Part shown: piece after piece, positions 1 to 64,000 of the stretch
Layout: each line of letters starts with the position of its first letter
Numbering within the stretch: the first letter of the stretch is position 1
Program-made: the position numbers and the translations under genes
Assembly (NCBI GenBank): GCA_035524075.1
Contig: DATKPP010000069.1
Coordinates: 3,414-67,413 of the forward strand
Length of the DNA: 64,000 bases
Direction: 5' to 3'
Origin: Steroidobacteraceae bacterium
GTDB taxonomy: Bacteria; Pseudomonadota; Gammaproteobacteria; Steroidobacterales; Steroidobacteraceae
The notes under the pieces: generated by a model
Told to the model about the DNA's origin: nothing
The model's database searches: none
The model's input: the letters and a program-made list of their open reading frames with translations, nothing else

Positions 1-466
1 ACGCGCGATAGCCGATGAGGCCCGCACAGAGCAACGGCGCGGCCTGTGCATCTGCATAGCGCGCCGGAATCTCGCAGCAGTAGCGCGAATCGGCGAGCAC
101 GTATTCGGCGTAGCCCCCATCGAGGGTATAGCCCGTGAAGCGCGCGCGATCGCAGAGATTCTCGCGCCCGCTGCGGCAGTAGGAGCACGTTCCGCAGGTC
201 TCGCCGAGCCAGGGAATTCCCACGCGGTCGCCCACCCGCAGCCGCGACACGCCGCGACCGGTGCGTGCCACCACGCCGACGATCTCGTGGCCGGGCGTCA
301 CGGGGAAGGGGATGTCCGGCAGCTCGCCATCGACGACATGAAGATCGGTGCGGCAGACCCCACAGGCGCGAACTCGCGCGAGAATCTGCAGCGCGCTGGG
401 CTCAGGCAGCGTCACCTCTTGCGCCCGCAACGGCGCACCCGGGGAGTGTGCGCGCAACGCGAGCAT
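1..466 (-). CDS. Zn-dependent alcohol dehydrogenase (MDR family), N-terminal part; the gene runs off the left edge
   Basis: Own minus-strand translation from the ATG at 466: MLALRAHSPGAPLRAQEVTLPEPSALQILARVRACGVCRTDLHVVDGELPDIPFPVTPGHEIVGVV...GDRVGIPWLGETCGTCSYCRSGRENLC. Shows the GHE catalytic-Zn motif and the structural-Zn Cys cluster. Absent from the ORF track because it is truncated. Confidence 0.85.
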   Translation of the reverse strand, partial: MLALRAHSPGAPLRAQEVTLPEPSALQILARVRACGVCRTDLHVVDGELPDIPFPVTPGHEIVGVVARTGRGVSRLRVGDRVGIPWLGETCGTCSYCRSGRENLCDRARFTGYTLDGGYAEYVLADSRYCCEIPARYADAQAAPLLCAGLIGYRA

Positions 467-484
467 GCAATCCCACCCGACCTC

Positions 485-1621
485 TCAGGGCGTTCCCGGT
501 GCGGTAGAGGAAAGCGTGGGGGTCGCCCTCGGACCTGACTGCGTCTGCGGTCCTGCCGACTTCGGCTGCGGGGTCGCGGGGTCGGAGTCCAGGTCCGCCT
601 GGAGTCCCACCGTCACCGGAATGCCATTCGAGACCTTCAGCGTCTGGATGGCGTAATCCCAGTTGATCGCCGCCGTTGTGCTGCCGAGCGCCTGGTCGAG
701 CAGCTGCTCGAACTGCGCGAGCTCCGGTTGGATCGTTTGTCCCTGGTCGTCCACGGGCGGATGGACCTCGAGCAGCAGCTCGCCGTCGACGTAGGCCACC
801 TTCACCGGATCGTTGATGAGGTACACCTTGGTGCCCACCGGTACGGTGGGAAACAGCGCAGCCACATCCTCCGGATACATGCGGATGCACCCATGCGTGA
901 CCGGCATGCCGACCGCCAGGGGATTGTTGGTTCCATGAATGAGATAGTCGCCCGGTTTGACCGCCAGGCGCATGGCGAAGTCGCCGAGAGGATTGGCCGG
1001 TCCCGGCGGCACGACCTTGGGAATCGGGTCTCCGTTTGCCGCGTGCTCCTTGCGAACCGATTCCGGCGGATACCAATACGGGTGCTTCTGCTTCTGGATC
1101 ACCCGGGTAAGTCCCAGGGGTGTCTTCCAGTCCATCTTGCCGATGCTCACGGGGTAGGTGATCACGACGCGCTTGGCGTGCCTCTTCGGCTTTGGATAGT
1201 AGTAGAGGCGGTGCTCGGGAATATTCACGACGATGCCATCGCGTGGGCCGGGTGGCAGGATCCTGCGACCGGGGATGACGATCGCGGTGCCCTCGCCCGG
1301 CAGCCATGGGTCGACCCCGGGATTGGCGCGAATGATCTCCTCGGACCCCAGACCGTACTGACGCGCAATATCGTAGAGAGTGTCCGAATAGCGCGTCTTG
1401 ATATGGATATCCTCGCCGATCACCTGGGTGCTATCCCCCTCGCCGAGCTCGTACACGGCGGCCCGGCCCGGGAGCCATGCGAGCGACAACGCGAGAACGA
1501 GCACGAGCTGGCCGATACGGGGGGGCACAAACGTCTGAATGTGTGTCGGTGTCCGGCTGACATCGCCGGTCGGCGGGTGGTTCTTCCGGTCCGCGCAATT
1601 CGCGCGTGACCGGCCACGCAT
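485..1621 (-). CDS. L,D-transpeptidase (YkuD domain) with LysM-like N-terminal region
   Basis: Track ORF 485..1669. Active-site motif IHGTNNPLAVGMPVTHGCIRM; LysM-like DTLYDIARQYGLGSEEIIRANP; hydrophobic signal/anchor LVLVLALSLAWLP. Start uncertain: TTG 1669, ATG 1621 or GTG 1528. Confidence 0.85.
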   Translation of the reverse strand: MRGRSRANCADRKNHPPTGDVSRTPTHIQTFVPPRIGQLVLVLALSLAWLPGRAAVYELGEGDSTQVIGEDIHIKTRYSDTLYDIARQYGLGSEEIIRANPGVDPWLPGEGTAIVIPGRRILPPGPRDGIVVNIPEHRLYYYPKPKRHAKRVVITYPVSIGKMDWKTPLGLTRVIQKQKHPYWYPPESVRKEHAANGDPIPKVVPPGPANPLGDFAMRLAVKPGDYLIHGTNNPLAVGMPVTHGCIRMYPEDVAALFPTVPVGTKVYLINDPVKVAYVDGELLLEVHPPVDDQGQTIQPELAQFEQLLDQALGSTTAAINWDYAIQTLKVSNGIPVTVGLQADLDSDPATPQPKSAGPQTQSGPRATPTLSSTAPGTP

Positions 1622-1825
1622 TTCCCTGACTTGCTTTAACAAAGCCTGCCCCGTCAATGAGTTGGACAAGGGCCCGCATTGTACGTCAAATCTGATGCCC
1701 GCGGCTGCATGTCGGAGTCACGGAACCCGTGCCAAGCGCGCCTTCGTCGTTGGAGTGAGACATTGGCACGCGAGCCGGTACGAGGCTTGCTCGATCATGC
1801 TCATCCGGTCCACGGGAGTGCTCTC

Positions 1826-2179
1826 ATGAGTTCGACATTTCGCGCCGCGGTGCTGGCCCTCACCCTCTCGCTGGGTGCGACGGGATGCTCGCTGTTTCGC
1901 GCGCACGAGGCTGCGACCACGGCGTACGTCGGCGACACTGCAATCACCACCCGAGTGCAGACGGCTCTCATCCACGACCCCCACATCAGGGCCAGCGAGA
2001 TCGACGTGCAGACGGCTCAGGGTCGAGTGACGCTCGATGGCGAGGTGGACGATGCCGCGATGGCGCAGCGTGCGCTCGAGATCACGCGCGCCACCCCGGG
2101 CGTCCGGACGATCGATGACAAGCTGACCGTTGCAAGCCCCAGCACGGCCCTGAACACGAAGCTGCCCCAGCGGGGCTGA
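1826..2179 (+). CDS. BON-domain lipoprotein (OsmY-like)
   Basis: Internal ATG at 1826 of ORF 1679..2179. MSSTFRAAVLALTLSLGATGC lipobox, then a BON-like segment IRASEIDVQTAQGRVTLDGEVDDAAMAQRALEITRATPGVRTIDDKL. Confidence 0.75.
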   Translation: MSSTFRAAVLALTLSLGATGCSLFRAHEAATTAYVGDTAITTRVQTALIHDPHIRASEIDVQTAQGRVTLDGEVDDAAMAQRALEITRATPGVRTIDDKLTVASPSTALNTKLPQRG

Positions 2180-2234
2180 GTGCGCCCGCAATGCGCTGCG
2201 GTCCGCGGCGCATCCGCTGCTATGCTTCCCGAGC

Positions 2235-2873
2235 TTGCAGCGGGTCAATCTCAAATCAAGCGCATGCGAAGGCGCGCGGCTGCCGCGGTCGTTCTTTAAT
2301 CGCTCCGCGCTCAGCGTAGCCCCTGAGCTTCTCGGTCTACACCTCGTGCGCAACGAGCGCGGGGTGCTGCGCGTGGGGCGGATCGTCGAGACGGAAGCCT
2401 ACATGGGGCCGCAGGACCTCGCCGCGCATTCTGCAGGCGGGCGCCGCACGCACCGCACCGAGGTGATGTTCGGGCCACCCGGCCACGCATATGTCTATTT
2501 CATCTATGGATTCTGGAACTGTCTGAACGTCGTCACCTCCCGGGTTGGCGTCCCGCATGCGGTGCTGCTGCGCGCACTCGAGCCCCTTGCCGGTATCGAG
2601 CACGGCACATGGGGACCGGGGCTTCTGTGCCGCTCGATGGGCATCGATCGCTCGCTCAACGGCGCGGATCTGCGCGGCGATGTGCTATGGCTCGCGAGGC
2701 CACCGCGGCGTGCAGCGCGCGCAGTCCGGATCGCGGCCGCTCCGCGCATCGGGGTGGACTACGCGGGTGAGTGGGCGCGACGGCCCTGGAGATTCTTCGA
2801 TCGGGACTCCGCTTACGTGTCCACGCTCTCGCCGGCGGCGCGCCGGCGGGCGGGAGCGCTGATCAGCCGATGA
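2235..2873 (+). CDS. mpg: DNA-3-methyladenine glycosylase (AAG/Mpg family)
   Basis: [23 protein letters not shown]...[45 protein letters not shown] is typical of AAG-family glycosylases. TTG start at 2235 is the only in-frame start. The 3' end overlaps convergent cysNC by 11 nt. Confidence 0.85.
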
Positions 2874-4746
2874 CTCCCCGCGATCGCATCTCCTCGATCA
2901 CCCGGTGGGCCGCCTCCTGGGCAGTCGCATCGCTCGTGGAGATCACCATCTCGGGGTGCTCCGGCACCTCGTACGGTGAGTCGATGCCGGTGAAGTTCTT
3001 GATCTTGCCTGCGCGCGCGCGCGAATAAAGGCCCTTCGGATCGCGGCGTATGCATTCCTCGATCGGCGTATCGATGAAGATCTCGATGAACTCGCCCTCC
3101 CCGACCAGCTCGCGAACCATGCGCCGCTCGGCGCGGAATGGAGAGATGAACGAGCACAGCACCAGGAGCCCCGCATCGATGAACAGGCGCGCGACCTCGC
3201 CCACGCGGCGGATGTTCTCCACACGATCGGCGTCGGTGAACCCCAGATCTCGGTTCAGCCCATGACGCACGTTGTCGCCGTCGAGCAGATACGTGTGTGC
3301 GCCCTGGGCATGCAGCTCCTTCTCGACGAGATTGGCGATCGTGGACTTGCCAGAGCCCGAAAGTCCGGTGAACCACAGGATCGCGGCTTTGTGGCCGTTG
3401 CGGCGCACGCGAGCTTCCCGATCGATCGCAAGACTCTGCAGGTGCACGTTGGTCGCCCGGCGCAGGCCGAACGTGATCATCCCTGCCCCGACGGTCGCGT
3501 TGTTGAAGCGATCGATCAGGACGAAGGCTCCGGTTTGACGATTCTCGAGATAGGGATCGAGCGCCACGGGCGAGGCGGTTACGAGATTGCAGAGGCCGAT
3601 CTCGTTCAAGCCGAGCGTCTTGGCCGCGAAGTGCTCGAGGGTGTTCACGTCCACCTTGTGTTTGAGCGTGGTCACGCGAGCCGGCACGTACTTCGTGCCG
3701 ATGCGCATGAGATACGAGCGGCCGGGCAGCATCGGCTCGTCCGCCATCCACAGGAGGTGAGCCGCGAACTGATCGACGACTTCGGGGCGCGCATCCGCGC
3801 GCGCGAGCACATCACCGCGCGCGATGTCGATCTCGTCGGCCAGCACGAGCGTCACCGCATCTCCCACGCGTGCTTCGTGCTGATCACCGTCCGCCGTGAC
3901 GATGCGCCGCACGATGGACTCCCGTCCCGAAGCAGCGACGACCACCCGGTCCCCCACCACGACCGCTCCGGAGGCCACGCTGCCCGAGTAGCCGCGAAAA
4001 TCCAGGTTCGGCCGGTTGACCCACTGCACCGGAAAGCGGAACGGCCGGTCTAGAAGCCCCGGCTCGGCCTCGACCGATTCGAGATACTCGAGCAGCGTGG
4101 GACCCTCGTACCAGCCCATGCGCGCCGAGCGCCCCGAGACGTTGTCCCCGTAACGCGCCGAGATCGGGATGGGAGTGACCGAGGCGAAGCCCAGCGCCTT
4201 GGCAAACCCGAAGTAGTCCCCCACGATGTGATGGAAACGTTCCGCGGAGAAATCCACCAGATCGATCTTGTTCACGGCGAGCGCAACGTGACGGATGCCG
4301 AGCAGCGCGCAGATGTAGCTGTGGCGGCGCGTCTGGGTGAGCACTCCCTTGCGAGCATCGATGAGGATGACCGCCGCCTCGGAGTTGGAGGCACCGGTTG
4401 CCATGTTGCGCGTGTACTGCTCGTGTCCGGGTGTGTCGGCGACGATGAACGAGCGCAGCGGCGTGCTGAAGAAGCGGTACGCCACGTCGATCGTGATGCC
4501 CTGCTCGCGCTCGGCTTCGAGGCCGTCGACCAGCAGCGCAAAATCCAGCTCCTCTCCTGTCGTGCCATGCTTCGCGCTGTCGCGCCGGAGCGCTTCGAGC
4601 TGGTCCTCGAGGATGAGCTTGCTGTCGTAGAGCAGGCGGCCGATGAGCGTCGACTTGCCGTCGTCCACCGAGCCACACGTGAGAAACCGCAACAACCCCT
4701 TGGTGGGCCCGCTTGCGCCCGCGGCACTCACGACGACCTGCTGCAT
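2863..4746 (-). CDS. cysNC: Bifunctional sulfate adenylyltransferase subunit 1 / adenylylsulfate kinase (CysN-CysC fusion)
   Basis: GTPase motifs [23 protein letters not shown] and NKID. C-terminal APS-kinase P-loop [11 protein letters not shown]. The ATG at 4746 lies 1 nt after the cysD stop (TGAtATG). The track ORF extends to a GTG at 4764. Confidence 0.95.
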
Positions 4747-4747
4747 A

Positions 4748-5647
4748 TCAGAAGTAGCCTTCACGCTTCTTCTTCTCCATGGAAGCCAGCTGATCCGCGT
4801 CGATCACCCGCCCGGAGCGCTCGGACGTGCGCGTCGCGAACATCTCCTCGATGATGGCGTCGAGCGTGGTGGCGGTACTGTCGATCGCAGCGCTCAAGGG
4901 ATAGCAACCGAGCGACCTGAATCGCACCGTGCGGATCTCCTCGCGCTCGCCGGGCGCGAGCGGCAGGCGCTCATCATCTCGTACGATGAGCAGCCCGTCG
5001 CGCCGCACCACGGGACGCGGCGCCGCGAAGTACAGCGGCACCACCGGGATATCCTCGGCACGCGTGTATTGCCAGATGTCGAGCTCGGTCCAGTTCGAGA
5101 GCGGGAAGACGCGCAGCGTCTCACCCTTGCCGATGCGCGTGTTGTAGAGCCGCCAGAGCTCGGGTCGCTGATTGCGCGGGTCCCACACATGACCCGGCGA
5201 GCGAAACGAGAAGATACGCTCCTTGGCGCGGCTCTTCTCCTCGTCACGCCTCGCCCCACCGAATGCCGCATCGAATCCAAACTGATCGAGCGCCTGCTTG
5301 AGCGCCTCGGTCTTCATGACCTGCGTATGCAGCTGCGAGCCGGAGGTGATCGGATCGATCCCGCGGGCGCGGCCCTCCGGATTGGTGTAGACGAGCAGCT
5401 TGACGCCGTAGCGCTCGGCGACCCAGTCTCGATGCCGGATCATGTCGCGGAACTTCCACCCCGTGTCGATGTGCAGCAGCGGGAAAGGCGGCTTGCCCGG
5501 ATGGAAGGCCTTGAGCGCGACGTGCAGCATGACGCCCGAGTCCTTGCCGATCGAATACAGCATCACGGGGTTGTGAAGCTCCGCGGCGACCTCCCGCATG
5601 ATCTCGATCGACTCGGCCTCCAGCCGCTTGAGATGAGGCGACAGCAC
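4748..5647 (-). CDS. cysD: Sulfate adenylyltransferase subunit 2
   Basis: [18 protein letters not shown]...[20 protein letters not shown] (PAPS-reductase-like PP-loop). Start chosen as GTG 5647, just downstream of the cysQ stop. The track ORF 4748..5806 overlaps cysQ. Confidence 0.9.
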
Positions 5648-5652
5648 TGCGA

Positions 5653-6489
5653 TCAGCCCGCAACGGGTCGCGGTGCGAGGGGCCCGCTCGCGATGAAAAA
5701 TGGATTGCGATAGCCCGGTTTGCCGTAGAGCAACGGCTGCCCATCGGCTGCGACCACCGAGCCGCCCGCAGCGAGCACGACTGCGTGACCTGCGGCGGTG
5801 TCCCATTCCATCGTCGGTCCGAGCCGCGGATACAGATCGGCGCTCCCCTCTGCGATCAGGCAGAACTTGAGCGACGAGCCGATCGAGATGCGCTCGGCGA
5901 TCTTGTAGCCCGCCAGGTAGGCCTCGGTCTCTGGGGAGGAATGCGAGCGCGAGGCCACGGCGGTGATTCCCTGCAGCGGCACGGCGCGCACGTGGATGGG
6001 TGTGCGTGCTGGCGCCACATCATCATCCCCGCCCGACTTGCGCGCCTTGTGGAGGTCGAGGTCGCAGCGAAAGACGCCGCCGGCGCTGGCATTCGCTGCG
6101 TACAGCCGACCAAGGCCCGGAGCGTACACGACGCCCATGACCGGCACGCGGTCGCGAACCAGGGCAATATTCACCGTGAATTCGCTCCGTCCGGCGATGA
6201 ATTCCTTCGTTCCATCCAGGGGGTCCACCAGAAAGAACTCCTCCGCGACCGCCGGTACTCGACCTTCCGCGACCTCTTCCTCTGCCACGACCGGCGTGCC
6301 CGGGGAGCAGCGGGCCAGTTGCTCGAGAATGATGGCCTCGGAGGCGCTGTCCGCGAGCGTCACGGGGGAGGAGTCCGCCTTGGCGCGCACAGCGAGGCCG
6401 GTCGATGCATTGCGGTGAATGTCCTGTATCGTGCGCCCGGCATCGATCGCAGCATCGATCATAGCCTCCAGAAGCTCAGTATCTGGCAT
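5653..6489 (-). CDS. cysQ: 3'(2'),5'-bisphosphate nucleotidase (inositol monophosphatase family)
   Basis: IMPase motifs [12 protein letters not shown] and [10 protein letters not shown]. First gene of the cysQ-cysD-cysNC string. Confidence 0.85.
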
Positions 6490-6600
6490 GGGTGAGAACC
6501 TTCACATGAGTTTACCTGTGGCTACATGCAAGTCTGCGGCACCGCACTCAGGTCCGAACTCTGCTTTCCTCGAGAGGACGAAGATCTCGCCCATATGGAA

Positions 6601-6645
6601 TTATATGTCATTACTTATCAATGTACTTTATTCTAAAATTAATCC
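6601..6645. promoter_or_regulatory. AT-rich island (about 20% GC) in the divergent intergenic region upstream of the cysQDNC operon
   Basis: ttatatgtcattacttatcaatgtactttattctaaaattaatcc has 9 G/C in 45 nt, counted by hand, in an otherwise very GC-rich window. Lies 110-155 nt upstream of the cysQ ATG. Confidence 0.35.
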
Positions 6646-6879
6646 TCTACAGGAAGTCTATCCTCCGGCTTGCCCCACGGCCGCGTGCGCGCGTGTGAAT
6701 GGAACGGTCACGCTGCAGGAGCTGTCAAACAATCGAGGTCTTGGAGTTCGTAACTCTTTCTATTTGTAAGGCTTTCTAACCGAGGCCTTTGTGCCGGGCG
6801 TGTCGCAGTCCCCGTCAACGGCCATGGACATGACGCGTTGGGCGACTATCCTCGGCACGGTGCAAGGAGCGGCAGGACA

Positions 6880-7476
6880 ATGGAAACTATGCAAAGCATG
6901 ATGGCACTCAACAGGAGCACTGCTCCAGGGGCCGTGGGGTACGCGGCGGTACGAATGGCCGCAGCGATGCTGCTGGCGTTGACCCTCTACGGATGCGCAA
7001 CTCCGCCCCCACCGCGACCGATGCCACCGCCACCCCCGCCCATGGTGAATACCACCGTCTATGCATATCCGCTGCGTGGCCAGAGCGCGGAGCAGCTTGA
7101 TCGGGACCGTTACGAGTGCTACCTCTGGGCGAAGGGCCAAACTGGCTTCGATCCAAGCGCGCCCAACCTGCCTGCACAAGCGCGCGTACAGGTCGTGGGC
7201 GGCCCGCCCCCGGGAACCGGCACTGCTGTCGGAGCAGTCACCGGTGCCGCGATCGGTGCGGCGATCTCGAGTCCCTGGCAGCGCGGCTTCGGTGCGCTCG
7301 CGGGTGCGCTGATAGGCGGGGCCATCGGCTCGAGCGCCGATGCCGCCCAGCAGGCTCGCGTGCAGCAGGCCGCATCGATGGACAGCGCCGAGTATGCAGC
7401 CGTCGCGCACCAGGCCGCCGACTATCGGCGCGCCCTCAGCGCCTGCCTCGAGGGGCGCGGCTATAGTGTGCATTGA
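6880..7476 (+). CDS. Lipoprotein with a glycine-zipper segment and a conserved two-Cys module
   Basis: AGGAG 11 nt upstream of ATG 6880. Lipobox LTLYGC, Pro-rich linker, glycine zipper GTAVGAVTGAAIGAAI...GALAGALIGGAIG. Module DRYECYLWAKGQTGFDP ... ACLEGRGYSV. Confidence 0.7.
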   Translation: METMQSMMALNRSTAPGAVGYAAVRMAAAMLLALTLYGCATPPPPRPMPPPPPPMVNTTVYAYPLRGQSAEQLDRDRYECYLWAKGQTGFDPSAPNLPAQARVQVVGGPPPGTGTAVGAVTGAAIGAAISSPWQRGFGALAGALIGGAIGSSADAAQQARVQQAASMDSAEYAAVAHQAADYRRALSACLEGRGYSVH

Positions 7477-7509
7477 GTGATCGTGTGGATGTTCAGGAGT
7501 CGTGACACC

Positions 7510-8280
7510 ATGATGCGGTGGTTATCGTTCGAGCGCTCCCGAGAGTCGTTGATCGGGCTTTGTGCAGCACTGGCGATCGCGCAAATGCTGGCGACGGCAC
7601 CGGTGCACGCGCAGGAGCACTTCGACCGGGGCCGTGGTCCGGAGCGCGGGGCAGGCCACTTCGATCCGGCGCACGACCATTTCGACCGCTTTAGCCGTGC
7701 GCGCTTCTATCCCAACCGGGGAACCGTGGTGGGCGTCCTGCCGGCCCAGCACTACGACGTCGCCTTCGGCGGCAGCCATTATTTCTTCGCCGGCGGCGTC
7801 TGGTACGCCCCGCGCGGCGGGGTCTTCGTGGTGGTCGCCCCTCCCATCGGGCTCTTCCTGCCCGTGTTGCCGCCGTTCTACACCACGGTGTGGGTGGCCG
7901 GCGTGCCGTACTACTACGCCGATGACGTCTATTACGTGTACCGGGGACCGGCCGTCGGATACGAGGTCGTGGGGCCTCCTCCGGGTCAGGAGGTTGCGGC
8001 GGCACAGCCCGGGCCACCCCCAGGACCAGGAGCGGGGCCGGGCCCGGGCGCAGGTCCCGGAGCCGGCCATCAGCTGTTCATCTATCCGCGCAATGGCCAG
8101 ACGGCGGACCAGCAGGCGCGTGACCAGTACGAGTGCCATACGTGGGCGCAGGGTCAAACAGGCTTCGATCCCACAGCGCCGAGTGGCGGTGTGCCACCTG
8201 GCCAGGAACCCGCTGCGCGCGCCAACTACGATCGTGCGATGGCAGCCTGCCTCGACGGGCGCGGCTACACCGTCCGGTAG
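7510..8280 (+). CDS. Exported protein of unknown function sharing the two-Cys module with the upstream gene
   Basis: AGGAG upstream of ATG 7510. Signal peptide MMRWLSF...LAIAQMLATAPVHAQ. Tyr/Pro-rich core (VWVAGVPYYYADDVYYVY), GPG low-complexity tract, C-terminal DQYECHTWAQGQTGFDP ... ACLDGRGYTVR. Confidence 0.65.
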   Translation: MMRWLSFERSRESLIGLCAALAIAQMLATAPVHAQEHFDRGRGPERGAGHFDPAHDHFDRFSRARFYPNRGTVVGVLPAQHYDVAFGGSHYFFAGGVWYAPRGGVFVVVAPPIGLFLPVLPPFYTTVWVAGVPYYYADDVYYVYRGPAVGYEVVGPPPGQEVAAAQPGPPPGPGAGPGPGAGPGAGHQLFIYPRNGQTADQQARDQYECHTWAQGQTGFDPTAPSGGVPPGQEPAARANYDRAMAACLDGRGYTVR

Positions 8281-8307
8281 CAGCGCGGGGCTCCAGCGCG
8301 TTGCGCG

Positions 8308-9192
8308 CTAGCGGACACCGCTTTCGCGCAGAATCTGTGGGATGTGCGCCTCCCACCCGAGTGCCATCACGTGAACGCCGCTGGTCACGGCGCGCAGCCC
8401 GCGGACCAGCCGCACCGCGATGTCGAGCCCCACCTGTTCCTCGCGCCCCGCATCGGCCGCGGCACGCATCTCCTCGAGCAGCTCGTCCGGCACCCGGATG
8501 CCAGGCACATTCGCGTTGAGCCATGCGGCCATCTTGGCCGACTTGAGGGGAATGATGCCGGCAAGCAAGGCAACATCACCGAGCTTCGCGGCCTGGATGT
8601 AGCGCTCGACGACTGCAACGTCGAAAATCGCCTGAGTCTGCAGGAACCGCGCACCGGCCTCGATCTTTGCGCGTGTCCCCTCGAGCTCCTTGGTGAGGTC
8701 GCTCGCGCCGGGGTTCGCCGTGGCTCCAATGAACAGCTCGGGCTTGCCCTTGAGCTCGTTGCCCGCCAGGTCGTGTCCGCTTGCCAGACCGCGCGCTGCG
8801 CGCAGCAGCTCCACGGTCGTCAGATCGAAGACCGGCTTCGCATCGGGGTGGTCGCCGTTCTTGGGCTGATCGCCCGTCATGAAGACGAAGTTGGTGACCC
8901 CCAGAGCGGCCGCTCCGAGCAGATCGGCCTGTACGGCGATGCGGTTGCGGTCACGCGCGGTGATCTGGACGATGGGCTCGACGCCATGGTCGATCAAGAG
9001 ATGAGCGACCGACTTGGGCTCGATCGCCATGCGTGCGCGCGGGGATTCGGTGAGATTCACCGCATCGACGCAGGGCTTGAGCAGCTCGGCCTTCGCGAAC
9101 AGATCGGAAAGATCGATGCCCTTCGGAGGCGTCAGCTCCGTGGTGACGGCGAAGCTGCGCGAGCGTAGCTTCTCCTCGAGTTTGCTCGTCAT
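8308..9192 (-). CDS. metF: Methylenetetrahydrofolate reductase family protein
   Basis: FAVTTELTPPKG, ITARDRNR, ARFLQTQAIFD and GIIPLKSAKMAAWL resemble the MTHFR (MetF) TIM-barrel family. Subtype and cofactor cannot be told from sequence by eye. Confidence 0.7.
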   Translation of the reverse strand: MTSKLEEKLRSRSFAVTTELTPPKGIDLSDLFAKAELLKPCVDAVNLTESPRARMAIEPKSVAHLLIDHGVEPIVQITARDRNRIAVQADLLGAAALGVTNFVFMTGDQPKNGDHPDAKPVFDLTTVELLRAARGLASGHDLAGNELKGKPELFIGATANPGASDLTKELEGTRAKIEAGARFLQTQAIFDVAVVERYIQAAKLGDVALLAGIIPLKSAKMAAWLNANVPGIRVPDELLEEMRAAADAGREEQVGLDIAVRLVRGLRAVTSGVHVMALGWEAHIPQILRESGVR

Positions 9193-9261
9193 GGGGAACT
9201 GGCTTCAGGGCTTTCCGCGTACAATCCTCGATGCACCCCATATTGCCACCGGGCTTCTCGC

Positions 9262-11646
9262 ATGGCCACTCTCACGGCGCGGCTCGTGGCCGCGTTTGAG
9301 CACAGACGACCGTGTCGCGAGGAGGCGCTGGAGCTGCTCGAGCACGAGCATCCTGCGCTTGTCGATGCGGCCGAGGAGCTCACCCTGGCCGGTCATGGCG
9401 CGACCGTCACCTATTCCCGGAAGGTGTTCGTTCCGCTCACGCAGCTGTGTCGCGACGTGTGCCACTACTGCACGTTCGCGAAGGCGCCGCGCGCCGTGCG
9501 CTCCCCCTACCTCACGCTGCAGGAAGTGCTCGAGATTGCGCGGCGTGGTGCGGCCGCCGGCTGCAAGGAGGCGCTCTTCACATTGGGCGACAAGCCGGAG
9601 CTTCGGTATGCGCGGGCATCCGCAGCGCTCGATGAGTTGGGATATGCGAGCACTCTCGACTACCTGGGCGCGGTGGCTCACTCGGTACAGAGCGAGACCG
9701 GGCTGCTGCCACACCTCAATCCCGGCGTGATGACCGCGGAGCAGATGGGGCGACTCCGCCCCGTTTCGGTCTCGATGGGATTGATGCTCGAGACTGCCTC
9801 GGAGCGGCTCTCGGCGCGCGGGGGCCCGCACTTCGGGTCTCCCGATAAGCTCCCCAGCGCGCGACTCGCAACGCTCGAGGCCGCAGGGAAGCTCTGCATC
9901 CCATTCACCACGGGCCTCCTGATCGGAATCGGCGAAACCCGCGCCGAGCGCATCGAGGGGCTGCTCGCCATCGCCGCCCTGCACGAGCGCTACGGGCACA
10001 TTCAGGAGATCATCCTGCAGAACTTTCGGGCGAAGCCGGGAACCGCGATGGCACACGCGCCCGAGCCCTCGCTCGCCGAGCATCTGTGGACCATCGCAGC
10101 TGCGCGGCTCATTTTCGGTCCCTCGATGTCGTTGCAGGCGCCGCCGAACCTGCAGCCCGATGCGCTCGCATCCCTGGTGCGCGCGGGCGTCAACGATTGG
10201 GGCGGCGTCTCGCCCATCACACCGGATCATGTCAACCCGGAGGCTCCTTGGCCGCATCTCGATGCGCTTGCAGAACACACGCGCGCCGCGGGCCGCACGC
10301 TCACGGAGCGGCTGGCGATCACGCCCTGTTTTGCCCGGCATCCCGAGAAGTGGGTCGATGCGGGTCTGCGGGTGGCGCTGCGCAGCGCGGCCGACTCGAG
10401 CGGCCGTGCACGCCCGGACGCATGGTGCGCAGGCAGCGCGCGCCCCATTCCAGCAGCTGCGCGCTCGTGGACCGGCGCTGCGGCGGGTGAGTGCTCCCGC
10501 CCGATCCGGCAGATTCTCGATCGGGCACGCCGCGGTGACGAGCTCGCGCCCGAGCAGATCGTGGCACTTTTCGAGGTGGAGGGACGCGACCTCGAGGCCG
10601 TGCTGAGGGCCGCCGATGAGCTGCGCAACCAGACGGTGGGGCCACACATCACCTACATCGTCAATCGAAACATCAACTACACCAACATCTGCCTCTACCG
10701 GTGCGGATTCTGTGCCTTCTCCAAGAGCGGCACGAAGGCACTGCGCGGACCAGCCTATCGGCTCGATCTGGACGAGATCGCGCGCCGCTCCGTCGAGGCC
10801 GCCGAGCGCGGTGCGACCGAGGTGTGCCTGCAAGGCGGCATCCACCCGGAGTTCACCGGAGACACCTATCTCAATATCGTCGCGGCCGTCAAAGGTGCCG
10901 TTCCGGACATGCACGTCCATGCGTTCTCGCCCCTCGAGGTGACTCATGGCGCACGCACGCTCGGCTTGTCACTCGAGGACTTCCTGCGCCGCCTGAAGGC
11001 AGGCGGACTCTCGACCCTGCCCGGTACCGCGGCGGAGATCCTCGACGATGAGGTGCGCACCGTCATCTGCCCCGACAAGCTGATGACCGAGGAGTGGTTG
11101 GAGGTGATGCGTACTGCGCACTCCGTGGGCTTGCGGAGCACGGCCACCATCATGTTCGGACATGTCGATCAGCCGCTGCACTGGGCGCGCCACCTGCTGC
11201 GGCTGCGAGCGCTGCAGCGGCACACCGGGGGCTTCACCGAATTCGTGCCGCTGCCGTTCGTTCATATGGAGGCCCCGTTGTGGCGCAAGGGCCTCGCCCG
11301 TCCCGGCCCGACGTTTCGCGAGGCGGTCCTGATGCACGCCGTCGCGCGGCTTGCCTTGCATCCCGCATTCACGAACATTCAAACATCGTGGGTCAAGATG
11401 GGTCCGCAAGGAGCCGCGCTCTGCCTGCAGGCGGGAGCGAACGACCTTGGCGGCACACTCATGAACGAGTCGATCACCCGTGCGGCAGGCGGAATCAACG
11501 GCCAGGAGCTGACCGTCGAGGATCTGTGCCGGATTGTGAGCGGCCTCGGCCGGCCGATCGTTCGGCGCACGACCCTCTACGCAGAATCCCCGGCTTCCGC
11601 GCGGGTTGCCAAGACGCGATCCGAACCCATACAGTGTGGCCTCTGA
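9262..11646 (+). CDS. fbiC: Bifunctional FO synthase (7,8-didemethyl-8-hydroxy-5-deazariboflavin synthase, CofG-CofH fusion)
   Basis: 794 aa with two radical-SAM CxxxCxxC motifs (CRDVCHYC in the N-terminal half, CLYRCGFC in the C-terminal half). Length and architecture match FbiC. Confidence 0.9.
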   Translation: MATLTARLVAAFEHRRPCREEALELLEHEHPALVDAAEELTLAGHGATVTYSRKVFVPLTQLCRDVCHYCTFAKAPRAVRSPYLTLQEVLEIARRGAAAGCKEALFTLGDKPELRYARASAALDELGYASTLDYLGAVAHSVQSETGLLPHLNPGVMTAEQMGRLRPVSVSMGLMLETASERLSARGGPHFGSPDKLPSARLATLEAAGKLCIPFTTGLLIGIGETRAERIEGLLAIAALHERYGHIQEIILQNFRAKPGTAMAHAPEPSLAEHLWTIAAARLIFGPSMSLQAPPNLQPDALASLVRAGVNDWGGVSPITPDHVNPEAPWPHLDALAEHTRAAGRTLTERLAITPCFARHPEKWVDAGLRVALRSAADSSGRARPDAWCAGSARPIPAAARSWTGAAAGECSRPIRQILDRARRGDELAPEQIVALFEVEGRDLEAVLRAADELRNQTVGPHITYIVNRNINYTNICLYRCGFCAFSKSGTKALRGPAYRLDLDEIARRSVEAAERGATEVCLQGGIHPEFTGDTYLNIVAAVKGAVPDMHVHAFSPLEVTHGARTLGLSLEDFLRRLKAGGLSTLPGTAAEILDDEVRTVICPDKLMTEEWLEVMRTAHSVGLRSTATIMFGHVDQPLHWARHLLRLRALQRHTGGFTEFVPLPFVHMEAPLWRKGLARPGPTFREAVLMHAVARLALHPAFTNIQTSWVKMGPQGAALCLQAGANDLGGTLMNESITRAAGGINGQELTVEDLCRIVSGLGRPIVRRTTLYAESPASARVAKTRSEPIQCGL

Positions 11647-11682
11647 CGCCTGCGCGAGGGTCCAGAATCGCGGGAGGTTTCG

Positions 11683-12093
11683 ATGAAAAGCGCCTTCAAT
11701 GGGTTGGTTTCTCTCGCAGGGATTGCGCTGCTTCTCGGATGCGCCACGCAAGCACCGTCCACTTCCGCCGGAACGAGTCCGGGGGGTGCGCCTGCCGGAG
11801 CCGCCGCGTCACTTGCCAATACCAACCAGCCGGCTGCCTCTCCCACAGCGCAGAGCACCTCCACCGCGAATGACAAGGATGACGCTGCGACCCTCGGCTA
11901 CGATCGGGTGATCGTTCAGGGCAAGCCGCTCTACTGCCGCATGGAGGCGACGCCCGGTACCCGCATCACCAAGAAGGTTTGCCGCTCGAAGGAAGAGTTG
12001 GACGCTGAGCAAGCAGCTGCGCAGCAATATATCGACTCGGCGCAGCGAAGCTCGGGCGCGACCGGCACCGGGCAGCCCGCAGGCCCTTACTGA
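11683..12093 (+). CDS. Small lipoprotein, tandem paralog 1
   Basis: GGGAGG RBS, lipobox LLLGC, Ala/Pro/Ser linker, conserved C-terminal DDAATLGYDRVIVQGKPLYCRMEATPGTRITKKVCRSKEEL. Confidence 0.7.
   Translation: MKSAFNGLVSLAGIALLLGCATQAPSTSAGTSPGGAPAGAAASLANTNQPAASPTAQSTSTANDKDDAATLGYDRVIVQGKPLYCRMEATPGTRITKKVCRSKEELDAEQAAAQQYIDSAQRSSGATGTGQPAGPY
11860..11960 (+). repeat. 101-nt block perfectly identical to 12271..12371 (direct repeat, offset 411 nt) inside the tandem lipoprotein genes
   Basis: Hand alignment. tccaccgcgaatgacaaggatgacgctgcgaccctcggctacgatcgggtgatcgttcagggcaagccgctctactgccgcatggaggcgacgcccggtac is present in both copies, and the flanks are clearly diverged. Confidence 0.9.
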
Positions 12094-12114
12094 GCTGATC
12101 AAGAGGGAGGTGGA

Positions 12115-12516
12115 ATGAGAGCGTTCACGGGCTCGGTTCTTCTCACGAGCGCTGGGCTGATCCTCGGATGCGCCACACAAGGGCCCTCCAGTTCCACGGG
12201 ACAGACCCCAGCGGCGGCGTCACTCGCAGGTACCCACCCGGCGGGCGCCTCTGCTGCCGCGCAGACCACATCCACCGCGAATGACAAGGATGACGCTGCG
12301 ACCCTCGGCTACGATCGGGTGATCGTTCAGGGCAAGCCGCTCTACTGCCGCATGGAGGCGACGCCCGGTACGCGTATCACGAAGAAGGTTTGCCGGACCA
12401 AGGAGGAGCTGGACGCCGAGCAGGCCGCCGCCCAGCAATACATCAACGCGGCGCAGCGCAGCTCAGGCGCGATGGGCAATGGGCAGCCCGCGAACATGCC
12501 CGCGGGCCCCTACTGA
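12115..12516 (+). CDS. Small lipoprotein, tandem paralog 2
   Basis: GGGAGG RBS, lipobox LILGC, and the same C-terminal module as 11683..12093. Confidence 0.7.
   Translation: MRAFTGSVLLTSAGLILGCATQGPSSSTGQTPAAASLAGTHPAGASAAAQTTSTANDKDDAATLGYDRVIVQGKPLYCRMEATPGTRITKKVCRTKEELDAEQAAAQQYINAAQRSSGAMGNGQPANMPAGPY
12271..12371 (+). repeat. Second copy of the 101-nt perfect direct repeat
   Basis: See 11860..11960. Confidence 0.9.
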
Positions 12517-12520
12517 GTGA

Positions 12521-12538
12521 GGAGCGCAGGCGCGCTCC
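12521..12538. terminator. Short GC hairpin between convergent genes (lipoprotein 2 / rseP)
   Basis: ggagcgc-aggc-gcgctcc: 7-bp perfect stem, 4-nt loop, no clear T-run. Confidence 0.3.
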
Positions 12539-12541
12539 GGC

Positions 12542-13912
12542 CTAGCCGAACTGGCGCGACACGTCGTTGAACAGCGCCACCCCGAGCAGCAGCACGAGCA
12601 GGGCGATCCCCACCTGCTGACCGAACGCTTGCGTGCGGTCGGAAAGAGGACTGCCCTTCACCCACTCCGCGGCCTGAAAGACGATCTGTCCGCCATCGAG
12701 GATGGGGATGGGCAGCAGATTGAAGAGCGCAATGGCCAGCGAGATCAGCACCAGGAAGCTCAGAAACGAGGCTGCGCCCGCCTGAGCCGACTCGCCTGCG
12801 TACTGCGCGATGCCGATCGGGCCGCTGAGGTTTCGCAGCGAGACCTGCCCGAGCACCATGCGCCAGATGAGCCGCGCCTGCATCGCAGTGAGATTCCACG
12901 CCTCGTCTGCAGCAGAGCCGAGCGCGGCCACGGGCGAGAGTTTTCGATGCACCACGATGCCGGGGGGATAGCGCTCCGATGTCGACCAAGCTCCGATACC
13001 GGCGAACTTGCGTCCGCCCTCCTCGAGATTGGCGACCGTGACCTGAGCCGTGTGCTCCATCGCGCTCCGGCGATACTGGATCGCGACGGTCTTGCCCGCC
13101 TGCCCGGAGACATCGCGCGCGACATCCTCGAAGCTATGGACCGGACGCCCGTCGACTGCGAGGATTCGATCGCCCCCTTGCAGGCCGGCCTTCGCAGCCG
13201 GACCGTTCGGCTGCACCTGGCCAATGACCGGCGCAAATGCCGGCTCCTGGAATTCGAATCCGAGAACACTGTGCAGGTTCGTGAGGTCGCTCAACCGGTG
13301 GCGCTGCGCGGGATTACCGAGCACGAGCGTCGCGGTGCGTGCACCTCCCTCGGGTGAGGTGACAGCGAGGGTGGCACTGCCGCGCGCCAGCAAAGAGTCG
13401 AGCAGAGCAAACACGACATCGCGATCGTCGGTGACACTTTGCCCGTTGACCGCCGTGATCTCATCCCCGGTGCGCAGCCCCGCGCGCGCCGCAGCGGACG
13501 ACACGGTCACATCGCCCACGATGGGCTTGTAGTCCGTCACACCGTTCACCCAGAGCATGCCCCACAGCACCAGGATCGCGAACAGCACATTGGCTCCCGG
13601 CCCTGCGAAGAGCACGAGAATGCGCTGCCACGGGGGGCGGTGAGTGTAGGAGCGGGGCAGGTCGGCGGCCGCCACGGGCCCCTCCCGCTCGTCGAGCATC
13701 TTCACGTACCCGCCCATCGGAATGGGGGCGAGAACGATCTCCGTCTGATCCGCACCGACGACCTTGCGCACCAGCGGCTTGCCGAACCCGATCGAGAAGC
13801 GCAGCACCTTGAAGCCCAGGCGACGCGCAACCCAGAAGTGGCCGAACTCGTGCACGATCACCAGAAAACCGACCGCGACGATGTACCACAGCAGATACCA
13901 GATCACCATCAT
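12542..13912 (-). CDS. rseP: RIP site-2 zinc metalloprotease RseP
   Basis: MMVIWYLLWYIVAVGFLVIVHEFGHFWVARRLG (HExxH in TM1), PDZ-like middle region, C-terminal LFNLLPIPILDGG. ATG 13912 chosen; the track ORF extends to 14062. Confidence 0.9.
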   Translation of the reverse strand: MMVIWYLLWYIVAVGFLVIVHEFGHFWVARRLGFKVLRFSIGFGKPLVRKVVGADQTEIVLAPIPMGGYVKMLDEREGPVAAADLPRSYTHRPPWQRILVLFAGPGANVLFAILVLWGMLWVNGVTDYKPIVGDVTVSSAAARAGLRTGDEITAVNGQSVTDDRDVVFALLDSLLARGSATLAVTSPEGGARTATLVLGNPAQRHRLSDLTNLHSVLGFEFQEPAFAPVIGQVQPNGPAAKAGLQGGDRILAVDGRPVHSFEDVARDVSGQAGKTVAIQYRRSAMEHTAQVTVANLEEGGRKFAGIGAWSTSERYPPGIVVHRKLSPVAALGSAADEAWNLTAMQARLIWRMVLGQVSLRNLSGPIGIAQYAGESAQAGAASFLSFLVLISLAIALFNLLPIPILDGGQIVFQAAEWVKGSPLSDRTQAFGQQVGIALLVLLLGVALFNDVSRQFG

Positions 13913-13965
13913 GCGGGGGACAGCTCCTTGTTCGAGGTTTCCTATGATATCGCGTCCGGACGAGG

Positions 13966-14859
13966 CTATTGCTGCTGGACTGCCGCGCTTGTGACGGGCG
14001 GGGCAACGCACTGCACCACGCTCGAGCGCAGCGTCACACACGTGAGCGAGGCCGCCGAACACCGATCCAGCAGCCGCGGCAACACCTCCAGGACCACCGG
14101 AGTACCCCCGGCGGTGCGCGCGGCCCCTCCATCGTGGAGTAACAGAATATCCCCGCCGCGCAGCCCGCGCGTGAGCTTTCCGAGGACTGCGTGCGGATCG
14201 CGCTCGACGGTGTCGAAGCCGCGCCGGGTCCAGCTGGCAAGGCGCAGCCCGAGCCGTTCCAGGACGGGCTCGAGCAGCGCGTTACGCAGCCCCGCGGGAG
14301 CCCGGAAGAAAAGCGGCCGCGCTGCCGTCACGGCGCTGATCGACTGCTGCGCGCGTGAGATCTCAGCCGCCGTGGCGCGCGGCCCCAGTAACGAGAAGGA
14401 CACGAGATGCCGCTGGCTATGGTTCTCGATGGCATGTCCCCGGCGCACGATCTCGCGCGCGATCTCCGGATAGCGCTCCACCCGTTCCCCAATGCAGAAG
14501 AAAGTCGCCTTTGCACCGTGTGCCTCGAGCCGCGCGAGCACCTCGGGCGTCACCGCAGGATCGGGGCCGTCGTCGATCGTGATGGCAACGTGGCCGCACG
14601 CAGCCGCAGCCGCTGGCAGCCGCGTCCAGTTTGGACCGAGGAGCGTGCTGCGCGGCCAGAGCCCACACGCAGTGAGCACGAGGTGATCGGCCATCACGGT
14701 GCCGAGCGCCCACGGCCAGAGCTCCGGGCGCACGAGCGATGCGGCGGCCCCCGCATGCAGCAGCGCTGAGGCTCTCATGAGCGGCGAAGGCAGGAGCCGA
14801 GAGAGCCGCTGCCACCCGGATGCAGCGTGCACCGTGGTCATCCTCAAATCATAATCCAT
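13966..14859 (-). CDS. Polysaccharide deacetylase (NodB homology domain) family protein
   Basis: HVAITIDDGPDPAVTPEVLARLEAHGAKATFFCIGERV...GHAIENHSQRH matches NodB motifs 1-3. Start at 14859, or possibly 14841. Confidence 0.8.
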   Translation of the reverse strand: MDYDLRMTTVHAASGWQRLSRLLPSPLMRASALLHAGAAASLVRPELWPWALGTVMADHLVLTACGLWPRSTLLGPNWTRLPAAAAACGHVAITIDDGPDPAVTPEVLARLEAHGAKATFFCIGERVERYPEIAREIVRRGHAIENHSQRHLVSFSLLGPRATAAEISRAQQSISAVTAARPLFFRAPAGLRNALLEPVLERLGLRLASWTRRGFDTVERDPHAVLGKLTRGLRGGDILLLHDGGAARTAGGTPVVLEVLPRLLDRCSAASLTCVTLRSSVVQCVAPPVTSAAVQQQ

Positions 14860-14861
14860 GC

Positions 14862-15713
14862 ATGCAGGGCAAGATCTGTCTGGTAACCGGCGCTACGAGC
14901 GGCATTGGTCAGGCAACCGCCCGGGCACTCCTCGCCCTCGGCGCGACGGTCGTGGTCCATGGCCGCGACGCACAGAGGGGTCAGCGCACCGTGGAAGCCT
15001 TGGCGGATGTGAACGCCCGGGAGGCGTTGCGCTTCGTCCAGGCCGATCTCGCCTCGCTCGCCGAGGTGCGACGCCTTGCCGAGGAGCTCGATCGAAGCTT
15101 GCCGCGCCTGGATGTGGTCGTGCACAACGCCGGCCTCGCCTGCGCCCGTCGCACCCTGACGGTTGACGGTCACGAGACGACATTCGCCGTCAATCACCTC
15201 GCACCCTTCCTGCTCACTGCGCAGCTGCGCGGTCTCCTCGCGCGCTCCCCTCACCCGCGTATCATCGTGGTCTCCTCGGAGGCTCACCGCCGCGCACACC
15301 TCGATTTCGAGGACCTGATGCTTGCGCGACATTACGATCAGTTGCGCGCATACAGCCGCTCGAAGCTCGCGAATCTGCTGTTCACGCGCTCCCTCGCCCG
15401 GCGAGCCCTCGGCAGCGGGGCGACCTGCAACGCATTGCATCCCGGTGTCGTTCGCACGGGAATCTTCCGCCAGGCACCGCTGCTTCTGCGTGGGGCGCTC
15501 GCAGCGCTCGGCCGTGTGCTGCTGCTGTCTCCGGATCAAGGGGCGAAGACGAGCGTGTATCTTGCAAGCTCGAGTGAGGTCACGGACCAATCGGGCGGGT
15601 ACTACATCCGCTGCCGCCCGGTGCGTCCTTCGGATGCAGCGCTCGACGATGCCGCAGCGGAGCAGCTGTGGGAGCAAAGCGCGAGACTCGTCGGACTCAC
15701 TTCGGGCAGTTGA
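14862..15713 (+). CDS. Short-chain dehydrogenase/reductase (SDR)
   Basis: MQGKICLVTGATSGIGQATA (TGxxxGxG), NNAG-like HNAG, YSRSK catalytic Tyr/Lys. ATG 14862 lies inside track ORF 14820..15713. Confidence 0.85.
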   Translation: MQGKICLVTGATSGIGQATARALLALGATVVVHGRDAQRGQRTVEALADVNAREALRFVQADLASLAEVRRLAEELDRSLPRLDVVVHNAGLACARRTLTVDGHETTFAVNHLAPFLLTAQLRGLLARSPHPRIIVVSSEAHRRAHLDFEDLMLARHYDQLRAYSRSKLANLLFTRSLARRALGSGATCNALHPGVVRTGIFRQAPLLLRGALAALGRVLLLSPDQGAKTSVYLASSSEVTDQSGGYYIRCRPVRPSDAALDDAAAEQLWEQSARLVGLTSGS

Positions 15714-16332
15714 GCGCGCCGACGACCGCGGATCGCAGGAACGCGTAGGACGAACCGCCCCGCTCGAGCAGCTCCACAAGCTGAGCCGGCTCGTCGATGT
15801 CGTGCGCCAGACCGCGCCGCCACACCAGCTGGAAGTGCATACCAGCAGCCTCAGCGGCCAAGCGGTGCGCCGCGAGGCTCCCCGGACCGAAGCGCGTGTG
15901 GAAATCACAAGAGAGAGAATATGCGAGGGCATTCGTTCCGGCCTCGGCCAGGTCGGGCGCAGCAACGACGGCGTCCGCTGCGCTTTCCAGCACGAGCGCG
16001 CGCACATCCTCGGTGGTGAGGAAAGGCAGATCACCATGCACGATGAGCAACCTTTGCGCGCCTTGAGCGCGCAGCTCCTGGGCGGCGCGGGTGAGCGAGG
16101 CGTTGAGCTCGGCTCCCCGATCCGGGATCCGCCCGCAATTCTCCGGCGCGAGGCTCGCATCGCTCGTGAGCACGTGCACGCGCGCCACCTCCGGCGCCGC
16201 CGCGACTGCCTGAGCCACATGCCCCGCCATCACGCGTACGAGCTGCGAGCGCTCGCCCGCCCCGAGCGCTCGCGCGAGGCGTGTCTTGCCGCGCAGCGCG
16301 CGCTTGAGAGGTATCACGGCATGTACTTGCAT
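15697..16332 (-). CDS. cofC: F420 biosynthesis guanylyltransferase CofC/FbiD (2-phospho-L-lactate / PEP / 3-PG guanylyltransferase)
   Basis: AVIPLKRALRGKTRLARAL...HGDLPFLTTEDV...GTNAL...FGPGSLAAH...LAHDIDEPAQL follows the CofC pattern. Directly downstream of cofE. Confidence 0.8.
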   Translation of the reverse strand: MQVHAVIPLKRALRGKTRLARALGAGERSQLVRVMAGHVAQAVAAAPEVARVHVLTSDASLAPENCGRIPDRGAELNASLTRAAQELRAQGAQRLLIVHGDLPFLTTEDVRALVLESAADAVVAAPDLAEAGTNALAYSLSCDFHTRFGPGSLAAHRLAAEAAGMHFQLVWRRGLAHDIDEPAQLVELLERGGSSYAFLRSAVVGALNCPK

Positions 16333-16349
16333 GGAGCAAGACCGAGATA

Positions 16350-17123
16350 CTAACGAAAGAGATCTTCGCTTTGGGGCCGCAAGAGTGCACCTGCATCGCG
16401 CTCGGGCGCGCTCCAGTCGAGCCCGCGAGCAAGCACCACCGGAGTACTCTCGGCGGCCTCGCCCATGACGAGCCCAGCGCCGGCGGCGATTGCGTCTGCA
16501 AAGGCCACCTCCGTCACCTCGAGCTTTCGGCCGTTGCGGTCAAGGGCTCCGCGCCGGTCGATCAGCGCCGGAAGCCCGGCGCAGCCGAGCGCGACATTGA
16601 CCACGCCGCGACGCCACGGCCGACCGAAACTGTCGCTGACGATCACGCCGAGTGAGATTCCCAGAAGCTCGATCAAGCGCTGTCTGAGCGCCGCCGCGGA
16701 GCCATCGGGGTCGCGCGGCAGGAGCAAAACTCTCGCACGTGCTGCGCGTGCCGCGTGGGTCGCGGGAACGTTCGAGCGATCCACACCCGCGTTCGCCATG
16801 ACGAACCCCAGCCGGTGCCGGACGATGAGCACGTTCGGTGCAGCCCGAACGATCTCCTCCGACTCGCGAAGAACGACTTCGACGAATCTCGGATCCTTGC
16901 CCGTGATCTGCGCGAGGCGGCGCGCCTGCGCCGAGGGAACCACGTCATCGAGCTCCACGAAGCAACCCTCGGCCTTCGATACGGCCTTCTGCGCGACGAT
17001 CAGCACGTCGCGCTCGCCCGGTACGAGCGCCCCGGTTTGAAGCGATCGTGCGATGTGCTCTCCCAGGTCCTCGCCCGGCTGGATCTCGGGCAGGCCCTGC
17101 AGTGCGCTAAAGCTCACTTCCAT
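16350..17123 (-). CDS. cofE: Coenzyme F420-0:L-glutamate ligase (stand-alone CofE, no nitroreductase domain)
   Basis: GLPEIQPGEDLGEHIA...VLIVAQKAVSKAEG...RHRLGFVMANAGVDRSNV...GVIVSDSFGRPWRRG is typical of CofE. At 257 aa it lacks the FbiB C-terminal domain. Confidence 0.85.
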   Translation of the reverse strand: MEVSFSALQGLPEIQPGEDLGEHIARSLQTGALVPGERDVLIVAQKAVSKAEGCFVELDDVVPSAQARRLAQITGKDPRFVEVVLRESEEIVRAAPNVLIVRHRLGFVMANAGVDRSNVPATHAARAARARVLLLPRDPDGSAAALRQRLIELLGISLGVIVSDSFGRPWRRGVVNVALGCAGLPALIDRRGALDRNGRKLEVTEVAFADAIAAGAGLVMGEAAESTPVVLARGLDWSAPERDAGALLRPQSEDLFR

Positions 17124-17330
17124 ACGGTCAGATTATGCAAGACCGCCCGCCGTTGTCGCCAATCGGATACGCCACGTTGTGCGCCCGCTGTGGTCAACGC
17201 GTCCCCTGTCAACCAAACACCGCATCGAGCGCTTTGTAAGCGAAGTTATACATCGAGCAATCGCCGCACCGCGGCACGCAGTCTGAAGGGTGTTGGTTTT
17301 CTCTCGACTTTCAGGCAGGAGGTCTCGGAC

Positions 17331-19232
17331 ATGAACGTCAAGTGGACTCATCGAATGGCGTGCGCGCTTGCGCTCGCGACTCTGGCGGCCTGCGGCGGCG
17401 GTAGCTCGCCCGTGGGCCAGAATTCAACCGTCAACGACAACCCCGGTCCTCAAACCAGCGACATGGCGATGATGATCAGCGATGCGCCATCGGATGACTG
17501 GTCGCTGGTCGCCGTGCGGATCGAGAGCATCGCGCTCGTGCCGCAGGGCGGCGGAGCAAACGTCACCGTCTACTCGGTCGATGCCGCATCCGCACCCTAT
17601 GTCAACCTGGTCCAGCTCGATCAGTTGAGCGAGATCCTGGGGAACGTACAGGTCCCGCTCGGCACGTACACGGGCGCGGTCGTCACGTTGGGCGGCAATC
17701 CCGGCGATGTGCTTCTGACCACCTCCTCCGATCCCGAGACGGGTTTTGCTGCGGCCCCGAGCACGCCGATTTCCCCCTCTGACATTCAAATTCAGCACAC
17801 GCAGGGCGCGAGCGGCAGTCTGACGGTCCCGATCAGCGTGACGTTCGACTCCCCGCTCCAGGTCACTGCGACTTCGAGCAATGCGCTCGATCTGGAATTC
17901 GATCTTGCGCATCCCGCGTTCATCATCGCACACCAGCCCCCGGGCTCGGGGACGCTGCTCTGGGCGGTGAACTTCACCGGCCCGGTGCATCACCATCCGA
18001 TCGCCGACCTCACGAGGCTCGTGCTGCGTCAGCACTACGGCACGGTGACCGCAGTTGCGAGCGGGTCGATCACGATCAACAAGGACTATCCGACCTATCC
18101 GATCGTCAACCCGGAGACCGCGGTGGAGACCTCGCAGTCATTGACGGTCAACGTCGATTCCAACAACGGTACGCTCTACTATGACGTGGACACACAGAGC
18201 GGCCCGACCAAGGTCACGAGCTTCGCGGATCTTGCCGGACTCACCTCCGGTGCATACGTTCGCATTCAGGCACGTTACCAGCAAGACGGCACACTCACTG
18301 CAACCCGGGTGTGGGCCAGCAGCAGCTTCAACAATGTCTGGGTGAGCCCGGAAGGTCACGTGCTCGATGTCGGCACGAGCAGCATCACCGTGACCAACGA
18401 GTCCGGCGTGCCCGTGACGGTCGACATCGGCAGCGGCACCAACTTCTACTTCCACGGCGGCACCACGGCGATCGGCACGGGCTCATCGTTCCTGTCGAGC
18501 CTCGTCCGTGGATTCAAAGTCCATGTGTATGCAGATCCGCTGCAGACGCCGCTCACCGCAGCGGAGGTGGACATCGAGAGCGCGGAGTTCTCCGGAAAGA
18601 TCACGGGAGCCACTGCCGCGGATTTCAGCTATACGCACGACTTCGCGCGCATCCAGGACGACTACACGGAGCAGCTGCCGTATATCTCCTCAAACACCTC
18701 CAACATCACCGATGGCACCGGCAGCCCCATCATGGGCTTCCTCTACTGGCCATTCGCGTATCCCACGCTGATCACCGATGGCAGCAGCGCGATCGGTGAC
18801 TTCGTCAGCTCAGCGAGCGAGACTCAGCCGGCGTACGGATTCACCGGTGCGATGTGGGGTGATGCGAACGCCTCCAGCGGGTGGTATGCCCCGTGGGTCG
18901 GACTGTTGCCCACGCCCGTCCCGCTCGCGACTGTCGCAACCGGCCTCACAATGAGCAACACGTTCACGCTCACGACGGTGCTCTCGAATCAGACGTACAC
19001 CGCCGACCTGAGCGTGACCCAAGGCCAGGCGACGCTCGTCTATCAGGTCGATCGCTCGAACGGCATCGTGACGGTGAGCCCCGTGGACATCACCACCTCG
19101 AGCGGCCTTGCCACGCTCACCCAGGCACTCACTGCCGGGGTTCCGGTCAAGGTGTACGGGGTGCCCACAGGCGGGAGCGCGTTGATGACCTACGTGCTCT
19201 TCTACTACGCGGGAGACATGCCGGCCAACTAG
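17331..19232 (+). CDS. Large lipoprotein of unknown function (DUF4382-like N-terminal domain)
   Basis: GGAGG RBS and ATG at 17331. Lipobox LATLAAC. MMISDAPSDDWSLVAVRIESIALVP resembles DUF4382. The remaining ~500 aa are Thr/Ser/Gly-rich and beta-strand-like. The upstream 16755..17330 part of the track ORF is antisense to cofE. Confidence 0.6.
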   Translation: MNVKWTHRMACALALATLAACGGGSSPVGQNSTVNDNPGPQTSDMAMMISDAPSDDWSLVAVRIESIALVPQGGGANVTVYSVDAASAPYVNLVQLDQLSEILGNVQVPLGTYTGAVVTLGGNPGDVLLTTSSDPETGFAAAPSTPISPSDIQIQHTQGASGSLTVPISVTFDSPLQVTATSSNALDLEFDLAHPAFIIAHQPPGSGTLLWAVNFTGPVHHHPIADLTRLVLRQHYGTVTAVASGSITINKDYPTYPIVNPETAVETSQSLTVNVDSNNGTLYYDVDTQSGPTKVTSFADLAGLTSGAYVRIQARYQQDGTLTATRVWASSSFNNVWVSPEGHVLDVGTSSITVTNESGVPVTVDIGSGTNFYFHGGTTAIGTGSSFLSSLVRGFKVHVYADPLQTPLTAAEVDIESAEFSGKITGATAADFSYTHDFARIQDDYTEQLPYISSNTSNITDGTGSPIMGFLYWPFAYPTLITDGSSAIGDFVSSASETQPAYGFTGAMWGDANASSGWYAPWVGLLPTPVPLATVATGLTMSNTFTLTTVLSNQTYTADLSVTQGQATLVYQVDRSNGIVTVSPVDITTSSGLATLTQALTAGVPVKVYGVPTGGSALMTYVLFYYAGDMPAN

Positions 19233-19267
19233 CCCGCGAGCGGCTCGGAGCCGCCTTCCAGGCAGGC

Positions 19268-19300
19268 ACATGGGGCCCCTCTTCGGGCCCCATGTTTTTT
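19268..19300 (+). terminator. Rho-independent terminator after the 633-aa lipoprotein gene
   Basis: acatggggccc-ctcttc-gggccccatgt: 11-bp perfect stem followed by tttttt. Confidence 0.85.
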
Positions 19301-19372
19301 CCGGGGACTGATTCGCTGCCAACCCCGCGCTGCGTTACCATCGGATCACCCGGGCAGTCAGGAGTTGCGGAG

Positions 19373-19771
19373 ATGGCGGCGACGCTCGATCAATACCGAG
19401 ACCTGCTCACTGAGAAGAAGCCGGTCGCAGCCCTTGCGACGGTCATGCCGGATGGGTCACCGCAAGTCACGCCCGTTTGGTTCGATTTCGACGGCAAGCG
19501 CCTGCGCGTGAACACGGCGAAGGGTCGCGTCAAGGCGCGCAACATGCAGGAAGGCTCGCCGGTCGCCCTGATGATCGTCGATCCCGAGAACCCCTATCGC
19601 TATGTCCAGGTGCGCGGTCGGGTGGCGATCGCAACCGAGCACGGCGCGGACGAGCACATCAACTCGCTCGCCAAGAAGTATCTCGGTCAGGACAAGTATC
19701 CGTACCGCCAGCCCGGTGAGGTCCGCGTGCGCTACGAGATCGAGCCGCTCTCGGTGCAAGGCATGAGCTGA
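19373..19771 (+). CDS. Pyridoxamine 5'-phosphate oxidase-family split beta-barrel protein (probable F420- or FMN-dependent)
   Basis: AGGAG RBS. LATVMPDGSPQVTPVWFDFDGKRLRVNTAKGRVKARNMQEGSPVALMIVDPENPYRYVQVRGRV fits the PPOX-class fold. Located 21 nt upstream of fgd. Confidence 0.7.
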   Translation: MAATLDQYRDLLTEKKPVAALATVMPDGSPQVTPVWFDFDGKRLRVNTAKGRVKARNMQEGSPVALMIVDPENPYRYVQVRGRVAIATEHGADEHINSLAKKYLGQDKYPYRQPGEVRVRYEIEPLSVQGMS

Positions 19772-19792
19772 GAGGCTCGCGCGGCGCATCGC

Positions 19793-20797
19793 GTGCTGAA
19801 GATCGGCTACAAGGCCTCGGCCGAGCAGTTCGGTCCTGGCCAGCTCCTCGAATTCGGGTGCCTGGCCGAGCAGCTCGGCTACGACTCGGTCTTCGTCAGC
19901 GATCACTTCCAGCCGTGGCGCCACCACGGAGGCCACGCGCCCTTCTCGCTCGCGTGGATCGCCGCTCTTGCGGAGCGAACCTCACGAATCGTCATCGGTA
20001 CGAGCGTCCTGACGCCCACTTTTCGGTACCATCCGGCGATCATCGCCCAGGCCTTCGGGACGCTCGGTAGCCTGTATCCCGGTCGAATCGTGCTCGGCAT
20101 CGGAACCGGGGAGTCGATGAACGAGATTCCTGCGACCGGGCTCGCCTGGCCCGAGCCTGCGGAGCGCACCCGCAGGTTCCGCGAGGCCCTGCAGATTCTG
20201 GAGCGCCTGGCGCGTGAGGATCGCGTCAGCTTCCAGGGCGAGTACTACCGTACCGACCGAGCGACGATCTATGACCGGCCGCAGCAACCGGTGCCCATCT
20301 ACATTGCAGCCGCAGGCCCGGTGGTCGCCAAGCTCGCGGGCGAGCGGGCCGCAGGCTTCATCTGCACGAGCGGCAAGGCACCCGAGCTGTATCGCGACAC
20401 CCTGCTCCCAGCGGTACAGGCAGGTCTCGCGCAAGCACGACGCGCCCCGCATTCGCTCGAGCGGATGATCGAGATGAAAGTGTCCTTCGACACGGACCGG
20501 CAGCGCGCTCTCGAGGACACACGCTGCTGGAGCGCGCTCGCTCTCTCGGCGCAGGAAAAGATGAACGTGGACGACCCCCTCGAGATGGAGCGGCTGGCCG
20601 ACGCGCTGCCGATCGAGAAGGTTGCGGCTCGCTGGATCGTCTCGAGTACGCCGCAGGAGCAGATCGAGGGCATCGCACCGTACGTCGAGATGGGATTCAA
20701 TCATCTGGTCCTTCATGCCCCGGGGCCTGATCAGGCGCGGTTCTTGAGCCTCTATGCGCAGCAGGTCGTTCCACTGTTGCGCAAGCGCTGGCCCTAG
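19793..20797 (+). CDS. fgd: F420-dependent glucose-6-phosphate dehydrogenase-like LLM-family oxidoreductase
   Basis: LKIGYKASAEQFGP...SDHFQPWRHHGGHAPFSLAWI...GTSVLTPTFRYHPAIIAQAF...GIGTGESMNEI...PIYIAAAGPVVAKLAG...GFICTSGK...MIEMKVSFD...RWIVSSTPQE...NHLVLHAPGPDQ is collinear with mycobacterial Fgd1 as I recall it. GTG start. Confidence 0.8.
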   Translation: MLKIGYKASAEQFGPGQLLEFGCLAEQLGYDSVFVSDHFQPWRHHGGHAPFSLAWIAALAERTSRIVIGTSVLTPTFRYHPAIIAQAFGTLGSLYPGRIVLGIGTGESMNEIPATGLAWPEPAERTRRFREALQILERLAREDRVSFQGEYYRTDRATIYDRPQQPVPIYIAAAGPVVAKLAGERAAGFICTSGKAPELYRDTLLPAVQAGLAQARRAPHSLERMIEMKVSFDTDRQRALEDTRCWSALALSAQEKMNVDDPLEMERLADALPIEKVAARWIVSSTPQEQIEGIAPYVEMGFNHLVLHAPGPDQARFLSLYAQQVVPLLRKRWP

Positions 20798-20890
20798 TGG
20801 ATTCACTTGGTGTTGCTGTTACGCATACGGTGAAGGTTGTAGCGGATTAGATACCTCAGAAAAAACTTGGAATCGACCGTTACCTATTGT

Positions 20891-20905
20891 ATTTAAAGTT
20901 TAAAT
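20891..20905. promoter_or_regulatory. 15-bp AT-only palindrome in an AT-rich island upstream of the TonB-dependent receptor
   Basis: atttaaa-g-tttaaat has perfect 7-nt arms, about 170 nt upstream of ATG 21075, inside a low-GC stretch (about 20860-20930). Confidence 0.3.
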
Positions 20906-21074
20906 GTCCGATACGCGGTTAATGACCAAAGGATGGTTGCTCAAAAACATCTGTTGCTGAAAAGCACATGACTTCTCTAGACTCCGCAGCGTGACGCTTT
21001 CGCGACGCTTGCTCATCGGGATCAAAGGACGAGCAAGGCATCTCGCGTAACTCAACGGGACGAGGGGAGAATTC

Positions 21075-24000
21075 ATGACCACCGCGCTCAATTCGGCCGT
21101 CCTGGCCGCAGTTCGATCTTGCCTGTCCAGCTCAGCGTTACCTCGAAGGAAGATTGGCCGCGCGGCCTGCGCGGTAGCCCTCTTGAGCACGGGACTCGCC
21201 GGGCCGGCCTTCGCGCAACAAGCGCCACAGAATGCACCCGCTCTGCTTGCCCAGCAGACTGCCCCGCAGAGCTCGGCAGCGGCCCCGGCCAGCGCGCCTG
21301 CGCCGGTGGAGGAAGTGACGGTCACAGGCTCGCGCATCAAGCGCACCACCGATTTCAACACGCCGACGCCGACGACGGTCATCGACACGGCGACGATCCA
21401 GAGCATGGGCATCGTCAATGTCGGCGAGGCCGCACTGGTCGCCCCGGCGAATGTTGCGACCTTCACGCCGGCCAATACCGGCAATGCGAACTTTTTCACC
21501 GGCGAGTACATCGCCGACTTGCGCGGCCTGAACCCCTACTTCGGCAGCCGCACGCTGTTGCTGGTCGATGGTCAGCGCATCGTGAACAGCGATCAGGGCG
21601 ACAGCTTCGACATGAACCTGCTGCCGCAGATTCTCGTCACGCGTATCGACACCGTGACCGGTGGTGCTTCGGCGGCATACGGCTCTGGAGCGATCGCCGG
21701 CGTCGAGAACGTGATTCTCGATGACAAGCTCGAAGGCGGAAAGATCGACGGGGATTTCTATCAGACGAGCCACAGCGACGGGCGCGACCGGCACTTCGGC
21801 GCGGCATACGGTCATGGGTTATTCGATGACAAATGGCATTTCGTGATCGGCGGTGAGTACGAGAACTCCGATGCGGTCGGGTGCGAGACCGCTCGCAGCT
21901 GGTGTGCGCAGAACCAGGGTGAATACGAGGAAAGCGACCCCTATACACCCACGGGCGCCGAGCCCTACGGGGCCGACATCCTGGGCTACGGCTCGAACGT
22001 CCGCAGCAACTTCAACGGCACGAGCGGGGTTCTGTTTCCCTTCAGCGCCTTTGGCGGCTATCACGGCGGTGTGCTGCCCGTGGGCCTCAATCCGCTGGGC
22101 ACGGGCACCATCCCGTACAACCTCGGCTCACCGCAGGTCTCGTTTGCAGATGACGTGCAAGGGGGCGACGGCGTACCGATCTATCAGTACTCGAGCCTGC
22201 AGGCGCCCGTCAACCGAGGCGTCGGCATGGCCATGCTCAATGGCGCAATCACCGATTACATCAATTTCAAGGCAAGCTTGCTGCTGGCCCGCGAGGTCAC
22301 CACGGACTATGACGGCGCGGTCGGAACGCTCGCCGCTGGCATCACCCCGCAGAACGCCTTCGCATGTCCCGGAACCGCAAGCGGAGGAGTTACTTGCGTC
22401 AACGCGAGCAGCCCCGGACTTGCGGATGCGATCAACGCCGGCGACACGGAGTTGAACAAGGACTGGACTGACCAGATTCCGGCACTGACCCGCTTTACCA
22501 CGAACGTTACGCGCGCCACGTTTGGATTCGACGGCAAGCTCGGCGATTCCTCCTGGACCTGGGATGCGAACTACGAGTATGGCCTCACCCAGCATGATCA
22601 GCTGGTGCAGGACAACTACAGTCTGTACCGCATTCTGATGGCACTCGACTCGGTGACCGGCCCCAACGGGCAGCCGGAATGCCGCGTGACCGCAGATGGC
22701 TTCGCGGGGGCGGTCGCTGCAAATCCGTTCGGCGGCTACGCGAACGCCAACCCTCTCCTGGCAGTAGGGTGCGTGCCGGTCAATCCCTTCGGTAACCAGC
22801 CCCTGAGTCCCGCGGCGATCTCCTACGCCTGGGGCAATCTGCTCGAGCAGCTGCGCTATGAGCAGACCGACGCCAACCTCAACTTCTCCGGGAACTACTT
22901 CAGCGGTGTCGGTGCCGGCGCCTTCGCGGCGGCGGTGGGCTTCGAGTGGCGACAGGAGCGGGGCGACAACATCGATCAGCCCGGGCAGCCTGCATATCTT
23001 GCCGACGACTACGAGACCCAGTACGGCTCCTCGTTCGGTGGCCTGATGACGGTGAACGAGGAGTACCTGGAGACGAACCTTCCGCTCTTGAAGGACAAGG
23101 TCGGCGCCCACTTGCTCGAGTTCGATCTGGCGGCCCGCGAGTCGCAGTACGCGAACAACGCTCTCTATGGCGTGGACGTCTGCGACCCGAGTGCAGCGGG
23201 ATGCCCTGCCGACGCCGCAGCCCCCGGCGAGTCCTTCAACCACAACTTCCTCACGTGGAAGGCCTCCGGGATCTACGAGCCGGTCGATTGGCTGCGCTTT
23301 CGCGGTAGCCAGTCCCGCGACGAGCGCGCGCCCAATTTCCGTGAGCTGTATTACAACCAGGTCATCGGCGCGGGCGGCCTGTTCGGCCAGTGTGGGCCCT
23401 TCGGCACCACAGTCGATCCCTGCACCTGGAACCTGCTCGGCAATCCCGACCTGAAGCCCGAAAGCGCCGATACGACCACGGTCGGAATCGTGCTCACGCC
23501 CAGGGAGGTGCTGGCGGGCTTCGAGTTCTCGGCAGACTGGTTCCACATCAGGATCAACAACGCCATCGAGCAGGCAAACCCGACTCTGATCGAGACGAAC
23601 TGCAAGCTGTACGACCAGTGCCAGGGCGTCACCTTCAACGACACTCCGGTGACCGCGATGGGTGCGCCGTGCGGTGGGGGACTCGAGGGCCAGCCCGCCT
23701 ACGCCGCGGGTTGCTACAACCTCGCGGAGATCGCGCCGACCTCGTACAACGGCGCCTTCTATCAGGTGAGGGGCGTTGACTTCTCGCTCAACTATCTGGT
23801 GGATCTCGGCCGATTCGGCACCCTCAACACGCGCGCCCTCACGACCTGGATGGGCCAGCAGCAGTTTCAATCCTACCCGGGCGGTCCCGTCTATAACATT
23901 CTCGGCCAGACCGGCACCGGCAACGGCTTCCTGAACGATTACACGCCCGATGCCCGCTGGCGCGGCAGCCTCATGGTCACGTGGTCGCAGGGGCCCATCA

Positions 24001-24383
24001 GCATCACACCGAACATGACGTTCGTCAGTCACGGGGTCATGGATTATCTCGGCGTCACGCCGGCACAGGGTGCGCTCTACACGGAGACTCTCAAGGGCAC
24101 GCTGCCGCCGGCGCTTGCGGCGTACGGCTTCCACCCGATGCCCTACAACTACGTTCCCAGCTACTTCCTCTTCGGGATGAACGGCACGTATTCGTTCGAC
24201 GAGGTTGGAGCTCTCAAGGGCCTGCAGCTCTTCGTGCAAGTCAACAATCTGTTCAACAAGACCCCGCCCTTCACCGGCGGCGAAAGCGAGTTCGGCCCAG
24301 CGAACACGTACGGCGGCACGAACCCCATCTTCTTCGACACCATGGGGCTTGCCTACCGCGTCGGCTTCCGACTGAAGTTCTAA
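21075..24383 (+). CDS. TonB-dependent receptor (very large, 1102 aa)
   Basis: Signal peptide ...GLAGPAFAQQ. Plug start EEVTVTGSRIKRTTDFNTPTPTTVIDTATI. Motif RIDTVTGGASAAYGSGAIAGVENVI. C-terminal beta-barrel terminus YRVGFRLKF. Confidence 0.9.
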   Translation: MTTALNSAVLAAVRSCLSSSALPRRKIGRAACAVALLSTGLAGPAFAQQAPQNAPALLAQQTAPQSSAAAPASAPAPVEEVTVTGSRIKRTTDFNTPTPTTVIDTATIQSMGIVNVGEAALVAPANVATFTPANTGNANFFTGEYIADLRGLNPYFGSRTLLLVDGQRIVNSDQGDSFDMNLLPQILVTRIDTVTGGASAAYGSGAIAGVENVILDDKLEGGKIDGDFYQTSHSDGRDRHFGAAYGHGLFDDKWHFVIGGEYENSDAVGCETARSWCAQNQGEYEESDPYTPTGAEPYGADILGYGSNVRSNFNGTSGVLFPFSAFGGYHGGVLPVGLNPLGTGTIPYNLGSPQVSFADDVQGGDGVPIYQYSSLQAPVNRGVGMAMLNGAITDYINFKASLLLAREVTTDYDGAVGTLAAGITPQNAFACPGTASGGVTCVNASSPGLADAINAGDTELNKDWTDQIPALTRFTTNVTRATFGFDGKLGDSSWTWDANYEYGLTQHDQLVQDNYSLYRILMALDSVTGPNGQPECRVTADGFAGAVAANPFGGYANANPLLAVGCVPVNPFGNQPLSPAAISYAWGNLLEQLRYEQTDANLNFSGNYFSGVGAGAFAAAVGFEWRQERGDNIDQPGQPAYLADDYETQYGSSFGGLMTVNEEYLETNLPLLKDKVGAHLLEFDLAARESQYANNALYGVDVCDPSAAGCPADAAAPGESFNHNFLTWKASGIYEPVDWLRFRGSQSRDERAPNFRELYYNQVIGAGGLFGQCGPFGTTVDPCTWNLLGNPDLKPESADTTTVGIVLTPREVLAGFEFSADWFHIRINNAIEQANPTLIETNCKLYDQCQGVTFNDTPVTAMGAPCGGGLEGQPAYAAGCYNLAEIAPTSYNGAFYQVRGVDFSLNYLVDLGRFGTLNTRALTTWMGQQQFQSYPGGPVYNILGQTGTGNGFLNDYTPDARWRGSLMVTWSQGPISITPNMTFVSHGVMDYLGVTPAQGALYTETLKGTLPPALAAYGFHPMPYNYVPSYFLFGMNGTYSFDEVGALKGLQLFVQVNNLFNKTPPFTGGESEFGPANTYGGTNPIFFDTMGLAYRVGFRLKF

Positions 24384-24386
24384 AGC

Positions 24387-24446
24387 GCCGGGCAAGGAAC
24401 GGCCCGGCAAGCGATGACCTGGGCCGCGTCCTGCAGGGGCGCGGCC
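24387..24446. terminator. Two GC hairpins between convergent genes
   Basis: gccgggc-aaggaacg-gcccggc (24387-24408) and ggccgcgtcc-tgca-ggggcgcggcc (24422-24446). No T-run. Confidence 0.3.
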
Positions 24447-24451
24447 TTCCC

Positions 24452-25108
24452 TTACTGGATGCGAGTGACCTGCACCCAGTTCTTGAGACCGGTTGCGGTG
24501 GTCGCCATCTGGTAGGAGCCGAGCGCGCCCTTCTCGATGCGCGCATCGTAGCCCGCGCGGAAGAACCCGGCGACCTGGGACCTCTGAGCCCCTTCCTGTT
24601 GCCAGATCTGGCCATTCGCGAGCCAGATCACGAACACGTTCGGCCGCACTTCCCGCACCGCCGTGATGCGTGACAGCAGGATCCGCTCGCTCTCGGACTC
24701 CTTCGGTCGCAGCTTCTCGGGCATGGAATCTTTCCCGAACTGCGTCGCGGGAGCCACCGCGGCCGCTCCTGGCTCAGGTGCGGGAGCGATGAGCGGAGCT
24801 CCTCGGGACGCTGGCGAGGCCGGGAGTCCGGAGGGTGAAACCGACGCGGAAGGTTGCGCCGCAGCGGGGGGGCTCTGGGCCGACGCGGAAGGTTGCTCCG
24901 CAGCGGGCGGTCTCTGGGCCGACGCGGAGTTGGCGGCTGCCGCCTTCATTTTCGCGATCTGGCTGTCGTAGCAGCGCACGCGCGCGCCCGGATCCTGCAA
25001 CTGGGTACACGCGAGCAGGCTATCGGGAACCTGAGATGGGCCGTCGGCTGCACAGACGGCGAGCGAGCAGCACGCCAGAGCGATCGCGGACGGCACGTAT
25101 CTGATCAT
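24452..25108 (-). CDS. Exported protein of unknown function with an Ala/Pro/Ser-rich repeat linker
   Basis: ATG 25108. Signal peptide MIRYVPSAIALACCSLAVCA. Motif C..L.D...R.RCYD. Tandem SAQ(R/S)PPAA(E/A)QPSA repeat. Conserved-looking C-terminal domain ILLSRITAVREVRPNVFVIWLANGQIWQQ. Confidence 0.6.
   Translation of the reverse strand: MIRYVPSAIALACCSLAVCAADGPSQVPDSLLACTQLQDPGARVRCYDSQIAKMKAAAANSASAQRPPAAEQPSASAQSPPAAAQPSASVSPSGLPASPASRGAPLIAPAPEPGAAAVAPATQFGKDSMPEKLRPKESESERILLSRITAVREVRPNVFVIWLANGQIWQQEGAQRSQVAGFFRAGYDARIEKGALGSYQMATTATGLKNWVQVTRIQ
24841..24930. repeat. 39-nt tandem repeat, about 2.3 copies, inside CDS 24452..25108
   Basis: ccgacgcggaaggttgcgccgcagcggggggctctggg / ccgacgcggaaggttgctccgcagcgggcggtctctggg / ccgacgcgga... 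The repeat is in frame (13 codons). Confidence 0.85.
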
Positions 25109-25162
25109 CGCAGGATTATAGCGTTCGCCCGCGGCCAGCCCTGATCCCAACGCATCGAGCCC

Positions 25163-25192
25163 GAAAAAAAACGGCGGGCCAAGGGGCCCGCC
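25163..25192 (-). terminator. Rho-independent terminator of the minus-strand TonB-dependent receptor gene
   Basis: On the minus strand: ggcgggcc-cctt-ggcccgcc followed by gtttttttt. Lies 30 nt after the stop at 25222. Confidence 0.8.
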
Positions 25193-25221
25193 GCATCGTG
25201 ATGCGCAACCTTCCTATCCGA

Positions 25222-28200
25222 CTAGAAGGAGGCCTTCAACCCGAGGAAGAACGTCCGTCCATAGATGTCGTAGCCCATCGCTGGGTTGGTCTGTCCCACC
25301 CCATCGTTCGGGATCGCGTATGCACCCGGGTTCAGACAGCCGAGCTTGGTCTCGGCAGCCGTGCAGTACGTGTCGAGGGGCTTGCTGGTCGGATAGCCCG
25401 CCGTCGCAGCGGTGCTGGGTGGATTCTTGCCGAAGATGTTATCGATACCGCCGCGGATCTGGAGGATCTTGTTGATCGTCCAGGTGCCGCTCAGGTCGAA
25501 CTCGTTCCAGGCCGGAGCTGCGATCGTGTTGTCGGGGAACCAGTTGAGGAGAGTTCCCTTGCCCGTGGCGAGCACAGTCTCGTTGTTCTGGATCACGCCC
25601 TCCTGCGTCGCCTTGGTGATCGTGTTCACCGAGGGCAGGAATCGCCAGCCCAGATTGACGCTCCACGAGGGCAGCACCCAACCGATGTTACCCGTCAGAC
25701 GATAGCCGAATGCGCCTGGGTTGGTACCCGCAAGGTTGGGGCCCTGAGAATCCTTCCAGTTGGTATCCACGTCGAAGCTGAACGGGGACGCCTTCGTCTT
25801 GTAATAGTCGAGGAAGGTATCCAACGTCGAGATGGAGAGCGCACCGGGAATCTTCAGCCCGAGGTCCTGGAACTGAGCGACCCAGGTGACACCCACGTCT
25901 ACGCCTGCGATGCCGATCGTCGCCAGGTTGTTGTATTGCTCCAGGAGGGTCGTCGTGCCACCCGTTGTGAGGTTGCGAGCGGCCTCCTGGCAAGCCGGGG
26001 TTGCAGCCTGTGCTGCGGCCTGAGCGGCGGTCGTGACGGTGGTCACCCCGTAGCAGAGGTAATTGGCCTCATCGGGCGAGTTGAGCTCGATGGCGTGATT
26101 GATATCGATCTGCCACCAGTCCACCGAACCGCTCAGTCCGGAGATCCAGGGGCTATCACCCAGGTTGTTGAAGGTGAAGCCGCCAGTCCAGGTGTTCGCC
26201 GTCTCGGGCGACAGGTGCGAGTTACCCTCCTGGTTGAGCCAGTCGAACACCTCCGCCTCTGCATCCGTTGCCTGGTTGCCCGTGGTTCCGTAGTAGTAGC
26301 CTGCGGCACCCATGCCGACGCCACCGTTCGCCGTTGAGGGTGCGGTGCCGCCCATCTGCGCCTGGCAGATGAGGTAGGTGCTCTGCGCCCCGGCAGCGGT
26401 CTGGCCTGAGGCAAGGTGGGTCGGCGAGCCAGTGGCGGAGCCGCTTCCGCTGTAATCGGGTGCCGCACCGCCGGCGCCGAAGGGCGCAGGCGAGCGAACC
26501 GAGCACGGATCGCCAAAGACGGGTCCCGGAATGCTGAAGTACTCCTGCGCACCGAGGTACAGCTCGGCGAGGTTCGGGGCGCGCACCGCGTGGTTGTAGC
26601 CACCACGGATATGGAACGACTTGGTCACCTGCCATTCGGGACTGATCTTGTAAGTCTTGGCGTCGGGGATACCGTTCGAGAATACGGAGTAGCGACCGCC
26701 GATGTCCACGCTCAGCTTCTCGAAGAACTTCACATCAGAGAGGAGAGGTATGAAGACCTCCGCATACCCGTCAGTGTCGTAGATCTCCTGGTTCGTGACA
26801 CCCAGGGGATACAGGCCAATGCTCTGGTCGAGGAAAGAGTTTGTTGACTGCAGGTTGTCCGGTTGGAACTGGCCGGCATCGCGGCGCTCCTCCCAACCTA
26901 CCGCGGCGCTGACATCCCCCGCCGGCAGCTTGAACACCGTACCGTTGAAGTCCGCCTCCACATCGTCCTGCTGTATGGCTGTTTCGGTCTGCAGCACCGA
27001 TCCAAAGGCATTTGAGCAGTCCGCGCTGGGCGCGACCCCGTAGTTGAAGATCGTGCCGTACATGCCGCTCGAGCAGGTGCTGGGGACCGTCGTGCCGAAC
27101 CCCGTCGAGGCGCCCTGCTGGTTGCCGACGAACAAGTCGCCGTTGCCGCCGTAATCAGGCGCGTCGATGACGGACCGGAAGCGCTCGAGGGACAGATTGC
27201 CCAGACCCTGCTCGTAGTCGAGCGTCTCGCCGCGGGAGTAGTAGACATCCCCCGTCCAGTCAGCGAACAGCGGGAACTTGAATCCCGTGGTGATCTGGAA
27301 CATCTCATCCTGATCCACCGTCGTGCGTTGCGGCCCGGTGGTTTGGGGCAGGTAGTCGAGTATCCAGCTGCTGGCGTTCTTGCCTGAGTTCGCCACACCC
27401 GGGGTGCCGGCGACATAGTTGGAACCGCCGACGCAATCTGCGTTGATGGCAGCGGAGACGCCGTTGCTGCAAGTGACACCGTTGCCATAGAAGGTGCTGG
27501 TATAGGCCCCCGGTCCAAAGACGAGGCCAGCCAAGAAGTTGTAGGCACCCGGATAGCCGAAGGCCGGGCCCGCTTGAACGAGGGATCGACTCAGCAGCAT
27601 CGCCGCCAGCGACCAGGGAACCGGGTGCTGGGCGCCCGGCTTGTTCGGAGCGATGAAACCTGGATTCCAGTATGGGTTACAGGACACGCTCGTGCAGTTC
27701 GGGTTGTTCTTGAAAGCATTGGCGATCGCTGTGGCCGTTGCCGCGGTGCTGGACGGGTTCAGATCCGCGGGATTGATCGGGCTATCGGTCGTCGGGTTGA
27801 ACGGTACGCTCGCCTCCCAGCCAAAGATGGCGGTGGTGGGCGTGTCAAGAAGCGTCGTGGTCAAGCTGTCCGCATAGCGTGACGTCATGTAGAACTGGAC
27901 GTTCTCAGTGATGTCGTAGCTGCCGTTCGCGAAGAACGAGTAGCGAGTTTGCGGAATGCTGATCTGCGCGTACGGATTGTTCCATCTTTCGGTCTGAATC
28001 GTGCCGGGTGGCGGGCAAGCGGGGGTGTTGCATTCCGTCGTGTCGTAGGCATTCACCACGCCGTATCCACCGTTCGCCATGGGGTTTGAGGTGCTGCCCG
28101 TCCAACCGCTCACGCCGATCGGAAGTATGGTGGATCCGAAGGTGCCGTTGGGCTGGAAGAAGAAATCACCGAGGACACAACCGGAGAAACCGCACACCCC

Positions 28201-29211
28201 ATTCGGATGCGAGGCGCTACCGGCCACATAACCCGCACTGGTTGCCGCGGGGAACAGAGAACTGAGCACGGCCTGGCTCGGTTCGTCGAGTCCGGGGGAG
28301 TAGGCGTTGTACCCCTGCGTGAACAGCGCCAGCGTCGATGGCATCGTCGCGTTGGGGTCGTACCAGTTATTGGTGTAGAAGGAGTGGTCCTTCGCATACG
28401 CGGCCCCGCGGTTGTAGTACTCGAGGCCCATGAGGATGCTGCCCTTGCCGTCGGCGATCTTGGTGCCGATCAAGCCGTCGACCCGAGTCTCGTTGCCGTC
28501 GCCGGCCTGGTCCACGCCGTCCTGAACGTCGATCTGCGCGCCCTCGAAGTTCTTCTTGAGCACGATATTGGTGACACCACCCATGGCGTCCGCGCCGTAC
28601 ACGGCCGATGCGCCGCCGGTGATGGTCTCGATGTGGTCGATTGCGGCTTCAGGGATCGTGTTGAGGTCCACGTCCATCAGAAGATTGACCGGATCCGCCC
28701 GATGGCCATCGACCAGCACCAAGCTGCGGTTGGCGCCCAGGCCACGCAGCGAGACGGTCGATATGCCGGGGGTGTTGGTCGGCGACGGCTGAACATCGTT
28801 GGGCTCGGTCACCGGCGACTGCGCAACGTTGTATTGCGGCAGCTGGTTCAGATATGTCACCACGTCCGTGCTCGAGTGGCTTTCGAGCTGCGCTGCATCG
28901 ATGGTGACGAGGGGGCTGGTGGACTCCAGGTCCCGGCGCCGGATGCGCGAGCCGGTCACCGTGATCTCCTCGAGGGGGGGCTGAGCTGCCGGGGCGGTAG
29001 CCGGGGCTGCCTGGGTCGGACCTGCCGCAGCCTGGTTGGCCGAGGCGCCCTCGGACTGCTGGGCGAAGGCTTGCCCGGACCACGCAAGCGAGACCGTCAC
29101 GGCACAAAGCGCTGCGAGCGCGGACGCTCGAGACAGGTGTGAATCGATCGTCGTAAAAACGCTACGCACCGCACGTGCCATTGCGGCGACCGACTGGCAA
29201 GCAGAGACCAT
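25222..29211 (-). CDS. TonB-dependent receptor (very large, about 1329 aa)
   Basis: AGAGGGGGG RBS before ATG 29211. Signal ...SLAWSGQAFAQQ. Plug LEEITVTGSRIRRRDLESTSPLVTIDAAQL. Motif IETITGGASAVYGADAMGGVTNIV. C-terminus FFLGLKASF. The track ORF extends to 29286. Confidence 0.9.
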   Translation of the reverse strand: MVSACQSVAAMARAVRSVFTTIDSHLSRASALAALCAVTVSLAWSGQAFAQQSEGASANQAAAGPTQAAPATAPAAQPPLEEITVTGSRIRRRDLESTSPLVTIDAAQLESHSSTDVVTYLNQLPQYNVAQSPVTEPNDVQPSPTNTPGISTVSLRGLGANRSLVLVDGHRADPVNLLMDVDLNTIPEAAIDHIETITGGASAVYGADAMGGVTNIVLKKNFEGAQIDVQDGVDQAGDGNETRVDGLIGTKIADGKGSILMGLEYYNRGAAYAKDHSFYTNNWYDPNATMPSTLALFTQGYNAYSPGLDEPSQAVLSSLFPAATSAGYVAGSASHPNGVCGFSGCVLGDFFFQPNGTFGSTILPIGVSGWTGSTSNPMANGGYGVVNAYDTTECNTPACPPPGTIQTERWNNPYAQISIPQTRYSFFANGSYDITENVQFYMTSRYADSLTTTLLDTPTTAIFGWEASVPFNPTTDSPINPADLNPSSTAATATAIANAFKNNPNCTSVSCNPYWNPGFIAPNKPGAQHPVPWSLAAMLLSRSLVQAGPAFGYPGAYNFLAGLVFGPGAYTSTFYGNGVTCSNGVSAAINADCVGGSNYVAGTPGVANSGKNASSWILDYLPQTTGPQRTTVDQDEMFQITTGFKFPLFADWTGDVYYSRGETLDYEQGLGNLSLERFRSVIDAPDYGGNGDLFVGNQQGASTGFGTTVPSTCSSGMYGTIFNYGVAPSADCSNAFGSVLQTETAIQQDDVEADFNGTVFKLPAGDVSAAVGWEERRDAGQFQPDNLQSTNSFLDQSIGLYPLGVTNQEIYDTDGYAEVFIPLLSDVKFFEKLSVDIGGRYSVFSNGIPDAKTYKISPEWQVTKSFHIRGGYNHAVRAPNLAELYLGAQEYFSIPGPVFGDPCSVRSPAPFGAGGAAPDYSGSGSATGSPTHLASGQTAAGAQSTYLICQAQMGGTAPSTANGGVGMGAAGYYYGTTGNQATDAEAEVFDWLNQEGNSHLSPETANTWTGGFTFNNLGDSPWISGLSGSVDWWQIDINHAIELNSPDEANYLCYGVTTVTTAAQAAAQAATPACQEAARNLTTGGTTTLLEQYNNLATIGIAGVDVGVTWVAQFQDLGLKIPGALSISTLDTFLDYYKTKASPFSFDVDTNWKDSQGPNLAGTNPGAFGYRLTGNIGWVLPSWSVNLGWRFLPSVNTITKATQEGVIQNNETVLATGKGTLLNWFPDNTIAAPAWNEFDLSGTWTINKILQIRGGIDNIFGKNPPSTAATAGYPTSKPLDTYCTAAETKLGCLNPGAYAIPNDGVGQTNPAMGYDIYGRTFFLGLKASF

Positions 29212-29457
29212 TGATGAACCCCCCTCTTTGTGGGCATTGAGGTCGCACGAGCTCCCACCCGGGCGGCCGACCAAGCCTGGCTTCACGAATAGCTATCGGT
29301 TACGCGCTGTCCTTGGCTCCCTGCCTGGGGCGCGTGCACGAAATGGCGAGAAAAGCTGGAGAGGGATGCCGAGATGGGCATGCGCCGGGACCCCGGCCCA
29401 AGCATTGCACACGCAACGCACCCACCTGCGTCTTTCGACGACCACCATGTCCCCCTT

Positions 29458-29502
29458 ACCTTGTTGTTCCGGGGGCACAAGGTCCCCGGCAAGGTATTTT
29501 TT
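29458..29502 (+). terminator. Orphan terminator-like hairpin plus T-run in the 473-bp intergenic region
   Basis: accttg/caaggt outer stem and ccgggg/ccccgg inner stem, followed by atttttt on the plus strand. No plus-strand gene upstream. Confidence 0.3.
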
Positions 29503-29684
29503 AGTGTTCTTACTGTAATGCGGTCCCAATACGCCGCGCAAGTGGTGCCGGCGCGAAAAAGTCCCGTGACCTGGCCGCAGGCCCCGGCCGATTCGGCCCG
29601 CGGAAAGTGCCGATCATCGCGTCCAGCATGCGACCCGTGACATCGGGGGTGCGAATTTCGGCCGCCCCGTTCACGATCCGGGGC

Positions 29685-30671
29685 GTGCGTGACGCGGCGG
29701 AAAAGACCACGGATCTGCTGGATTACGAGATCTTCGCGCGCGTGATCAAGGCCGGAAGCCTCTCGGCCGCGGCCCGCGAGATGCACTCCTCACCCGCCAT
29801 GATCTCCAAGCGCGTGACGCGCCTCGAGGATCGGCTGGGCGTTCGGCTCCTCCAGCGCACGACCCGCCGCGTGACCCCAACCGATATTGGTCAAAGCTTC
29901 TACGAGCGGGTGCTCAACGTGCTGGCGGCGGTCGAGGATGCCGAGAACTTCGCAACCGTCGACTCCGAGCGCCCGCGGGGACTGCTGCGGGTGTCGCTCC
30001 CCACCGCCTTCGGCCGGCTCCATGTCGCACCACGTTTGAAGAGCTTCCTGGAGCTTTATCCGGAGCTGCGTCTGCTCGTGGACCTCAACGACGACTATGT
30101 GGACTTGGTGGCCGGGAGCTTCGATGTCGCCGTGCGCATCGGCACCCTTCCCGACTCGAGTCTCGTCGCCCGACGGCTGGCGGCGAACCGGCGCGTGCTG
30201 TGTGCCGCTCCCGAATATCTCGAGGAGCACGGCGAGCCGCGGGACCTGGCGGATCTGCAGCACCATCGGCTGCTGTCCGCGGCCCCGCAGCTGACCTGGA
30301 GACTGGATGGACCCGCCGGCCTTGTGAGCTTCAAGCCGCAGAGCATTCTGCAGACCAACTCGAGCGAGGTCGTGCGCGAGGCTGTCGTCAGCGGACTTGG
30401 CATCGGGTTTCGCTCGACCTGGGATGTGAGCAACGAGCTCAAGCGCGGCGTTCTCAAGCGGGTCCTGCCCGCCTACTGCGGTGCCTCCGATGTCGCCATC
30501 TATGCGGTGTATTCCGGCCGGCGACTCGTTCCCGTCAAGGTCCGAGCCTTCGTGGACTACCTGGTGGGCATCTTCGGACCCGAGGCGCCCTACTGGGACC
30601 GTGACATCGCCTCCCCGCCGCATCGGCCGGAGCCGCACTCGACCGGGAACGGCGCGGTGCGCGCGGCATAA
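29685..30671 (+). CDS. LysR-family transcriptional regulator
   Basis: HTH region LLDYEIFARVIKAGSLSAAAREMHSSPAMISKRVTRLEDRLGVRLLQRTTRRVTPT plus a LysR substrate-binding domain. Start uncertain: GTG 29685, ATG 29628 or GTG 29607. Confidence 0.9.
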   Translation: MRDAAEKTTDLLDYEIFARVIKAGSLSAAAREMHSSPAMISKRVTRLEDRLGVRLLQRTTRRVTPTDIGQSFYERVLNVLAAVEDAENFATVDSERPRGLLRVSLPTAFGRLHVAPRLKSFLELYPELRLLVDLNDDYVDLVAGSFDVAVRIGTLPDSSLVARRLAANRRVLCAAPEYLEEHGEPRDLADLQHHRLLSAAPQLTWRLDGPAGLVSFKPQSILQTNSSEVVREAVVSGLGIGFRSTWDVSNELKRGVLKRVLPAYCGASDVAIYAVYSGRRLVPVKVRAFVDYLVGIFGPEAPYWDRDIASPPHRPEPHSTGNGAVRAA

Positions 30672-30778
30672 ACCGCCCCTTGGCCGTCGCTCGCTTTGCT
30701 TCGGAGCGCGCTCCGGCGCGTGACCGAAGTCCCTCTGCTACACTTGCACCGCGTTCCAACCTGAAGGGGAGTTAGAAG

Positions 30779-31252
30779 ATGAATCGGGTTTCGAAGCTGG
30801 GTTGCGCGGCCCTGTCCGTTGCGGCGATCTCGATCGCCTTCGCGCAAAATGGACCGCCGAACCCGCAGCAGCGGGCTGAAATGGCCCTCAAGGTCCGCCA
30901 GGGTTTATTCGATGTGCAGTCCTTCGCCTTCGCACCGGTCGGCGCGATGCTGAAGGGAGCTCCCTTCAATGCGGACGCTGCGGTCACCGCGGCGAAGCGC
31001 ATTCAGGTCACGGCGTCGATGATTCCCGACGTCTTCAAGGACGACACGAGCAAATTCACCCTGAAGACGCGCGCGCGCGCGGGCATCTGGACCAACATGG
31101 CCGACTTCACCCAGAAGGCCCACGATCTGCAGCAAGCAGCCGCTGGCCTGGAGATGGCCGCGATGACGGGCGACAAGGCCGAGACGATGAAGGCCGCAGT
31201 TGCCGTCGGCAAGTCCTGTGGCGCCTGCCACGACGAGTACCGCGAGAAGTAA
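30779..31252 (+). CDS. Cytochrome c-prime (class II c-type cytochrome)
   Basis: Signal peptide, four-helix-bundle-length protein (157 aa), single C-terminal haem motif KSCGACHDEYREK. GGGGAG RBS. Confidence 0.8.
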   Translation: MNRVSKLGCAALSVAAISIAFAQNGPPNPQQRAEMALKVRQGLFDVQSFAFAPVGAMLKGAPFNADAAVTAAKRIQVTASMIPDVFKDDTSKFTLKTRARAGIWTNMADFTQKAHDLQQAAAGLEMAAMTGDKAETMKAAVAVGKSCGACHDEYREK

Positions 31253-31260
31253 GCGACGTT

Positions 31261-31296
31261 GCCGGCGCGCTCACCTTGGCGGGTGAGCGCGCCGGC
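31261..31296. terminator. 15-bp perfect GC-rich hairpin between convergent cytochrome c-prime and cytochrome b561 genes
   Basis: gccggcgcgctcacc-ttggcg-ggtgagcgcgccggc. No T-run on either side. Confidence 0.5.
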
Positions 31297-31307
31297 ACAG
31301 ATCCTGC

Positions 31308-32078
31308 CTAATCGAAGTTGAGGGTGTCCGCCGAAACATGCGGCGCACCACTCAAGACTGCGTACACCGCCGCCGCGCTCAGGATCATCACGATCAGTGC
31401 CTTCCAGAGCTCCGAGCTCGTGATGGCCTCCCCCGCCGGAACCCCCTCCGCGGGCTTCCAGCCCGTCAGCATCGCGGGTACCAGATTCTGCTTCTTCACG
31501 AACGCGTAGTAGCTGATGGCTCCGACGTGCAGCGCGATCGCCGCCCAGATCAGATTGAAGTTCCTGTGGTGTAGGCTGGTCAGGAGCCTTGCGGTCTCGG
31601 AGCTCACGCTGGGGTTGTAGGGACCGGTCCAGACGATGTCGTCGGTGGCAAACAGCCCCGTTCCCACCTGGAACGCCACCAGCAACAGCATGACGAGCAC
31701 CATGATGCCGCCGAGCGGGTTGTGGCCCGCGCTATGGAGTGGACTCTCGCGGCCCAGGAACCCTCTTGCGTACCGCCAGGTGGCGCGCGGACCGCGTAGA
31801 AAGCTCGCAAAACGAGCGTGGCGCGGGCCTACGAGGCCCCAGATGATGCGGAACGTGAGGAGTCCCAGCATCCAGTAGCCCAGCCGAATGTGCCATTGCA
31901 TCCAGGACGACCCCGGCTCGGCAGTGAGCCAGGAGGCCAGAATGCTCGCTGCAAACAGCCAGTGAAACGCGCGCAACGGCAGGTCCCAAACCAGCCGCCG
32001 TTCCGCTGCGGAAGTCCCGGCAGCCGCGGAGGGCCCTTCGGCCGTTTGCACGGGAGCGATGTTCGCTTCGGTACTCAT
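31308..32078 (-). CDS. Cytochrome b561 / Ni-Fe-hydrogenase-type b cytochrome family membrane protein
   Basis: ATG 32078, 5 nt after the ankyrin gene stop. LRAFHWLFAASILASWL, WHIRLGYWMLGLL, HNPLGGIMVLVMLLLV and LHHRNFNLIWAAIALHVG give four TM helices with conserved His. The track ORF 31308..32303 is over-extended. Confidence 0.8.
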   Translation of the reverse strand: MSTEANIAPVQTAEGPSAAAGTSAAERRLVWDLPLRAFHWLFAASILASWLTAEPGSSWMQWHIRLGYWMLGLLTFRIIWGLVGPRHARFASFLRGPRATWRYARGFLGRESPLHSAGHNPLGGIMVLVMLLLVAFQVGTGLFATDDIVWTGPYNPSVSSETARLLTSLHHRNFNLIWAAIALHVGAISYYAFVKKQNLVPAMLTGWKPAEGVPAGEAITSSELWKALIVMILSAAAVYAVLSGAPHVSADTLNFD

Positions 32079-32083
32079 GGATC

Positions 32084-33673
32084 CTAAAGTGTCCGATTGG
32101 GCCCCTGCGGGGCGGTCAGGTTGCTCGCCACCATGAGCTGGCGCAGCAGATTCGCAGTGTCCTGATGCACATCGGGCGTTCCTCGCCCGTGGACGATGGC
32201 GCGGCCCATGGCCGCATCGATGGGCGTCATGCCGCGCGCATCCTTTGCATTGAGATCGGCGTGGTGCGAGACCAGGCAGCGCACCACATCGTTCCAGCCC
32301 CACGAGGCGGCCCCGTGCAAAGCCGTATCCCCATGATAATCGGCGGCATTGATTTGAGCCCCCTTGCCGAGCAGCAGCTCGATCGTGGTCACCGCTTCGG
32401 GCTGTGTCTTGTACTTGCCGCGAGTATCCACGCTCGTCGCGCCGATGCCGGCTGCGGCCATGAGCGGTGTTGCGCCGAAGCGGTTCGGTAAAGAGGGGTC
32501 AGCGCCATGCTCGAGCAGCAGGCGAATGGCTGCCGCATCCCCCGCACGTGCCGCGCGCAGCAGCGCCGTGGCGCCCGTGGTCAACATGCCGTCACCGCCG
32601 CGGTCCGCGCCGAGTGACCGGTAAGGCGGAAAGAGCTTCAGTTGCGCGTTCGGATTGGCGCCGGCATCGAGCAGCAGCTCGATCATCTTCAGGCTCGTCG
32701 TCGCATCGAGCGAGATGTGATCCGGGCGGCCTCCGTAGGGAAGTGTGTTGAGATCCACGGCGGCATACAGCGGGGTGCGGCCCCAGAAGTCCCAGATGTT
32801 CGGGTTCGCGCCCTTCCTCAGGAGGTAGGCGGCCAGATCGAAGTGGAAGTTCTCGGTGGCGACCAAGAGCGGCGTCTCACCGTCCGGATCGGTCATGTTG
32901 GCGTCGGCGCCGCCCCCGAGCAGAGCCTGCGCACACTCGAGACAGCCCTGCCGCGCCGCATAGATCAGCGGGGTGAATCCTCCGGTGGGGCGTGCCTGCA
33001 CGCGCGGCTCGGCCGTCACCTGACGCTGGAAGGTATCGAAATAGGAGCGCACATTGGGATGGGCGCCGTGGCGCAGCAGCAGCTTCACCATGGCCGCCTG
33101 ACTGCGCGCGGCCGCCCAGTGCAAGGCGGTCTGCCCGCGCCACTTCTCGCGCGCATTGACGTTGGCCCCGTGGCGGATGAGAAGCTCCGCTGCGGCAAGA
33201 TTGCTCGTGCGTGCGATGATCATGAGCGCGGTCTGTCCGTCCGCGTTCGGCGATTCGACGTCGGCTCCGGCAGCGAGCAGCTTGCCGATCACGCCCGGAT
33301 CGCCGAACTGGGCGGCCTCGGACATCGCGGAGGCCCCGAACTGGTTGATCAGACGCACGCTCGCGTGAGCGCGCAGCAATCGATCGATGAGCGGCGTCTC
33401 ACCATAGTGGATCGCCCACAGGAGCGCCGTCGTGCCATCCGGCGCGCGCGCATTCACATCGGCGCCGTGGTCGAGCAGGGTGATTGCTTGCGAGACCTCC
33501 TGATCCCTCGCGAGCTGCACGAGCTGCGGCGTTGCGTTGTCCCGCACACGCGCGATCGGGCTCGCGGCCGGCACACTCGCAGCGTTCGCAAGGCCCACCC
33601 CGACGGCGCACGCGGCCACCCAAACTCCGGCCCCCTGCAAGCACTGCGCAAGTCGTGCAATCGCAAGCTTCAT
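32084..33673 (-). CDS. Exported ankyrin-repeat protein (cassette 1)
   Basis: Signal-peptide-like N-terminus. About 10 or more repeats of the G.TALH.AA..G....V..LL..GA..N type (e.g. DGQTALMIIARTSNLAAAELLIRHGANVN). Start ATG lies 3 nt after the upstream stop. Confidence 0.85.
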   Translation of the reverse strand: MKLAIARLAQCLQGAGVWVAACAVGVGLANAASVPAASPIARVRDNATPQLVQLARDQEVSQAITLLDHGADVNARAPDGTTALLWAIHYGETPLIDRLLRAHASVRLINQFGASAMSEAAQFGDPGVIGKLLAAGADVESPNADGQTALMIIARTSNLAAAELLIRHGANVNAREKWRGQTALHWAAARSQAAMVKLLLRHGAHPNVRSYFDTFQRQVTAEPRVQARPTGGFTPLIYAARQGCLECAQALLGGGADANMTDPDGETPLLVATENFHFDLAAYLLRKGANPNIWDFWGRTPLYAAVDLNTLPYGGRPDHISLDATTSLKMIELLLDAGANPNAQLKLFPPYRSLGADRGGDGMLTTGATALLRAARAGDAAAIRLLLEHGADPSLPNRFGATPLMAAAGIGATSVDTRGKYKTQPEAVTTIELLLGKGAQINAADYHGDTALHGAASWGWNDVVRCLVSHHADLNAKDARGMTPIDAAMGRAIVHGRGTPDVHQDTANLLRQLMVASNLTAPQGPNRTL

Positions 33674-33676
33674 GGA

Positions 33677-35008
33677 TCAGATCTCGGCGATCGTGCCGGT
33701 GCTATCGCCGAGCTTCTCGATCGGCATCCCGATGCGCTGCATGAGCGTCAGCCACACGTTCGCAAGCGGCGTGTGCTCCGGATACTTCAAGTGCTGGCCG
33801 CCTTTGATCGCTCCACAGCCGCCCCCCACGATCGCGGTCGGCAACGGGTACTGATTGTGCGCGTTGCTGTTGGCCATGTTGCTCCCGTACACGATGATCG
33901 AATGATCGAGCATCGAGCCGTCCCCATCGGCAGTGGCGGCCAGGCGCTTGAGGAAGGCCGCAAGCTTCTGTGAGTGATACGTCTGGATCTTCACGAGCTT
34001 GGCGATCTTCACCGGGTCGCCCTGGTGGTGCGAGACGGGGTGGAAGGCATCCGGCACACCGATGAACGGATAGGTCATGTTGCTCACCTCGGCCGCCATC
34101 ATCATCGTGGCAATGCGGGTGAGATGCGCCTGGAATGCGAGCGCGATCAGGTCGAAGATCAGCGCCTGCTGCTCGGGGAAGCGATCGGGAATACCGATTG
34201 GAGCTGCGGGCAGCTTGAGCTGGGAGAGGTCCTGATGCTCCATCTTCTGCATGCGCCGCTCGATCTCGCGCACGCTGTCGAGGTAGTCGGCCAGCACCGC
34301 CTGATCGCGCGGTCCGAGCCGTGTCTTGAGGGAGGCGGCATCCTCGCTCACCATGTCAAGGATGCTGTCGTACTGCTGACCGAGCGCCCTGCGCTCCTCG
34401 GGCGTATCGCCGCGGCCAAACAGCCTTTGAAAGACCGTCCGTGGGTTGTACTCCATCGGTAGCGGCATCGTCGGCTTACGGAAGGCGATCGTTCCGGAGT
34501 AGCTGCATCCGTAGGCTCGGTCGCAGGATCCACCACCGCCCGCGCCCTCGGTCTTCACCTCGAGCGAAGGAAGCGGTGTGTCCTGGCCGATGTGCTGCGC
34601 CGCCATCTGATCGATCGTAACCCCGCCATAGGGGTCCTGGCTCTCGCGCGGATGCACGCAGGAGAGCCACGTGCCCGGAACGATCGCATGCACGGCGGCG
34701 CTCTCGGCGGGCTTGTTGCCGAGGTTCGTCACGACGATCAGCTGCTTCTGGAAGGGCTCGAGCGGCTGCAGGATCGTCGAGAGCTTGAACTCGCGGTCGA
34801 TCCCCTGCGGGGTCCACTGATCGTTGTCGGGGAACATGATGGCCCCGTGCGGGAAGTAGACGAAGGCGAGCTTCATCTGCGGTGCCGCTGCCGTCTTGGC
34901 GAGCGCCGTCCCGGCGGGGACCATCGCATCGAGCAATGGCAACGCCACGGACGCGCCGACTCCGCGCAACACGGTTCGCCTGGAGATGTGCTTCTTGCTG
35001 ATGAACAT
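33677..35008 (-). CDS. DUF1552-type protein with twin-arginine signal (cassette 1)
   Basis: N-terminus MFISKKHISRRTVLRGVGASVALPLLDAMVP is the signature start of proteins annotated DUF1552. 443 aa. Confidence 0.75.
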   Translation of the reverse strand: MFISKKHISRRTVLRGVGASVALPLLDAMVPAGTALAKTAAAPQMKLAFVYFPHGAIMFPDNDQWTPQGIDREFKLSTILQPLEPFQKQLIVVTNLGNKPAESAAVHAIVPGTWLSCVHPRESQDPYGGVTIDQMAAQHIGQDTPLPSLEVKTEGAGGGGSCDRAYGCSYSGTIAFRKPTMPLPMEYNPRTVFQRLFGRGDTPEERRALGQQYDSILDMVSEDAASLKTRLGPRDQAVLADYLDSVREIERRMQKMEHQDLSQLKLPAAPIGIPDRFPEQQALIFDLIALAFQAHLTRIATMMMAAEVSNMTYPFIGVPDAFHPVSHHQGDPVKIAKLVKIQTYHSQKLAAFLKRLAATADGDGSMLDHSIIVYGSNMANSNAHNQYPLPTAIVGGGCGAIKGGQHLKYPEHTPLANVWLTLMQRIGMPIEKLGDSTGTIAEI

Positions 35009-35035
35009 CTTGGTCAGTCCTCGCCTGCCCCACGC

Positions 35036-37489
35036 TCAGTTGGGCTTACCCGCCTGAGGTATCGCAGCTTGGGTGGTCATCAAATCCGGTCGATCGTTGC
35101 CGGCGCCCGGCATGCGCTTCATCTCGAACTGCGGGCTCTCGATGATGCCGAGCACGATCGAGGAGAAGCGATACTGGTCCTGCGCGGCGGTGCGCACGAT
35201 GGCCCGTACGGTGGGCATGTCGTGGTAGTCGAGCGTGCGTCCGAGCGCGAACGTCATCAGCTTCTCGGTGAGAGTCTGGACGAAGCGCTCCGGGTTTCTC
35301 ATCAGCGCGCTGCGCAGATCATCCGGTCCTTTCACCTCACTGCCATCCGCCATCTGCCCCGTCGCATCGATCGGAAGTCCCGCGTCGCGGTCCTTCCACT
35401 GCCACTGCCCCATGGCATCGAAATTCTCGAGCGACAGCCCGATCGGATCCATGATCCCGTGGCAGGCGTTGCAGGAGGGCTGACGCCGGTGCATCACCAT
35501 GCGCTCGCGAATGGTCAGCTGAGCGGCGCCGGGCACATTCTCCTTCAGTGCCGGCACGGCAGGGGGCGGAGCATGCGGCGGAGTCCCGGTGATCACATCG
35601 AGCACCCACGCGCCGCGCAGCACGGGCGCCGTGCGGTTGGCGTACGAGGTCCCCATCAGAAGTGCGCCCTTGCCGAGCAGCCCATCGCGCCTGGAGTCGG
35701 GCAGCAGGACGCGCCGGAACTGCGCCCCCTGCACGTTCGGGATGCCGTATGCCAGCGCGAGCCGCTCGTTGACATAAGTCCAGTCTGCGGTCATCAGCTT
35801 GCGCACGTCGAGGTCGGCCAGGAGCACACTGTCGAGAAACAGACGCATCTCCTCGCGATAAGCCGAGCGCAGGTCCTCGTCGAACTCGGGATACTCGACC
35901 GGGTCGGGCTCGATCTTGTCCATGCTGTCCACCTCGAGCCACTGGAACGCAAAGTTCGTGACCAGCGATTCGGCGCGCGGATCGGTCAGCATGCGATGCA
36001 CCTCCCGCTCGAGCACGCCGGGATCGTGCAGCTTCCCGGCCGTGGCGAGCTTGAGAAGCTCGTCGTCCGGTCCCTCGCTCCAGAGGAAGAACGACAGACG
36101 CGAGGCCAGGTCGAGATCGCTGATCCGATAGATCCCGCCGACCTTGACCGCCGGCGGCGTGAGCTCAGCGCGGTACAGGAACTTGGGACTGCAGAGGATC
36201 GCGACGATGGCGCTCTGGATGCCTGCATCGAAGGTCTTGCCCTGGCGCCCGGCCGCGAAGAAGCGCATCGGAGCGGCAAGATCCGCATCGGTCACCGCGC
36301 GGCGGTACGCGGTGCGTGCGATCCTGCCGAGAATCTGTCGTGCGCAGGGCTCCTCATCCGCCGGTCCGCCGGGCTCGCAGACGAAGATCTTCCGTCGGCT
36401 GGGGGTCTCGCTGATGCCGCTGGGGTCGTACGGCCCCGTGATCTGCAGCCCGCCGATCCGCGCAATCCGATCCTCCCCGCCGCGCACGTTGTAGGGAAAG
36501 AGCGATTCGTCGGATTCGGCAAAGGTTCGCGCGATGAACGCCACGCCGACACGGTGAGGCCCGGCGGGAACGTGCACGCGGATGTGCTCGAAGCGCGCCT
36601 TGAGGTCCTTGGCGGAGTCGATCGGGTGCTGATCGGCCTCCTTGAGATCCTTCTCGCCACCGAGGGAGCGCTCGAAGACGCTCTGGTCGTCGATGGTCAG
36701 CACGACATCCTGCGGCTGATCGAGACCCACGATGTAGCCCACTCCGCTGAACACGTTCAGATCGAAATCGTAGTCCCCATCGGCGGGAAAATAATGCGTG
36801 ACCACCATGCCCCCGCGGGTTCCAAGGGGCAGGCCCTCGATGTGGAAAGCCTGGTCCTCCTTGCCGGCGCGATACACCGCGATGGCCTTGGGGGGATGCG
36901 GGTTGCCGATGGCGAGCTCGGCGATCGTGCGGGCCGCAGAGATGTATTGATCGAGGAAGGTCGGCGACACCTTCAAAACATCGGCGATGTTGTCGAAGTC
37001 ATCGCTCTTGGTCTCCTTGGGCAGCAGGGACGAAACGTCGAACGTCACATCCAGCATCTGCTCGACCGAGCGCGCGTACTCCGTACGGTTCAGACGATGC
37101 AGCACGACGTAGCCGGGGTCCGGGTGCATGGCGGCTGCGGCATCCAGATGGCCCTCCATCCAACGCAGGAAGGCATCCACCGTCGCCTGTGCCGGCTGCT
37201 TCTGGCCCGGCGGCGGCATCATGCGCCCGCTGAGCTTGGTGACCGCTGCCTCCCAGATCTTGGCATCGCCGGGGATGTCCCCCGGCTGCATCGTCCCGAA
37301 GGCGATGCCGCCCGCCCAGTCATCCGTGTTGTGACATTTCTCGCAGTAGGCGTTCAGCATGTGCCAGTAGGGCTTGGCCTGCGCGTCGGTCGCAGCCCCC
37401 GGCGGCAGCGGCGCGGAGTTGCCCGCGAAAGCCCCTGCGGGGATCGAGGCCACAGCGAGCGCTGCAGCCGCAAGGAGATGACGTCCCAC
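35036..37489 (-). CDS. DUF1592/DUF1588/DUF1585-type di-haem c protein (cassette 1)
   Basis: GTG 37489 overlaps the upstream TAG by 1 nt. Signal peptide GRHLLAAAALAVASIPAGAFA. Haem motifs YCEKCHNTDDWAGGIAF (37331-37345) and SCNACHGIMDPIGLSLENFD (35459-35473). The track ORF extends to 37792, overlapping the MBL gene. Confidence 0.75.
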   Translation of the reverse strand: MGRHLLAAAALAVASIPAGAFAGNSAPLPPGAATDAQAKPYWHMLNAYCEKCHNTDDWAGGIAFGTMQPGDIPGDAKIWEAAVTKLSGRMMPPPGQKQPAQATVDAFLRWMEGHLDAAAAMHPDPGYVVLHRLNRTEYARSVEQMLDVTFDVSSLLPKETKSDDFDNIADVLKVSPTFLDQYISAARTIAELAIGNPHPPKAIAVYRAGKEDQAFHIEGLPLGTRGGMVVTHYFPADGDYDFDLNVFSGVGYIVGLDQPQDVVLTIDDQSVFERSLGGEKDLKEADQHPIDSAKDLKARFEHIRVHVPAGPHRVGVAFIARTFAESDESLFPYNVRGGEDRIARIGGLQITGPYDPSGISETPSRRKIFVCEPGGPADEEPCARQILGRIARTAYRRAVTDADLAAPMRFFAAGRQGKTFDAGIQSAIVAILCSPKFLYRAELTPPAVKVGGIYRISDLDLASRLSFFLWSEGPDDELLKLATAGKLHDPGVLEREVHRMLTDPRAESLVTNFAFQWLEVDSMDKIEPDPVEYPEFDEDLRSAYREEMRLFLDSVLLADLDVRKLMTADWTYVNERLALAYGIPNVQGAQFRRVLLPDSRRDGLLGKGALLMGTSYANRTAPVLRGAWVLDVITGTPPHAPPPAVPALKENVPGAAQLTIRERMVMHRRQPSCNACHGIMDPIGLSLENFDAMGQWQWKDRDAGLPIDATGQMADGSEVKGPDDLRSALMRNPERFVQTLTEKLMTFALGRTLDYHDMPTVRAIVRTAAQDQYRFSSIVLGIIESPQFEMKRMPGAGNDRPDLMTTQAAIPQAGKPN

Positions 37490-38469
37490 TAGACCACTCC
37501 TCGCATCTCGCGCACGTGTGCGTAGAGCCCACGATAGGTGTTCTCGACGAAGAGGCTCGGACTTCCCCACGCGGGATCGAACTTGCGGGTCGCCCCTGCA
37601 GCGATCATGTCGTCCGCGCCGTAGCCCTTGCGCATCAGCTGCCAGAGATTTTCCTTGAGCGTGGCCAGCATCTCGTGCTCGGCTGCCAGCGCCGCGCGCG
37701 TCTGAACCGGTCCAACCCCGGGCACGATTCGCGTCTTGTCGTCGCTGATCTCGAGAAGCTTCTGCGTAGCATCGGCCATGCCGCCGATCCATCCGCCCGT
37801 GCAGTAATCGAGGATCGGGTATTGCCCGACCGAAAGCACGCAGCCGGCGACGAGCACATTCCGTTCACGCAAATGCACGTAGATGTCTCCGTCGGTGTGA
37901 GCCTGCGGAAGGTAGCCGTACTGGATGGTTTCCCCGCCGAAAGTCAGCGTACGTTCGCCGCCGTAGAAGGTCTCGGTGGGCCAAGCCTCGCGTGGACGAG
38001 GCTCGTAGGTTCGGTTCTGCCATTCTTCCCAGATCCGTGCGCCGAGCCACAGGCGGGTGTTCTCGTGCGCGATGATGCGAGCGCCGCTCTTGCGCACGAG
38101 ATCGTTGCCACCCGTGTGCTCCCAGTGCCAGTGGGTGTTGAAGAGGGTATCGATGCGCCGCCCGCCAGGCAGGTCCGAAACAGTGCGCAGCAGATCGTGC
38201 GCGCGATCCGGTGAGCCCGAATCGATGAGCAGCACGCCCTCGGGGCCGCTCAACGCGACGACATTCCCCCCCGCACCCGACACGATGGCCAGGTGATCAT
38301 CAAGAGCCGTGACCGCCAGGCGTCCGGAGCGCGTGCCGGGCCGAGCTGTCTGCACCGGGAGCGTGTCGGGATTGGAGCGTGCGTGGGCCGCTCGGCTGAG
38401 CCACGCAGATGCCGCAAGGCCGCTGGCCCCGCCCACGAGAGTCTTGAGAAACTTCCTGCGGCCCGACAT
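37489..38469 (-). CDS. Tat-exported metallo-beta-lactamase-fold protein (cassette 1)
   Basis: MSGRRKFLKTLVGGASGLAASAWLSRAAHA Tat signal. MBL motif variant THWHWEHTGGN (38116-38133 encodes HWHWEH). Later motif AHTDGD. Confidence 0.8.
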   Translation of the reverse strand: MSGRRKFLKTLVGGASGLAASAWLSRAAHARSNPDTLPVQTARPGTRSGRLAVTALDDHLAIVSGAGGNVVALSGPEGVLLIDSGSPDRAHDLLRTVSDLPGGRRIDTLFNTHWHWEHTGGNDLVRKSGARIIAHENTRLWLGARIWEEWQNRTYEPRPREAWPTETFYGGERTLTFGGETIQYGYLPQAHTDGDIYVHLRERNVLVAGCVLSVGQYPILDYCTGGWIGGMADATQKLLEISDDKTRIVPGVGPVQTRAALAAEHEMLATLKENLWQLMRKGYGADDMIAAGATRKFDPAWGSPSLFVENTYRGLYAHVREMRGVV

Positions 38470-38544
38470 CTCCTGCCTCGCCCGCTACCAAACCTCCTGC
38501 TTTTCAGGGGTTTTCACCGCGACGGGTAACATATGCGCCCCAAC

Positions 38545-38565
38545 CGGTCAACGCACCAGTCTCGG
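38545..38565 (-). promoter_or_regulatory. Candidate shared cis-element upstream of cassette 1 (CCGAGAC-N5-CGTTGACCG on the operon strand)
   Basis: Plus strand cggtcaacg-cacca-gtctcgg, 76-96 nt upstream of the MBL start. The same two blocks occur at 47472..47490. The reverse complement contains a TTGACC -35-like hexamer. Confidence 0.25.
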
Positions 38566-38708
38566 GGGGCAGTTCCCGCAGGATCAAGTGCACGCTGCGC
38601 ATTACGGGCATGCCTGTGTCGCGGAGGAGCCCGCTTCGCTAAGATGCCGCAGCTGCGCCGCAGTGAGCTTGGCGCGCTCCACCGCTTGACATCACCGGGG
38701 AATCATTG

Positions 38709-40049
38709 ATGCCGGAGGCTGCCGCCGTTGGCTCCTCAGCGATCAGCCGCTCGCAGTGGCGCACGATCGTGCTCTCGAGCTTGGGCGGTGCGCTCGAGTT
38801 CTACGACTTCGTCATCTACAGCACGTTCGCCCAGTACATCGGGGATGCGTTCTTCGCCCCGGCGAAGAGCCCCCTCGTCGGCTTGATGCTCTCCTACTCG
38901 GTGTTCGCGCTGGGATACGTGCCGCGTCTGGTGGGCGGCATCATCTTCAGCCATTTCGGCGACAAGTACGGCCGCCGCCGCGTCTTCATCTTCTCGATCC
39001 TCATGATGTCCTCGGCCACGCTTGCGCTGGGGCTGCTGCCGAGCTACGCCCGATGGGGCACCGGGGCCACCGCCGGAGTGATCATCCTGAGGCTCATCCA
39101 GGGGTTCTCGCTCGGGGGGGAGCTTCCCGGCGCGATCACTTATGTCGTGGAGACCGCTCCGCAGCGCGCGGGCTTCTCCTCGGGCTTCATCTTCTTCTGT
39201 GTCAACACCGGCGTCGCCCTCGCCTCCGCGGTGGGCTTCGCGGTCGTGAAGCTGCTCGATCCGGTGCAAGTGGCGCAGTGGGGATGGCGGATTGGATTCC
39301 TGGTGGGCGGGCTTCTCGGGCTCGTGAGCTTCTGGCTCAGGCTATCCCTCTCGGAGACCGAGGAGTTCAAGAAGCTGCGTCACAAGGCCTCGAGACACCC
39401 CATTGTCGATCTCCTGCGCACCGCACCCGCCGCAACCGTCTTTGCGGTCGCGGCCATGGTCGCGAGCGCCGGATTCAATGGTCTGCTCTTCGCGATGCCA
39501 ACCTTCATGCAGCGTGTAATGCACCGCACCTACCTCGAGGGGATCGAGGCACAGAACATCGGATTGCTCGTCCTGTCTTTCTGCATGCTCCTCACGGCGT
39601 GGCTGAGCGATCGGATCCCCCGGCGCTGGATCCTGGCAGCCGGGGCGGCGCTGCTCGCCGCGTTCTCCTTCCCCTTCTTCGATGCCGCGGCGGGGCACAT
39701 GGTCCGGCTCATTCCGATCTTCATCGGCGCCGGACTGGCCGCCTCGCTCTGCAACGGCCCCATGGCCGGGATCGTCGCGGACCTCTTCCCGACGCGCATC
39801 CGCTTCAGCGGCGTCGCCGTCTCGTTCAATCTCGCTTTTTCCTTATTCAGCGGCACGGCCCCCCTGATCGCGACCGTCCTGGTCAGCAGCACGGGCTCGC
39901 CCACCGGACCGGCCTACTTCATGGTCGGCTGCGGGGTCATCACCTTCCTCGCCATGCTGTTCATCAAGCCTCACGAAGGCCGCATCCTCGGCGAGCCCGT
40001 AGAATCGACCTCCAGCGTGGCTGCGGCGCGATCTTTTCCGGCTCAGTGA
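38709..40049 (+). CDS. MFS transporter, metabolite:H+ symporter (MHS) family
   Basis: GGALEFYDFVIYSTFAQYIGDAFF and FGDKYGRRRVF are typical of the ProP/KgtP/ShiA-type MHS family. About 12 TM segments. Confidence 0.85.
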   Translation: MPEAAAVGSSAISRSQWRTIVLSSLGGALEFYDFVIYSTFAQYIGDAFFAPAKSPLVGLMLSYSVFALGYVPRLVGGIIFSHFGDKYGRRRVFIFSILMMSSATLALGLLPSYARWGTGATAGVIILRLIQGFSLGGELPGAITYVVETAPQRAGFSSGFIFFCVNTGVALASAVGFAVVKLLDPVQVAQWGWRIGFLVGGLLGLVSFWLRLSLSETEEFKKLRHKASRHPIVDLLRTAPAATVFAVAAMVASAGFNGLLFAMPTFMQRVMHRTYLEGIEAQNIGLLVLSFCMLLTAWLSDRIPRRWILAAGAALLAAFSFPFFDAAAGHMVRLIPIFIGAGLAASLCNGPMAGIVADLFPTRIRFSGVAVSFNLAFSLFSGTAPLIATVLVSSTGSPTGPAYFMVGCGVITFLAMLFIKPHEGRILGEPVESTSSVAAARSFPAQ

Positions 40050-40138
40050 AGATCCCTGGCCGCCCTGCGGCTTTGCACTTTGGCCGCAAGCGGGCATAGT
40101 GAGCCTCGATTGTTTCCCGTCGGGAAAGGACCCCAGAC

Positions 40139-41779
<1,641 letters not shown>

Positions 41780-41797
<18 letters not shown>

Positions 41798-43444
41798 ACG
41801 GGCCGGCCCACTTGCGACCTGCGGGCGTTGCGCCCCAGCTGCGCCCGGAGCACGCCCTCTGCCGCCGCCCGTGATCTGGGAGCGCTGGGCTCCACCGACG
41901 CCGATCTGCCGGTGCGAGAGGTCCTCGGCAAAGATGAGCGGCGGATGGCCCGTCTTTGCAACGATGAACTGCGTGAGCAGCTTGATGGTGTCGGTCTTGG
42001 GCGTCGGCTGTGGCTCGAGGAAGGCGCGAATGTAGTTGCCTCGCGCGTAGTCGATGGGGCGCAGGCCGATGCGATCCGTCGCCTGCAGATCCGCACCGTC
42101 GGCGACGAGCAGCTTGACGGTGTCGTTCCAGCCCTGTTTCGCCGCGCTGTGCAACGCAGTCAGCCCGTCATCGGCATGGTCGGTGATGGTGCCGCCGGCC
42201 GCGCGCAGCAACCGTACGCACTGCGCGGCCTGCTCGTCCGTCTTGTAGCGGCCTCGGGTCGGGTTGAAGCTCTGCCCCATCCCTGCGGCGGCCATGAGAG
42301 GTGTCACGCCCTCGGCGTTCGGCAAATTCACCAGCGCGTGGTACTTGAGGAGGAGCTTCACGGAGTCGACGTCCCCCACCTTCGCGGCCAGCAGCAGCGC
42401 CGTTGCACCCGTCGAGAGCACCTGATCACCGCCGCGGTCAAACACACCGTTGCGGTAGGGGGGACGCAGCTTCAGCTGCAGGTTGGGATCGGCACCCTTG
42501 GCCAGCAGCAGCTCGGCGATCTGATACCCGGTCGTGTCGTCCGTGGAGGGCAGATCCGGCCGGCCCCCCGTCGGCAAAGTATTCATATCGATCGCGACAT
42601 AGAGCGGGGTGTCGCCGAAGACATCCCATCGATTCACGTCCGCGCCTGCGGAGATCAGGTACTTCGCCAGATCGAAGTGCATGTTCATCAGCGCAACCAC
42701 GAGCGGAGTGGTGTCGTCCGGGTCGAGCGAGTTGATGTCCGCGCCTGCCTCGACCAGATACCGCGCACACGCGATGCAGTTCTCACGCGCCGCGAAGTGC
42801 AGCGCCGTGAGACCGCCGACGTTCATGATCTTGGGCCGCCCCTCGGCCGTCACGCGTCGCTGCCAGTCGCGAACCACCGAGCGGACGTTCAGCTGAGCTC
42901 CGTGGGAGATCAGCAGCTTCACCATCTCCGGCTGCCGCTGGGCGGCTGCCCACATGAGCGCCGTCTGCCCGCCCCAGCTCTCCACTGCGTTGACGTTGGC
43001 ACCGTGACTGAGCAGCAGCTTCGCGGCCTCGACGTCGCCGGTGCGGGCGACGACCATCAGTGCCGTTTGTCCCTCGGGATTCGGCGAGTTCACATCGGCG
43101 CCGGCGTCGAGCAGCATCTTGAGGATGGGCGTGTTCGGCGTGACGGCCGCTTCCTGCATCGAGGAGTCGCCGTAATCGTTCATCGCGGACACATCGGCGC
43201 CCTTGCGAATGAGTGCCTGCGCCAGCGCCGCATCGCCGTTGTAGACGGCCCACATCAACGCGGTGGTGCCATCCGAGGAGCGAGCACGCACGTCGGCACG
43301 TTGCCCGAGCAGCGTCATCGCCCCCGAGTGATTGTTCGCCTTGGCTGCCTCGATGAGCGATGCGGAAGCATCCTGCGCGCGCGCGACGGCAAAACTCGCC
43401 GTGCCGAGCACGCTCGCGAGCAGCACGAGGAGGAAACGGCGCAT
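41780..43444 (-). CDS. Exported ankyrin-repeat protein (cassette 2)
   Basis: ATG 43444 (MRRFLLVLLASVLGTASFAVARAQ signal), 11 nt after the upstream stop. Collinear with the cassette-1 ankyrin protein. The 3' end overlaps the aceB 3' end by 18 nt. Confidence 0.85.
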
Positions 43445-43455
43445 GGTGGTTCCCT

Positions 43456-44775
43456 TCAGATCTCGGAGAGCTCGCCCGTGCTGTCGCCGTGCGACTTCGC
43501 GGGAACCCCAACACGGTGCAGCATCGTCAGGAGAAGGTTGGCGTGGGGGGTATCCTGAGGGTAGTGCACGTGCTGGCCGCCCTTGACCGCGCCGCAACAC
43601 TTCCCCAACAGCACCTGCGGCAGCGGATCGTGGTTATGCATGTCGCTGTTGGCCATGTCGCTTCCGTAGAGGATCAGCGCGTGATCGAGCAGCGTGCCGT
43701 CGCCGTCCTTGGTCTGCGATAGCTGCTTCACGAAGCGCGCAAACGCCTCGGTCAGGTAGTGCTGCAGCCGCGTGAGCTTGGCGAGCTTGTCCGGGTCGTT
43801 GCCGTGATGCGAAAGCGGGTGCCAGGCATCGGTGATCCCGAGGTTCGGGAAGGTGCGCATGCTGACCTCCCGCGCCATCATGAAGGTCGAGACGTGCGTC
43901 ATGTTCGCCTGCCAGGAAAGCGCCATCATGCTGAACATGAGGTCGAGCATCTTCGCATAGTCTTGCGGGATGCCTTCCGGCGCGTTCGGCAGCTTCATGC
44001 CCGTACCGGATGCGAACTTCGCCTCCATTCCCCGGACTCGCCGCTCGATCTCCCGCACCGAATCGAGATAGTCACTGACCATGCGCCGGTCGGAGGCACC
44101 GAGCGTGCGCTGCAGATCGCTCGCGCTCGTCCTGACGAAATCGAGAATGCTGCCGTCCTCTCGCAGGATTGCCGCACGCTCCTGCGCCGTATCGCCCTCG
44201 CCGAACAGATTGGTGAACACGGTGCGAGGGTCCTGCTCCATCGGCAGAGGCTGCGAGCCGGTGCGGAAGGCGATGGTGCCTGAATAGCCGCACCCGAAAT
44301 CCGGATCGCACGCACCGCCGCCGCCCTCCCCCGCGAGCTCGAGCGAGATGAGCGGAGTGGCTCTGGAGAGCAGCTTCGCGGCGACCTGGTCCACCGACGG
44401 GCCCACGGCCGGGGCTTGCTGGTGTGGCGGGTGCACCGCCGTGAGCCACGTTCCTGGTGTGATGGCATGCGGCGCCGGGCTCTCCGCAGCCTTGTTCCGC
44501 AAGCCGCTCACGACGGTCAGATGCGAGCGGAACGGCTCGAGCGGCTTCAAGATCGGCGACATCTCAAAGCTCGTGCCCGCCGTCTTGGGCTGCCAGTTGT
44601 CCTGCACGGCGCCGTGTGGAATATAGATACAGGCCATGTACGGGGTCGGCTTGGCTGGCGTATCCGCGAGCGCCGTGGCGGCTGGAACCATGGCATCCAG
44701 CAGAGGCAGACCGAGGCTTGCGCCCACGCCCCTGAGAACGGTGCGCCGCGAAAGATGCTTCTTCGTGATGAACAT
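43456..44775 (-). CDS. DUF1552-type protein with twin-arginine signal (cassette 2)
   Basis: MFITKKHLSRRTVLRGVGASLGLPLLDAMVP. Collinear with 33677..35008, sharing blocks such as GCxYSGTIAF, DYLDSVREIERR, KGGQH and HGDSTG. Confidence 0.75.
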   Translation of the reverse strand: MFITKKHLSRRTVLRGVGASLGLPLLDAMVPAATALADTPAKPTPYMACIYIPHGAVQDNWQPKTAGTSFEMSPILKPLEPFRSHLTVVSGLRNKAAESPAPHAITPGTWLTAVHPPHQQAPAVGPSVDQVAAKLLSRATPLISLELAGEGGGGACDPDFGCGYSGTIAFRTGSQPLPMEQDPRTVFTNLFGEGDTAQERAAILREDGSILDFVRTSASDLQRTLGASDRRMVSDYLDSVREIERRVRGMEAKFASGTGMKLPNAPEGIPQDYAKMLDLMFSMMALSWQANMTHVSTFMMAREVSMRTFPNLGITDAWHPLSHHGNDPDKLAKLTRLQHYLTEAFARFVKQLSQTKDGDGTLLDHALILYGSDMANSDMHNHDPLPQVLLGKCCGAVKGGQHVHYPQDTPHANLLLTMLHRVGVPAKSHGDSTGELSEI

Positions 44776-44781
44776 GGCTGG

Positions 44782-47295
44782 TTACTCGTGCTCGCGTTGC
44801 GGGATCAACTGGGCCGTCTTGATCGGTGTCGCTCCGCCATGCGGAGCCGGTGCGGTGCGCGTCTGGAATTGCGGGCTGTCCACGATCCCCATCACCAGCG
44901 ACCAGAATCTGTAATCGTCCTTGGCACTCGTACGCACGATCTCGCGAACCTGCGGCATGTCCCGGTAATCGAGCGTGCGGCCGAGCGCATACGTCATCAG
45001 GTTCTCGGTCAGCGCCTGCACGAACTGATCCGGATGCTCGAGCAGGACGCGCCGCACATCGCCCGGTCCGTTCACCTTGAAGCCGCCCGGTAGAACGCCC
45101 GAAGCATCGATCGGCGTGCGCGTCACGCGGTCCCGCGCGCGCCATCGGCCTACCGCATCGAAATTCTCGAACGCAAGCCCGAGCGGATCGAGGATCCCAT
45201 GACAGGAGAAGCACCGCGGGTTGTTGCGATGGGCGGCCATCTGCTCGCGAATCGTCAGGATCTTCTCGTCACTGCCGGGGGTCTTCACGTCCAGGGTCAT
45301 CTTCACGCCGGGCGGCGGAGGATCGGGCGGTGTGCCTTTGAGCCGCTCGAGGATCCACTGTCCGCGCAGGACCGGCGCCGTACGGTTCGGATACGACGTT
45401 CCCATGAGGAAGGCACCCTTCCCGAGGAGTCCGTAGCGCACCGACTGCGCAGGCGTGAGCGTCACGCGACGGAATTGATTGCCCCGGACGTCATTGATGC
45501 CGTACAGCAGCGCGAGGCGCTGGTTCAGGAACGTGTAGTTGGCCGTGAGCAGATCGACCACGTCCTGATTGCCGCGGAAGATGCTGTCCACGAACAGCTT
45601 GAGCTCGGTGCGGAAGTCCTCCCGCGGGTCGCTGACGTACGGGAAGATCTTCGGGTCCGGATTGACCTCCGCGAGCCGCTCCACGTCGAGCCACTGGAAC
45701 GCGAAATTCGAGGCAAGCGTCATCGCTCGCGGGTCTGCGAGCATGCGATGCACCTGCGCCTGCAGCACCTGAGGCTCGTGCAAGCGGTTCTCGGAGGCAA
45801 GCGTGAGCAGCTCGCTGTCGGGCACGCTGCTCCAGAGGAAGAACGAGAGCCGCGAGGCGAGCTCGAGGTCGGTGATGCGGTACTCCTCGCCGGCCTTGAC
45901 GGCCATGGGCGTCGGTTCCGCCCGGTACAGGAAGAAGGGGCTCGCCAGGATCGCGGTGATCGCCCGGCGAATGCCCTCCTCGAATCCCCCGTGCTGCAGC
46001 CCGGAGGTATAGATCGCATAGAGGGGATCGAGGTCCTGCGAGGTGACTGGACGCCGGTAGGCCTCGCGCGTGAGCCTCGAGATGATCTGCTCGGCGCACG
46101 GCCGCTGCTCGGCCGGGGTCTTCGGCATGCACGTGAAGATCCTCTCCCGGCTCGGGGTCTCGCCGAGGCCGGTGACCTTCAGGGGACCCAATACCTCGAA
46201 TGTCGCGATCCGCAGCACCTCGTCCTGGGCATCTCCCGGCTGCTCGAGCTCCAGCCGCCCTTCCGATTCGGCGAAGTCGCGATGAATGAAGGTGACCGCG
46301 ATCTGATGCGGGCCCGCGGTGGCGTGGAAGCGAATGTGCTTGAGCGTCGCATTGATCGCATCGACCGCGGGGTCCTGCTTCTGGTCGATCGCCTTGATCT
46401 GCTTCTCGCCGCCCACGACGCCTTCCCAGAATCGCTTGCCGTCGTAGGTCGCGACGATGTGATTCTCGAACTCCTGGTTGAACACCCAGAGCGCGGCGGC
46501 AAGGTTGCCGATGTTGAGCTCATAATCGCCATCGGCGGGGAAAACATGCGTCACCTGAAAGCCGCCCCGAGTACCAAGAGGCAGCCCGGGCTCGTGGAAG
46601 AACTGCGAGCCATTCTCCGGCCCGGCGTGATACTGCGTGCCGACCGATGTTGCATCGCGGTTGCCGACCGCCTGGATCGCGACCTGGCGCGCGGCTGAAA
46701 GATACTGGCCCAGGAACGAGGAGGACACCTGCAGCACGCCGGCGATGTTGTCATAGCCGCCCGCCTGGTCGTCCGGGGGCAACAGCCGATCCGGATCGAC
46801 CTTCACCCGCAGCAGATCCCACACCGCATTGGCGTATTCCTTGCGGTTCAGGCGATGCAGGGCGACCGAGCCCGCGTACGGGTGCGGGGCCGCCGCGCGG
46901 TCGATGGTGCCTTCCATCCACTGGACGAACTGATCCACCGCGGCCTCGGGGGGCTGAGGATGGCCCGGTGGGGGCATCAGATGCCCGTTCAGGTGATTGA
47001 TCGCCTTTTCCCAGGTTTGCGAATCGCTCGGAATCTGCGACGGGCTCATCGTGTCGAAGGCGATGCCGCCGGCCCAGTCGTCGGTGTTGTGGCACTTGCT
47101 GCAGTACTGCTTGAGGAACCCCCAGTACTGCCGCGCCTGACCATCGGCCATCGCGCCCGTTGCATCACCGGCCGGAGCGGTAGCGCTCGCGCTCGTGGTG
47201 TCGCCCGGGGACTGCCCCGGGGCGCTCCAGGCGGGCAGCATCACGCCGCACGCCATCGCGGCAAGCAGGAACCGGCTCAGCTGTCGATTGGTCAT
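44782..47295 (-). CDS. DUF1592/DUF1588/DUF1585-type di-haem c protein (cassette 2)
   Basis: Signal MTNRQLSRFLLAAMACGVMLPAWSA. YCSKCHNTDDWAGGIAF (47089-47103) and RCFSCHGILDPLGLAFENFD. Collinear with 35036..37489. Confidence 0.75.
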   Translation of the reverse strand: MTNRQLSRFLLAAMACGVMLPAWSAPGQSPGDTTSASATAPAGDATGAMADGQARQYWGFLKQYCSKCHNTDDWAGGIAFDTMSPSQIPSDSQTWEKAINHLNGHLMPPPGHPQPPEAAVDQFVQWMEGTIDRAAAPHPYAGSVALHRLNRKEYANAVWDLLRVKVDPDRLLPPDDQAGGYDNIAGVLQVSSSFLGQYLSAARQVAIQAVGNRDATSVGTQYHAGPENGSQFFHEPGLPLGTRGGFQVTHVFPADGDYELNIGNLAAALWVFNQEFENHIVATYDGKRFWEGVVGGEKQIKAIDQKQDPAVDAINATLKHIRFHATAGPHQIAVTFIHRDFAESEGRLELEQPGDAQDEVLRIATFEVLGPLKVTGLGETPSRERIFTCMPKTPAEQRPCAEQIISRLTREAYRRPVTSQDLDPLYAIYTSGLQHGGFEEGIRRAITAILASPFFLYRAEPTPMAVKAGEEYRITDLELASRLSFFLWSSVPDSELLTLASENRLHEPQVLQAQVHRMLADPRAMTLASNFAFQWLDVERLAEVNPDPKIFPYVSDPREDFRTELKLFVDSIFRGNQDVVDLLTANYTFLNQRLALLYGINDVRGNQFRRVTLTPAQSVRYGLLGKGAFLMGTSYPNRTAPVLRGQWILERLKGTPPDPPPPGVKMTLDVKTPGSDEKILTIREQMAAHRNNPRCFSCHGILDPLGLAFENFDAVGRWRARDRVTRTPIDASGVLPGGFKVNGPGDVRRVLLEHPDQFVQALTENLMTYALGRTLDYRDMPQVREIVRTSAKDDYRFWSLVMGIVDSPQFQTRTAPAPHGGATPIKTAQLIPQREHE

Positions 47296-47471
47296 CAGTC
47301 TCGTCCCCGCCCATGATGCGGCACCGAAATATCATATCGCCGCCTGCACGCCCTGGTCCCGGAAGGTCACGGACTGTGCCGGACAGGTCATAAAATGCGC
47401 GGCTCGCGCCACCAATAGTACCCATTACGTCACCTGGCAGGCCGCCGCCAGTTGCCAAGCACCCGATCGAT

Positions 47472-47490
47472 CGGTCAACGTTCGTCTCGG
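47472..47490 (-). promoter_or_regulatory. Candidate shared cis-element upstream of cassette 2 (CCGAGAC-N3-CGTTGACCG on the operon strand)
   Basis: Plus strand cggtcaacg-ttc-gtctcgg, 177-195 nt upstream of the DUF1592-type start and 33-51 nt upstream of the divergent MBL start. Confidence 0.25.
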
Positions 47491-47522
47491 CGCGCGCCTT
47501 AGTCTCGAGTCGAGGTCGAGTC

Positions 47523-48467
47523 ATGATACGTTCGGTAGACCGCAGGGGCTTCCTCAAGACGCTGGTGGGAGGTACCGCCGCGGCATCGCTTGGTGGCCTC
47601 GCCGCCTCGGCCCGAGCCCGGGCGGCCGAGCCCAATGCCGCCATCGAGATCCAGAAGCTCGGCGAGGGCCTGTGGATCTACACCGGTGATGGTGGAAATG
47701 TGCTCGTTGCGCGCGCTGGCGACGGTCTTGCACTGGTCGATGGCGGGCTCCCGGAGCGCTCGCACGAGCTGCTCGATCGCATTCGCCACGAAACCGGCGC
47801 CGAGCGCATCCACACGCTCTTCAACACCCACTGGCATCCATGCCAGACGGGCTCCAACGGGCCGATCGGAGATCAAGGCGCAACGATCATCGCGCACGAG
47901 AACACGCGGCTGTGGCTTTGCTACGCGAATCCCGTTCCCGAGGAGACCCGCACCTACGGTCCTCTGCCACCCAAAGCGCGTCCGAACAAGACGTTCTTCT
48001 ACAAGACCGAGCAGGTGAGCGTGGGGAACGAGCCCGTCGAGTACGGCTATCTGCTGCAGGCCCACACCGACGGTGACATTTACGTGCACTTCAAGAAGGC
48101 GAACGTCATCGCGGCGGGCGGCGTCGTGTCGGGCGCCGGATGGCCGATCATCGATTTCCACACCGGCGGGTGGATCGTCGGGATGACGCAGGGACTCGAG
48201 AGTCTGATCAATGTCGCCGATGATGCCACCCGCATCGTGCCGGCCCACGGCCCCGTGCTCACGAAGGCCGATCTCATCGCACAGCACACGATGTACTCGA
48301 CGATCTCGGCGCGCCTGGAGCGGTCGATCCGCAAAGGTCTTGGACCGGACGAGGTGGTCGCGCTCGATCCGACGGCCGAGTTCAATGCGCAATGGGGCGA
48401 CCCGAAGGCGTTCGTGAGGATGGCGTTCCAGAGCCTCTGGGGACACTTCGCGCCCGATGCATCGTGA
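47523..48467 (+). CDS. Tat-exported metallo-beta-lactamase-fold protein with degenerate metal motif (cassette 2, inverted)
   Basis: MIRSVDRRGFLKTLVGGTAAASLGGLAASARARA Tat signal. Collinear with 37489..38469, but motif 2 reads HWHPCQ (47829-47846). Confidence 0.8.
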   Translation: MIRSVDRRGFLKTLVGGTAAASLGGLAASARARAAEPNAAIEIQKLGEGLWIYTGDGGNVLVARAGDGLALVDGGLPERSHELLDRIRHETGAERIHTLFNTHWHPCQTGSNGPIGDQGATIIAHENTRLWLCYANPVPEETRTYGPLPPKARPNKTFFYKTEQVSVGNEPVEYGYLLQAHTDGDIYVHFKKANVIAAGGVVSGAGWPIIDFHTGGWIVGMTQGLESLINVADDATRIVPAHGPVLTKADLIAQHTMYSTISARLERSIRKGLGPDEVVALDPTAEFNAQWGDPKAFVRMAFQSLWGHFAPDAS

Positions 48468-48470
48468 GCT

Positions 48471-48494
48471 CGGCGCCGCGACGCCGCGGCGCCG
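48471..48494. terminator. 10-bp all-GC perfect hairpin between convergent genes
   Basis: cggcgccgcg-acgc-cgcggcgccg. No T-run. Confidence 0.4.
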
Positions 48495-48500
48495 CGCCGC

Positions 48501-49499
48501 TCAGGGGCCCTCGACGGTGTAGCCCTTGGCGCGCAGCACGGCGAGCGTGCCGTTGGTTCCGATGAGATCGTAGATCGGCTTCATCGCAAGCGTCGTGCGA
48601 TTCTTGGCGAGCGCAGTCTCCAGAGCGGCCTGCCAGTCCTCGCCCGCGCGATCGATGAGTGCCTTGATCTCCGGAGCGCTCGCCGCGGCGCTGGTGCACA
48701 CCTCGCGCTGGCGCGGATAGGGAAGCTTGCGCAGCGCATCCACGTCCCCGAGCGACCAGGCTTGCGCGCGAGCCTGCATGGCATCGAGGTCGGTTTCCAG
48801 CCGATCGACGGTCGCCGCGAGGCAGGCGATCTCCGCGGCGCGCGGGATCTCGCCCACCTCCGTGAGAATGCCCTTCGGATCGGTCAGCCGGATGGAGGTT
48901 CGCTCGATCGGCACGTTGTGACGCCGCGCGAGCTGGAATACCTCATCCTGGATATCGTTGCGAGAGGTAAGCTGCGAGGCGCTGAGGGCGCGCTCGTACA
49001 GGCGCCGCGCAGCGAACATCGGGCGCAGCTCCTCGATCCGGCCGTCATGCGCATCGAAGCGCGTCTTCATCGCCGTGAAGCGCGCATACAGAGCCGGTGA
49101 GAGCCAGCTGCGCAAATCCGCCTTCTCGGGAATTCGCTCGGTGCGCCGATACTGCAAGTAAAGCTTGATGATGGAGATCGGACCGACGTTCGCGCTGACC
49201 GAGGGTGCACCCGCCAGGACCTCTTGCGCAACGGCCACCACCTGCTCCACCTGGCGGGATCTCCACTTCATCCGCTTGGGCAGCGGATCGAGCGTGCCGA
49301 GGAGCCACACGACGTGGTCGCCCTTCGACACGCGCCACAGACTCGGTCCTGGCCGCTCGCCGGTCACCTCGACCTGCTGCACGCCCTGATCCTCGGGCGG
49401 CGTCTCCTGGGCGAGCGCAGGCCCCCGGTGCGCGAGCCCGAGCAGCACGGCACCGAGAATCCTCGCTAGAGCCTTGGCGCCGCGGCTTCCCGCTCTCAC
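48501..49499 (-). CDS. TraB/GumN-family protein, exported
   Basis: GTG 49499 overlaps the upstream TGA (GTGA). Signal RILGAVLLGLAHRGPALAQ. PSLWRVSKGDHVVWLLGTLD resembles the GumN/TraB N-terminal signature. The track ORF extends to 49664. Confidence 0.6.
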   Translation of the reverse strand: MRAGSRGAKALARILGAVLLGLAHRGPALAQETPPEDQGVQQVEVTGERPGPSLWRVSKGDHVVWLLGTLDPLPKRMKWRSRQVEQVVAVAQEVLAGAPSVSANVGPISIIKLYLQYRRTERIPEKADLRSWLSPALYARFTAMKTRFDAHDGRIEELRPMFAARRLYERALSASQLTSRNDIQDEVFQLARRHNVPIERTSIRLTDPKGILTEVGEIPRAAEIACLAATVDRLETDLDAMQARAQAWSLGDVDALRKLPYPRQREVCTSAAASAPEIKALIDRAGEDWQAALETALAKNRTTLAMKPIYDLIGTNGTLAVLRAKGYTVEGP

Positions 49500-50724
49500 A
49501 CCGCGTGCTCCGCGGCCGTTGCCGGCCGCCCGAGCAGCCGACCGCGCGCTCGCGCGGGTTGCCCGGCGGCACGCGGCACCAGGCGCAGCAGCGTGATCTC
49601 CGAGGGCGCGCCGAAGCGCTTGGGTGGGCCCCAGTAGCCGGTGCCGCGGCTGATGTAAACCCACAAACGCTCGAGCCGATGCAGTCCCGCGGTGAAGGGC
49701 TGCTGGAACCTGACGAAGAACATCCAGGGCCAGAACTGTCCGCCATGGGTGTGCCCGGAGAGCTGCAGATCGAAACCGGCACGTGCCGCGGCCGGCGCGG
49801 AGCGTGGCTGATGGGCGAGCAGAATCCGCGCCGCTGCATCGCTCGGCGCACCGCGGAGCGCGCCCTGGGGATCGCTCTTCTGGGTCGCATCGAACCGGTG
49901 CGCGCTGAAGTCCGTGACCCCGGCCACGATCACGCGGGCGCCATGATGCTCGATCACGACGTGCTCGTTCATGAGCACGCGCAGACCCAGCCGCGCGAAC
50001 TCGGCTCTCCAGGCCGGCTCCCCGGAGTAGTACTCGTGATTCCCCGTCACCAGGAACGCGCCGTACCGCGCCTTGAGCTGCGCCAGCGGCGCGGTGTGCG
50101 ATGCAAGCTCATCCACCGACCCGTCCACCACATCGCCGGTCACGGCAACCAGGTCGGCGCCGAGCTCGTTCACGGCCGCGACGATCGCCGCGACGTAGTT
50201 GCGCTTGATCGTGCGCCCCACGTGCACATCGCTCACCTGCGCGATCGAGAACCCGTGCAGCGCAGGCGGCAGCTCGGCGAGTGGCACCTCCACCTCAACG
50301 ATTCGTGCCCGTCTGCGCGCATTGAAGAATCCGACCGCGGTGGCCACAGCCGCGAGCGCCACGACGGTGCTCGCCGAGGCGGCCCGCAGCAGCCGAGCGT
50401 CGGGCGTTGCGATCACCAGCTCGAAGGGCAGCAGCAGCACATCGCGCAAGAGCGCAAGCACACACAGGCTCGAGAACCAGCCGGTGGCGAATAGACCCAC
50501 GGAGGCGATGCGGTCGGACCAGGCGCGACTGCGTATCCGGCGCGCCTCGAGCCCAAGCATCATGGCGGTGAAGCCCGCGGTGAGCAACGCCACCCCGGCC
50601 AGCCGCTCGTCGAGCCCGATCGGCAGATCCGGCAGAATCCGCCAGCCGACGTAGGCATGCAGCAGTCCGAGAATGGCGATCAGGACGAGTTGACGTCGGC
50701 GGGCGCTCACGAGGGTGGTCACAC
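49496..50724 (-). CDS. Membrane-anchored metallophosphoesterase (calcineurin-like)
   Basis: N-terminal TM helices, then QVSDVHVG, VTGDVVDG, GNHEYY and GHTHGGQ phosphoesterase motifs. Start uncertain: GTG 50724, GTG 50710 or TTG 50800. Confidence 0.8.
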
Positions 50725-50775
50725 TATCCGAAACGGCGCACGCCGTGCGCCCTGCAGGATAACTTGCGCTCCTAT

Positions 50776-52161
50776 ATGGGACTTCGATCACACGCTTCAA
50801 CCCAGACCGACGGCCTGCCCGTGCCGCGCCGCTACTGGGCGATCGCCGCCATCGTGCTTGCGATCAGCATGTCGGTGCTGGACAGCAGCATCGCGAACGT
50901 CGCGCTGCCGACCATCGCACGCGAGTTTCACGAGTCGGCTGCGACGTCGATCTGGGTCATCAACGCCTATCAGATCGCCATTCTCGTCTCGCTGCTGCCC
51001 CTGTCCGCACTCGGGGAGATCGTCGGATACCGGCGCATATCGCAGGCGGGTCTCGCGGTATTCACGGCGGCCTCGATTGCCTGTGCGCTCGCGCCGTCGA
51101 TGGTTGCGCTGGTCGGGGCGCGCATCGTCCAGGGCTTCGGCGCGGCCGGGATCATGAGCGTCAACGCGGCGCTGGTTCGCTTCACCTACCCGCAGCGCCT
51201 GCTCGGCCGCGCGGTCGGCCTGAATGCCTTCGCGGTCGCGACCTCTGCGGCCATCGGCCCCACCATCGCGGCGGGAATCCTGGCCGTCGCGCCGTGGCGC
51301 TGGCTGTTCGCGGTGAACGGTCCGATCGGAGTGGTGACACTCGCGATTGCGAGCGTTGCGCTTCCGGCCACCGAGCGCAGCACCCGGCCCTTCAACTGGG
51401 CGAGCGCCGCGCTGCATGCAGGCACCTTCGGGCTCATCGCGAGCGGTCTGCAGAGCCTTGCGCACGATGCCGCCACCGGGCTTGCAGTCGCTCAGATCTG
51501 TTGCGGGTGTCTCCTCGCCCTGATCCTCGCGCGGCACGAGCTCGAGCGCGAGGCCCCCCTCATCCCTTTCGACCTCTTGCGGATCCGGCTGTTCTCACTT
51601 TCGATCCTCACCTCGGTCTGCTCGTTCATGGGCCAGGCGACGGCGCTCGTCGCACTGCCGTTCGAGATTCAGCGTCTGGGACACACCGCAGTGCAGACCG
51701 GGCTTTTCATGACACCCTGGTCCCTCGGGATCGCCTTGACCGCCCCGATTGCGGGGCGACTATCCGACCGGCTCTCGGCCGGTCTGCTCGGAGGCGCGGG
51801 GCTTGCGACCATGTCGTGCGGCCTGGTGCTGCTGGCGCTGCTACCCCAGGGGGCCTCGGGGCCCGAGCTCATCTGGCGCATGGCGCTTTGCGGAATCGGC
51901 TTCGGGCTCTTTCAGTCTCCCAACAATCGCACGCTGATCCTGTCGGCGCCGCGCGCCCGTGCCGGCGCGGCCGGCGGGATGCTCAGCACCGCGCGCCTGC
52001 TCGGCCAGACGATCGGCGCCGCCGGCGTTGCGATCGTGTTTCGCGCCTATCCCGGCAGGGGGTCGAATGTCGCGCTGGTCATCGCCTCGGCCATTGCCTT
52101 GCTCGCAGCGCTGGTGAGCACGTTGCGCCTGAACGCGCGCCCCGTGATGGCCGAGCCGTGA
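50776..52161 (+). CDS. MFS transporter, DHA2 (EmrB/QacA-like) family
   Basis: MSVLDSSIANVALPTIAREF and LGEIVGYRR motifs, with many TM segments. ATG 50776 lies inside track ORF 50764..52161. Confidence 0.8.
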   Translation: MGLRSHASTQTDGLPVPRRYWAIAAIVLAISMSVLDSSIANVALPTIAREFHESAATSIWVINAYQIAILVSLLPLSALGEIVGYRRISQAGLAVFTAASIACALAPSMVALVGARIVQGFGAAGIMSVNAALVRFTYPQRLLGRAVGLNAFAVATSAAIGPTIAAGILAVAPWRWLFAVNGPIGVVTLAIASVALPATERSTRPFNWASAALHAGTFGLIASGLQSLAHDAATGLAVAQICCGCLLALILARHELEREAPLIPFDLLRIRLFSLSILTSVCSFMGQATALVALPFEIQRLGHTAVQTGLFMTPWSLGIALTAPIAGRLSDRLSAGLLGGAGLATMSCGLVLLALLPQGASGPELIWRMALCGIGFGLFQSPNNRTLILSAPRARAGAAGGMLSTARLLGQTIGAAGVAIVFRAYPGRGSNVALVIASAIALLAALVSTLRLNARPVMAEP

Positions 52162-52174
52162 GGTTCCCCCCCGA

Positions 52175-52201
52175 CCGCGGGCCAGTGAGTCCGCGGGCCA
52201 G
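52175..52201. promoter_or_regulatory. 11-nt perfect direct repeat (ccgcgggccag x2, 5-nt spacer) upstream of the dioxygenase gene
   Basis: ccgcgggccag-tgagt-ccgcgggccag, 65-91 nt upstream of ATG 52266. Each unit contains the palindrome ccgcgg. Confidence 0.3.
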
Positions 52202-52265
52202 CTAGAATGAGCGCGCGAGCGGGACTCTCGGCACGAGACCACCCGGGCGCGGATATTCAGGAGTT

Positions 52266-53588
52266 ATGTTCATGGCCACGATCGTGGGCGGAATCGCGAC
52301 ATCCCATACGCCGACCATCGGCTTTGCGCTCGATACCGGGAAGCAGCGCGACCCGGTGTGGGCACCGATTTTCGAGGGCTACAAGCCGGTGCAGCAGTGG
52401 CTCGCCGACCGGCGGCCCGATGTGCTCTTCTTCATCTACAACGACCACGTCACGTCCTTCTTCTTCGATCATTACTCGCACTTTGCGCTGGGCGTGGGCG
52501 ATCGCTTCTGGCCCGCGGACGAGGGGGGCGGACCGCGGCGGCTGCCGCCCATCAAGGGCCATCCCGCACTGGCGCGCCACATCGCGGCAGGATTGGTCGC
52601 CGACGAGTTCGACCTGTCCTATTTTCAGGCGAAGGGGCTCGATCACGGTTGCTTCTCGCCGCTCTCGCTGCTGTGGCCGCACGAGCAGGACTGGCCCGGA
52701 GCGATCGTGCCACTCCAGGTCGGCGTCCTCGAGTTCCCGATCCCCTCGGCGCTGCGCTGCTACAAGCTCGGACGCTCCCTGCGCAAGGCGATCCAGAGCT
52801 ATCCGGAGGACCTCAAAGTCGCGCTCGTGGGTACCGGCGGACTGTCGCATCAAGTGCATGGCGAGCGCGCCGGCTTCAACAACACCCCCTGGGACATGGA
52901 GTTCCTCGAGCTGCTGGAGAGGGATCCGCAGCGACTCACCGAGATCACGATCGCTCAGTACGCGGAGCGTGGCGGATTTGAAGGCTCCGAGGTCATCATG
53001 TGGCTCATCATGCGAGGCGCGCTCTCGAGGAAGGTGAGAAAGCTCCATCAAGCGTATTACCTGCCATCCATGACTCCGATCGCAACCGTCATCTACGAGG
53101 ATGCCGAGAGCGATCCCGCCGATGAGCCCGCCGCGGCGTATCGCGAGCGCATCGACCGGCAGTGGACCGGGATCGAGAAGCTGCAGGGCACGTATCCCTT
53201 CACGCTCGAGCGCAGCGTCCGGGCGTATCGGATCAACGAGTTCCTGCACCGGCTGATCGTCCCCGAGCACCGCCGTCGCTTTCTCTCCGATCCCGAGCCC
53301 ATGTTCGAGGAGGCTGCGCTCACCCAGGAGGAGCGCGACATGATCCGGCGGCGCGACTGGCGCGCTCTGATCCACTACGGAGTCATTTTCTTTCTGCTCG
53401 AGAAGCTCGGCGCGGTGGTCGGGACGACCAATCTGCACATCTACGCTGCCATGCGCGGGCAATCGCTCGAGGATTTTCAAAAGACCCGCAACGCGCAGGT
53501 GCTCTACTCCGTCGCCGGACAGGACGAGGGCAAGACCGACTGGGACCGGCAGCCCTCGGGAGGCTCGCCCGGCCTGCCGCCCGGGTGA
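52266..53588 (+). CDS. galA: Gallate dioxygenase-like extradiol dioxygenase (fused LigB-type catalytic and LigA-type domains)
   Basis: IVGGIATSHTPTIGFALD...FFIYNDHVTSFFFDHYS...LDHGCFSPLSLL...GTGGLSHQVHGERAGFNN (class III extradiol), plus C-terminal YRINEFLHRLIVPEHRRRFLSDPE...LIHYGVIFFLLEKL (LigA-like). 440 aa, as in fused GalA enzymes. Confidence 0.75.
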   Translation: MFMATIVGGIATSHTPTIGFALDTGKQRDPVWAPIFEGYKPVQQWLADRRPDVLFFIYNDHVTSFFFDHYSHFALGVGDRFWPADEGGGPRRLPPIKGHPALARHIAAGLVADEFDLSYFQAKGLDHGCFSPLSLLWPHEQDWPGAIVPLQVGVLEFPIPSALRCYKLGRSLRKAIQSYPEDLKVALVGTGGLSHQVHGERAGFNNTPWDMEFLELLERDPQRLTEITIAQYAERGGFEGSEVIMWLIMRGALSRKVRKLHQAYYLPSMTPIATVIYEDAESDPADEPAAAYRERIDRQWTGIEKLQGTYPFTLERSVRAYRINEFLHRLIVPEHRRRFLSDPEPMFEEAALTQEERDMIRRRDWRALIHYGVIFFLLEKLGAVVGTTNLHIYAAMRGQSLEDFQKTRNAQVLYSVAGQDEGKTDWDRQPSGGSPGLPPG

Positions 53589-54818
53589 CTACGTCGGTGC
53601 CACGTCGGTCATTCGGTCCACCGTTCGAAGCTGCGGAAACATCCGCATCCACAGCGCGACGACCGCCAGCGTGCCGATACCGCCCAGAATCACGGCGGGC
53701 ACGGTGCCGAACCACTGCGCGGTAAGGCCGGATTCGAACTCGCCGAGCTCGTTCGAGCTGTTGATGAAGAGCGCGCTCACCGCGCTCACGCGCCCCCGCA
53801 TCGAGTCGGGGCTTGCAAACTGCACCAGCGCCGTGCGGATGAAAACGCTGATCTGATCGGCTGCTCCGAGCACCACGAGCGCTGCCAGCGAGAACCGGAA
53901 GCTGGTCGACACGCCAAATGCGATCGTGGCGACACCGAACACCGCCACGGCCGCGAACATGGCCGAGCCGACCCTGCGCTGCAGAGGGCGATGGGTGAGA
54001 CACAAAGCGACACACGCTGCGCCCACCGCGGGTGCGCTGCGCAGCATGCCAAGTCCACCCGGTCCGACGTGGAGAATGTCGCGCGCATAGATCGGAAAAA
54101 GCGCCATGGGGCCGCCGAACAGCACCGCGAACAGATCGAGCGAGATCGCCCCCAGCATGACCTTGCGCGAGCGAACGAAGCGCACGCCTTCCTTCACGCG
54201 CTCGAGGGGATGAGCGAGCGCAGCCGGCCTGTCCACCCGCCGGCCCTGGAGCAATGTCATGCAGACAGCCGCCGCCAGAAAGGCCAGGAGGCTCGCACCA
54301 TAGGCAAACGCCGGTCCGAGTGCGTAAAGGAATCCTCCGATCGCAGGTCCAGCAATCACGACGACCTGTGAGACCGAGGATGACCAGGCGATCGCCTTGG
54401 GCAAACGCTCGGGGGGCACCAGAAAGGGCACGAGCGAGCGCTGCGCAGGGCCCGCCAGCCCGCGCGCGCACCCGAAGAGCACGAGCACGCCGTACACGGC
54501 CCAGATGTGGTGCGCCGGACCCACGGCGAATCCGAGCAGCATCGCGCTCGAGGCCGCCTCGATCGTCAACGTGAGCGCGAGAATGCGGCGCGTATCGAAT
54601 CGATCCGCCAGCTCCCCGGCAGGAAGCGTGAGCAGGAACATCGGCAGGAACTCGGCGAGCCCGACCATGCCCAGGGCGAGCGGCGTGCGCGTGAGATCGT
54701 ACACCTGCCACCCGACGGCGACCGACTGCACCAGCGACGCAACATTCGAAAGCGCGCGCGTGAAGAGATACAGCGGTAGGTCGCGGCCGCGATAGATCGG
54801 CCGTGGCTGGGTATTCAT
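53589..54818 (-). CDS. MFS transporter (EntS/MFS_3-like)
   Basis: ATG 54818. FTRALSNVASLVQSVAVGWQVYDLT...LPAGELADRFDRRRI-like motif. About 12 TM segments. Its stop abuts the dioxygenase stop. Confidence 0.75.
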   Translation of the reverse strand: MNTQPRPIYRGRDLPLYLFTRALSNVASLVQSVAVGWQVYDLTRTPLALGMVGLAEFLPMFLLTLPAGELADRFDTRRILALTLTIEAASSAMLLGFAVGPAHHIWAVYGVLVLFGCARGLAGPAQRSLVPFLVPPERLPKAIAWSSSVSQVVVIAGPAIGGFLYALGPAFAYGASLLAFLAAAVCMTLLQGRRVDRPAALAHPLERVKEGVRFVRSRKVMLGAISLDLFAVLFGGPMALFPIYARDILHVGPGGLGMLRSAPAVGAACVALCLTHRPLQRRVGSAMFAAVAVFGVATIAFGVSTSFRFSLAALVVLGAADQISVFIRTALVQFASPDSMRGRVSAVSALFINSSNELGEFESGLTAQWFGTVPAVILGGIGTLAVVALWMRMFPQLRTVDRMTDVAPT

Positions 54819-54856
54819 GGCTCTCGGGCGGGAGCTTACCAGCCCGATGCCACCCC

Positions 54857-57541
54857 TCATGAGCCCGTGGCTGCTCCGGCCGCACTCTGCGCACTCTGCG
54901 GAGCGGACACAGCATGTGAAGCAGTGCCCCCCTGCGGGGTGGGCGCATCGTGCGGGGTGGGCGCATCGTGCGGAGTGGGCAAGCTGCGGGGGGCCGGCGG
55001 CCCCTGCGGCTCGGAGTCCTCGTCCGAGCCTGCGCTCGGACCGATCGTGGGAGCCGCGAGCTGCGCTGCGGCGTGGCGCACCGCGGCGCGACCCGCCTCC
55101 TCGGCGGAGGGAGGCAGCTGCTCGACCCCGAGCGCTGCGAAGTTGATGACGGAAGGATCATCTCGCAGCTTCACGTAGAGCTGCCCATCGGTGGGATGCG
55201 GTACCGGCAAAGCGTAACCGGGGAAGCCGTCCGGGACCTCGATCGGATGGTGGAACTTCGGGTCCGTCGAGACGGCATCGACCAGGAACAGGTTCGATCC
55301 GGAGAGCTTGCATGCGAGCTCCGGGGTTGCCGGGCATTTGAGCTCCTTCAGCAGCGGCAGCCGCACCAGGGTGGCCAGCGGCTGCCAGTCGCCGACCACA
55401 CCACCGGCAGCGACGCGGAACTTCAGGGGCCCGAACGCGGAGGGCCCGAAGGCTTTGGCCGGATCGAGCGTCGCCACGGCGACGCTGGCATCCTCGAGCG
55501 TGATTCCACCATTGCCCAGGCTCAGCGTGGTGGAGAAGGAGTCGTCCGCGGTCGCCACGTCGATCTGCTCATCGTGCGCGAAGAACGCTGGGGATTTGGC
55601 GCGCAGCGAGAAGGTCAGCTTCGCCGCCTGGGGCAGCTCGTCCGGATTGGCGAGCTCGATATTGCTATCGCTCGCCACCGCCGTGAGCACGCTCTTGCCG
55701 ATGAGAGCGACGCTGGGCCGCGGGGGAGCAATCGTCGTGGCGAGCGCGAACGTGCGACCATCTTTGAGAGTGACCCGCGCCTGAAGACTCGCGCCCTCCT
55801 TGAGCGAGCCGGCTGCTTTGGGATCCCGTGCGACCATCGCCAGCTCATCTGTCGCAAGCGTGGTGGACAACTTAGCCGGCGCGAAATCCACCGACTGGAT
55901 GCTGAGACTTGCCACCTCATCGAGACGGCTGCCCTTGAGCAGCCCCTCGGTATCACCGGTGTGGATCGTGAAGCTATCCAGGTGGCCCGCCTCGGAGAAT
56001 GCATGCAGGGCAACGGACTGCGGTTGGCTTGCGCCGAACTGCCTCACCAGCAGCGTGATGGGGCCGGGCTGCACCTCCTTCAGCGGCAGACTCAACTCGG
56101 CCTCCGTGGGCTTCAGACGCTTCCACTGCAGCTTGAGATCCTTGCCGCCCGGGTCCCGGAGCATGATGCTATCCACGCAGCTCATGCTGGCGGCACGCAG
56201 GTGCACCGTATCGTCTCGGCCGACGATCAAGGCCCCCTCGTTCGGGGATTCCAGCTCCCACTTCTCGGTGCGCGCATTGGTCAGCTGAAACTCGGGTCCC
56301 TCGTAGGACTGAAAGCCCCAGCGACCGCGCAGTGCCGCGTGGATGGTCTCCCCGAGTGATGCGACTCCGGCGCCCGAGGTATCCACCACGAAGCCGCCTT
56401 GCTCGGGGTCTGCCTTCGCCGGCAGCTCGAGTGTCTGGCCGCCGGGTGCGCTCAGGCGCAGCCGCATGTCGTGAGCGTAGTCGGTCGAGAACACGAGCGG
56501 TGCGCCCTCGACCGGCAGCACCAGAGAGTTCTTGCGCGCGCAGAAGATCTCCTTGGGATCCACGGCGTGCAGCGGCGGCAGCTGCGGCGCCTCGACCGCC
56601 GGCAAAGCGGCCACCAGCACGGACATCGGGCTGTGAAACGAAGGCGGTGTGTTGAGCGTCAAGCTCACATCGTCTGCGTGCTGCGAGGCAAGCGCTGGGA
56701 TGTATTGATACTGTGCGACGTCGAAGGACCCCAGGATGCGCGCGATGTCGAGCACCGAGGCGATGTAGGGGCTGTAGTAGCCGTAGCTCAGCTGCGGTGT
56801 ATAGCTCGCCTCCATCGCAAGGTCGGCCGTCGGACCGGAGGTGAGTGCCTCGACGATCGAGGTGCTGTGACCGTCATCGAGGATCAGCGAATCCTGGTTC
56901 TCCATCAAACAGGCCGCCTGCAGGGCGGGGATGCGGTCCAGGCACTTGCCGTTCACCTGGATCGCAAGACTGCGGCCCAGAAGCGGGGCGACCTCCTTCA
57001 GGCGCGTGGGATCGGAATCGTCGAGGGCACGGATGGCAGCCAGATACACATCGAGCCGCGACCGATCCAGGCTCGCCTGATTGAGATCCTGCGAGGCACG
57101 CACGAATGCGCCCGGCCGGCCGCGCACCGCGCCGACGAGCGTTCTGAAGTCCCCGCCTGTCTTGGGCGCGAGAAATACGAGGACCTGCTGCGCACCCGGC
57201 GGCACCGTGACCGTCATGCCCTTGCTCGCACACGGACCCGTCCAGGTATCGCAGCGATAGAACGAGCGCGGCGGAGGCGGATTGGTCGAGCCGCGCAGAA
57301 ACGCCGCCACCAGGATGTAGCGTGTCGTTTGCGTCGCCGGCAGATCAGCCTTGATCCAGATGCGATCGCCGCTGGTGAGATTCGGCACCTCGGAGATCGG
57401 CAGGGTCTCGTCCCCGTGGGTGACCTTGACCTCCAGGGTAGGGCCCGTCAGGTCGAACGGGCCCCCGCCCGCGTGCACCGGCCCGGCAAGGAGCAGTGCG
57501 AGCGCAGCGGCAAAACGCAAAGAACGGTGATGCGAAACCAT
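54857..57541 (-). CDS. Large secreted protein of unknown function (894 aa)
   Basis: ATG 57541. Signal MVSHHRSLRFAAALALLLAGPVHA. No motif I recognise. C-terminal low-complexity tail with PTPHDA repeats. Confidence 0.6.
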   Translation of the reverse strand: MVSHHRSLRFAAALALLLAGPVHAGGGPFDLTGPTLEVKVTHGDETLPISEVPNLTSGDRIWIKADLPATQTTRYILVAAFLRGSTNPPPPRSFYRCDTWTGPCASKGMTVTVPPGAQQVLVFLAPKTGGDFRTLVGAVRGRPGAFVRASQDLNQASLDRSRLDVYLAAIRALDDSDPTRLKEVAPLLGRSLAIQVNGKCLDRIPALQAACLMENQDSLILDDGHSTSIVEALTSGPTADLAMEASYTPQLSYGYYSPYIASVLDIARILGSFDVAQYQYIPALASQHADDVSLTLNTPPSFHSPMSVLVAALPAVEAPQLPPLHAVDPKEIFCARKNSLVLPVEGAPLVFSTDYAHDMRLRLSAPGGQTLELPAKADPEQGGFVVDTSGAGVASLGETIHAALRGRWGFQSYEGPEFQLTNARTEKWELESPNEGALIVGRDDTVHLRAASMSCVDSIMLRDPGGKDLKLQWKRLKPTEAELSLPLKEVQPGPITLLVRQFGASQPQSVALHAFSEAGHLDSFTIHTGDTEGLLKGSRLDEVASLSIQSVDFAPAKLSTTLATDELAMVARDPKAAGSLKEGASLQARVTLKDGRTFALATTIAPPRPSVALIGKSVLTAVASDSNIELANPDELPQAAKLTFSLRAKSPAFFAHDEQIDVATADDSFSTTLSLGNGGITLEDASVAVATLDPAKAFGPSAFGPLKFRVAAGGVVGDWQPLATLVRLPLLKELKCPATPELACKLSGSNLFLVDAVSTDPKFHHPIEVPDGFPGYALPVPHPTDGQLYVKLRDDPSVINFAALGVEQLPPSAEEAGRAAVRHAAAQLAAPTIGPSAGSDEDSEPQGPPAPRSLPTPHDAPTPHDAPTPQGGTASHAVSAPQSAQSAAGAATGS
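54933..54980. repeat. 18-nt tandem repeat, about 2.7 copies, in the 3' end of CDS 54857..57541
   Basis: tgcggggtgggcgcatcg x2, then tgcggagtgggc. In frame; encodes (PTPHDA)n on the minus strand. Confidence 0.85.
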
Positions 57542-57847
57542 GGCGATGCTTGCCCCCCTGGCGCGTCGAAGGTTCGATGCCGAGGACGCGGAATGAGTTC
57601 CCCGCGTCGCGACCGGCGAGCGCACTCCTTGAGCGCCCGCTGCGTCTGCGATCCCGTTGCGCGCCCAAGTTATGGATTCGGATGGGATTCGTCAACCCCG
57701 ATGGCCCGCAATTGGTTTAGAATGCCCGCCCCTGGTCGGCGGCCCGGACGATCGCATCGCCGAGCCTCGCACCCCCGGCCCCCGGAGCCTCGAGGCTGCA
57801 TTGCAACCCTCGATGGGTCCGGCGTCTCCAACGAAAGGATCATAAGA

Positions 57848-60800
57848 ATGGGTGTCTGCAGCATGTATCGATCGAGTCTCATCGGCACGGCGCTGGGTGC
57901 GCTTGTGCACTTGAGTGCAGCCTCGGCAGCCCAGCACGCCCTGATGCGATTTCCGACGCTGTATGGCGACAGTCTCGCCTTCGAGGCGCACGGTAACCTG
58001 TGGGCCGTGCCACGCACGGGTGGCCTCGCGCGGCGCCTCACCTCCGAGCCCGGCTATGATTTGATGCCGCGCTTCTCGCCCGATGGACGCTGGCTTGCGT
58101 TCACGGCGAGCTATCAGGGCAATCAAGACGTCTACGTCATGCCGGCGAGCGGCGGGGAGGCGCGGCGTCTGACGTTCCATTCCGACGTTGTCGATCGCGC
58201 TCCCGAGCGGTGGGGACCGGACAACATGGTCGTCACGTGGACCCCCGACTCCAGGAACGTCGTGTTCCTCTCGCGTCGCATGGCGCGGCATGCGAGCGAG
58301 CCGCAGCTCTACGAGGTCGCAGTGAGCGGCGGCCTTCCGAGGCCTCTGCCGCTCGACAGCGGCGGCCTGGCCACCTACAGCCCCGACGGCCAGTCGATCA
58401 CCTACAACCGCATCTTCCGTAACTTCCGGACCTGGAAGCGCTACGACGGCGGCATGGCCCAGGACGTCTACACGTACAACTTCGGCACACGTACGCTCGA
58501 GCGCATCACGCGCTGGAAGGGCACCGATACGGCCCCGATGTGGTTCGGCCGCAAGATCTATTTTCTTTCCGACCGCGATGCAGCGCGACGCGAGAACATC
58601 TGGGTCTACGATCTCGACAGCAAGCAGTTCACGGAAGTCACTCACTTCAGGGACTTCGATATCGACTTTCCGAGCCTGAGCGCCGAGCAGGAGCACGCTC
58701 CCGGGATCACCTTCCAGCAAGGCGGCTTCCTGTGGGTGCTCGATCTGCCCACCGAGCAGCTGCACAAGCTCGAAGTGAGCGTGCCCGACGACGGAGTACG
58801 CACGGGGACTCGCTTCGTCGAGGCCAGCAAGTACATCCGCGAGCGCGACAGCGCTCAGCAAACCGACTACGCGCTTGCGCCCAATGGCAAGCGAGTGCTC
58901 TTCTCGGCGCGCGGCGACATCTTCAGCCTCCCTGCAGAGCACGGCGCGACACGCGACCTCACCGCCACGAGCAATGCCGACGAGGATCATCCGAGCTGGT
59001 CACCGGATGGCAAGACGATTGCGTACACGACCGACGTTGACGGGGGGCAGCAGATCGCAACCCGACCCGCCGAGGGTGGGCCCGAGAGGATTCTCACTCA
59101 CTTTGCCACGGGCTTCTTCTACACGCCCGTGTGGTCTGCCGATGCCAAGCACCTCGCCTTCGCCGACGGCAACCATCGGCTGTGGCTGCTCGACGTCGCA
59201 AGCGGCAGGACCACACAGGTCGCGCAGGACAAGTTCACGGAGATTCACGACCAGAGCTTCTCCCCGGATGGGCGCTGGCTCGCCTACAGCATCACCCGCG
59301 ACAATCAGCAGCGGGGCATCTGGATCTACTCGCTCGAGTCTGCCAAGGCACAGGAGATCTCGCAGCCTCTTGGCAACGATTTCGGCCCGGTGTTCTCTCC
59401 CGATGGCAAGTACCTCTACTTCGTCTCCGCGCGGCACGAGAATCCGACGCTGAGCGAGGTCGAGTTCGATGCGGCGATGCTCGAGATGGACGGCATCTAC
59501 GTCACGACGCTGCGCAAGGATGCGCCTGCGCCGTTTGCGCCGCGCTCGGACGAGGGGGCCGTCGAGCCCGAGAAGCCGAAGCCCACACCCTGGAAACCGG
59601 GTGCCTCGGCGCCGGTGCAGATCGACTTCGACGGACTCATGGGTCGTGCCACACCGCTGCCCATCCCGGCCTCGGACATCGCGAGCCTCGATGCGCGAGG
59701 CGACAAGCTCATCTATCAAACAGTCGCGCCGCAGATGATCGATGGGCCCCTGCCCGGGCAGAAGCCGGCGCTGCACATCTACGATCTGGCCGACCGCAAG
59801 GACGGAGTCATCGTCGAGGATCTGAGCACCTATAGCCTCTCGGCCGATGGCTCGAAGGTGCTGTACAAGAAAGTCGGCCCGGGCGATCACTACGAGATCG
59901 TCGAGGCCAAGGCGCAAGGCGATGGGCCCCCGAAGCCCACGCCCCTCGATGTGTCGCACATGCTGATGCGAATCGAGCCGACCCAGGAGTGGGCGGAGAT
60001 GTTCAACAATGCCTGGCGGCTGGAGCGTGACCTGTTCGTCAACTCGCGGATGAACGGCGTCGACTGGCCCGCGGTCCACCACGCTTACGCCAAGCTGCTG
60101 CCGCTCGTCGGCTCGCGCGAGGATCTCAACTACCTCATCGGCGAGGTTCAGGGCGAGCTCAGCAACTCCCACACCTACGTGGGCGGCGGCGACGATGGGG
60201 ATCTGACCCCGCGCGCACCGACACCCCTCCTGGGGGTGGACTTCGCGCTCGATGGCGCCTCCGGCCGCTATCGCATCGAGCGCATCCTTCCCGGCGACAA
60301 CACGCGTCCGGACTACCGCAGTCCCCTGACCGAGCCCGGCCTCGCGGTACATCAGGGCGATTATTTGATCGCGGTGAACGGACGCGAGCTGCAGGCCCCC
60401 TCCGACCCCTATAGCCTGTTCGCCGGACTGGGTGAGCAGCCCGTCGCACTGACCGTGGCGGCGAGCGCGGGCGGCCAGCGCCACGAAGTGACGGTGGATC
60501 CCATCCCCAATGAGCTCTCCATACGCCAGCGAGCCTGGATCGACCACAACCGCGAGGTCGTTGACAAGCTCTCCGGCGGCCGCATTGCGTACGTGTATAT
60601 GGCCGACATGGAGGCACTCGGCATGGAGCAGTTCGTGCGCCAGTTCTTTCCGCAGCTCAACAAGCGCGCGCTCATCATGGATGACCGCTGGAACGGCGGC
60701 GGATTCATCGATCAGATCGTGCTCGAGCGGCTGCGGCGCATGCTGATCGGCATGGATACCAATCGCGAACGGGCGGCAACCTCGATTCCGCAGCAGCTCA

Positions 60801-61213
60801 TCGCGGGCCCCAAGGTGTGTCTGATCAATCATCTCGCCGCATCCGATGGGGACATCTTTCCCTACTACTTTCGCAAGTACGGTCTGGGACCCCTCATCGG
60901 TACGCGCACCTGGGGCGGCGTGCGAGGTATCCGCGGGGAGTGGTTCCTGCTCGATGGCGGCTACATCACCGTGCCCGAGGACGGTCTGTACGGTCTGCAC
61001 TCGGAGTGGGTGATCGAGAACCATGGTGTGGACCCGGACATGGAGGTGGAGACCGATCCCGGACAGCTGCTTGCGGGCCACGACGCGCAACTCGAGGCGG
61101 CCGTTGACTATCTGATGAAGGCGCTCGCCCGCAATCCGGGCGGCTTGCCGCCACCGCCCCCGCTGCTGCCCGCATACCCACCGGACGGACAGGTCCCGCC
61201 GCCGACGCTCTGA
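57848..61213 (+). CDS. Tricorn-protease-like S41 family peptidase (beta-propeller + PDZ + S41)
   Basis: AAGGA RBS and ATG 57848 (alternative ATG 57863). MRFPTLYGDSLAFEAHGNLWAVPRTGG...PRFSPDGRWLAFTASYQGNQDVYVM repeats. C-terminal DDRWNGGGF...INHLAASDGDIF...GTRTWGG. The first 483 codons of track ORF 56399..61213 are antisense to the neighbouring gene. Confidence 0.85.
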   Translation: MGVCSMYRSSLIGTALGALVHLSAASAAQHALMRFPTLYGDSLAFEAHGNLWAVPRTGGLARRLTSEPGYDLMPRFSPDGRWLAFTASYQGNQDVYVMPASGGEARRLTFHSDVVDRAPERWGPDNMVVTWTPDSRNVVFLSRRMARHASEPQLYEVAVSGGLPRPLPLDSGGLATYSPDGQSITYNRIFRNFRTWKRYDGGMAQDVYTYNFGTRTLERITRWKGTDTAPMWFGRKIYFLSDRDAARRENIWVYDLDSKQFTEVTHFRDFDIDFPSLSAEQEHAPGITFQQGGFLWVLDLPTEQLHKLEVSVPDDGVRTGTRFVEASKYIRERDSAQQTDYALAPNGKRVLFSARGDIFSLPAEHGATRDLTATSNADEDHPSWSPDGKTIAYTTDVDGGQQIATRPAEGGPERILTHFATGFFYTPVWSADAKHLAFADGNHRLWLLDVASGRTTQVAQDKFTEIHDQSFSPDGRWLAYSITRDNQQRGIWIYSLESAKAQEISQPLGNDFGPVFSPDGKYLYFVSARHENPTLSEVEFDAAMLEMDGIYVTTLRKDAPAPFAPRSDEGAVEPEKPKPTPWKPGASAPVQIDFDGLMGRATPLPIPASDIASLDARGDKLIYQTVAPQMIDGPLPGQKPALHIYDLADRKDGVIVEDLSTYSLSADGSKVLYKKVGPGDHYEIVEAKAQGDGPPKPTPLDVSHMLMRIEPTQEWAEMFNNAWRLERDLFVNSRMNGVDWPAVHHAYAKLLPLVGSREDLNYLIGEVQGELSNSHTYVGGGDDGDLTPRAPTPLLGVDFALDGASGRYRIERILPGDNTRPDYRSPLTEPGLAVHQGDYLIAVNGRELQAPSDPYSLFAGLGEQPVALTVAASAGGQRHEVTVDPIPNELSIRQRAWIDHNREVVDKLSGGRIAYVYMADMEALGMEQFVRQFFPQLNKRALIMDDRWNGGGFIDQIVLERLRRMLIGMDTNRERAATSIPQQLIAGPKVCLINHLAASDGDIFPYYFRKYGLGPLIGTRTWGGVRGIRGEWFLLDGGYITVPEDGLYGLHSEWVIENHGVDPDMEVETDPGQLLAGHDAQLEAAVDYLMKALARNPGGLPPPPPLLPAYPPDGQVPPPTL

Positions 61214-61254
61214 CAGGGGACTGCGAAACAACCTTGGCGCTAGAATCGCGCCCC

Positions 61255-62145
61255 ATGGGGCATCTACCCAAGCGATGTGCGAGCACGGCGTGCGTGGCTG
61301 CCGCTCTGCTTGCCGGGTGCGGTAAAGCAGTCCTCGAGCCTGCCGGCCCGGTCGCGCGGGGCGAGCGAATCATCCTGCTCGACTCACTTGCGATCATGCT
61401 CGCGGTGATCATCCCCGTGATGGTGACGATCCTGGCCTTCGGCTGGTGGTATCGTCGCTCGAATACGCGCGCGCGGTATCTGCCCACCTTCGAGTACTCG
61501 GGACGGCTCGAGCTGCTCGTGTGGTCGATCCCGGCGCTCGTCGTGATCTTCCTCGGCGGCATCGCCTGGATCGGCTCGCACGACCTGGATCCTGCGCAGC
61601 CGCTCGACTCGCCCGCGAAGCCGATCGACATCGAGGTGGTATCGCTCGACTGGAAGTGGCTCTTCATCTATCCCGAGCTCGGCGTGGCGAGCATCAACCG
61701 CCTGGTCGTTCCTGCCGGGGTTCCGCTGCACCTGCGCGTGACCTCTGCAACGGTCTTCAACGTCTTCTTCGTGCCGCAGCTCGGGAGCGAGCTGTATTGC
61801 ATGTCCGGCATGGCCGCAACCCTCAATCTCCTGGCTGACCATCCGGGCATCTATCCAGGGCTATCCGCGCAATTCAGTGGCGATGGTTTCTCGGACATGC
61901 ACTTCGACGTGCACGCCCTGAGCAGGGCGCAGTTCGAAGCCTGGGCCGCCTCGACGCGCGCGGCCGGACCCGCCCTGGACGATGCCGCCTATCGCGAGCT
62001 GCTCGTTCCGACCCAGCACGTGGCTCCTTATACCTACAGCTCGGTGCGCCCGGGACTGTTTCAGGCGATCGTGACGCAGCGGCTGCCACCGGGAGGCGGT
62101 CCGCAACACGGCCAGCCCACCCCGAACGCACGCCCGGTGACCTGA
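61255..62145 (+). CDS. cyoA: Cytochrome o (bo3) ubiquinol oxidase subunit II
   Basis: Lipobox [63 protein letters not shown]. Lacks CuA ligands, as in the quinol oxidase type. Confidence 0.9.
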
Positions 62146-62146
62146 C

Positions 62147-64000
62147 ATGTTCGGCAAGCTCACCTGGCAGGCGATTCCTTTCGATCAGCCGATTCCGCTC
62201 GCTGCGGGCGCTTTCGTCGTGCTGGTCATGCTGGGAACTGTCCTCTGGGTCGCCGTGAAGGGCTACGTCCCCTACCTCTGGCGCGAGTGGATCACGAGCG
62301 TCGATCACAAGCGCATCGGCATCATGTACTGCCTGCTGGCGCTCGTGATGCTGGTGCGCGGGTTCATCGATGCGCTCATGATGCGCTCACAGCAGGCACT
62401 CGCCTTCCACGGCCCGGGCTATCTGCCCCCCGAGCACTACGATCAGATCTTCTCCGCGCACGGCACGATCATGATCTTCTTCGTGGCCATGCCGTTCGTG
62501 ATCGGGCTCATGAACTTCGTGGTACCGCTGCAGCTCGGGGTGCGCGATGTCGCCTTCCCGACGCTCAACTCCGTGAGCTTCTGGCTCACCTGCGCAGGGG
62601 CCCTCCTCGTCAACCTCTCCCTCGTGGTCGGGGAATTCTCAAGAGCGACCTGGCTGCCGTATCCACCCTTGTCGGAGCTGCAGTTCTCCCCAGGGGTCGG
62701 CGTGGACTATTACTGCTGGGCGCTGCAGATCTCGGGCATTGGAACGCTCATGACGGGGATCAACTTCGTCACCACGATTCTCAAGATGCGCGCGCCGGGC
62801 ATGAGTTACACGCGCATGCCGATGTTCTGCTGGACCGCGCTCGCCTCGAATCTGCTCATCGTCGCGGCATTCCCGGTGCTCACCGCCACTCTTGCGATGC
62901 TGCTGCTCGATCGTTACCTCGGCTTTCATTTCTTCACGAGCGAGGCCGGCGGCAACGCCATGATGTTCATGAACCTCATCTGGGTCTGGGGCCACCCGGA
63001 GGTCTACATCCTCATCCTGCCCGCCTTCGGCATCTACTCCGAGGTCGTGTCGACCTTCTCCGGCAAGCCCTTGTTCGGCTATCGCTCCATGATGATGGCG
63101 ACCATGGCGATCTGCCTCATCTCGTTCATGGTGTGGCTGCATCACTTCTTCACCATGGGCGCGGGCGGTGATGTGAACGGCTTCTTCGGCATCGCCTCGA
63201 TGGTCATTGCCGTGCCAACCGGGGTGAAGATCTTCAACTGGCTCTTCACCATGTACGGCGGACGGGTCCGGTACAGCGTCGCGATGTTGTACTCCGTGGG
63301 GTTCATGCTGAGCTTCGTCGTCGGCGGCATGACCGGTGTGCTCCTCGCCAATCCGCCGGCGGATTTTCAGCTCCACAACAGCCTGTTTCTCGTTGCGCAC
63401 TTCCACAACACCATCATTCCGGGTGTCGTGTTCGGCGTCTTCGCGGGCTACAACTATTGGTTTCCCAAAGCGTTCGGGTTCAGCCTCGATGAGCGCCTGG
63501 GGAAATGGTCCTTCTGGCTCTGGCTGGTCGGCTTCTGGGTCGCGTTCGCTCCGCTTTATGTCCTGGGTCTCGAGGGCATGACACGGCGCCTGCAGCACTA
63601 CGACCGGGCCGACTGGCACCCGTGGACGCTGGTTGCACTCGGCGGGGCGTTGATCATCCTGTGCGCGATCGTCGTGCAGATCGCGCAGCTGGTCGTCTCC
63701 ATCCGCACACGCGATCGGCGGCGGGAGCCGACCGGTGATCCCTGGGACGGACGCAATCTGGAGTGGGCGACGGCCTCGCCCCCTCCCCCCTTCAATTTCG
63801 CCGTGCTGCCGAATGTGCGGGGTCAGGAGCCGTACTGGGACATGAAGCTCAAGGCACGTGAGACCGGCCACTTGCTCACGCCCGAGCCGCATTACCAGAC
63901 GATCGAGATGCCCCGCAACTCTCCAACCGGCTTCGTCACGGCATTCTTCGCCGTGGTGACGGGATTCTCGCTGATCTGGCACATCTGGTGGCTGGTCGTG
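62147..64000 (+). CDS. cyoB: Cytochrome o (bo3) ubiquinol oxidase subunit I, 3'-truncated by the window edge
   Basis: Own translation from ATG 62147, 1 nt after the cyoA stop: [17 protein letters not shown]...[14 protein letters not shown]...[42 protein letters not shown] is nearly colinear with E. coli CyoB. Absent from the ORF track because there is no stop in the window. Confidence 0.95.

Follow-up and report, generated by a model that had tools for sequence, protein, structure and literature searches.

Introduction

For the locus studied here, the closest described counterparts are planctomycete and verrucomicrobial pairs of PSCyt3/PSD (DUF1592-type) and DUF1552 proteins, whose description goes back to Rhodopirellula baltica (He et al. 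2017, PMC5615132). These pairs share with our locus the Pfam set PSD3, PSD5, PSD4, PSCyt3 and PSD2 beside HXXSHH/DUF1552, the adjacency of the two genes and the c-haem motifs, and they are likewise functionally uncharacterised. The PSCyt2 (DUF1549/DUF1553) and DUF1501 pairs are similar in that a multidomain c-type cytochrome adjoins an uncharacterised family (PMC5615132). The Pfam families involved are, however, different ones. DUF1501 proteins are Tat-exported and sulfatase-like, and we know of no MBL or ankyrin partner for the PSCyt2 and DUF1501 pairs.

The Sox thiosulfate-oxidising system is periplasmic and comprises SoxAX haem c, the SoxB hydrolase and the SoxH MBL protein. By analogy, it resembles our locus as a periplasmic set in which c-type cytochromes go with an MBL protein and a metallohydrolase exported by Tat. 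Our locus appears to lack the SoxYZ carrier and a Mo enzyme, and beyond a weak similarity of the MBL proteins the two sets appear unrelated in sequence. SoxH-like MBL proteins of the Sox cluster and of quinoprotein ('ped') clusters (TIGR04558/TIGR04559; PP_2678) are periplasmic and Tat-exported, have no assigned role, and are encoded beside c-type cytochromes and dehydrogenases (PMC12997753).

Here we analyse a window of 64,000 nucleotides, the whole stretch of DNA under study, from a Steroidobacteraceae bacterium (contig DATKPP010000069.1). We propose that it carries two copies of a self-contained four-gene periplasmic module and suggest a mechanism for it, a reading that we hold with moderate confidence.

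Layout of the locus

ORF reading and a Pfam scan placed all five ORFs of 31308–38469 on the minus strand at the coordinates of the initial annotation (Table 1). Direct reading of the junctions gave a TAGTG overlap between the MBL stop codon and the GTG start of the 817-aa gene, 27 nt between the latter and the DUF1552 gene, 3 nt (TGAtccATG) between the DUF1552 and ankyrin genes, and 5 nt (TAGgatccATG) between the ankyrin gene and b561, confirming every sequence detail of the operon-grade spacing reported earlier. The GTG start is consistent with the NCBI length of an identical protein (P0122, 817 aa). The Pfam scan also placed the two core proteins in the DUF1592-type and DUF1552 families to which they had been assigned. 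The prediction that all products are exported or membrane-located is borne out by the twin-arginine and Sec-like signals, which are conserved among orthologues: the twin-arginine (RR) motif is kept in 66/69 MBL and 84/85 DUF1552 orthologues, and a Sec-like hydrophobic N-terminus in 70/76 DUF1592-type and 69/71 ankyrin orthologues. The DUF1592/DUF1552 pair had been said to have no assigned activity, and in the literature searched we found no characterisation of the MBL/DUF1592/DUF1552/ankyrin set.

A second, diverged module copy occupies 41780–48467. Its MBL gene is divergent from the remaining copy 2 genes, a 6-nt gap separates the DUF1552 gene from the gene upstream, and for the DUF1592-type protein of this copy P0128 has the same Pfam set. 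No b561 gene follows the copy 2 ankyrin gene, the 3′ end of which is overlapped by a convergent malate synthase gene (malate synthase identity confirmed). This copy, about 10 kb away from the first, had been overlooked in the initial annotation.

Table 1. Features of the two module copies and of the genes flanking copy 1 (positions in the window)
Feature	Coordinates	Strand	Description
LysR-type regulator, upstream of cytochrome c′	29700..30671	+	HTH_1 + LysR_substrate; start codon uncertain, ORF opens 29607
Cytochrome c′ (class II cytochrome c)	30779..31252	+	Cytochrom_C_2 E 4e-29
GC-rich 16-bp hairpin	31260..31297	.	between convergent b561 and cytochrome c′ stop codons
Cytochrome b561 gene	31308..32078	-	Ni_hydr_CYTB E 9e-24; no conserved module part
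Ankyrin-repeat protein, copy 1 gene 4 (Ank1)	32084..33673	-	529 aa, Sec-exported (predicted); Ank E 3e-61
DUF1552/HXXSHH protein, copy 1 gene 3	33677..35008	-	443 aa, Tat-exported (predicted); PF07586 E 1e-83
DUF1592-type di-haem cytochrome c, copy 1 gene 2	35036..37489	-	817 aa, Sec-exported (predicted)
MBL-fold protein, copy 1 gene 1 (MBL1)	37489..38469	-	326 aa, Tat-exported (predicted); Lactamase_B E 4e-16
Copy 2 ankyrin protein with CxxC	41780..43444	-	554 aa; Ank E 1.6e-64; 52% identical to Ank1
Copy 2 DUF1552 protein	43456..44775	-	439 aa; PF07586 E 7.5e-83; 55% identical to copy 1
Copy 2 DUF1592-type di-haem protein	44782..47295	-	837 aa; 51% identical to copy 1
Copy 2 MBL-fold protein	47523..48467	+	314 aa; motif H-x-H-x-C-Q; 43% identical to MBL1

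Conservation of the gene set

Neighbourhoods were surveyed for the 80 best matches of each scan, at identities of at least 51% (DUF1552) and at least 44% (MBL), with the distant planctomycete pairs outside this range. The four-gene unit, found twice in the window, also occurs in hundreds of bacteria from soil and freshwater, and its genes are kept together, in shuffled order, across phyla (Gammaproteobacteria, Acidobacteriota and Alphaproteobacteria). In this distribution it differs from the planctomycete and verrucomicrobial pairs. It also has two partners that PMC5615132 does not mention, a dedicated MBL subfamily exported by Tat and an ankyrin protein with CxxC. The set is complete in 39 of 52 fully flanked loci; the DUF1592 gene lies upstream in 67/72 loci, the ankyrin gene is in the module in 57/66 and the MBL gene in 44/52, the last taking five different positions with respect to its module partners, and about 15% of loci have no detectable MBL or ankyrin gene. 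When the search was reversed and seeded with the MBL protein, 56 of 59 loci had an adjoining module gene; of the three without one, two lie on truncated contigs. Median intergenic gaps within the module are 3 to 24 nt in the orthologous loci, and other genomes carry the module in tandem or in more than one copy (L002, L004, L043, L071, L089, L092 and L098).

Recurrence of the same gene set in dozens of independent loci across phyla indicates more than chance. The probability that the adjacency is coincidental, with no functional unit behind it, is negligible: the four genes have been inherited together across phyla and rearranged in order, their spacing is tight and their specificity reciprocal, and the survey already contradicts such a reading. 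The same counts support the functional linkage of the MBL and ankyrin genes to the DUF1592/DUF1552 pair suggested previously. As judged from gene conservation, the unit is therefore one of four genes (MBL, DUF1592-type di-haem c, DUF1552 and ankyrin) and not five; of the five-gene set in the initial annotation, the MBL and ankyrin linkage is conserved and the b561 linkage is not.

Cytochrome b561 and its neighbours

The b561 gene follows the ankyrin gene in 4/64 genome loci and 3/26 metagenome loci, all from the closest Steroidobacteraceae relatives. Immediately beyond b561 we confirmed the cytochrome c′ gene (PDB matches down to E 2e-14) and the LysR gene, on the plus strand and convergent with b561. 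These two genes are always beside b561, even where b561 is apart from the module. LysR, cytochrome c′ and b561 are syntenic in L001, L006, L010, L014, L082, L087 and L161–L163, and in three of these loci (L006, L014 and L163) the trio is intact with a TonB receptor or transposase gene between b561 and the ankyrin gene. Judged by synteny, b561 is a local neighbour of the module and evolutionarily part of a b561, cytochrome c′ and LysR unit. Its earlier description as a four-helix b-type cytochrome holds for the family, confirmed by the Ni_hydr_CYTB match, but probably not for the helix count, with a fifth, C-terminal hydrophobic helix being probable.

The strong hairpin after b561 folds as RNA at −41.3 kcal/mol (z = −6.1), a stability that none of 200 shuffles reached; it is likely a bidirectional terminator at the end of the minus-strand unit. 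Because of the 5-nt gap, and because no earlier hairpin was seen in the copy 1 minus-strand unit, b561 is likely co-transcribed with copy 1 in this genome. This arrangement fits the initial proposal of a five-gene periplasmic redox complex passing electrons from the haem c protein via b561 to the quinone pool, as does the recurrence of the ankyrin–b561 adjacency (L001, L005, L010, L021, L082, L084, L087 and L161). We nevertheless consider that complex very unlikely, given the confinement of the adjacency to close relatives, a copy 2 without b561 in the same window, the loci that keep the trio apart from the ankyrin gene, and the absence of an alternative membrane cytochrome among the recurrent module neighbours. 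Since b561 is rare beside the module, missing from copy 2 and tied to cytochrome c′ and LysR, wiring from haem c through haem b to quinone is unsupported as a property of the system, as is the claim that b561 is its quinone-side anchor; such wiring is a lineage-specific possibility, not module design.

The di-haem and DUF1552 proteins

The Pfam domains of the 817-aa protein, PSD3, PSD5, PSD4, PSCyt3 and PSD2, correspond to DUF1587, DUF1595, DUF1592, DUF1588 and DUF1585 (E 5e-19 to 8e-43). Both haem-c motifs reported earlier were found in place, at residues 49–53 (CEKCH, 37331–37345) and 673–677 (CNACH, 35459–35473), and 73 of 76 DUF1592-type orthologues have the two; M91-P-P-P is also conserved. 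A PSCyt1 match to the N-terminal haem domain falls under the Pfam cut-off. In the AF2 model (pLDDT 80.8), a beta-sandwich at approximately residues 200–360 is the sole part matching, weakly, CBM6/CBM35-type folds.

The DUF1552 protein models as a remodelled alkaline-phosphatase/sulfatase fold. The best 50 Foldseek PDB matches listed are without exception members of the alkaline-phosphatase superfamily, comprising sulfatases, LtaS and a single structural-genomics protein, with TM of 0.35–0.42 for a model of moderate quality (pLDDT 65). By hhalign, at a probability of 2.3%, the sulfatase motifs 'SDNG' and 'DLxPTxLxLAG' fall on residues 367–378 and 414–429 (LDHSIIVYGSNM against LDNTLIVFTSDNG; PLANVWLTLMQRIGMP against DLADLFPTALDLAGHP). 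Overall fold and aligned C-terminal motifs thus recall type I sulfatases and the alkaline phosphatase superfamily (E. coli AslA and YdeN; LtaS). Unlike type I sulfatases, the DUF1552 protein has Pro53-His54 for the Asp-Asp after strand 1, no C/S-x-P-x-R motif, Ser376 for the Asp of SDNG, an extra invariant HxxSHH motif and an obligatory cytochrome c partner. Its invariant residues are the RR pair, H54, H107, H323, S326, H327, H328 and H384, and in the model and alignment the invariant His residues come after core strands. At the sequence level, invariant His, Ser and Asn stand in place of the canonical Asp ligands and the formylglycine motif.

The MBL-fold and ankyrin proteins

In the copy 1 MBL protein the metal motif H113-x-H115-x-E117-H118 and H191 are conserved, and no residue corresponds to H263; 25/69 sequences have Gly at position 221. 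The alignment indicates that a three-His site is kept and the second metal site is degenerate. The best NCBIfam match is SoxH_rel_PQQ_2 (76.6 bits vs a cut-off of 280), and SoxH_rel_PQQ_1 scores 42.6 bits against a cut-off of 300. Although the SoxH-like models (TIGR04558/TIGR04559) are the closest in NCBIfam, these scores are far under the cut-offs, and the module MBL further differs from SoxH-like proteins in the missing H263 position, the degenerate second metal site and its neighbours. The ankyrin protein carries a CxxC motif formed by C244 and C247, each Cys being present in 65/71 orthologues.

Recurrent neighbours of the module are TonB receptors, MFS transporters and PQQ dehydrogenases, the last being the commonest extra neighbour (28 ORFs in 21/80 loci, 9 loci having one no more than 400 nt from the module). 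Together with the SoxH-related matches, this raises an accessory or relay function for periplasmic PQQ quinoprotein dehydrogenases, with the DUF1592 cytochrome taking their electrons and the MBL protein acting as in the proposed 'quinoprotein relay system'. Such a function seems quite unlikely to us: PQQ dehydrogenases are missing from the 10 kb around the module in about three-quarters of loci, neither copy in the window has one, the NCBIfam scores are low, and some adjacency is expected in genomes rich in PQQ dehydrogenase genes.

A purely hydrolytic role in nutrient scavenging would have the DUF1552 and MBL proteins act on an imported substrate, both cleaving its sulfate or phosphate esters or bonds of a related kind, with the DUF1592 protein as binding or regulatory partner and its haems structural or sensory. 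Both proteins are of hydrolase fold, TonB receptors and MFS transporters lie nearby, the many diversified paralogues per genome are like those of catabolic enzyme families, and PSCyt genes occur near sulfatases and CBMs (PMC5615132). We still regard this role as unlikely, as the DUF1552 protein has other residues in place of the canonical sulfatase/phosphatase ligands (the DD pair, C/S-x-P-x-R, the Asp of SDHG), the MBL protein lacks the H263 position and has Gly at 221 in 25/69, and the retention of both haem c sites and the Met ligand in 73/76 orthologues is hard to explain without electron transfer.

Discussion

For the four-gene periplasmic module we favour the following scheme. The substrate is likely imported and organic, and would probably be bound via the CBM-like beta-sandwich of the DUF1592 protein. 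The DUF1552 protein would provide a probable catalytic metal centre on a remodelled alkaline-phosphatase/sulfatase scaffold; because the alkaline-phosphatase-superfamily and MBL folds are classically hydrolases, its redox role is one that we infer. Electrons may pass between DUF1552 and soluble periplasmic carriers via the class-I-type N-terminal haem and the second haem of the DUF1592 protein. The MBL protein probably carries out an accompanying hydrolytic or metal-dependent step, and the ankyrin protein probably serves as an assembly scaffold or in a thiol/disulfide function. Diversification of the module family has given several paralogues per genome.

Results

Two copies of the gene set in the window

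All five minus-strand ORFs that the initial annotation had described as an operon between 31308 and 38469 were found (see table), with junctions that match its description: a TAGTG overlap, a 27-nt gap, TGAtccATG and TAGgatccATG. Pfam places the two core proteins in the DUF1592-type and DUF1552 families, with all scores above the gathering cut-offs; PSD3, PSD5, PSD4, PSCyt3 and PSD2 are the Pfam names of DUF1587, DUF1595, DUF1592, DUF1588 and DUF1585. The proposed export signals are conserved among orthologues, the RR motif in 66/69 metallo-beta-lactamase-fold (MBL) and 84/85 DUF1552 proteins and a Sec-like N-terminus in 70/76 DUF1592-type and 69/71 ankyrin (Ank) proteins. The homologue records P0001 and P0122 are identical proteins annotated in a Steroidobacteraceae metagenome-assembled genome. 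A consensus scan of 30600-39000 for promoters and terminators gave no match. The MFS transporter gene is divergent from MBL1 over a 236-nt intergenic region, a layout kept in the closest relatives (loci L001, L006, L014, L081, L082, L084, L087, L095 and L161).

A second copy of the set, overlooked in the initial annotation, lies at 41780-48467 and lacks b561. Its MBL2 gene is divergent from the other three. The convergent malate synthase gene overlaps Ank2 by 18 nt at its 3′ end (41780-41797). The synteny of both copies is kept in relatives, and the surveyed loci L001 and L084 begin with the Ank2 orthologue.

Features of the window (plain coordinates) and of surveyed homologous loci (coordinates with locus prefix)
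Feature	Coordinates	Strand	Remarks
MBL1 (copy 1), MBL-fold protein	37489-38469	minus	Lactamase_B, E 4e-16
DUF1592-type protein (copy 1), 817 aa	35036-37489	minus	Pfam PSD3, PSD5, PSD4, PSCyt3, PSD2
DUF1552/HXXSHH protein (copy 1)	33677-35008	minus	E 1e-83
Ank1 (copy 1), ankyrin protein, 529 aa	32084-33673	minus	assigned by Pfam
CxxC motif of Ank1	32933-32944		C244, C247
Cytochrome b561	31308-32078	minus	Ni_hydr_CYTB
GC-rich hairpin	31260-31297		between convergent b561 and cytochrome c′ stop codons
MFS transporter	38706-40049		MFS_1/Sugar_tr
Malate synthase	40139-41797	plus	convergent with Ank2
Ank2 (copy 2)	41780-43444	minus	52% identity to Ank1
DUF1552-2 (copy 2)	43456-44775	minus	55% identity to copy 1
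DUF1592-2 (copy 2)	44782-47295	minus	51% identity to copy 1
MBL2 (copy 2)	47523-48467	plus	43% identity to MBL1
TonB-dependent receptor	25222-29286		longest ORF 1354 aa
TonB-dependent receptor	21075-24383
PQQ dehydrogenases	L012:4585-6621, L015:3083-5254, L023:4357-6510, L038:12260-14146, L051:13802-15706, L056:13037-15286, L067:7575-9473, L078:12882-14762		plus others
DUF6152 subclade loci	L039:5099-6311, L044:5242-6486, L045:5317-6663, L037:5147-6365		gammaproteobacterial
Split module genes	L006:7662-10002, L162:2241-6140		DUF1592, DUF1552 and ankyrin genes in several short ORFs

Conservation of a four-gene module

A forward scan with a DUF1552 alignment against one genome per GTDB species matched at least 597 places (two peptide patterns), and the best 80 of these, with DUF1552 identity of 51-80%, were kept. 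They comprise ~22 loci from Steroidobacteraceae, ~15 from Bryobacteraceae or other Acidobacteriota and one each from Hyphomonadaceae and Rhodospirillaceae, the remainder being from other Gammaproteobacteria or unresolved Pseudomonadota. Neighbours were detected by tblastn with the window proteins and counted only where the flank was sufficient; since coverage thresholds were used, the counts are lower bounds. The DUF1592 gene was directly upstream of DUF1552 in 67/72 loci, the ankyrin gene was within 3.2 kb downstream in 57/66, the MBL gene was inside the module in 44/52, and the complete four-gene set was present in 39/52. Median gaps were 23.5 nt (MBL to DUF1592), 16 nt (DUF1592 to DUF1552) and 3 nt (DUF1552 to Ank). 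The MBL gene was found upstream on the same strand (38 cases), between the DUF1552 and ankyrin genes (17), upstream and divergent (5) or after the ankyrin gene (4), so its adjacency has been retained through rearrangement.

In a reverse scan with an MBL alignment against metagenome contigs (80 best matches), 56/59 loci with usable flank had a module gene no more than 700 nt from the MBL gene; of the three exceptions, two have contig ends 2 and 37 nt past the MBL gene. We conclude that this MBL subfamily is dedicated to the module; it has 394 representatives (E ≤ 1e-30) in a set of 1.84 billion 50%-identity clusters. Chance adjacency of the four genes, a rival explanation, is contradicted by this survey of loci. 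Every surveyed locus comes from metagenome-assembled genomes or metagenomes and, because each scan comprises its 80 best matches, distant planctomycete pairs fall outside the sample; a DUF1552 sequence search gave at least 8000 matches.

The module is present two or three times in several genomes, with some of the copies in tandem (L002, L004, L043, L071, L089, L092 and L098). The split ORFs at L006 and L162 are probably frameshift errors or pseudogenes, the assemblies being long-read-style. Among long MBL relatives, a Rosetta-stone search for gene fusions linking module proteins found none, the sole fusion partner being DUF1684 (n = 1).

Cytochrome b561 travels with cytochrome c′ and LysR genes

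The initial annotation had included b561 (Pfam PF01292, Ni_hydr_CYTB; 84.7 bits vs a cut-off of 30.1) in a five-gene system wired from haem c through haem b to the quinone pool. In this genome, co-transcription of copy 1 with b561 is likely given the 5-nt gap, and the minus-strand unit probably ends at a perfect 16-bp hairpin downstream of b561 (-41.3 kcal/mol, z = -6.1). The hairpin was found by eye and RNA folding; it has no T-run and was for this reason missed by the consensus terminator scan. The survey upheld the linkage of the MBL and ankyrin genes to the DUF1592-DUF1552 pair but not that of b561, which follows the ankyrin gene in only 4/64 genome loci and 3/26 metagenome loci, all of them the closest relatives of copy 1.

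The cytochrome c′ and LysR genes reported beyond b561 are indeed there, both on the plus strand and convergent with it. A convergent cytochrome c′ gene follows b561 in every case, and LysR comes next in each locus in which it was detected. At L006, L014 and L163 this trio is intact but a TonB receptor, or a transposase and a TonB receptor, lies between it and the ankyrin gene, and three more b561 homologues (66-70% identity) have the same trio. When all flanking ORFs were clustered without bias, other membrane cytochromes did not emerge as recurrent neighbours. A cytochrome c′ plasmid search for b561 linkage outside the family returned a single match, without b561, too few to inform. We rejected b561 as a module component, since its linkage is rare, is absent from copy 2 and, when separated, stays with cytochrome c′ and LysR. 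The path from haem c through haem b to quinone is thus not a feature of the module, and the wiring proposed earlier stems from a local, accidental gene order.

The DUF1592-type protein is a predicted di-haem cytochrome

PSD3, PSD5, PSD4, PSCyt3 and PSD2 all occur in the 817-aa protein (69-146 bits vs cut-offs of 23-34). Both of its reported CxxCH motifs, CEKCH at residues 49-53 and CNACH at residues 673-677, were confirmed, and 73/76 orthologues have the pair; CNACH, in the PSCyt3 domain, is conserved in at least 74/76 and is a predicted haem c site. An invariant Met91-Pro-Pro-Pro is as would be expected of a class I cytochrome c domain. In this protein the Pfam models PSCyt1 and Cytochrome_CBB3 score below threshold; many homologues have them listed. 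Its AF2 model is of good quality (pLDDT 80.8, pTM 0.79). Searched in full with Foldseek, it gave weak jelly-roll matches of CBM6, CBM35 and C1q type to a beta-sandwich at ~residues 200-360 and none to the helical bulk holding the second haem. PDB sequence searches gave one insignificant match (E 0.66) for the DUF1592-type protein and none for b561. CBM fusions are known in this family (PMC5615132), and a CBM2-bearing Cellvibrio member occurs in a lignocellulose-bound proteome (PMC6004670). The Cellvibrio redox protein Cbp2D was considered as a relative, and kinship was not established.

DUF1552 has a predicted sulfatase-like scaffold with a His-rich site

The DUF1552 protein (PF07586; 281.9 bits vs a cut-off of 30), encoded 27 nt downstream of the DUF1592-type gene, gave two insignificant matches (E 0.24 and 0.66) or none in PDB sequence searches with a single sequence or a 48-sequence profile. 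An AF2 model from 48 sequences was of moderate quality (pLDDT 65). With this model, all of the top 50 Foldseek matches listed in the PDB belong to the alkaline-phosphatase superfamily, comprising sulfatases, LtaS and one structural-genomics protein (best E 3e-4, probability up to 1.0, TM 0.35-0.42), and the model thus predicts the alpha/beta core fold of the alkaline phosphatase/type I sulfatase superfamily.

The active site appears to differ. Where alkaline phosphatases and type I sulfatases have Asp-Asp after strand 1, DUF1552 has Pro53-His54, and it lacks their formylglycine motif C/S-x-P-x-R. An hhalign comparison with E. coli AslA/YdeN, whose probability of 2.3% makes it a means of motif mapping and not proof, lined up a pair of motifs typical of sulfatases, LDHSIIVYGSNM with LDNTLIVFTSDNG and PLANVWLTLMQRIGMP with DLADLFPTALDLAGHP; in this low-probability mapping the ligand Asp of S-D-H/N-G becomes Ser376 and Asn377 is retained. 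Residues H54, H107, H323, S326, H327, H328, H384, D133, D218, D235 and D368 are invariant, as is S103 in smaller alignments. S103-x-x-x-H107, at a comparable distance from strand 1, may be the counterpart of the formylglycine motif. We infer that DUF1552 has a sulfatase-like scaffold whose metal site has been rebuilt and is rich in His. A rival reading is that the module is purely hydrolytic and serves scavenging.

MBL and ankyrin proteins

MBL1 matches Lactamase_B with 59.8 bits (cut-off 22.7), placing it in the MBL fold. In the alignment of the 69 orthologues, H113, H115 and H191 are conserved, with either Asp or Glu at position 117 and either His or Gln at 118. At position 210, equivalent to D/C221, 38 of them have Asp, 25 Gly and 2 Cys, and none has His at the H263 position. 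These residues point to a retained three-His site and a degenerate second site, and probably to the loss of a di-zinc site. MBL2 has H-W-H-P-C-Q in place of the H-W-H-W-E-H of copy 1 and Gly at the D/C221-equivalent position; in it the three-His site alone seems to remain.

In the ankyrin protein, the inserts are subfamily-specific and common to Ank1 and Ank2. C244 and C247 form a CxxC motif, likewise present in Ank2, with each Cys found in 65/71 orthologues. As they are the only conserved cysteines, they suggest a redox-active disulfide or a metal site, not a passive scaffold. Ank1 was also considered as a lipoprotein on account of a lipobox-like VAAC string; its Cys is not conserved, and this was rejected.

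A probably catabolic and uptake-linked neighbourhood

The commonest extra neighbours of the module are PQQ dehydrogenases, with 28 ORFs in 21/80 loci within 10 kb; in 9/80 loci a PQQ dehydrogenase (PF01011) lies directly beside the module (≤400 nt). Most of these dehydrogenases contain a W-D-x-D string, which we take to resemble the lanthanide-type signature. In a rival reading, the module would serve PQQ dehydrogenases as a relay or an accessory. The closest NCBIfam models of MBL1 are indeed those of the SoxH-related 'quinoprotein relay system', TIGR04559 and TIGR04558, but its scores (76.6 vs 280 and 42.6 vs 300) are far below the cut-offs, and membership was rejected. The MBLs of that system are themselves uncharacterised (PMC12997753).

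TonB receptors are the second commonest extra neighbour (10 loci and the window). Around the window copies are two TonB receptors, MFS transporters, malate synthase, a LigAB-type dioxygenase and a luciferase-like monooxygenase. The N-terminal extension of the longest ORF at 25222-29286 is implausible, and the true start is probably downstream. In a gammaproteobacterial subclade, a DUF6152 protein and an uncharacterised ~258-aa protein are encoded immediately beside the MBL gene; past its predicted signal peptide (AAA/HHS), the DUF6152 protein would start with His-His, which recalls N-terminal-His metal sites. Overall, the neighbourhood looks catabolic and uptake-linked rather than like a respiratory locus.

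Discussion

The best-supported conclusion is that the MBL, DUF1592, DUF1552 and ankyrin proteins form a self-contained four-protein periplasmic module. Their membership is seen directly in the gene neighbourhoods, and we infer a division of labour and possible redox chemistry. DUF1552 would act as the catalytic metal centre; binding and electron transfer toward soluble carriers would fall to the DUF1592 protein as its partner, with MBL and the CxxC ankyrin protein as obligatory accessories. Tentatively, and with the odds against it, we propose that DUF1552 is a new redox metalloenzyme: an alkaline-phosphatase/sulfatase scaffold with a His-rich site in place of Asp or formylglycine, coupled to a di-haem cytochrome c and dependent on MBL and the CxxC ankyrin protein.

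The core pair belongs to the known, uncharacterised PSCyt3/DUF1552 pairing; He et al. 2017 noted that nothing was known of the functions of these genes (PMC5615132). In agreement with the initial annotation, which had noted no assigned activity for such pairs, a literature search on the DUF1552, DUF1592 and PSCyt families and on cycP-b561 found no functional study. Nor did we find in the literature a description of the dedicated MBL and CxxC ankyrin partners, of the spread of the pair in Proteobacteria and Acidobacteriota, or of a sulfatase-like fold with a rebuilt site.

Soil, freshwater and PVC bacteria have abundant genes of the DUF1592 and DUF1552 types. In Proteobacteria and Acidobacteriota, a dedicated MBL subfamily and a CxxC ankyrin protein accompany the pair, which yields a defined set of four proteins for expression, metal analysis, complex structure prediction and genetics. 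If true, a sulfatase-like scaffold that has a rebuilt, His-rich site and works with a haem partner would bring new chemistry to the superfamily, and a redox role of DUF1552 would give a chemical function to the 'planctomycete-specific cytochrome' gene families, which are very large and have been known for two decades.

Follow-up and report, generated by a model that had tools for sequence, protein, structure and literature searches.

The presence of two similar gene blocks in one stretch of a Steroidobacteraceae genome raises the question whether the second block is a recent repeat of the first or a separate member of an older operon family. In the 64-kb window (the whole stretch of DNA that was analysed, 64,000 nucleotides), this second block, copy 2, occupies positions 41780-48467. 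The best explanation is that a periplasmic operon family, conserved across genomes, has in this region a second, intact member, and we consider this explanation likely to be correct. The relevant features of the window are as follows.

31308-32078, minus strand: cytochrome b561, 256 aa (PF01292, 9e-24), 5 nt after the copy 1 Ank gene
32084-33673, minus strand: copy 1 Ank, periplasmic ankyrin-repeat protein, 529 aa
33677-35008, minus strand: copy 1 DUF1552 protein, 443 aa
35036-37489, minus strand: copy 1 DUF1592-type dihaem cytochrome, 817 aa
37489-38469, minus strand: copy 1 MBL-fold protein with a Tat signal, 326 aa
38709-41797, plus strand: spacer between the copies, with an MFS transporter (38709-40049) and malate synthase (40139-41797)
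41780-43444, minus strand: copy 2 Ank, periplasmic ankyrin-repeat protein, 554 aa, Sec-type signal peptide, 52% identical to copy 1
43456-44775, minus strand: copy 2 DUF1552/HXXSHH protein, 439 aa (PF07586, 7.5e-83)
44782-47295, minus strand: copy 2 DUF1592-type dihaem c-type cytochrome, 837 aa (Pfam)
47296-47522, unstranded: divergent intergenic region between the copy 2 DUF1592 and MBL genes, 227 nt
47523-48467, plus strand: copy 2 MBL-fold protein with a Tat signal, 314 aa (Lactamase_B, 2.7e-8)

Extent and divergence of the two copies

The four copy 2 genes had been delineated from the sequence alone, with gaps of 11, 6 and 227 nt, and both the open reading frames and the genes called on the source contig reproduce this set exactly, in coordinates and strands. 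The copies are indeed 3.3 kb apart, with the MFS transporter and malate synthase genes between them, and Pfam supports the family assignments (HXXSHH/DUF1552, the DUF1592 architecture, Ank and Lactamase_B). The copy 1 MBL stop codon and the DUF1592 start share 1 nt, and the 3' ends of malate synthase and the copy 2 Ank gene overlap by 18 nt. In NCBIfam, the transporter scores best with the metabolite/H+ symporter family, reaching 303 bits where the cut-off is 443. The copy 2 orthologue in a related locus (L085) adjoins the same malate synthase and MFS neighbourhood.

In full-length BLASTP comparisons, all four protein pairs are collinear end to end, as anticipated, with 52% identity for Ank (252/485, 2e-157), 53% for DUF1552 (237/445, 5e-168), 51% for DUF1592 (421/831, E = 0) and 42% for MBL (132/315, 1e-84). 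Thus, the estimate by eye that roughly half of the residues are identical holds for the first three proteins and is too high for MBL. The lower MBL value fits a uniformly faster clock of this protein, given that, relative to the DUF1552 distance, the MBL distance has a median of 1.69 and, for copy 1 against copy 2, a value of 1.42. The motifs that had been picked out by eye (DYLDSVREIERR, both CxxCH, and the ankyrin loops NVRS..QR.VTAE.R and LKL.PPYR....DRGGD) occur in both copies, which retain all family-invariant residues, HxxSHH included.

At the DNA level, the copies show 59-64% identity (64% across 3.76 kb of collinear sequence), and the MBL segment aligns in inverted orientation at 68%. 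Identity peaks at 0.79 over any 30-codon window, with no high-identity patch, and third-position identity at identical residues is 0.53-0.57; synonymous sites are near saturation. The orthologues in other genomes (L003, L004, L041 and L032) are 75-89% identical, compared with 51-53% from copy to copy. Together, the synonymous near-saturation and the closer orthologues elsewhere bear out the sequence-only reading of an old paralogous system. That copy 2 arose recently as a segmental (tandem) duplicate of copy 1 in the same genome, and has diverged fast or is decaying, would account for the 3.3-kb separation, the same gene order and the mostly shared orientation, but is barely credible in the face of the low nucleotide identity, the nearly saturated synonymous sites, the much closer orthologues elsewhere, and the intact open reading frames and preserved invariants of copy 2. 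The orthologue relationships of each copy rule it out.

Composition of the cassette in other genomes

We examined 80 loci picked by DUF1552 similarity, using the N-terminal peptide of this protein, so that the linkage rates given here apply to this DUF1552 subfamily; look-ups anchored on MBL recover the same cassette. Many soil Gammaproteobacteria and Acidobacteriota keep the four genes together as one block. Conservation of the order MBL-DUF1592-DUF1552-Ank is strong: Ank follows DUF1552 in 68 of 72 cases, DUF1592 precedes DUF1552 in 60 of 65, and MBL is present in 47 of 52. The linkage proposed from the window alone is therefore kept by relatives from two phyla, which argues that the proteins work as a unit.

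The placement of MBL varies: upstream and co-oriented in 34 cassettes, downstream in 5, and upstream but divergent in 8. The divergent (inverted) MBL of copy 2 is an old rearrangement, common to ten related cassettes in the copy 2 part of the tree. The 227-nt region that separates the divergent genes contains sequence blocks conserved with orthologous loci (L004, L006, L008 and L009) and probably holds a shared promoter or regulatory region; it yielded no match to the sigma-70 consensus or to any Rfam family.

The comparison replaces the original notion of a five-gene cassette, four genes of which were kept in copy 2, with a layered structure. In distant DUF1552 homologues (34-38% identity), DUF1592 is the only partner left, and a relative with 47% identity has Ank and lacks MBL. 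DUF1592-DUF1552 is thus the universal core, with Ank added in a large subfamily, and MBL, the most mobile member, joining in the subfamily of copies 1 and 2. A b561 gene follows the cassette in just 4 of 62 evaluable loci, all in the subclade around copy 1. This distribution shows b561 to be a late add-on of a small copy 1 subclade rather than a gene lost by copy 2, so its absence, previously taken to suggest a shared membrane partner or a different electron route, is the normal state.

The DUF1592-DUF1552 pair itself is already known. In Planctomycetes and Verrucomicrobia, PSCyt3/DUF1592 genes with the same architecture (PSD3-PSD5-PSD4-PSCyt3-PSD2, with CxxCH), which go by the name of 'planctomycete-specific' cytochrome c genes, lie immediately upstream of DUF1552; the literature describes PSCyt3 genes as usually adjoining a single family of unknown genes and reports no knowledge of what they do (PMC5615132). 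Distant pairs have neither Ank nor MBL. Unlike the planctomycete pairs, the cassette described here includes the periplasmic Ank and the Tat-exported MBL, is found in Gammaproteobacteria (Steroidobacteraceae) and Acidobacteriota, and occurs as two ancient types in one genome. We did not find the four-gene form in the literature searched.

Inheritance of the cassette as a block

A comparison of the paralogue trees had been proposed as a check on block duplication. For 52 related cassettes carrying all four genes, we built neighbour-joining trees from corrected p-distances (not maximum likelihood trees). The four protein trees have 29-37 of 49 splits in common, against a chance expectation of 0.17, and the pairwise Mantel correlations (r 0.76-0.88) are reached in 0 of 999 permutations. 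Copy 1 groups with L041 and L032 in all four trees (100% bootstrap), and copy 2 with L004, L006, L008 and L009 (87-97%); neither copy ever clusters with its neighbour in the window. Deep nodes, such as the full copy 2-type clade, are weakly supported in the single-gene trees. How far a protein lies from copy 1 relative to copy 2 is also correlated between families (Spearman 0.82-0.89).

This congruence favours block inheritance. The variable position of MBL, and the divergent placement of Ank in more distant relatives, might suggest convergent operon assembly, with the DUF1592, DUF1552, Ank and MBL genes recruited independently and no block copying. Such a history is, nevertheless, very improbable given the shared splits, the same copy 1 and copy 2 groupings in each tree, the correlated distances, and the agreement of MBL divergence with the general MBL rate ratio. 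Copies 1 and 2 represent two ancient types whose split involved the whole block, through either one duplication of the complete cassette or the acquisition of a complete paralogous one, and each type has since been inherited, and moved between Gammaproteobacteria and Acidobacteriota, as one unit.

It is possible, on balance doubtful, that one cassette was gained horizontally as a complete block, perhaps from Acidobacteriota, with no duplication within the Steroidobacteraceae lineage. Steroidobacteraceae as well as Acidobacteriota (Bryobacteraceae among them) contain cassettes of both types, which means that complete cassettes have crossed between phyla; in the Bryobacterales MAG palsa_144, each type sits on a contig of its own. 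Against such a gain, the types lie side by side in no fewer than three Steroidobacteraceae loci (the window, L007 and L021), as would be expected after an ancestral tandem duplication; the GC content is even over both cassettes and their flanks (0.65-0.66); and the phyla mostly form separate subclades inside each type.

Predicted functions of the cassette proteins

The copy 2 DUF1552 protein has a twin-arginine-type N-terminus (KKHLSRRTVLRG). Its AlphaFold model is of moderate confidence (pLDDT 74.7), and the top Foldseek matches are sulfatases, LtaS, YejM and ENPP (best E 8.5e-6, probability 1.0), with low TM-scores (0.33-0.41). We infer a fold like that of alkaline phosphatases and sulfatases, in which the conserved residues form a mostly His/Cys set (H54, H103, C156, C162, H319, H323, H324, H365 and H380). 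The predicted fold is consistently similar to the alkaline-phosphatase superfamily, but no sequence similarity to it was found, the Asp/Ser-Thr-FGly set was not seen by eye among the conserved residues, and pairing with a cytochrome is unusual for this superfamily.

In the DUF1592 protein, an N-terminal PSCyt1-like haem domain is followed by PSD3, a beta-sandwich, PSD5, PSD4 (DUF1592 in the Pfam listing PSD3-PSD5-PSD4-PSCyt3-PSD2), PSCyt3 and PSD2; the two CxxCH motifs (C65-H69 and C695-H699 in copy 2) are invariant in 57 sequences. The middle domain matches CBM6/C1q jelly-rolls, and a distant homologue has CBM60 at this position. A structure search with the whole protein returned no significant match, DUF1592 has no relative of solved structure, and no sequence-level link to solved structures was found. 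In the redox protein Cbp2D, DUF1587 is located next to domains of the c-type cytochrome kind (PMC8981238).

At least 90% of 78 homologues conserve the family-specific loops of Ank and a CxxC pair, and the last ~50 aa of copy 2 Ank form a G/R/A-rich tail that is without a counterpart in the family. Periplasmic AnkB of Pseudomonas aeruginosa is reportedly needed for full KatB catalase activity, to go by the title of the 2000 report of Howell et al. Judged from that title, the likeness lies in an exported ankyrin-repeat protein encoded beside, and presumably supporting, a haem protein; the partner here, however, is the dihaem cytochrome/DUF1552 pair rather than a catalase, and Ank is far longer (529-554 aa), with its own loops and the CxxC pair.

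The MBL metal motif is degenerate (NTHWHp[E/D][Q/H]TG, the last His ligand not being conserved), and copy 2 has HWHPCQ where HxHxDH is expected. Both MBLs score best in NCBIfam with TIGR04559, at 76.6 and 49.1 bits, far below the 280-bit cut-off. The SoxH-like 'quinoprotein relay' family of zinc metallohydrolases is tied to PQQ-ADH clusters and includes PP_2678 of the Pseudomonas putida ped cluster (PMC12997753). The SoxH-like proteins (TIGR04558/TIGR04559) and the cassette MBLs are alike as periplasmic MBL-fold proteins with a link to PQQ-dependent alcohol dehydrogenases, but differ in the sub-threshold scores, the degenerate motif and the genetic partners, with no SoxYZ-like carrier or rhodanese in the cassette.

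We tentatively propose a mechanism for the cassette as a whole. All four proteins would be exported, DUF1552 and MBL by Tat-type and DUF1592 and Ank by Sec-type signals. DUF1552 would be the catalytic subunit, its His/Cys set probably binding metal, with DUF1592 as its obligate partner. The two c-type haems of the latter would connect DUF1552 by electron transfer to the periplasmic redox pool, for example to quinohaemoprotein PQQ dehydrogenases or, where b561 is present, to the quinone pool, and the jelly-roll domain of DUF1592 may bind substrate. Ank would scaffold or stabilise the complex, and MBL, with just one of its usual two metal sites retained, could be an accessory hydrolase.

In 24 of 80 loci, a PQQ methanol/ethanol-family dehydrogenase is encoded no more than 7 kb from the cassette, and in 12 the distance is about 1 kb or less; the 24 is a raw count, and Steroidobacteraceae and Bryobacteraceae may carry many such genes. 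By analogy with the SoxYZ-like and SoxH-like genes of ped/xox clusters, the cassette might, instead of being an enzyme in itself, serve periplasmic PQQ quinohaemoprotein dehydrogenases as an accessory module for maturation, repair or electron relay. PQQ methanol/ethanol-family dehydrogenases, many with a C-terminal cytochrome c, directly adjoin the cassette in copy 2 orthologous loci (L004, L006, L007, L009, L010, L019 and L021), one is near it in L093, TIGR04559 is the top match of both MBLs, and PP_2678 provides a precedent. We nonetheless regard an accessory role of this kind as unlikely: 56 of the 80 loci have no PQQ dehydrogenase nearby and none was found in the 64-kb window, the TIGR04559 scores fall well short of the cut-off, and the DUF1592-DUF1552 core is widespread without adjacent PQQ genes. 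Whatever reaction this conserved periplasmic operon family may support, eight assemblies carry both types, and their frequent co-residence, often side by side in Steroidobacteraceae, points to non-redundant roles of the two cassettes.

Two diverged copies of a gene cassette

The window contains two copies of a cassette that encodes a metallo-β-lactamase-fold protein (MBL), a predicted dihaem c-type cytochrome (DUF1592), a DUF1552 protein and a periplasmic ankyrin-repeat protein (Ank), with a b561 gene in copy 1.

Genes of the two cassette copies (window coordinates, strand, gene, support or spacing)
31308-32078, minus, b561 of copy 1 (5-nt gap after Ank; PF01292, 9e-24)
32084-33673, minus, Ank of copy 1 (Pfam)
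33677-35008, minus, DUF1552 of copy 1 (27 nt after DUF1592)
35036-37489, minus, DUF1592 of copy 1 (1-nt overlap with MBL)
37489-38469, minus, MBL of copy 1 (Pfam)
41780-43444, minus, Ank of copy 2 (ORF listing and source-contig gene calls, Pfam)
43456-44775, minus, DUF1552 of copy 2 (ORF listing and source-contig gene calls, Pfam)
44782-47295, minus, DUF1592 of copy 2 (ORF listing and source-contig gene calls, Pfam)
47523-48467, plus, MBL of copy 2 (ORF listing and source-contig gene calls, Pfam)

The five genes of copy 1 are packed tightly on the minus strand, and those of copy 2 are separated by 11 nt (Ank/DUF1552), 6 nt (DUF1552/DUF1592) and 227 nt (DUF1592/MBL). The coordinates, strands and gaps proposed in the sequence-only reading agree with both the ORF listing and the source-contig gene calls, and Pfam backs each family assignment in both copies. 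The claim that each protein is collinear with its counterpart over the full length was confirmed by BLASTP (identity of 52% for Ank, 53% for DUF1552, 51% for DUF1592 and 42% for MBL), and the motifs quoted in that reading were found in both copies. When the DNA of the copies is compared, 64% of positions match over 3.76 kb, and the MBL piece aligns in inverted orientation.

Nucleotide identity between the copies is 59-62% in the coding regions (59-64% overall), the best 30-codon window reaches an identity of 0.79, and third positions at identical residues agree in only 53-57% of cases. These low values, together with the lack of any high-identity tract, led us to reject both a recent segmental duplication and gene conversion between the copies, and to retain the earlier view of an old duplication or paralogous system, not a recent repeat. 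The possibility that copy 2 is a pseudogene was also considered and rejected.

Both cassette types are present in eight assemblies; in Steroidobacteraceae, they are adjacent in the window and in two related loci, L007 and L021. The split goes back either to a tandem duplication within this lineage or to the acquisition of a whole paralogous cassette, and the adjacency of the types together with the uniform GC makes us lean toward duplication. With both types occurring in two phyla, it is clear that whole cassettes do move. At a 70%-identical orthologue of copy 2, the flanking malate synthase, MFS and LigAB genes are retained. L021 (Steroidobacteraceae HOG51) contains three cassettes in 21 kb, with two PQQ dehydrogenases interleaved, and L026, from a Euryhalocaulis MAG (an alphaproteobacterium), contains two complete tandem cassettes.

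Composition and inheritance of the cassette

A scan with the DUF1552 alignment, with one genome per GTDB species, yielded 80 loci. Most belong to Gammaproteobacteria (Steroidobacteraceae and others) or to Acidobacteriota (Bryobacteraceae and others). When the ORFs of these loci were called and compared with the window proteins by BLAST, the gene order proved identical in nearly all of them, so that the synteny in related genomes, proposed earlier as a check, is indeed present. The linkage counts are restricted to cassettes whose contigs provide sufficient flanking sequence. Ank follows DUF1552 in 68 of the 72 evaluable cassettes, DUF1592 precedes it in 60 of 65, a pairing that is found in distant relatives as well, and MBL belongs to the cassette in 47 of 52. 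This linkage upholds the suggestion that the four genes act as a unit. Of these 47 MBL genes, 34 are upstream and co-oriented, 8 are upstream but divergent, and 5 are downstream. Ten cassettes on the copy-2 side of the tree have the divergent arrangement, which, therefore, is not peculiar to this genome.

The b561 gene is not a consistent member, following the cassette in only 4 of 62 evaluable cases, all of them close to copy 1. Distant DUF1552 genes (34-38% identity) keep the DUF1592 partner without Ank and without MBL, and in a relative at 47% identity Ank is divergently placed and MBL is missing. Together with the rarity of b561, these relatives show a layered organization: the DUF1592-DUF1552 pair is the universal core, Ank comes in with a large subfamily, MBL with the subfamily that includes both window copies, and b561 is a late add-on. 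Thus, the previous suggestion that the missing b561 of copy 2 reflects a shared partner or another electron route is unsupported, and the framing of the cassette as a five-gene unit gives way to these layers; apart from these two points, the sequence-only interpretation is supported overall. In one distant locus (L087, 3176-8137), DUF1552 is followed by a thioredoxin-fold (DsbH-like) protein where Ank would be expected.

Neighbour-joining trees were constructed from the four alignments for the 52 cassettes that carry all four genes. The distance matrices of the four proteins are correlated (r = 0.76-0.88) at a level reached by 0 of 999 permutations; of 49 non-trivial splits, the trees have 29-37 in common, compared to 0.17 with shuffled labels; and an index of being nearer to copy 1 or copy 2 gives Spearman coefficients of 0.82-0.89 across the families. 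Copy 1 groups with the related loci L041 and L032 in all four trees (100% bootstrap), and copy 2 groups with L004, L006, L008 and L009, likewise in all four (87-97% bootstrap). In the concatenated tree, the copies fall in two deep clades, each including both Steroidobacteraceae and Acidobacteriota. The trees of the four paralog pairs, the comparison of which had been proposed as a test of shared topology, are congruent, favouring block inheritance, and show that the four genes were inherited and transferred as one block over a long time. Separate recruitment of the MBL gene was weighed as the cause of its low identity between the copies and rejected, as the MBL rate exceeds that of DUF1552 by a factor of about 1.7 in all pairs (median MBL/DUF1552 distance ratio, 1.69), and the ratio for the copy 1-copy 2 pair, 1.42, is at or below that value. 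The lower MBL identity, judging from these distances, reflects a generally faster MBL clock.

Features of the cassette proteins

Both DUF1552 proteins belong to the PF07586 family (7.5e-83 for copy 2, 1e-83 for copy 1), with the genes immediately downstream of DUF1592 on the same strand (6 nt and 27 nt, respectively), and share conserved His and Cys residues (H54, H103, C156, C162, H319, H323, H324, H365 and H380). No second family emerged when DUF1552 was scanned against Pfam under relaxed settings. The top 30 Foldseek matches of the DUF1552 AlphaFold model (pLDDT 74.7) are all sulfatases or LtaS, YejM and ENPP proteins (best E 8.5e-6, probability 1.0, but TM-scores of only 0.33-0.41). These matches belong to the alkaline-phosphatase superfamily, the core fold of which DUF1552 may share. 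DUF1552 has no sequence relative in PDB, where neither single-sequence nor profile searches with DUF1552 and DUF1592 yielded a meaningful match. Twin-arginine motifs are readable in the N-termini of DUF1552 and MBL (SRRTVLRG, RRGFLKTL, RRKFLKTL), with Pfam TAT_signal scores (cut-off, 22.7) of only 17.7 bits for MBL copy 2 and 11.8 bits for DUF1552 copy 1. Among 88 DUF1552 homologues from several phyla, the Tat-type N-terminus MFItKKHL.RRt.LrG.G....LPlLDAM.PA.TAla is at least 90% conserved, far above what is usual for a signal peptide; this region may be the target of a dedicated chaperone or may stay on in the mature protein.

In both copies, PSD3, PSD5, PSD4 (DUF1592), PSCyt3 and PSD2 all score above the gathering score within one protein. 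The two CxxCH motifs (C65/C68/H69 and C695/C698/H699) are found in both copies and are invariant in 57 sequences. DUF1592 carries a Sec-type signal, and its predicted structure, for which Foldseek found no match with E <= 0.001, is mostly helical; one subdomain, a jelly-roll, resembles CBM6/C1q. A distant homologue (L087, 3176-8137) carries CBM60 where the jelly-roll sits.

The MBL proteins belong to the superfamily by their Lactamase_B scores (59.8 bits for copy 1 and 34.4 bits for copy 2 against a cut-off of 22.7) and lack the canonical HxHxDH motif with the full binuclear ligand set. The motif reads HWHWEH in copy 1 and HWHPCQ in copy 2, the family consensus being NTHWHp[E/D][Q/H]TG plus AHTDGD; the His of AHTDGD is conserved and the last His ligand is not. 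All NCBIfam scores are below the cut-offs: the best match, the SoxH-like 'quinoprotein relay' zinc metallohydrolases (TIGR04558/TIGR04559), scores 76.6 bits for copy 1 and 49.1 for copy 2, where 280 is required, and the class B beta-lactamase models (B1/B2/B3) reach at best 59.5 bits against 200. Sequence matches in PDB are to Sfh-I/CphA, with E no better than 1e-7. The N-terminal signals contain RRxFLK. The JGI label 'cyclase' on MBL homologues is an automatic annotation that we do not take as evidence. Copy 2, with its motif near residue 103, is the sole one among 63 family members with Cys at the Asp/Glu position. In eight loci, a protein of ~616 aa near the cassettes (e.g., L018, 17473-19323) combines an unknown N-terminal half with a C-terminal MBL domain ~30% identical to the cassette MBL.

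Each Ank protein carries a Sec signal together with loop insertions specific to the family and a conserved CxxC pair (C223/C226 in copy 2). Several non-ankyrin loops, W.R.VT.EpR, WD..Gr.pLY and PPyR....DRG.D, are at least 90% conserved among 78 homologues. Copy 2 Ank ends in a G/R/A-rich C-terminal tail of ~50 aa (window 41780-41930) without a counterpart in copy 1 or the family, and the 3' end of the gene runs 18 nt into the convergent malate synthase gene; the tail may be a read-through extension.

The divergent intergenic region (47296-47522) shares the blocks GTTGACyGATC, GCTTGGCAA, CACAGTC and GGCGwTATnAT with four orthologous loci, the proteins of which are only 58-85% identical, which suggests that the blocks are conserved regulatory sites. 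A promoter scan of 30.5-49 kb detected no sigma-70 consensus, terminator-like hairpins in this interval are few, fewer than in shuffled sequence, and no Rfam RNA families were found in 30-49.5 kb.

PQQ dehydrogenase neighbours and a possible redox role

Clustering of the flanking ORFs in the 80 loci identified a PQQ-dependent dehydrogenase of the methanol/ethanol family as the one recurrent neighbour, and many of these enzymes carry a C-terminal cytochrome c. Such a gene immediately follows Ank in loci orthologous to copy 2 (L004, L006, L007, L009, L010, L019 and L021), and directly adjoins the cassette also in L025, L043, L065 and L093. The 64-kb window contains no PQQ dehydrogenase; malate synthase and an MFS transporter occupy that position. 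Overall, the dehydrogenase is within 7 kb in 24 of the 80 loci and within ~1 kb in 12; on these raw counts, the adjacency is a lead, not a result. The PQQ alcohol dehydrogenases and b561 are recurrent hints on the periplasmic electron pathways that the cassette touches.

Several other genes of the window were annotated. A cytochrome c' gene (PF01322, 4e-29; 30779-31252, plus strand) is convergent with b561 of copy 1, and adjacent genes encode a LysR regulator (29628-30671) and, at 25222-29211 and 21075-24383, two TonB-dependent receptors of very large size. The plus-strand gene at 9262-11646 encodes a 794-aa protein that combines two radical-SAM stretches with a C-terminal CofH region and resembles a fused FO synthase, an enzyme of F420 biosynthesis; nearby (19793-20797, plus strand) is a gene for a luciferase-like monooxygenase. 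A Tricorn-like protease of 1604 aa, with PD40 repeats and Tricorn C1, PDZ and Peptidase_S41 domains, spans 56399-61213 on the plus strand, and three long minus-strand ORFs in its span (54857-57625, 57692-58990 and 59000-61231) have no Pfam match.

The comparisons show the four-gene linkage and the conservation of the haem motifs, and the putative export signals and the compact operon arrangement of copy 1 are visible in the sequence itself. A possible, although tentative, mechanism can be outlined. DUF1552 would be a metal-dependent catalytic subunit and DUF1592 its dihaem electron-transfer and substrate-binding partner; Ank would serve as a scaffold or stabiliser and MBL as an accessory single-site hydrolase; electrons would be swapped with periplasmic quinohaemoproteins or, where b561 is present, with quinone. 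AnkB is reported to support the KatB catalase, which is compatible with this mechanism. Also compatible are Cbp2D, in which DUF1587 occurs beside c-type cytochrome domains (PMC8981238), and the SoxH-like MBLs linked to PQQ-ADH clusters (PMC12997753).

On a broader reading, which we consider unlikely as it stands, the cassette would encode an undescribed periplasmic redox enzyme complex, with a Tat-exported DUF1552 (an alkaline-phosphatase/sulfatase scaffold with a His/Cys metal centre) wired to the dihaem DUF1592. The two types would then serve as isoenzymes that differ in substrate or in conditions, and would supply or draw on the periplasmic electron pool that the PQQ quinohaemoprotein dehydrogenases use. 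The dehydrogenase genes next to many cassettes would fit, too, with the cassette being an accessory module of these enzymes; with none of them in the window, where both copies reside, this seems to us unlikely. If the redox complex is real, redox chemistry would take place on a scaffold known for hydrolysis, and the very large DUF1552 and DUF1592 families and, by analogy, DUF1501/PSCyt2 would gain a first functional handle.

To our knowledge, the function of DUF1552 is not known, and the family is very large, with 16,520 clusters at 50% identity in our search (E <= 1e-3). DUF1592-DUF1552 is a known, uncharacterised gene pair, and its DUF1592-type members are the 'planctomycete-specific cytochromes', a puzzle for genome annotation ever since Rhodopirellula baltica (PMC5615132). 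None of the searched papers that mention these DUF numbers describes an ankyrin or MBL partner; the four-gene form, the two ancient co-resident types and their spread over Gammaproteobacteria and Acidobacteriota appear undescribed. In this subfamily, which lies outside the PVC phyla, two further partners are fixed, an exported Ank and an atypical MBL-fold protein, and a single genome retains both of the differentiated types. As paralogy, this is ordinary; the finding is of value in that it delimits a module, a small and testable system of four proteins that offers a natural paired comparison and an entry point to a large family of unknown function.
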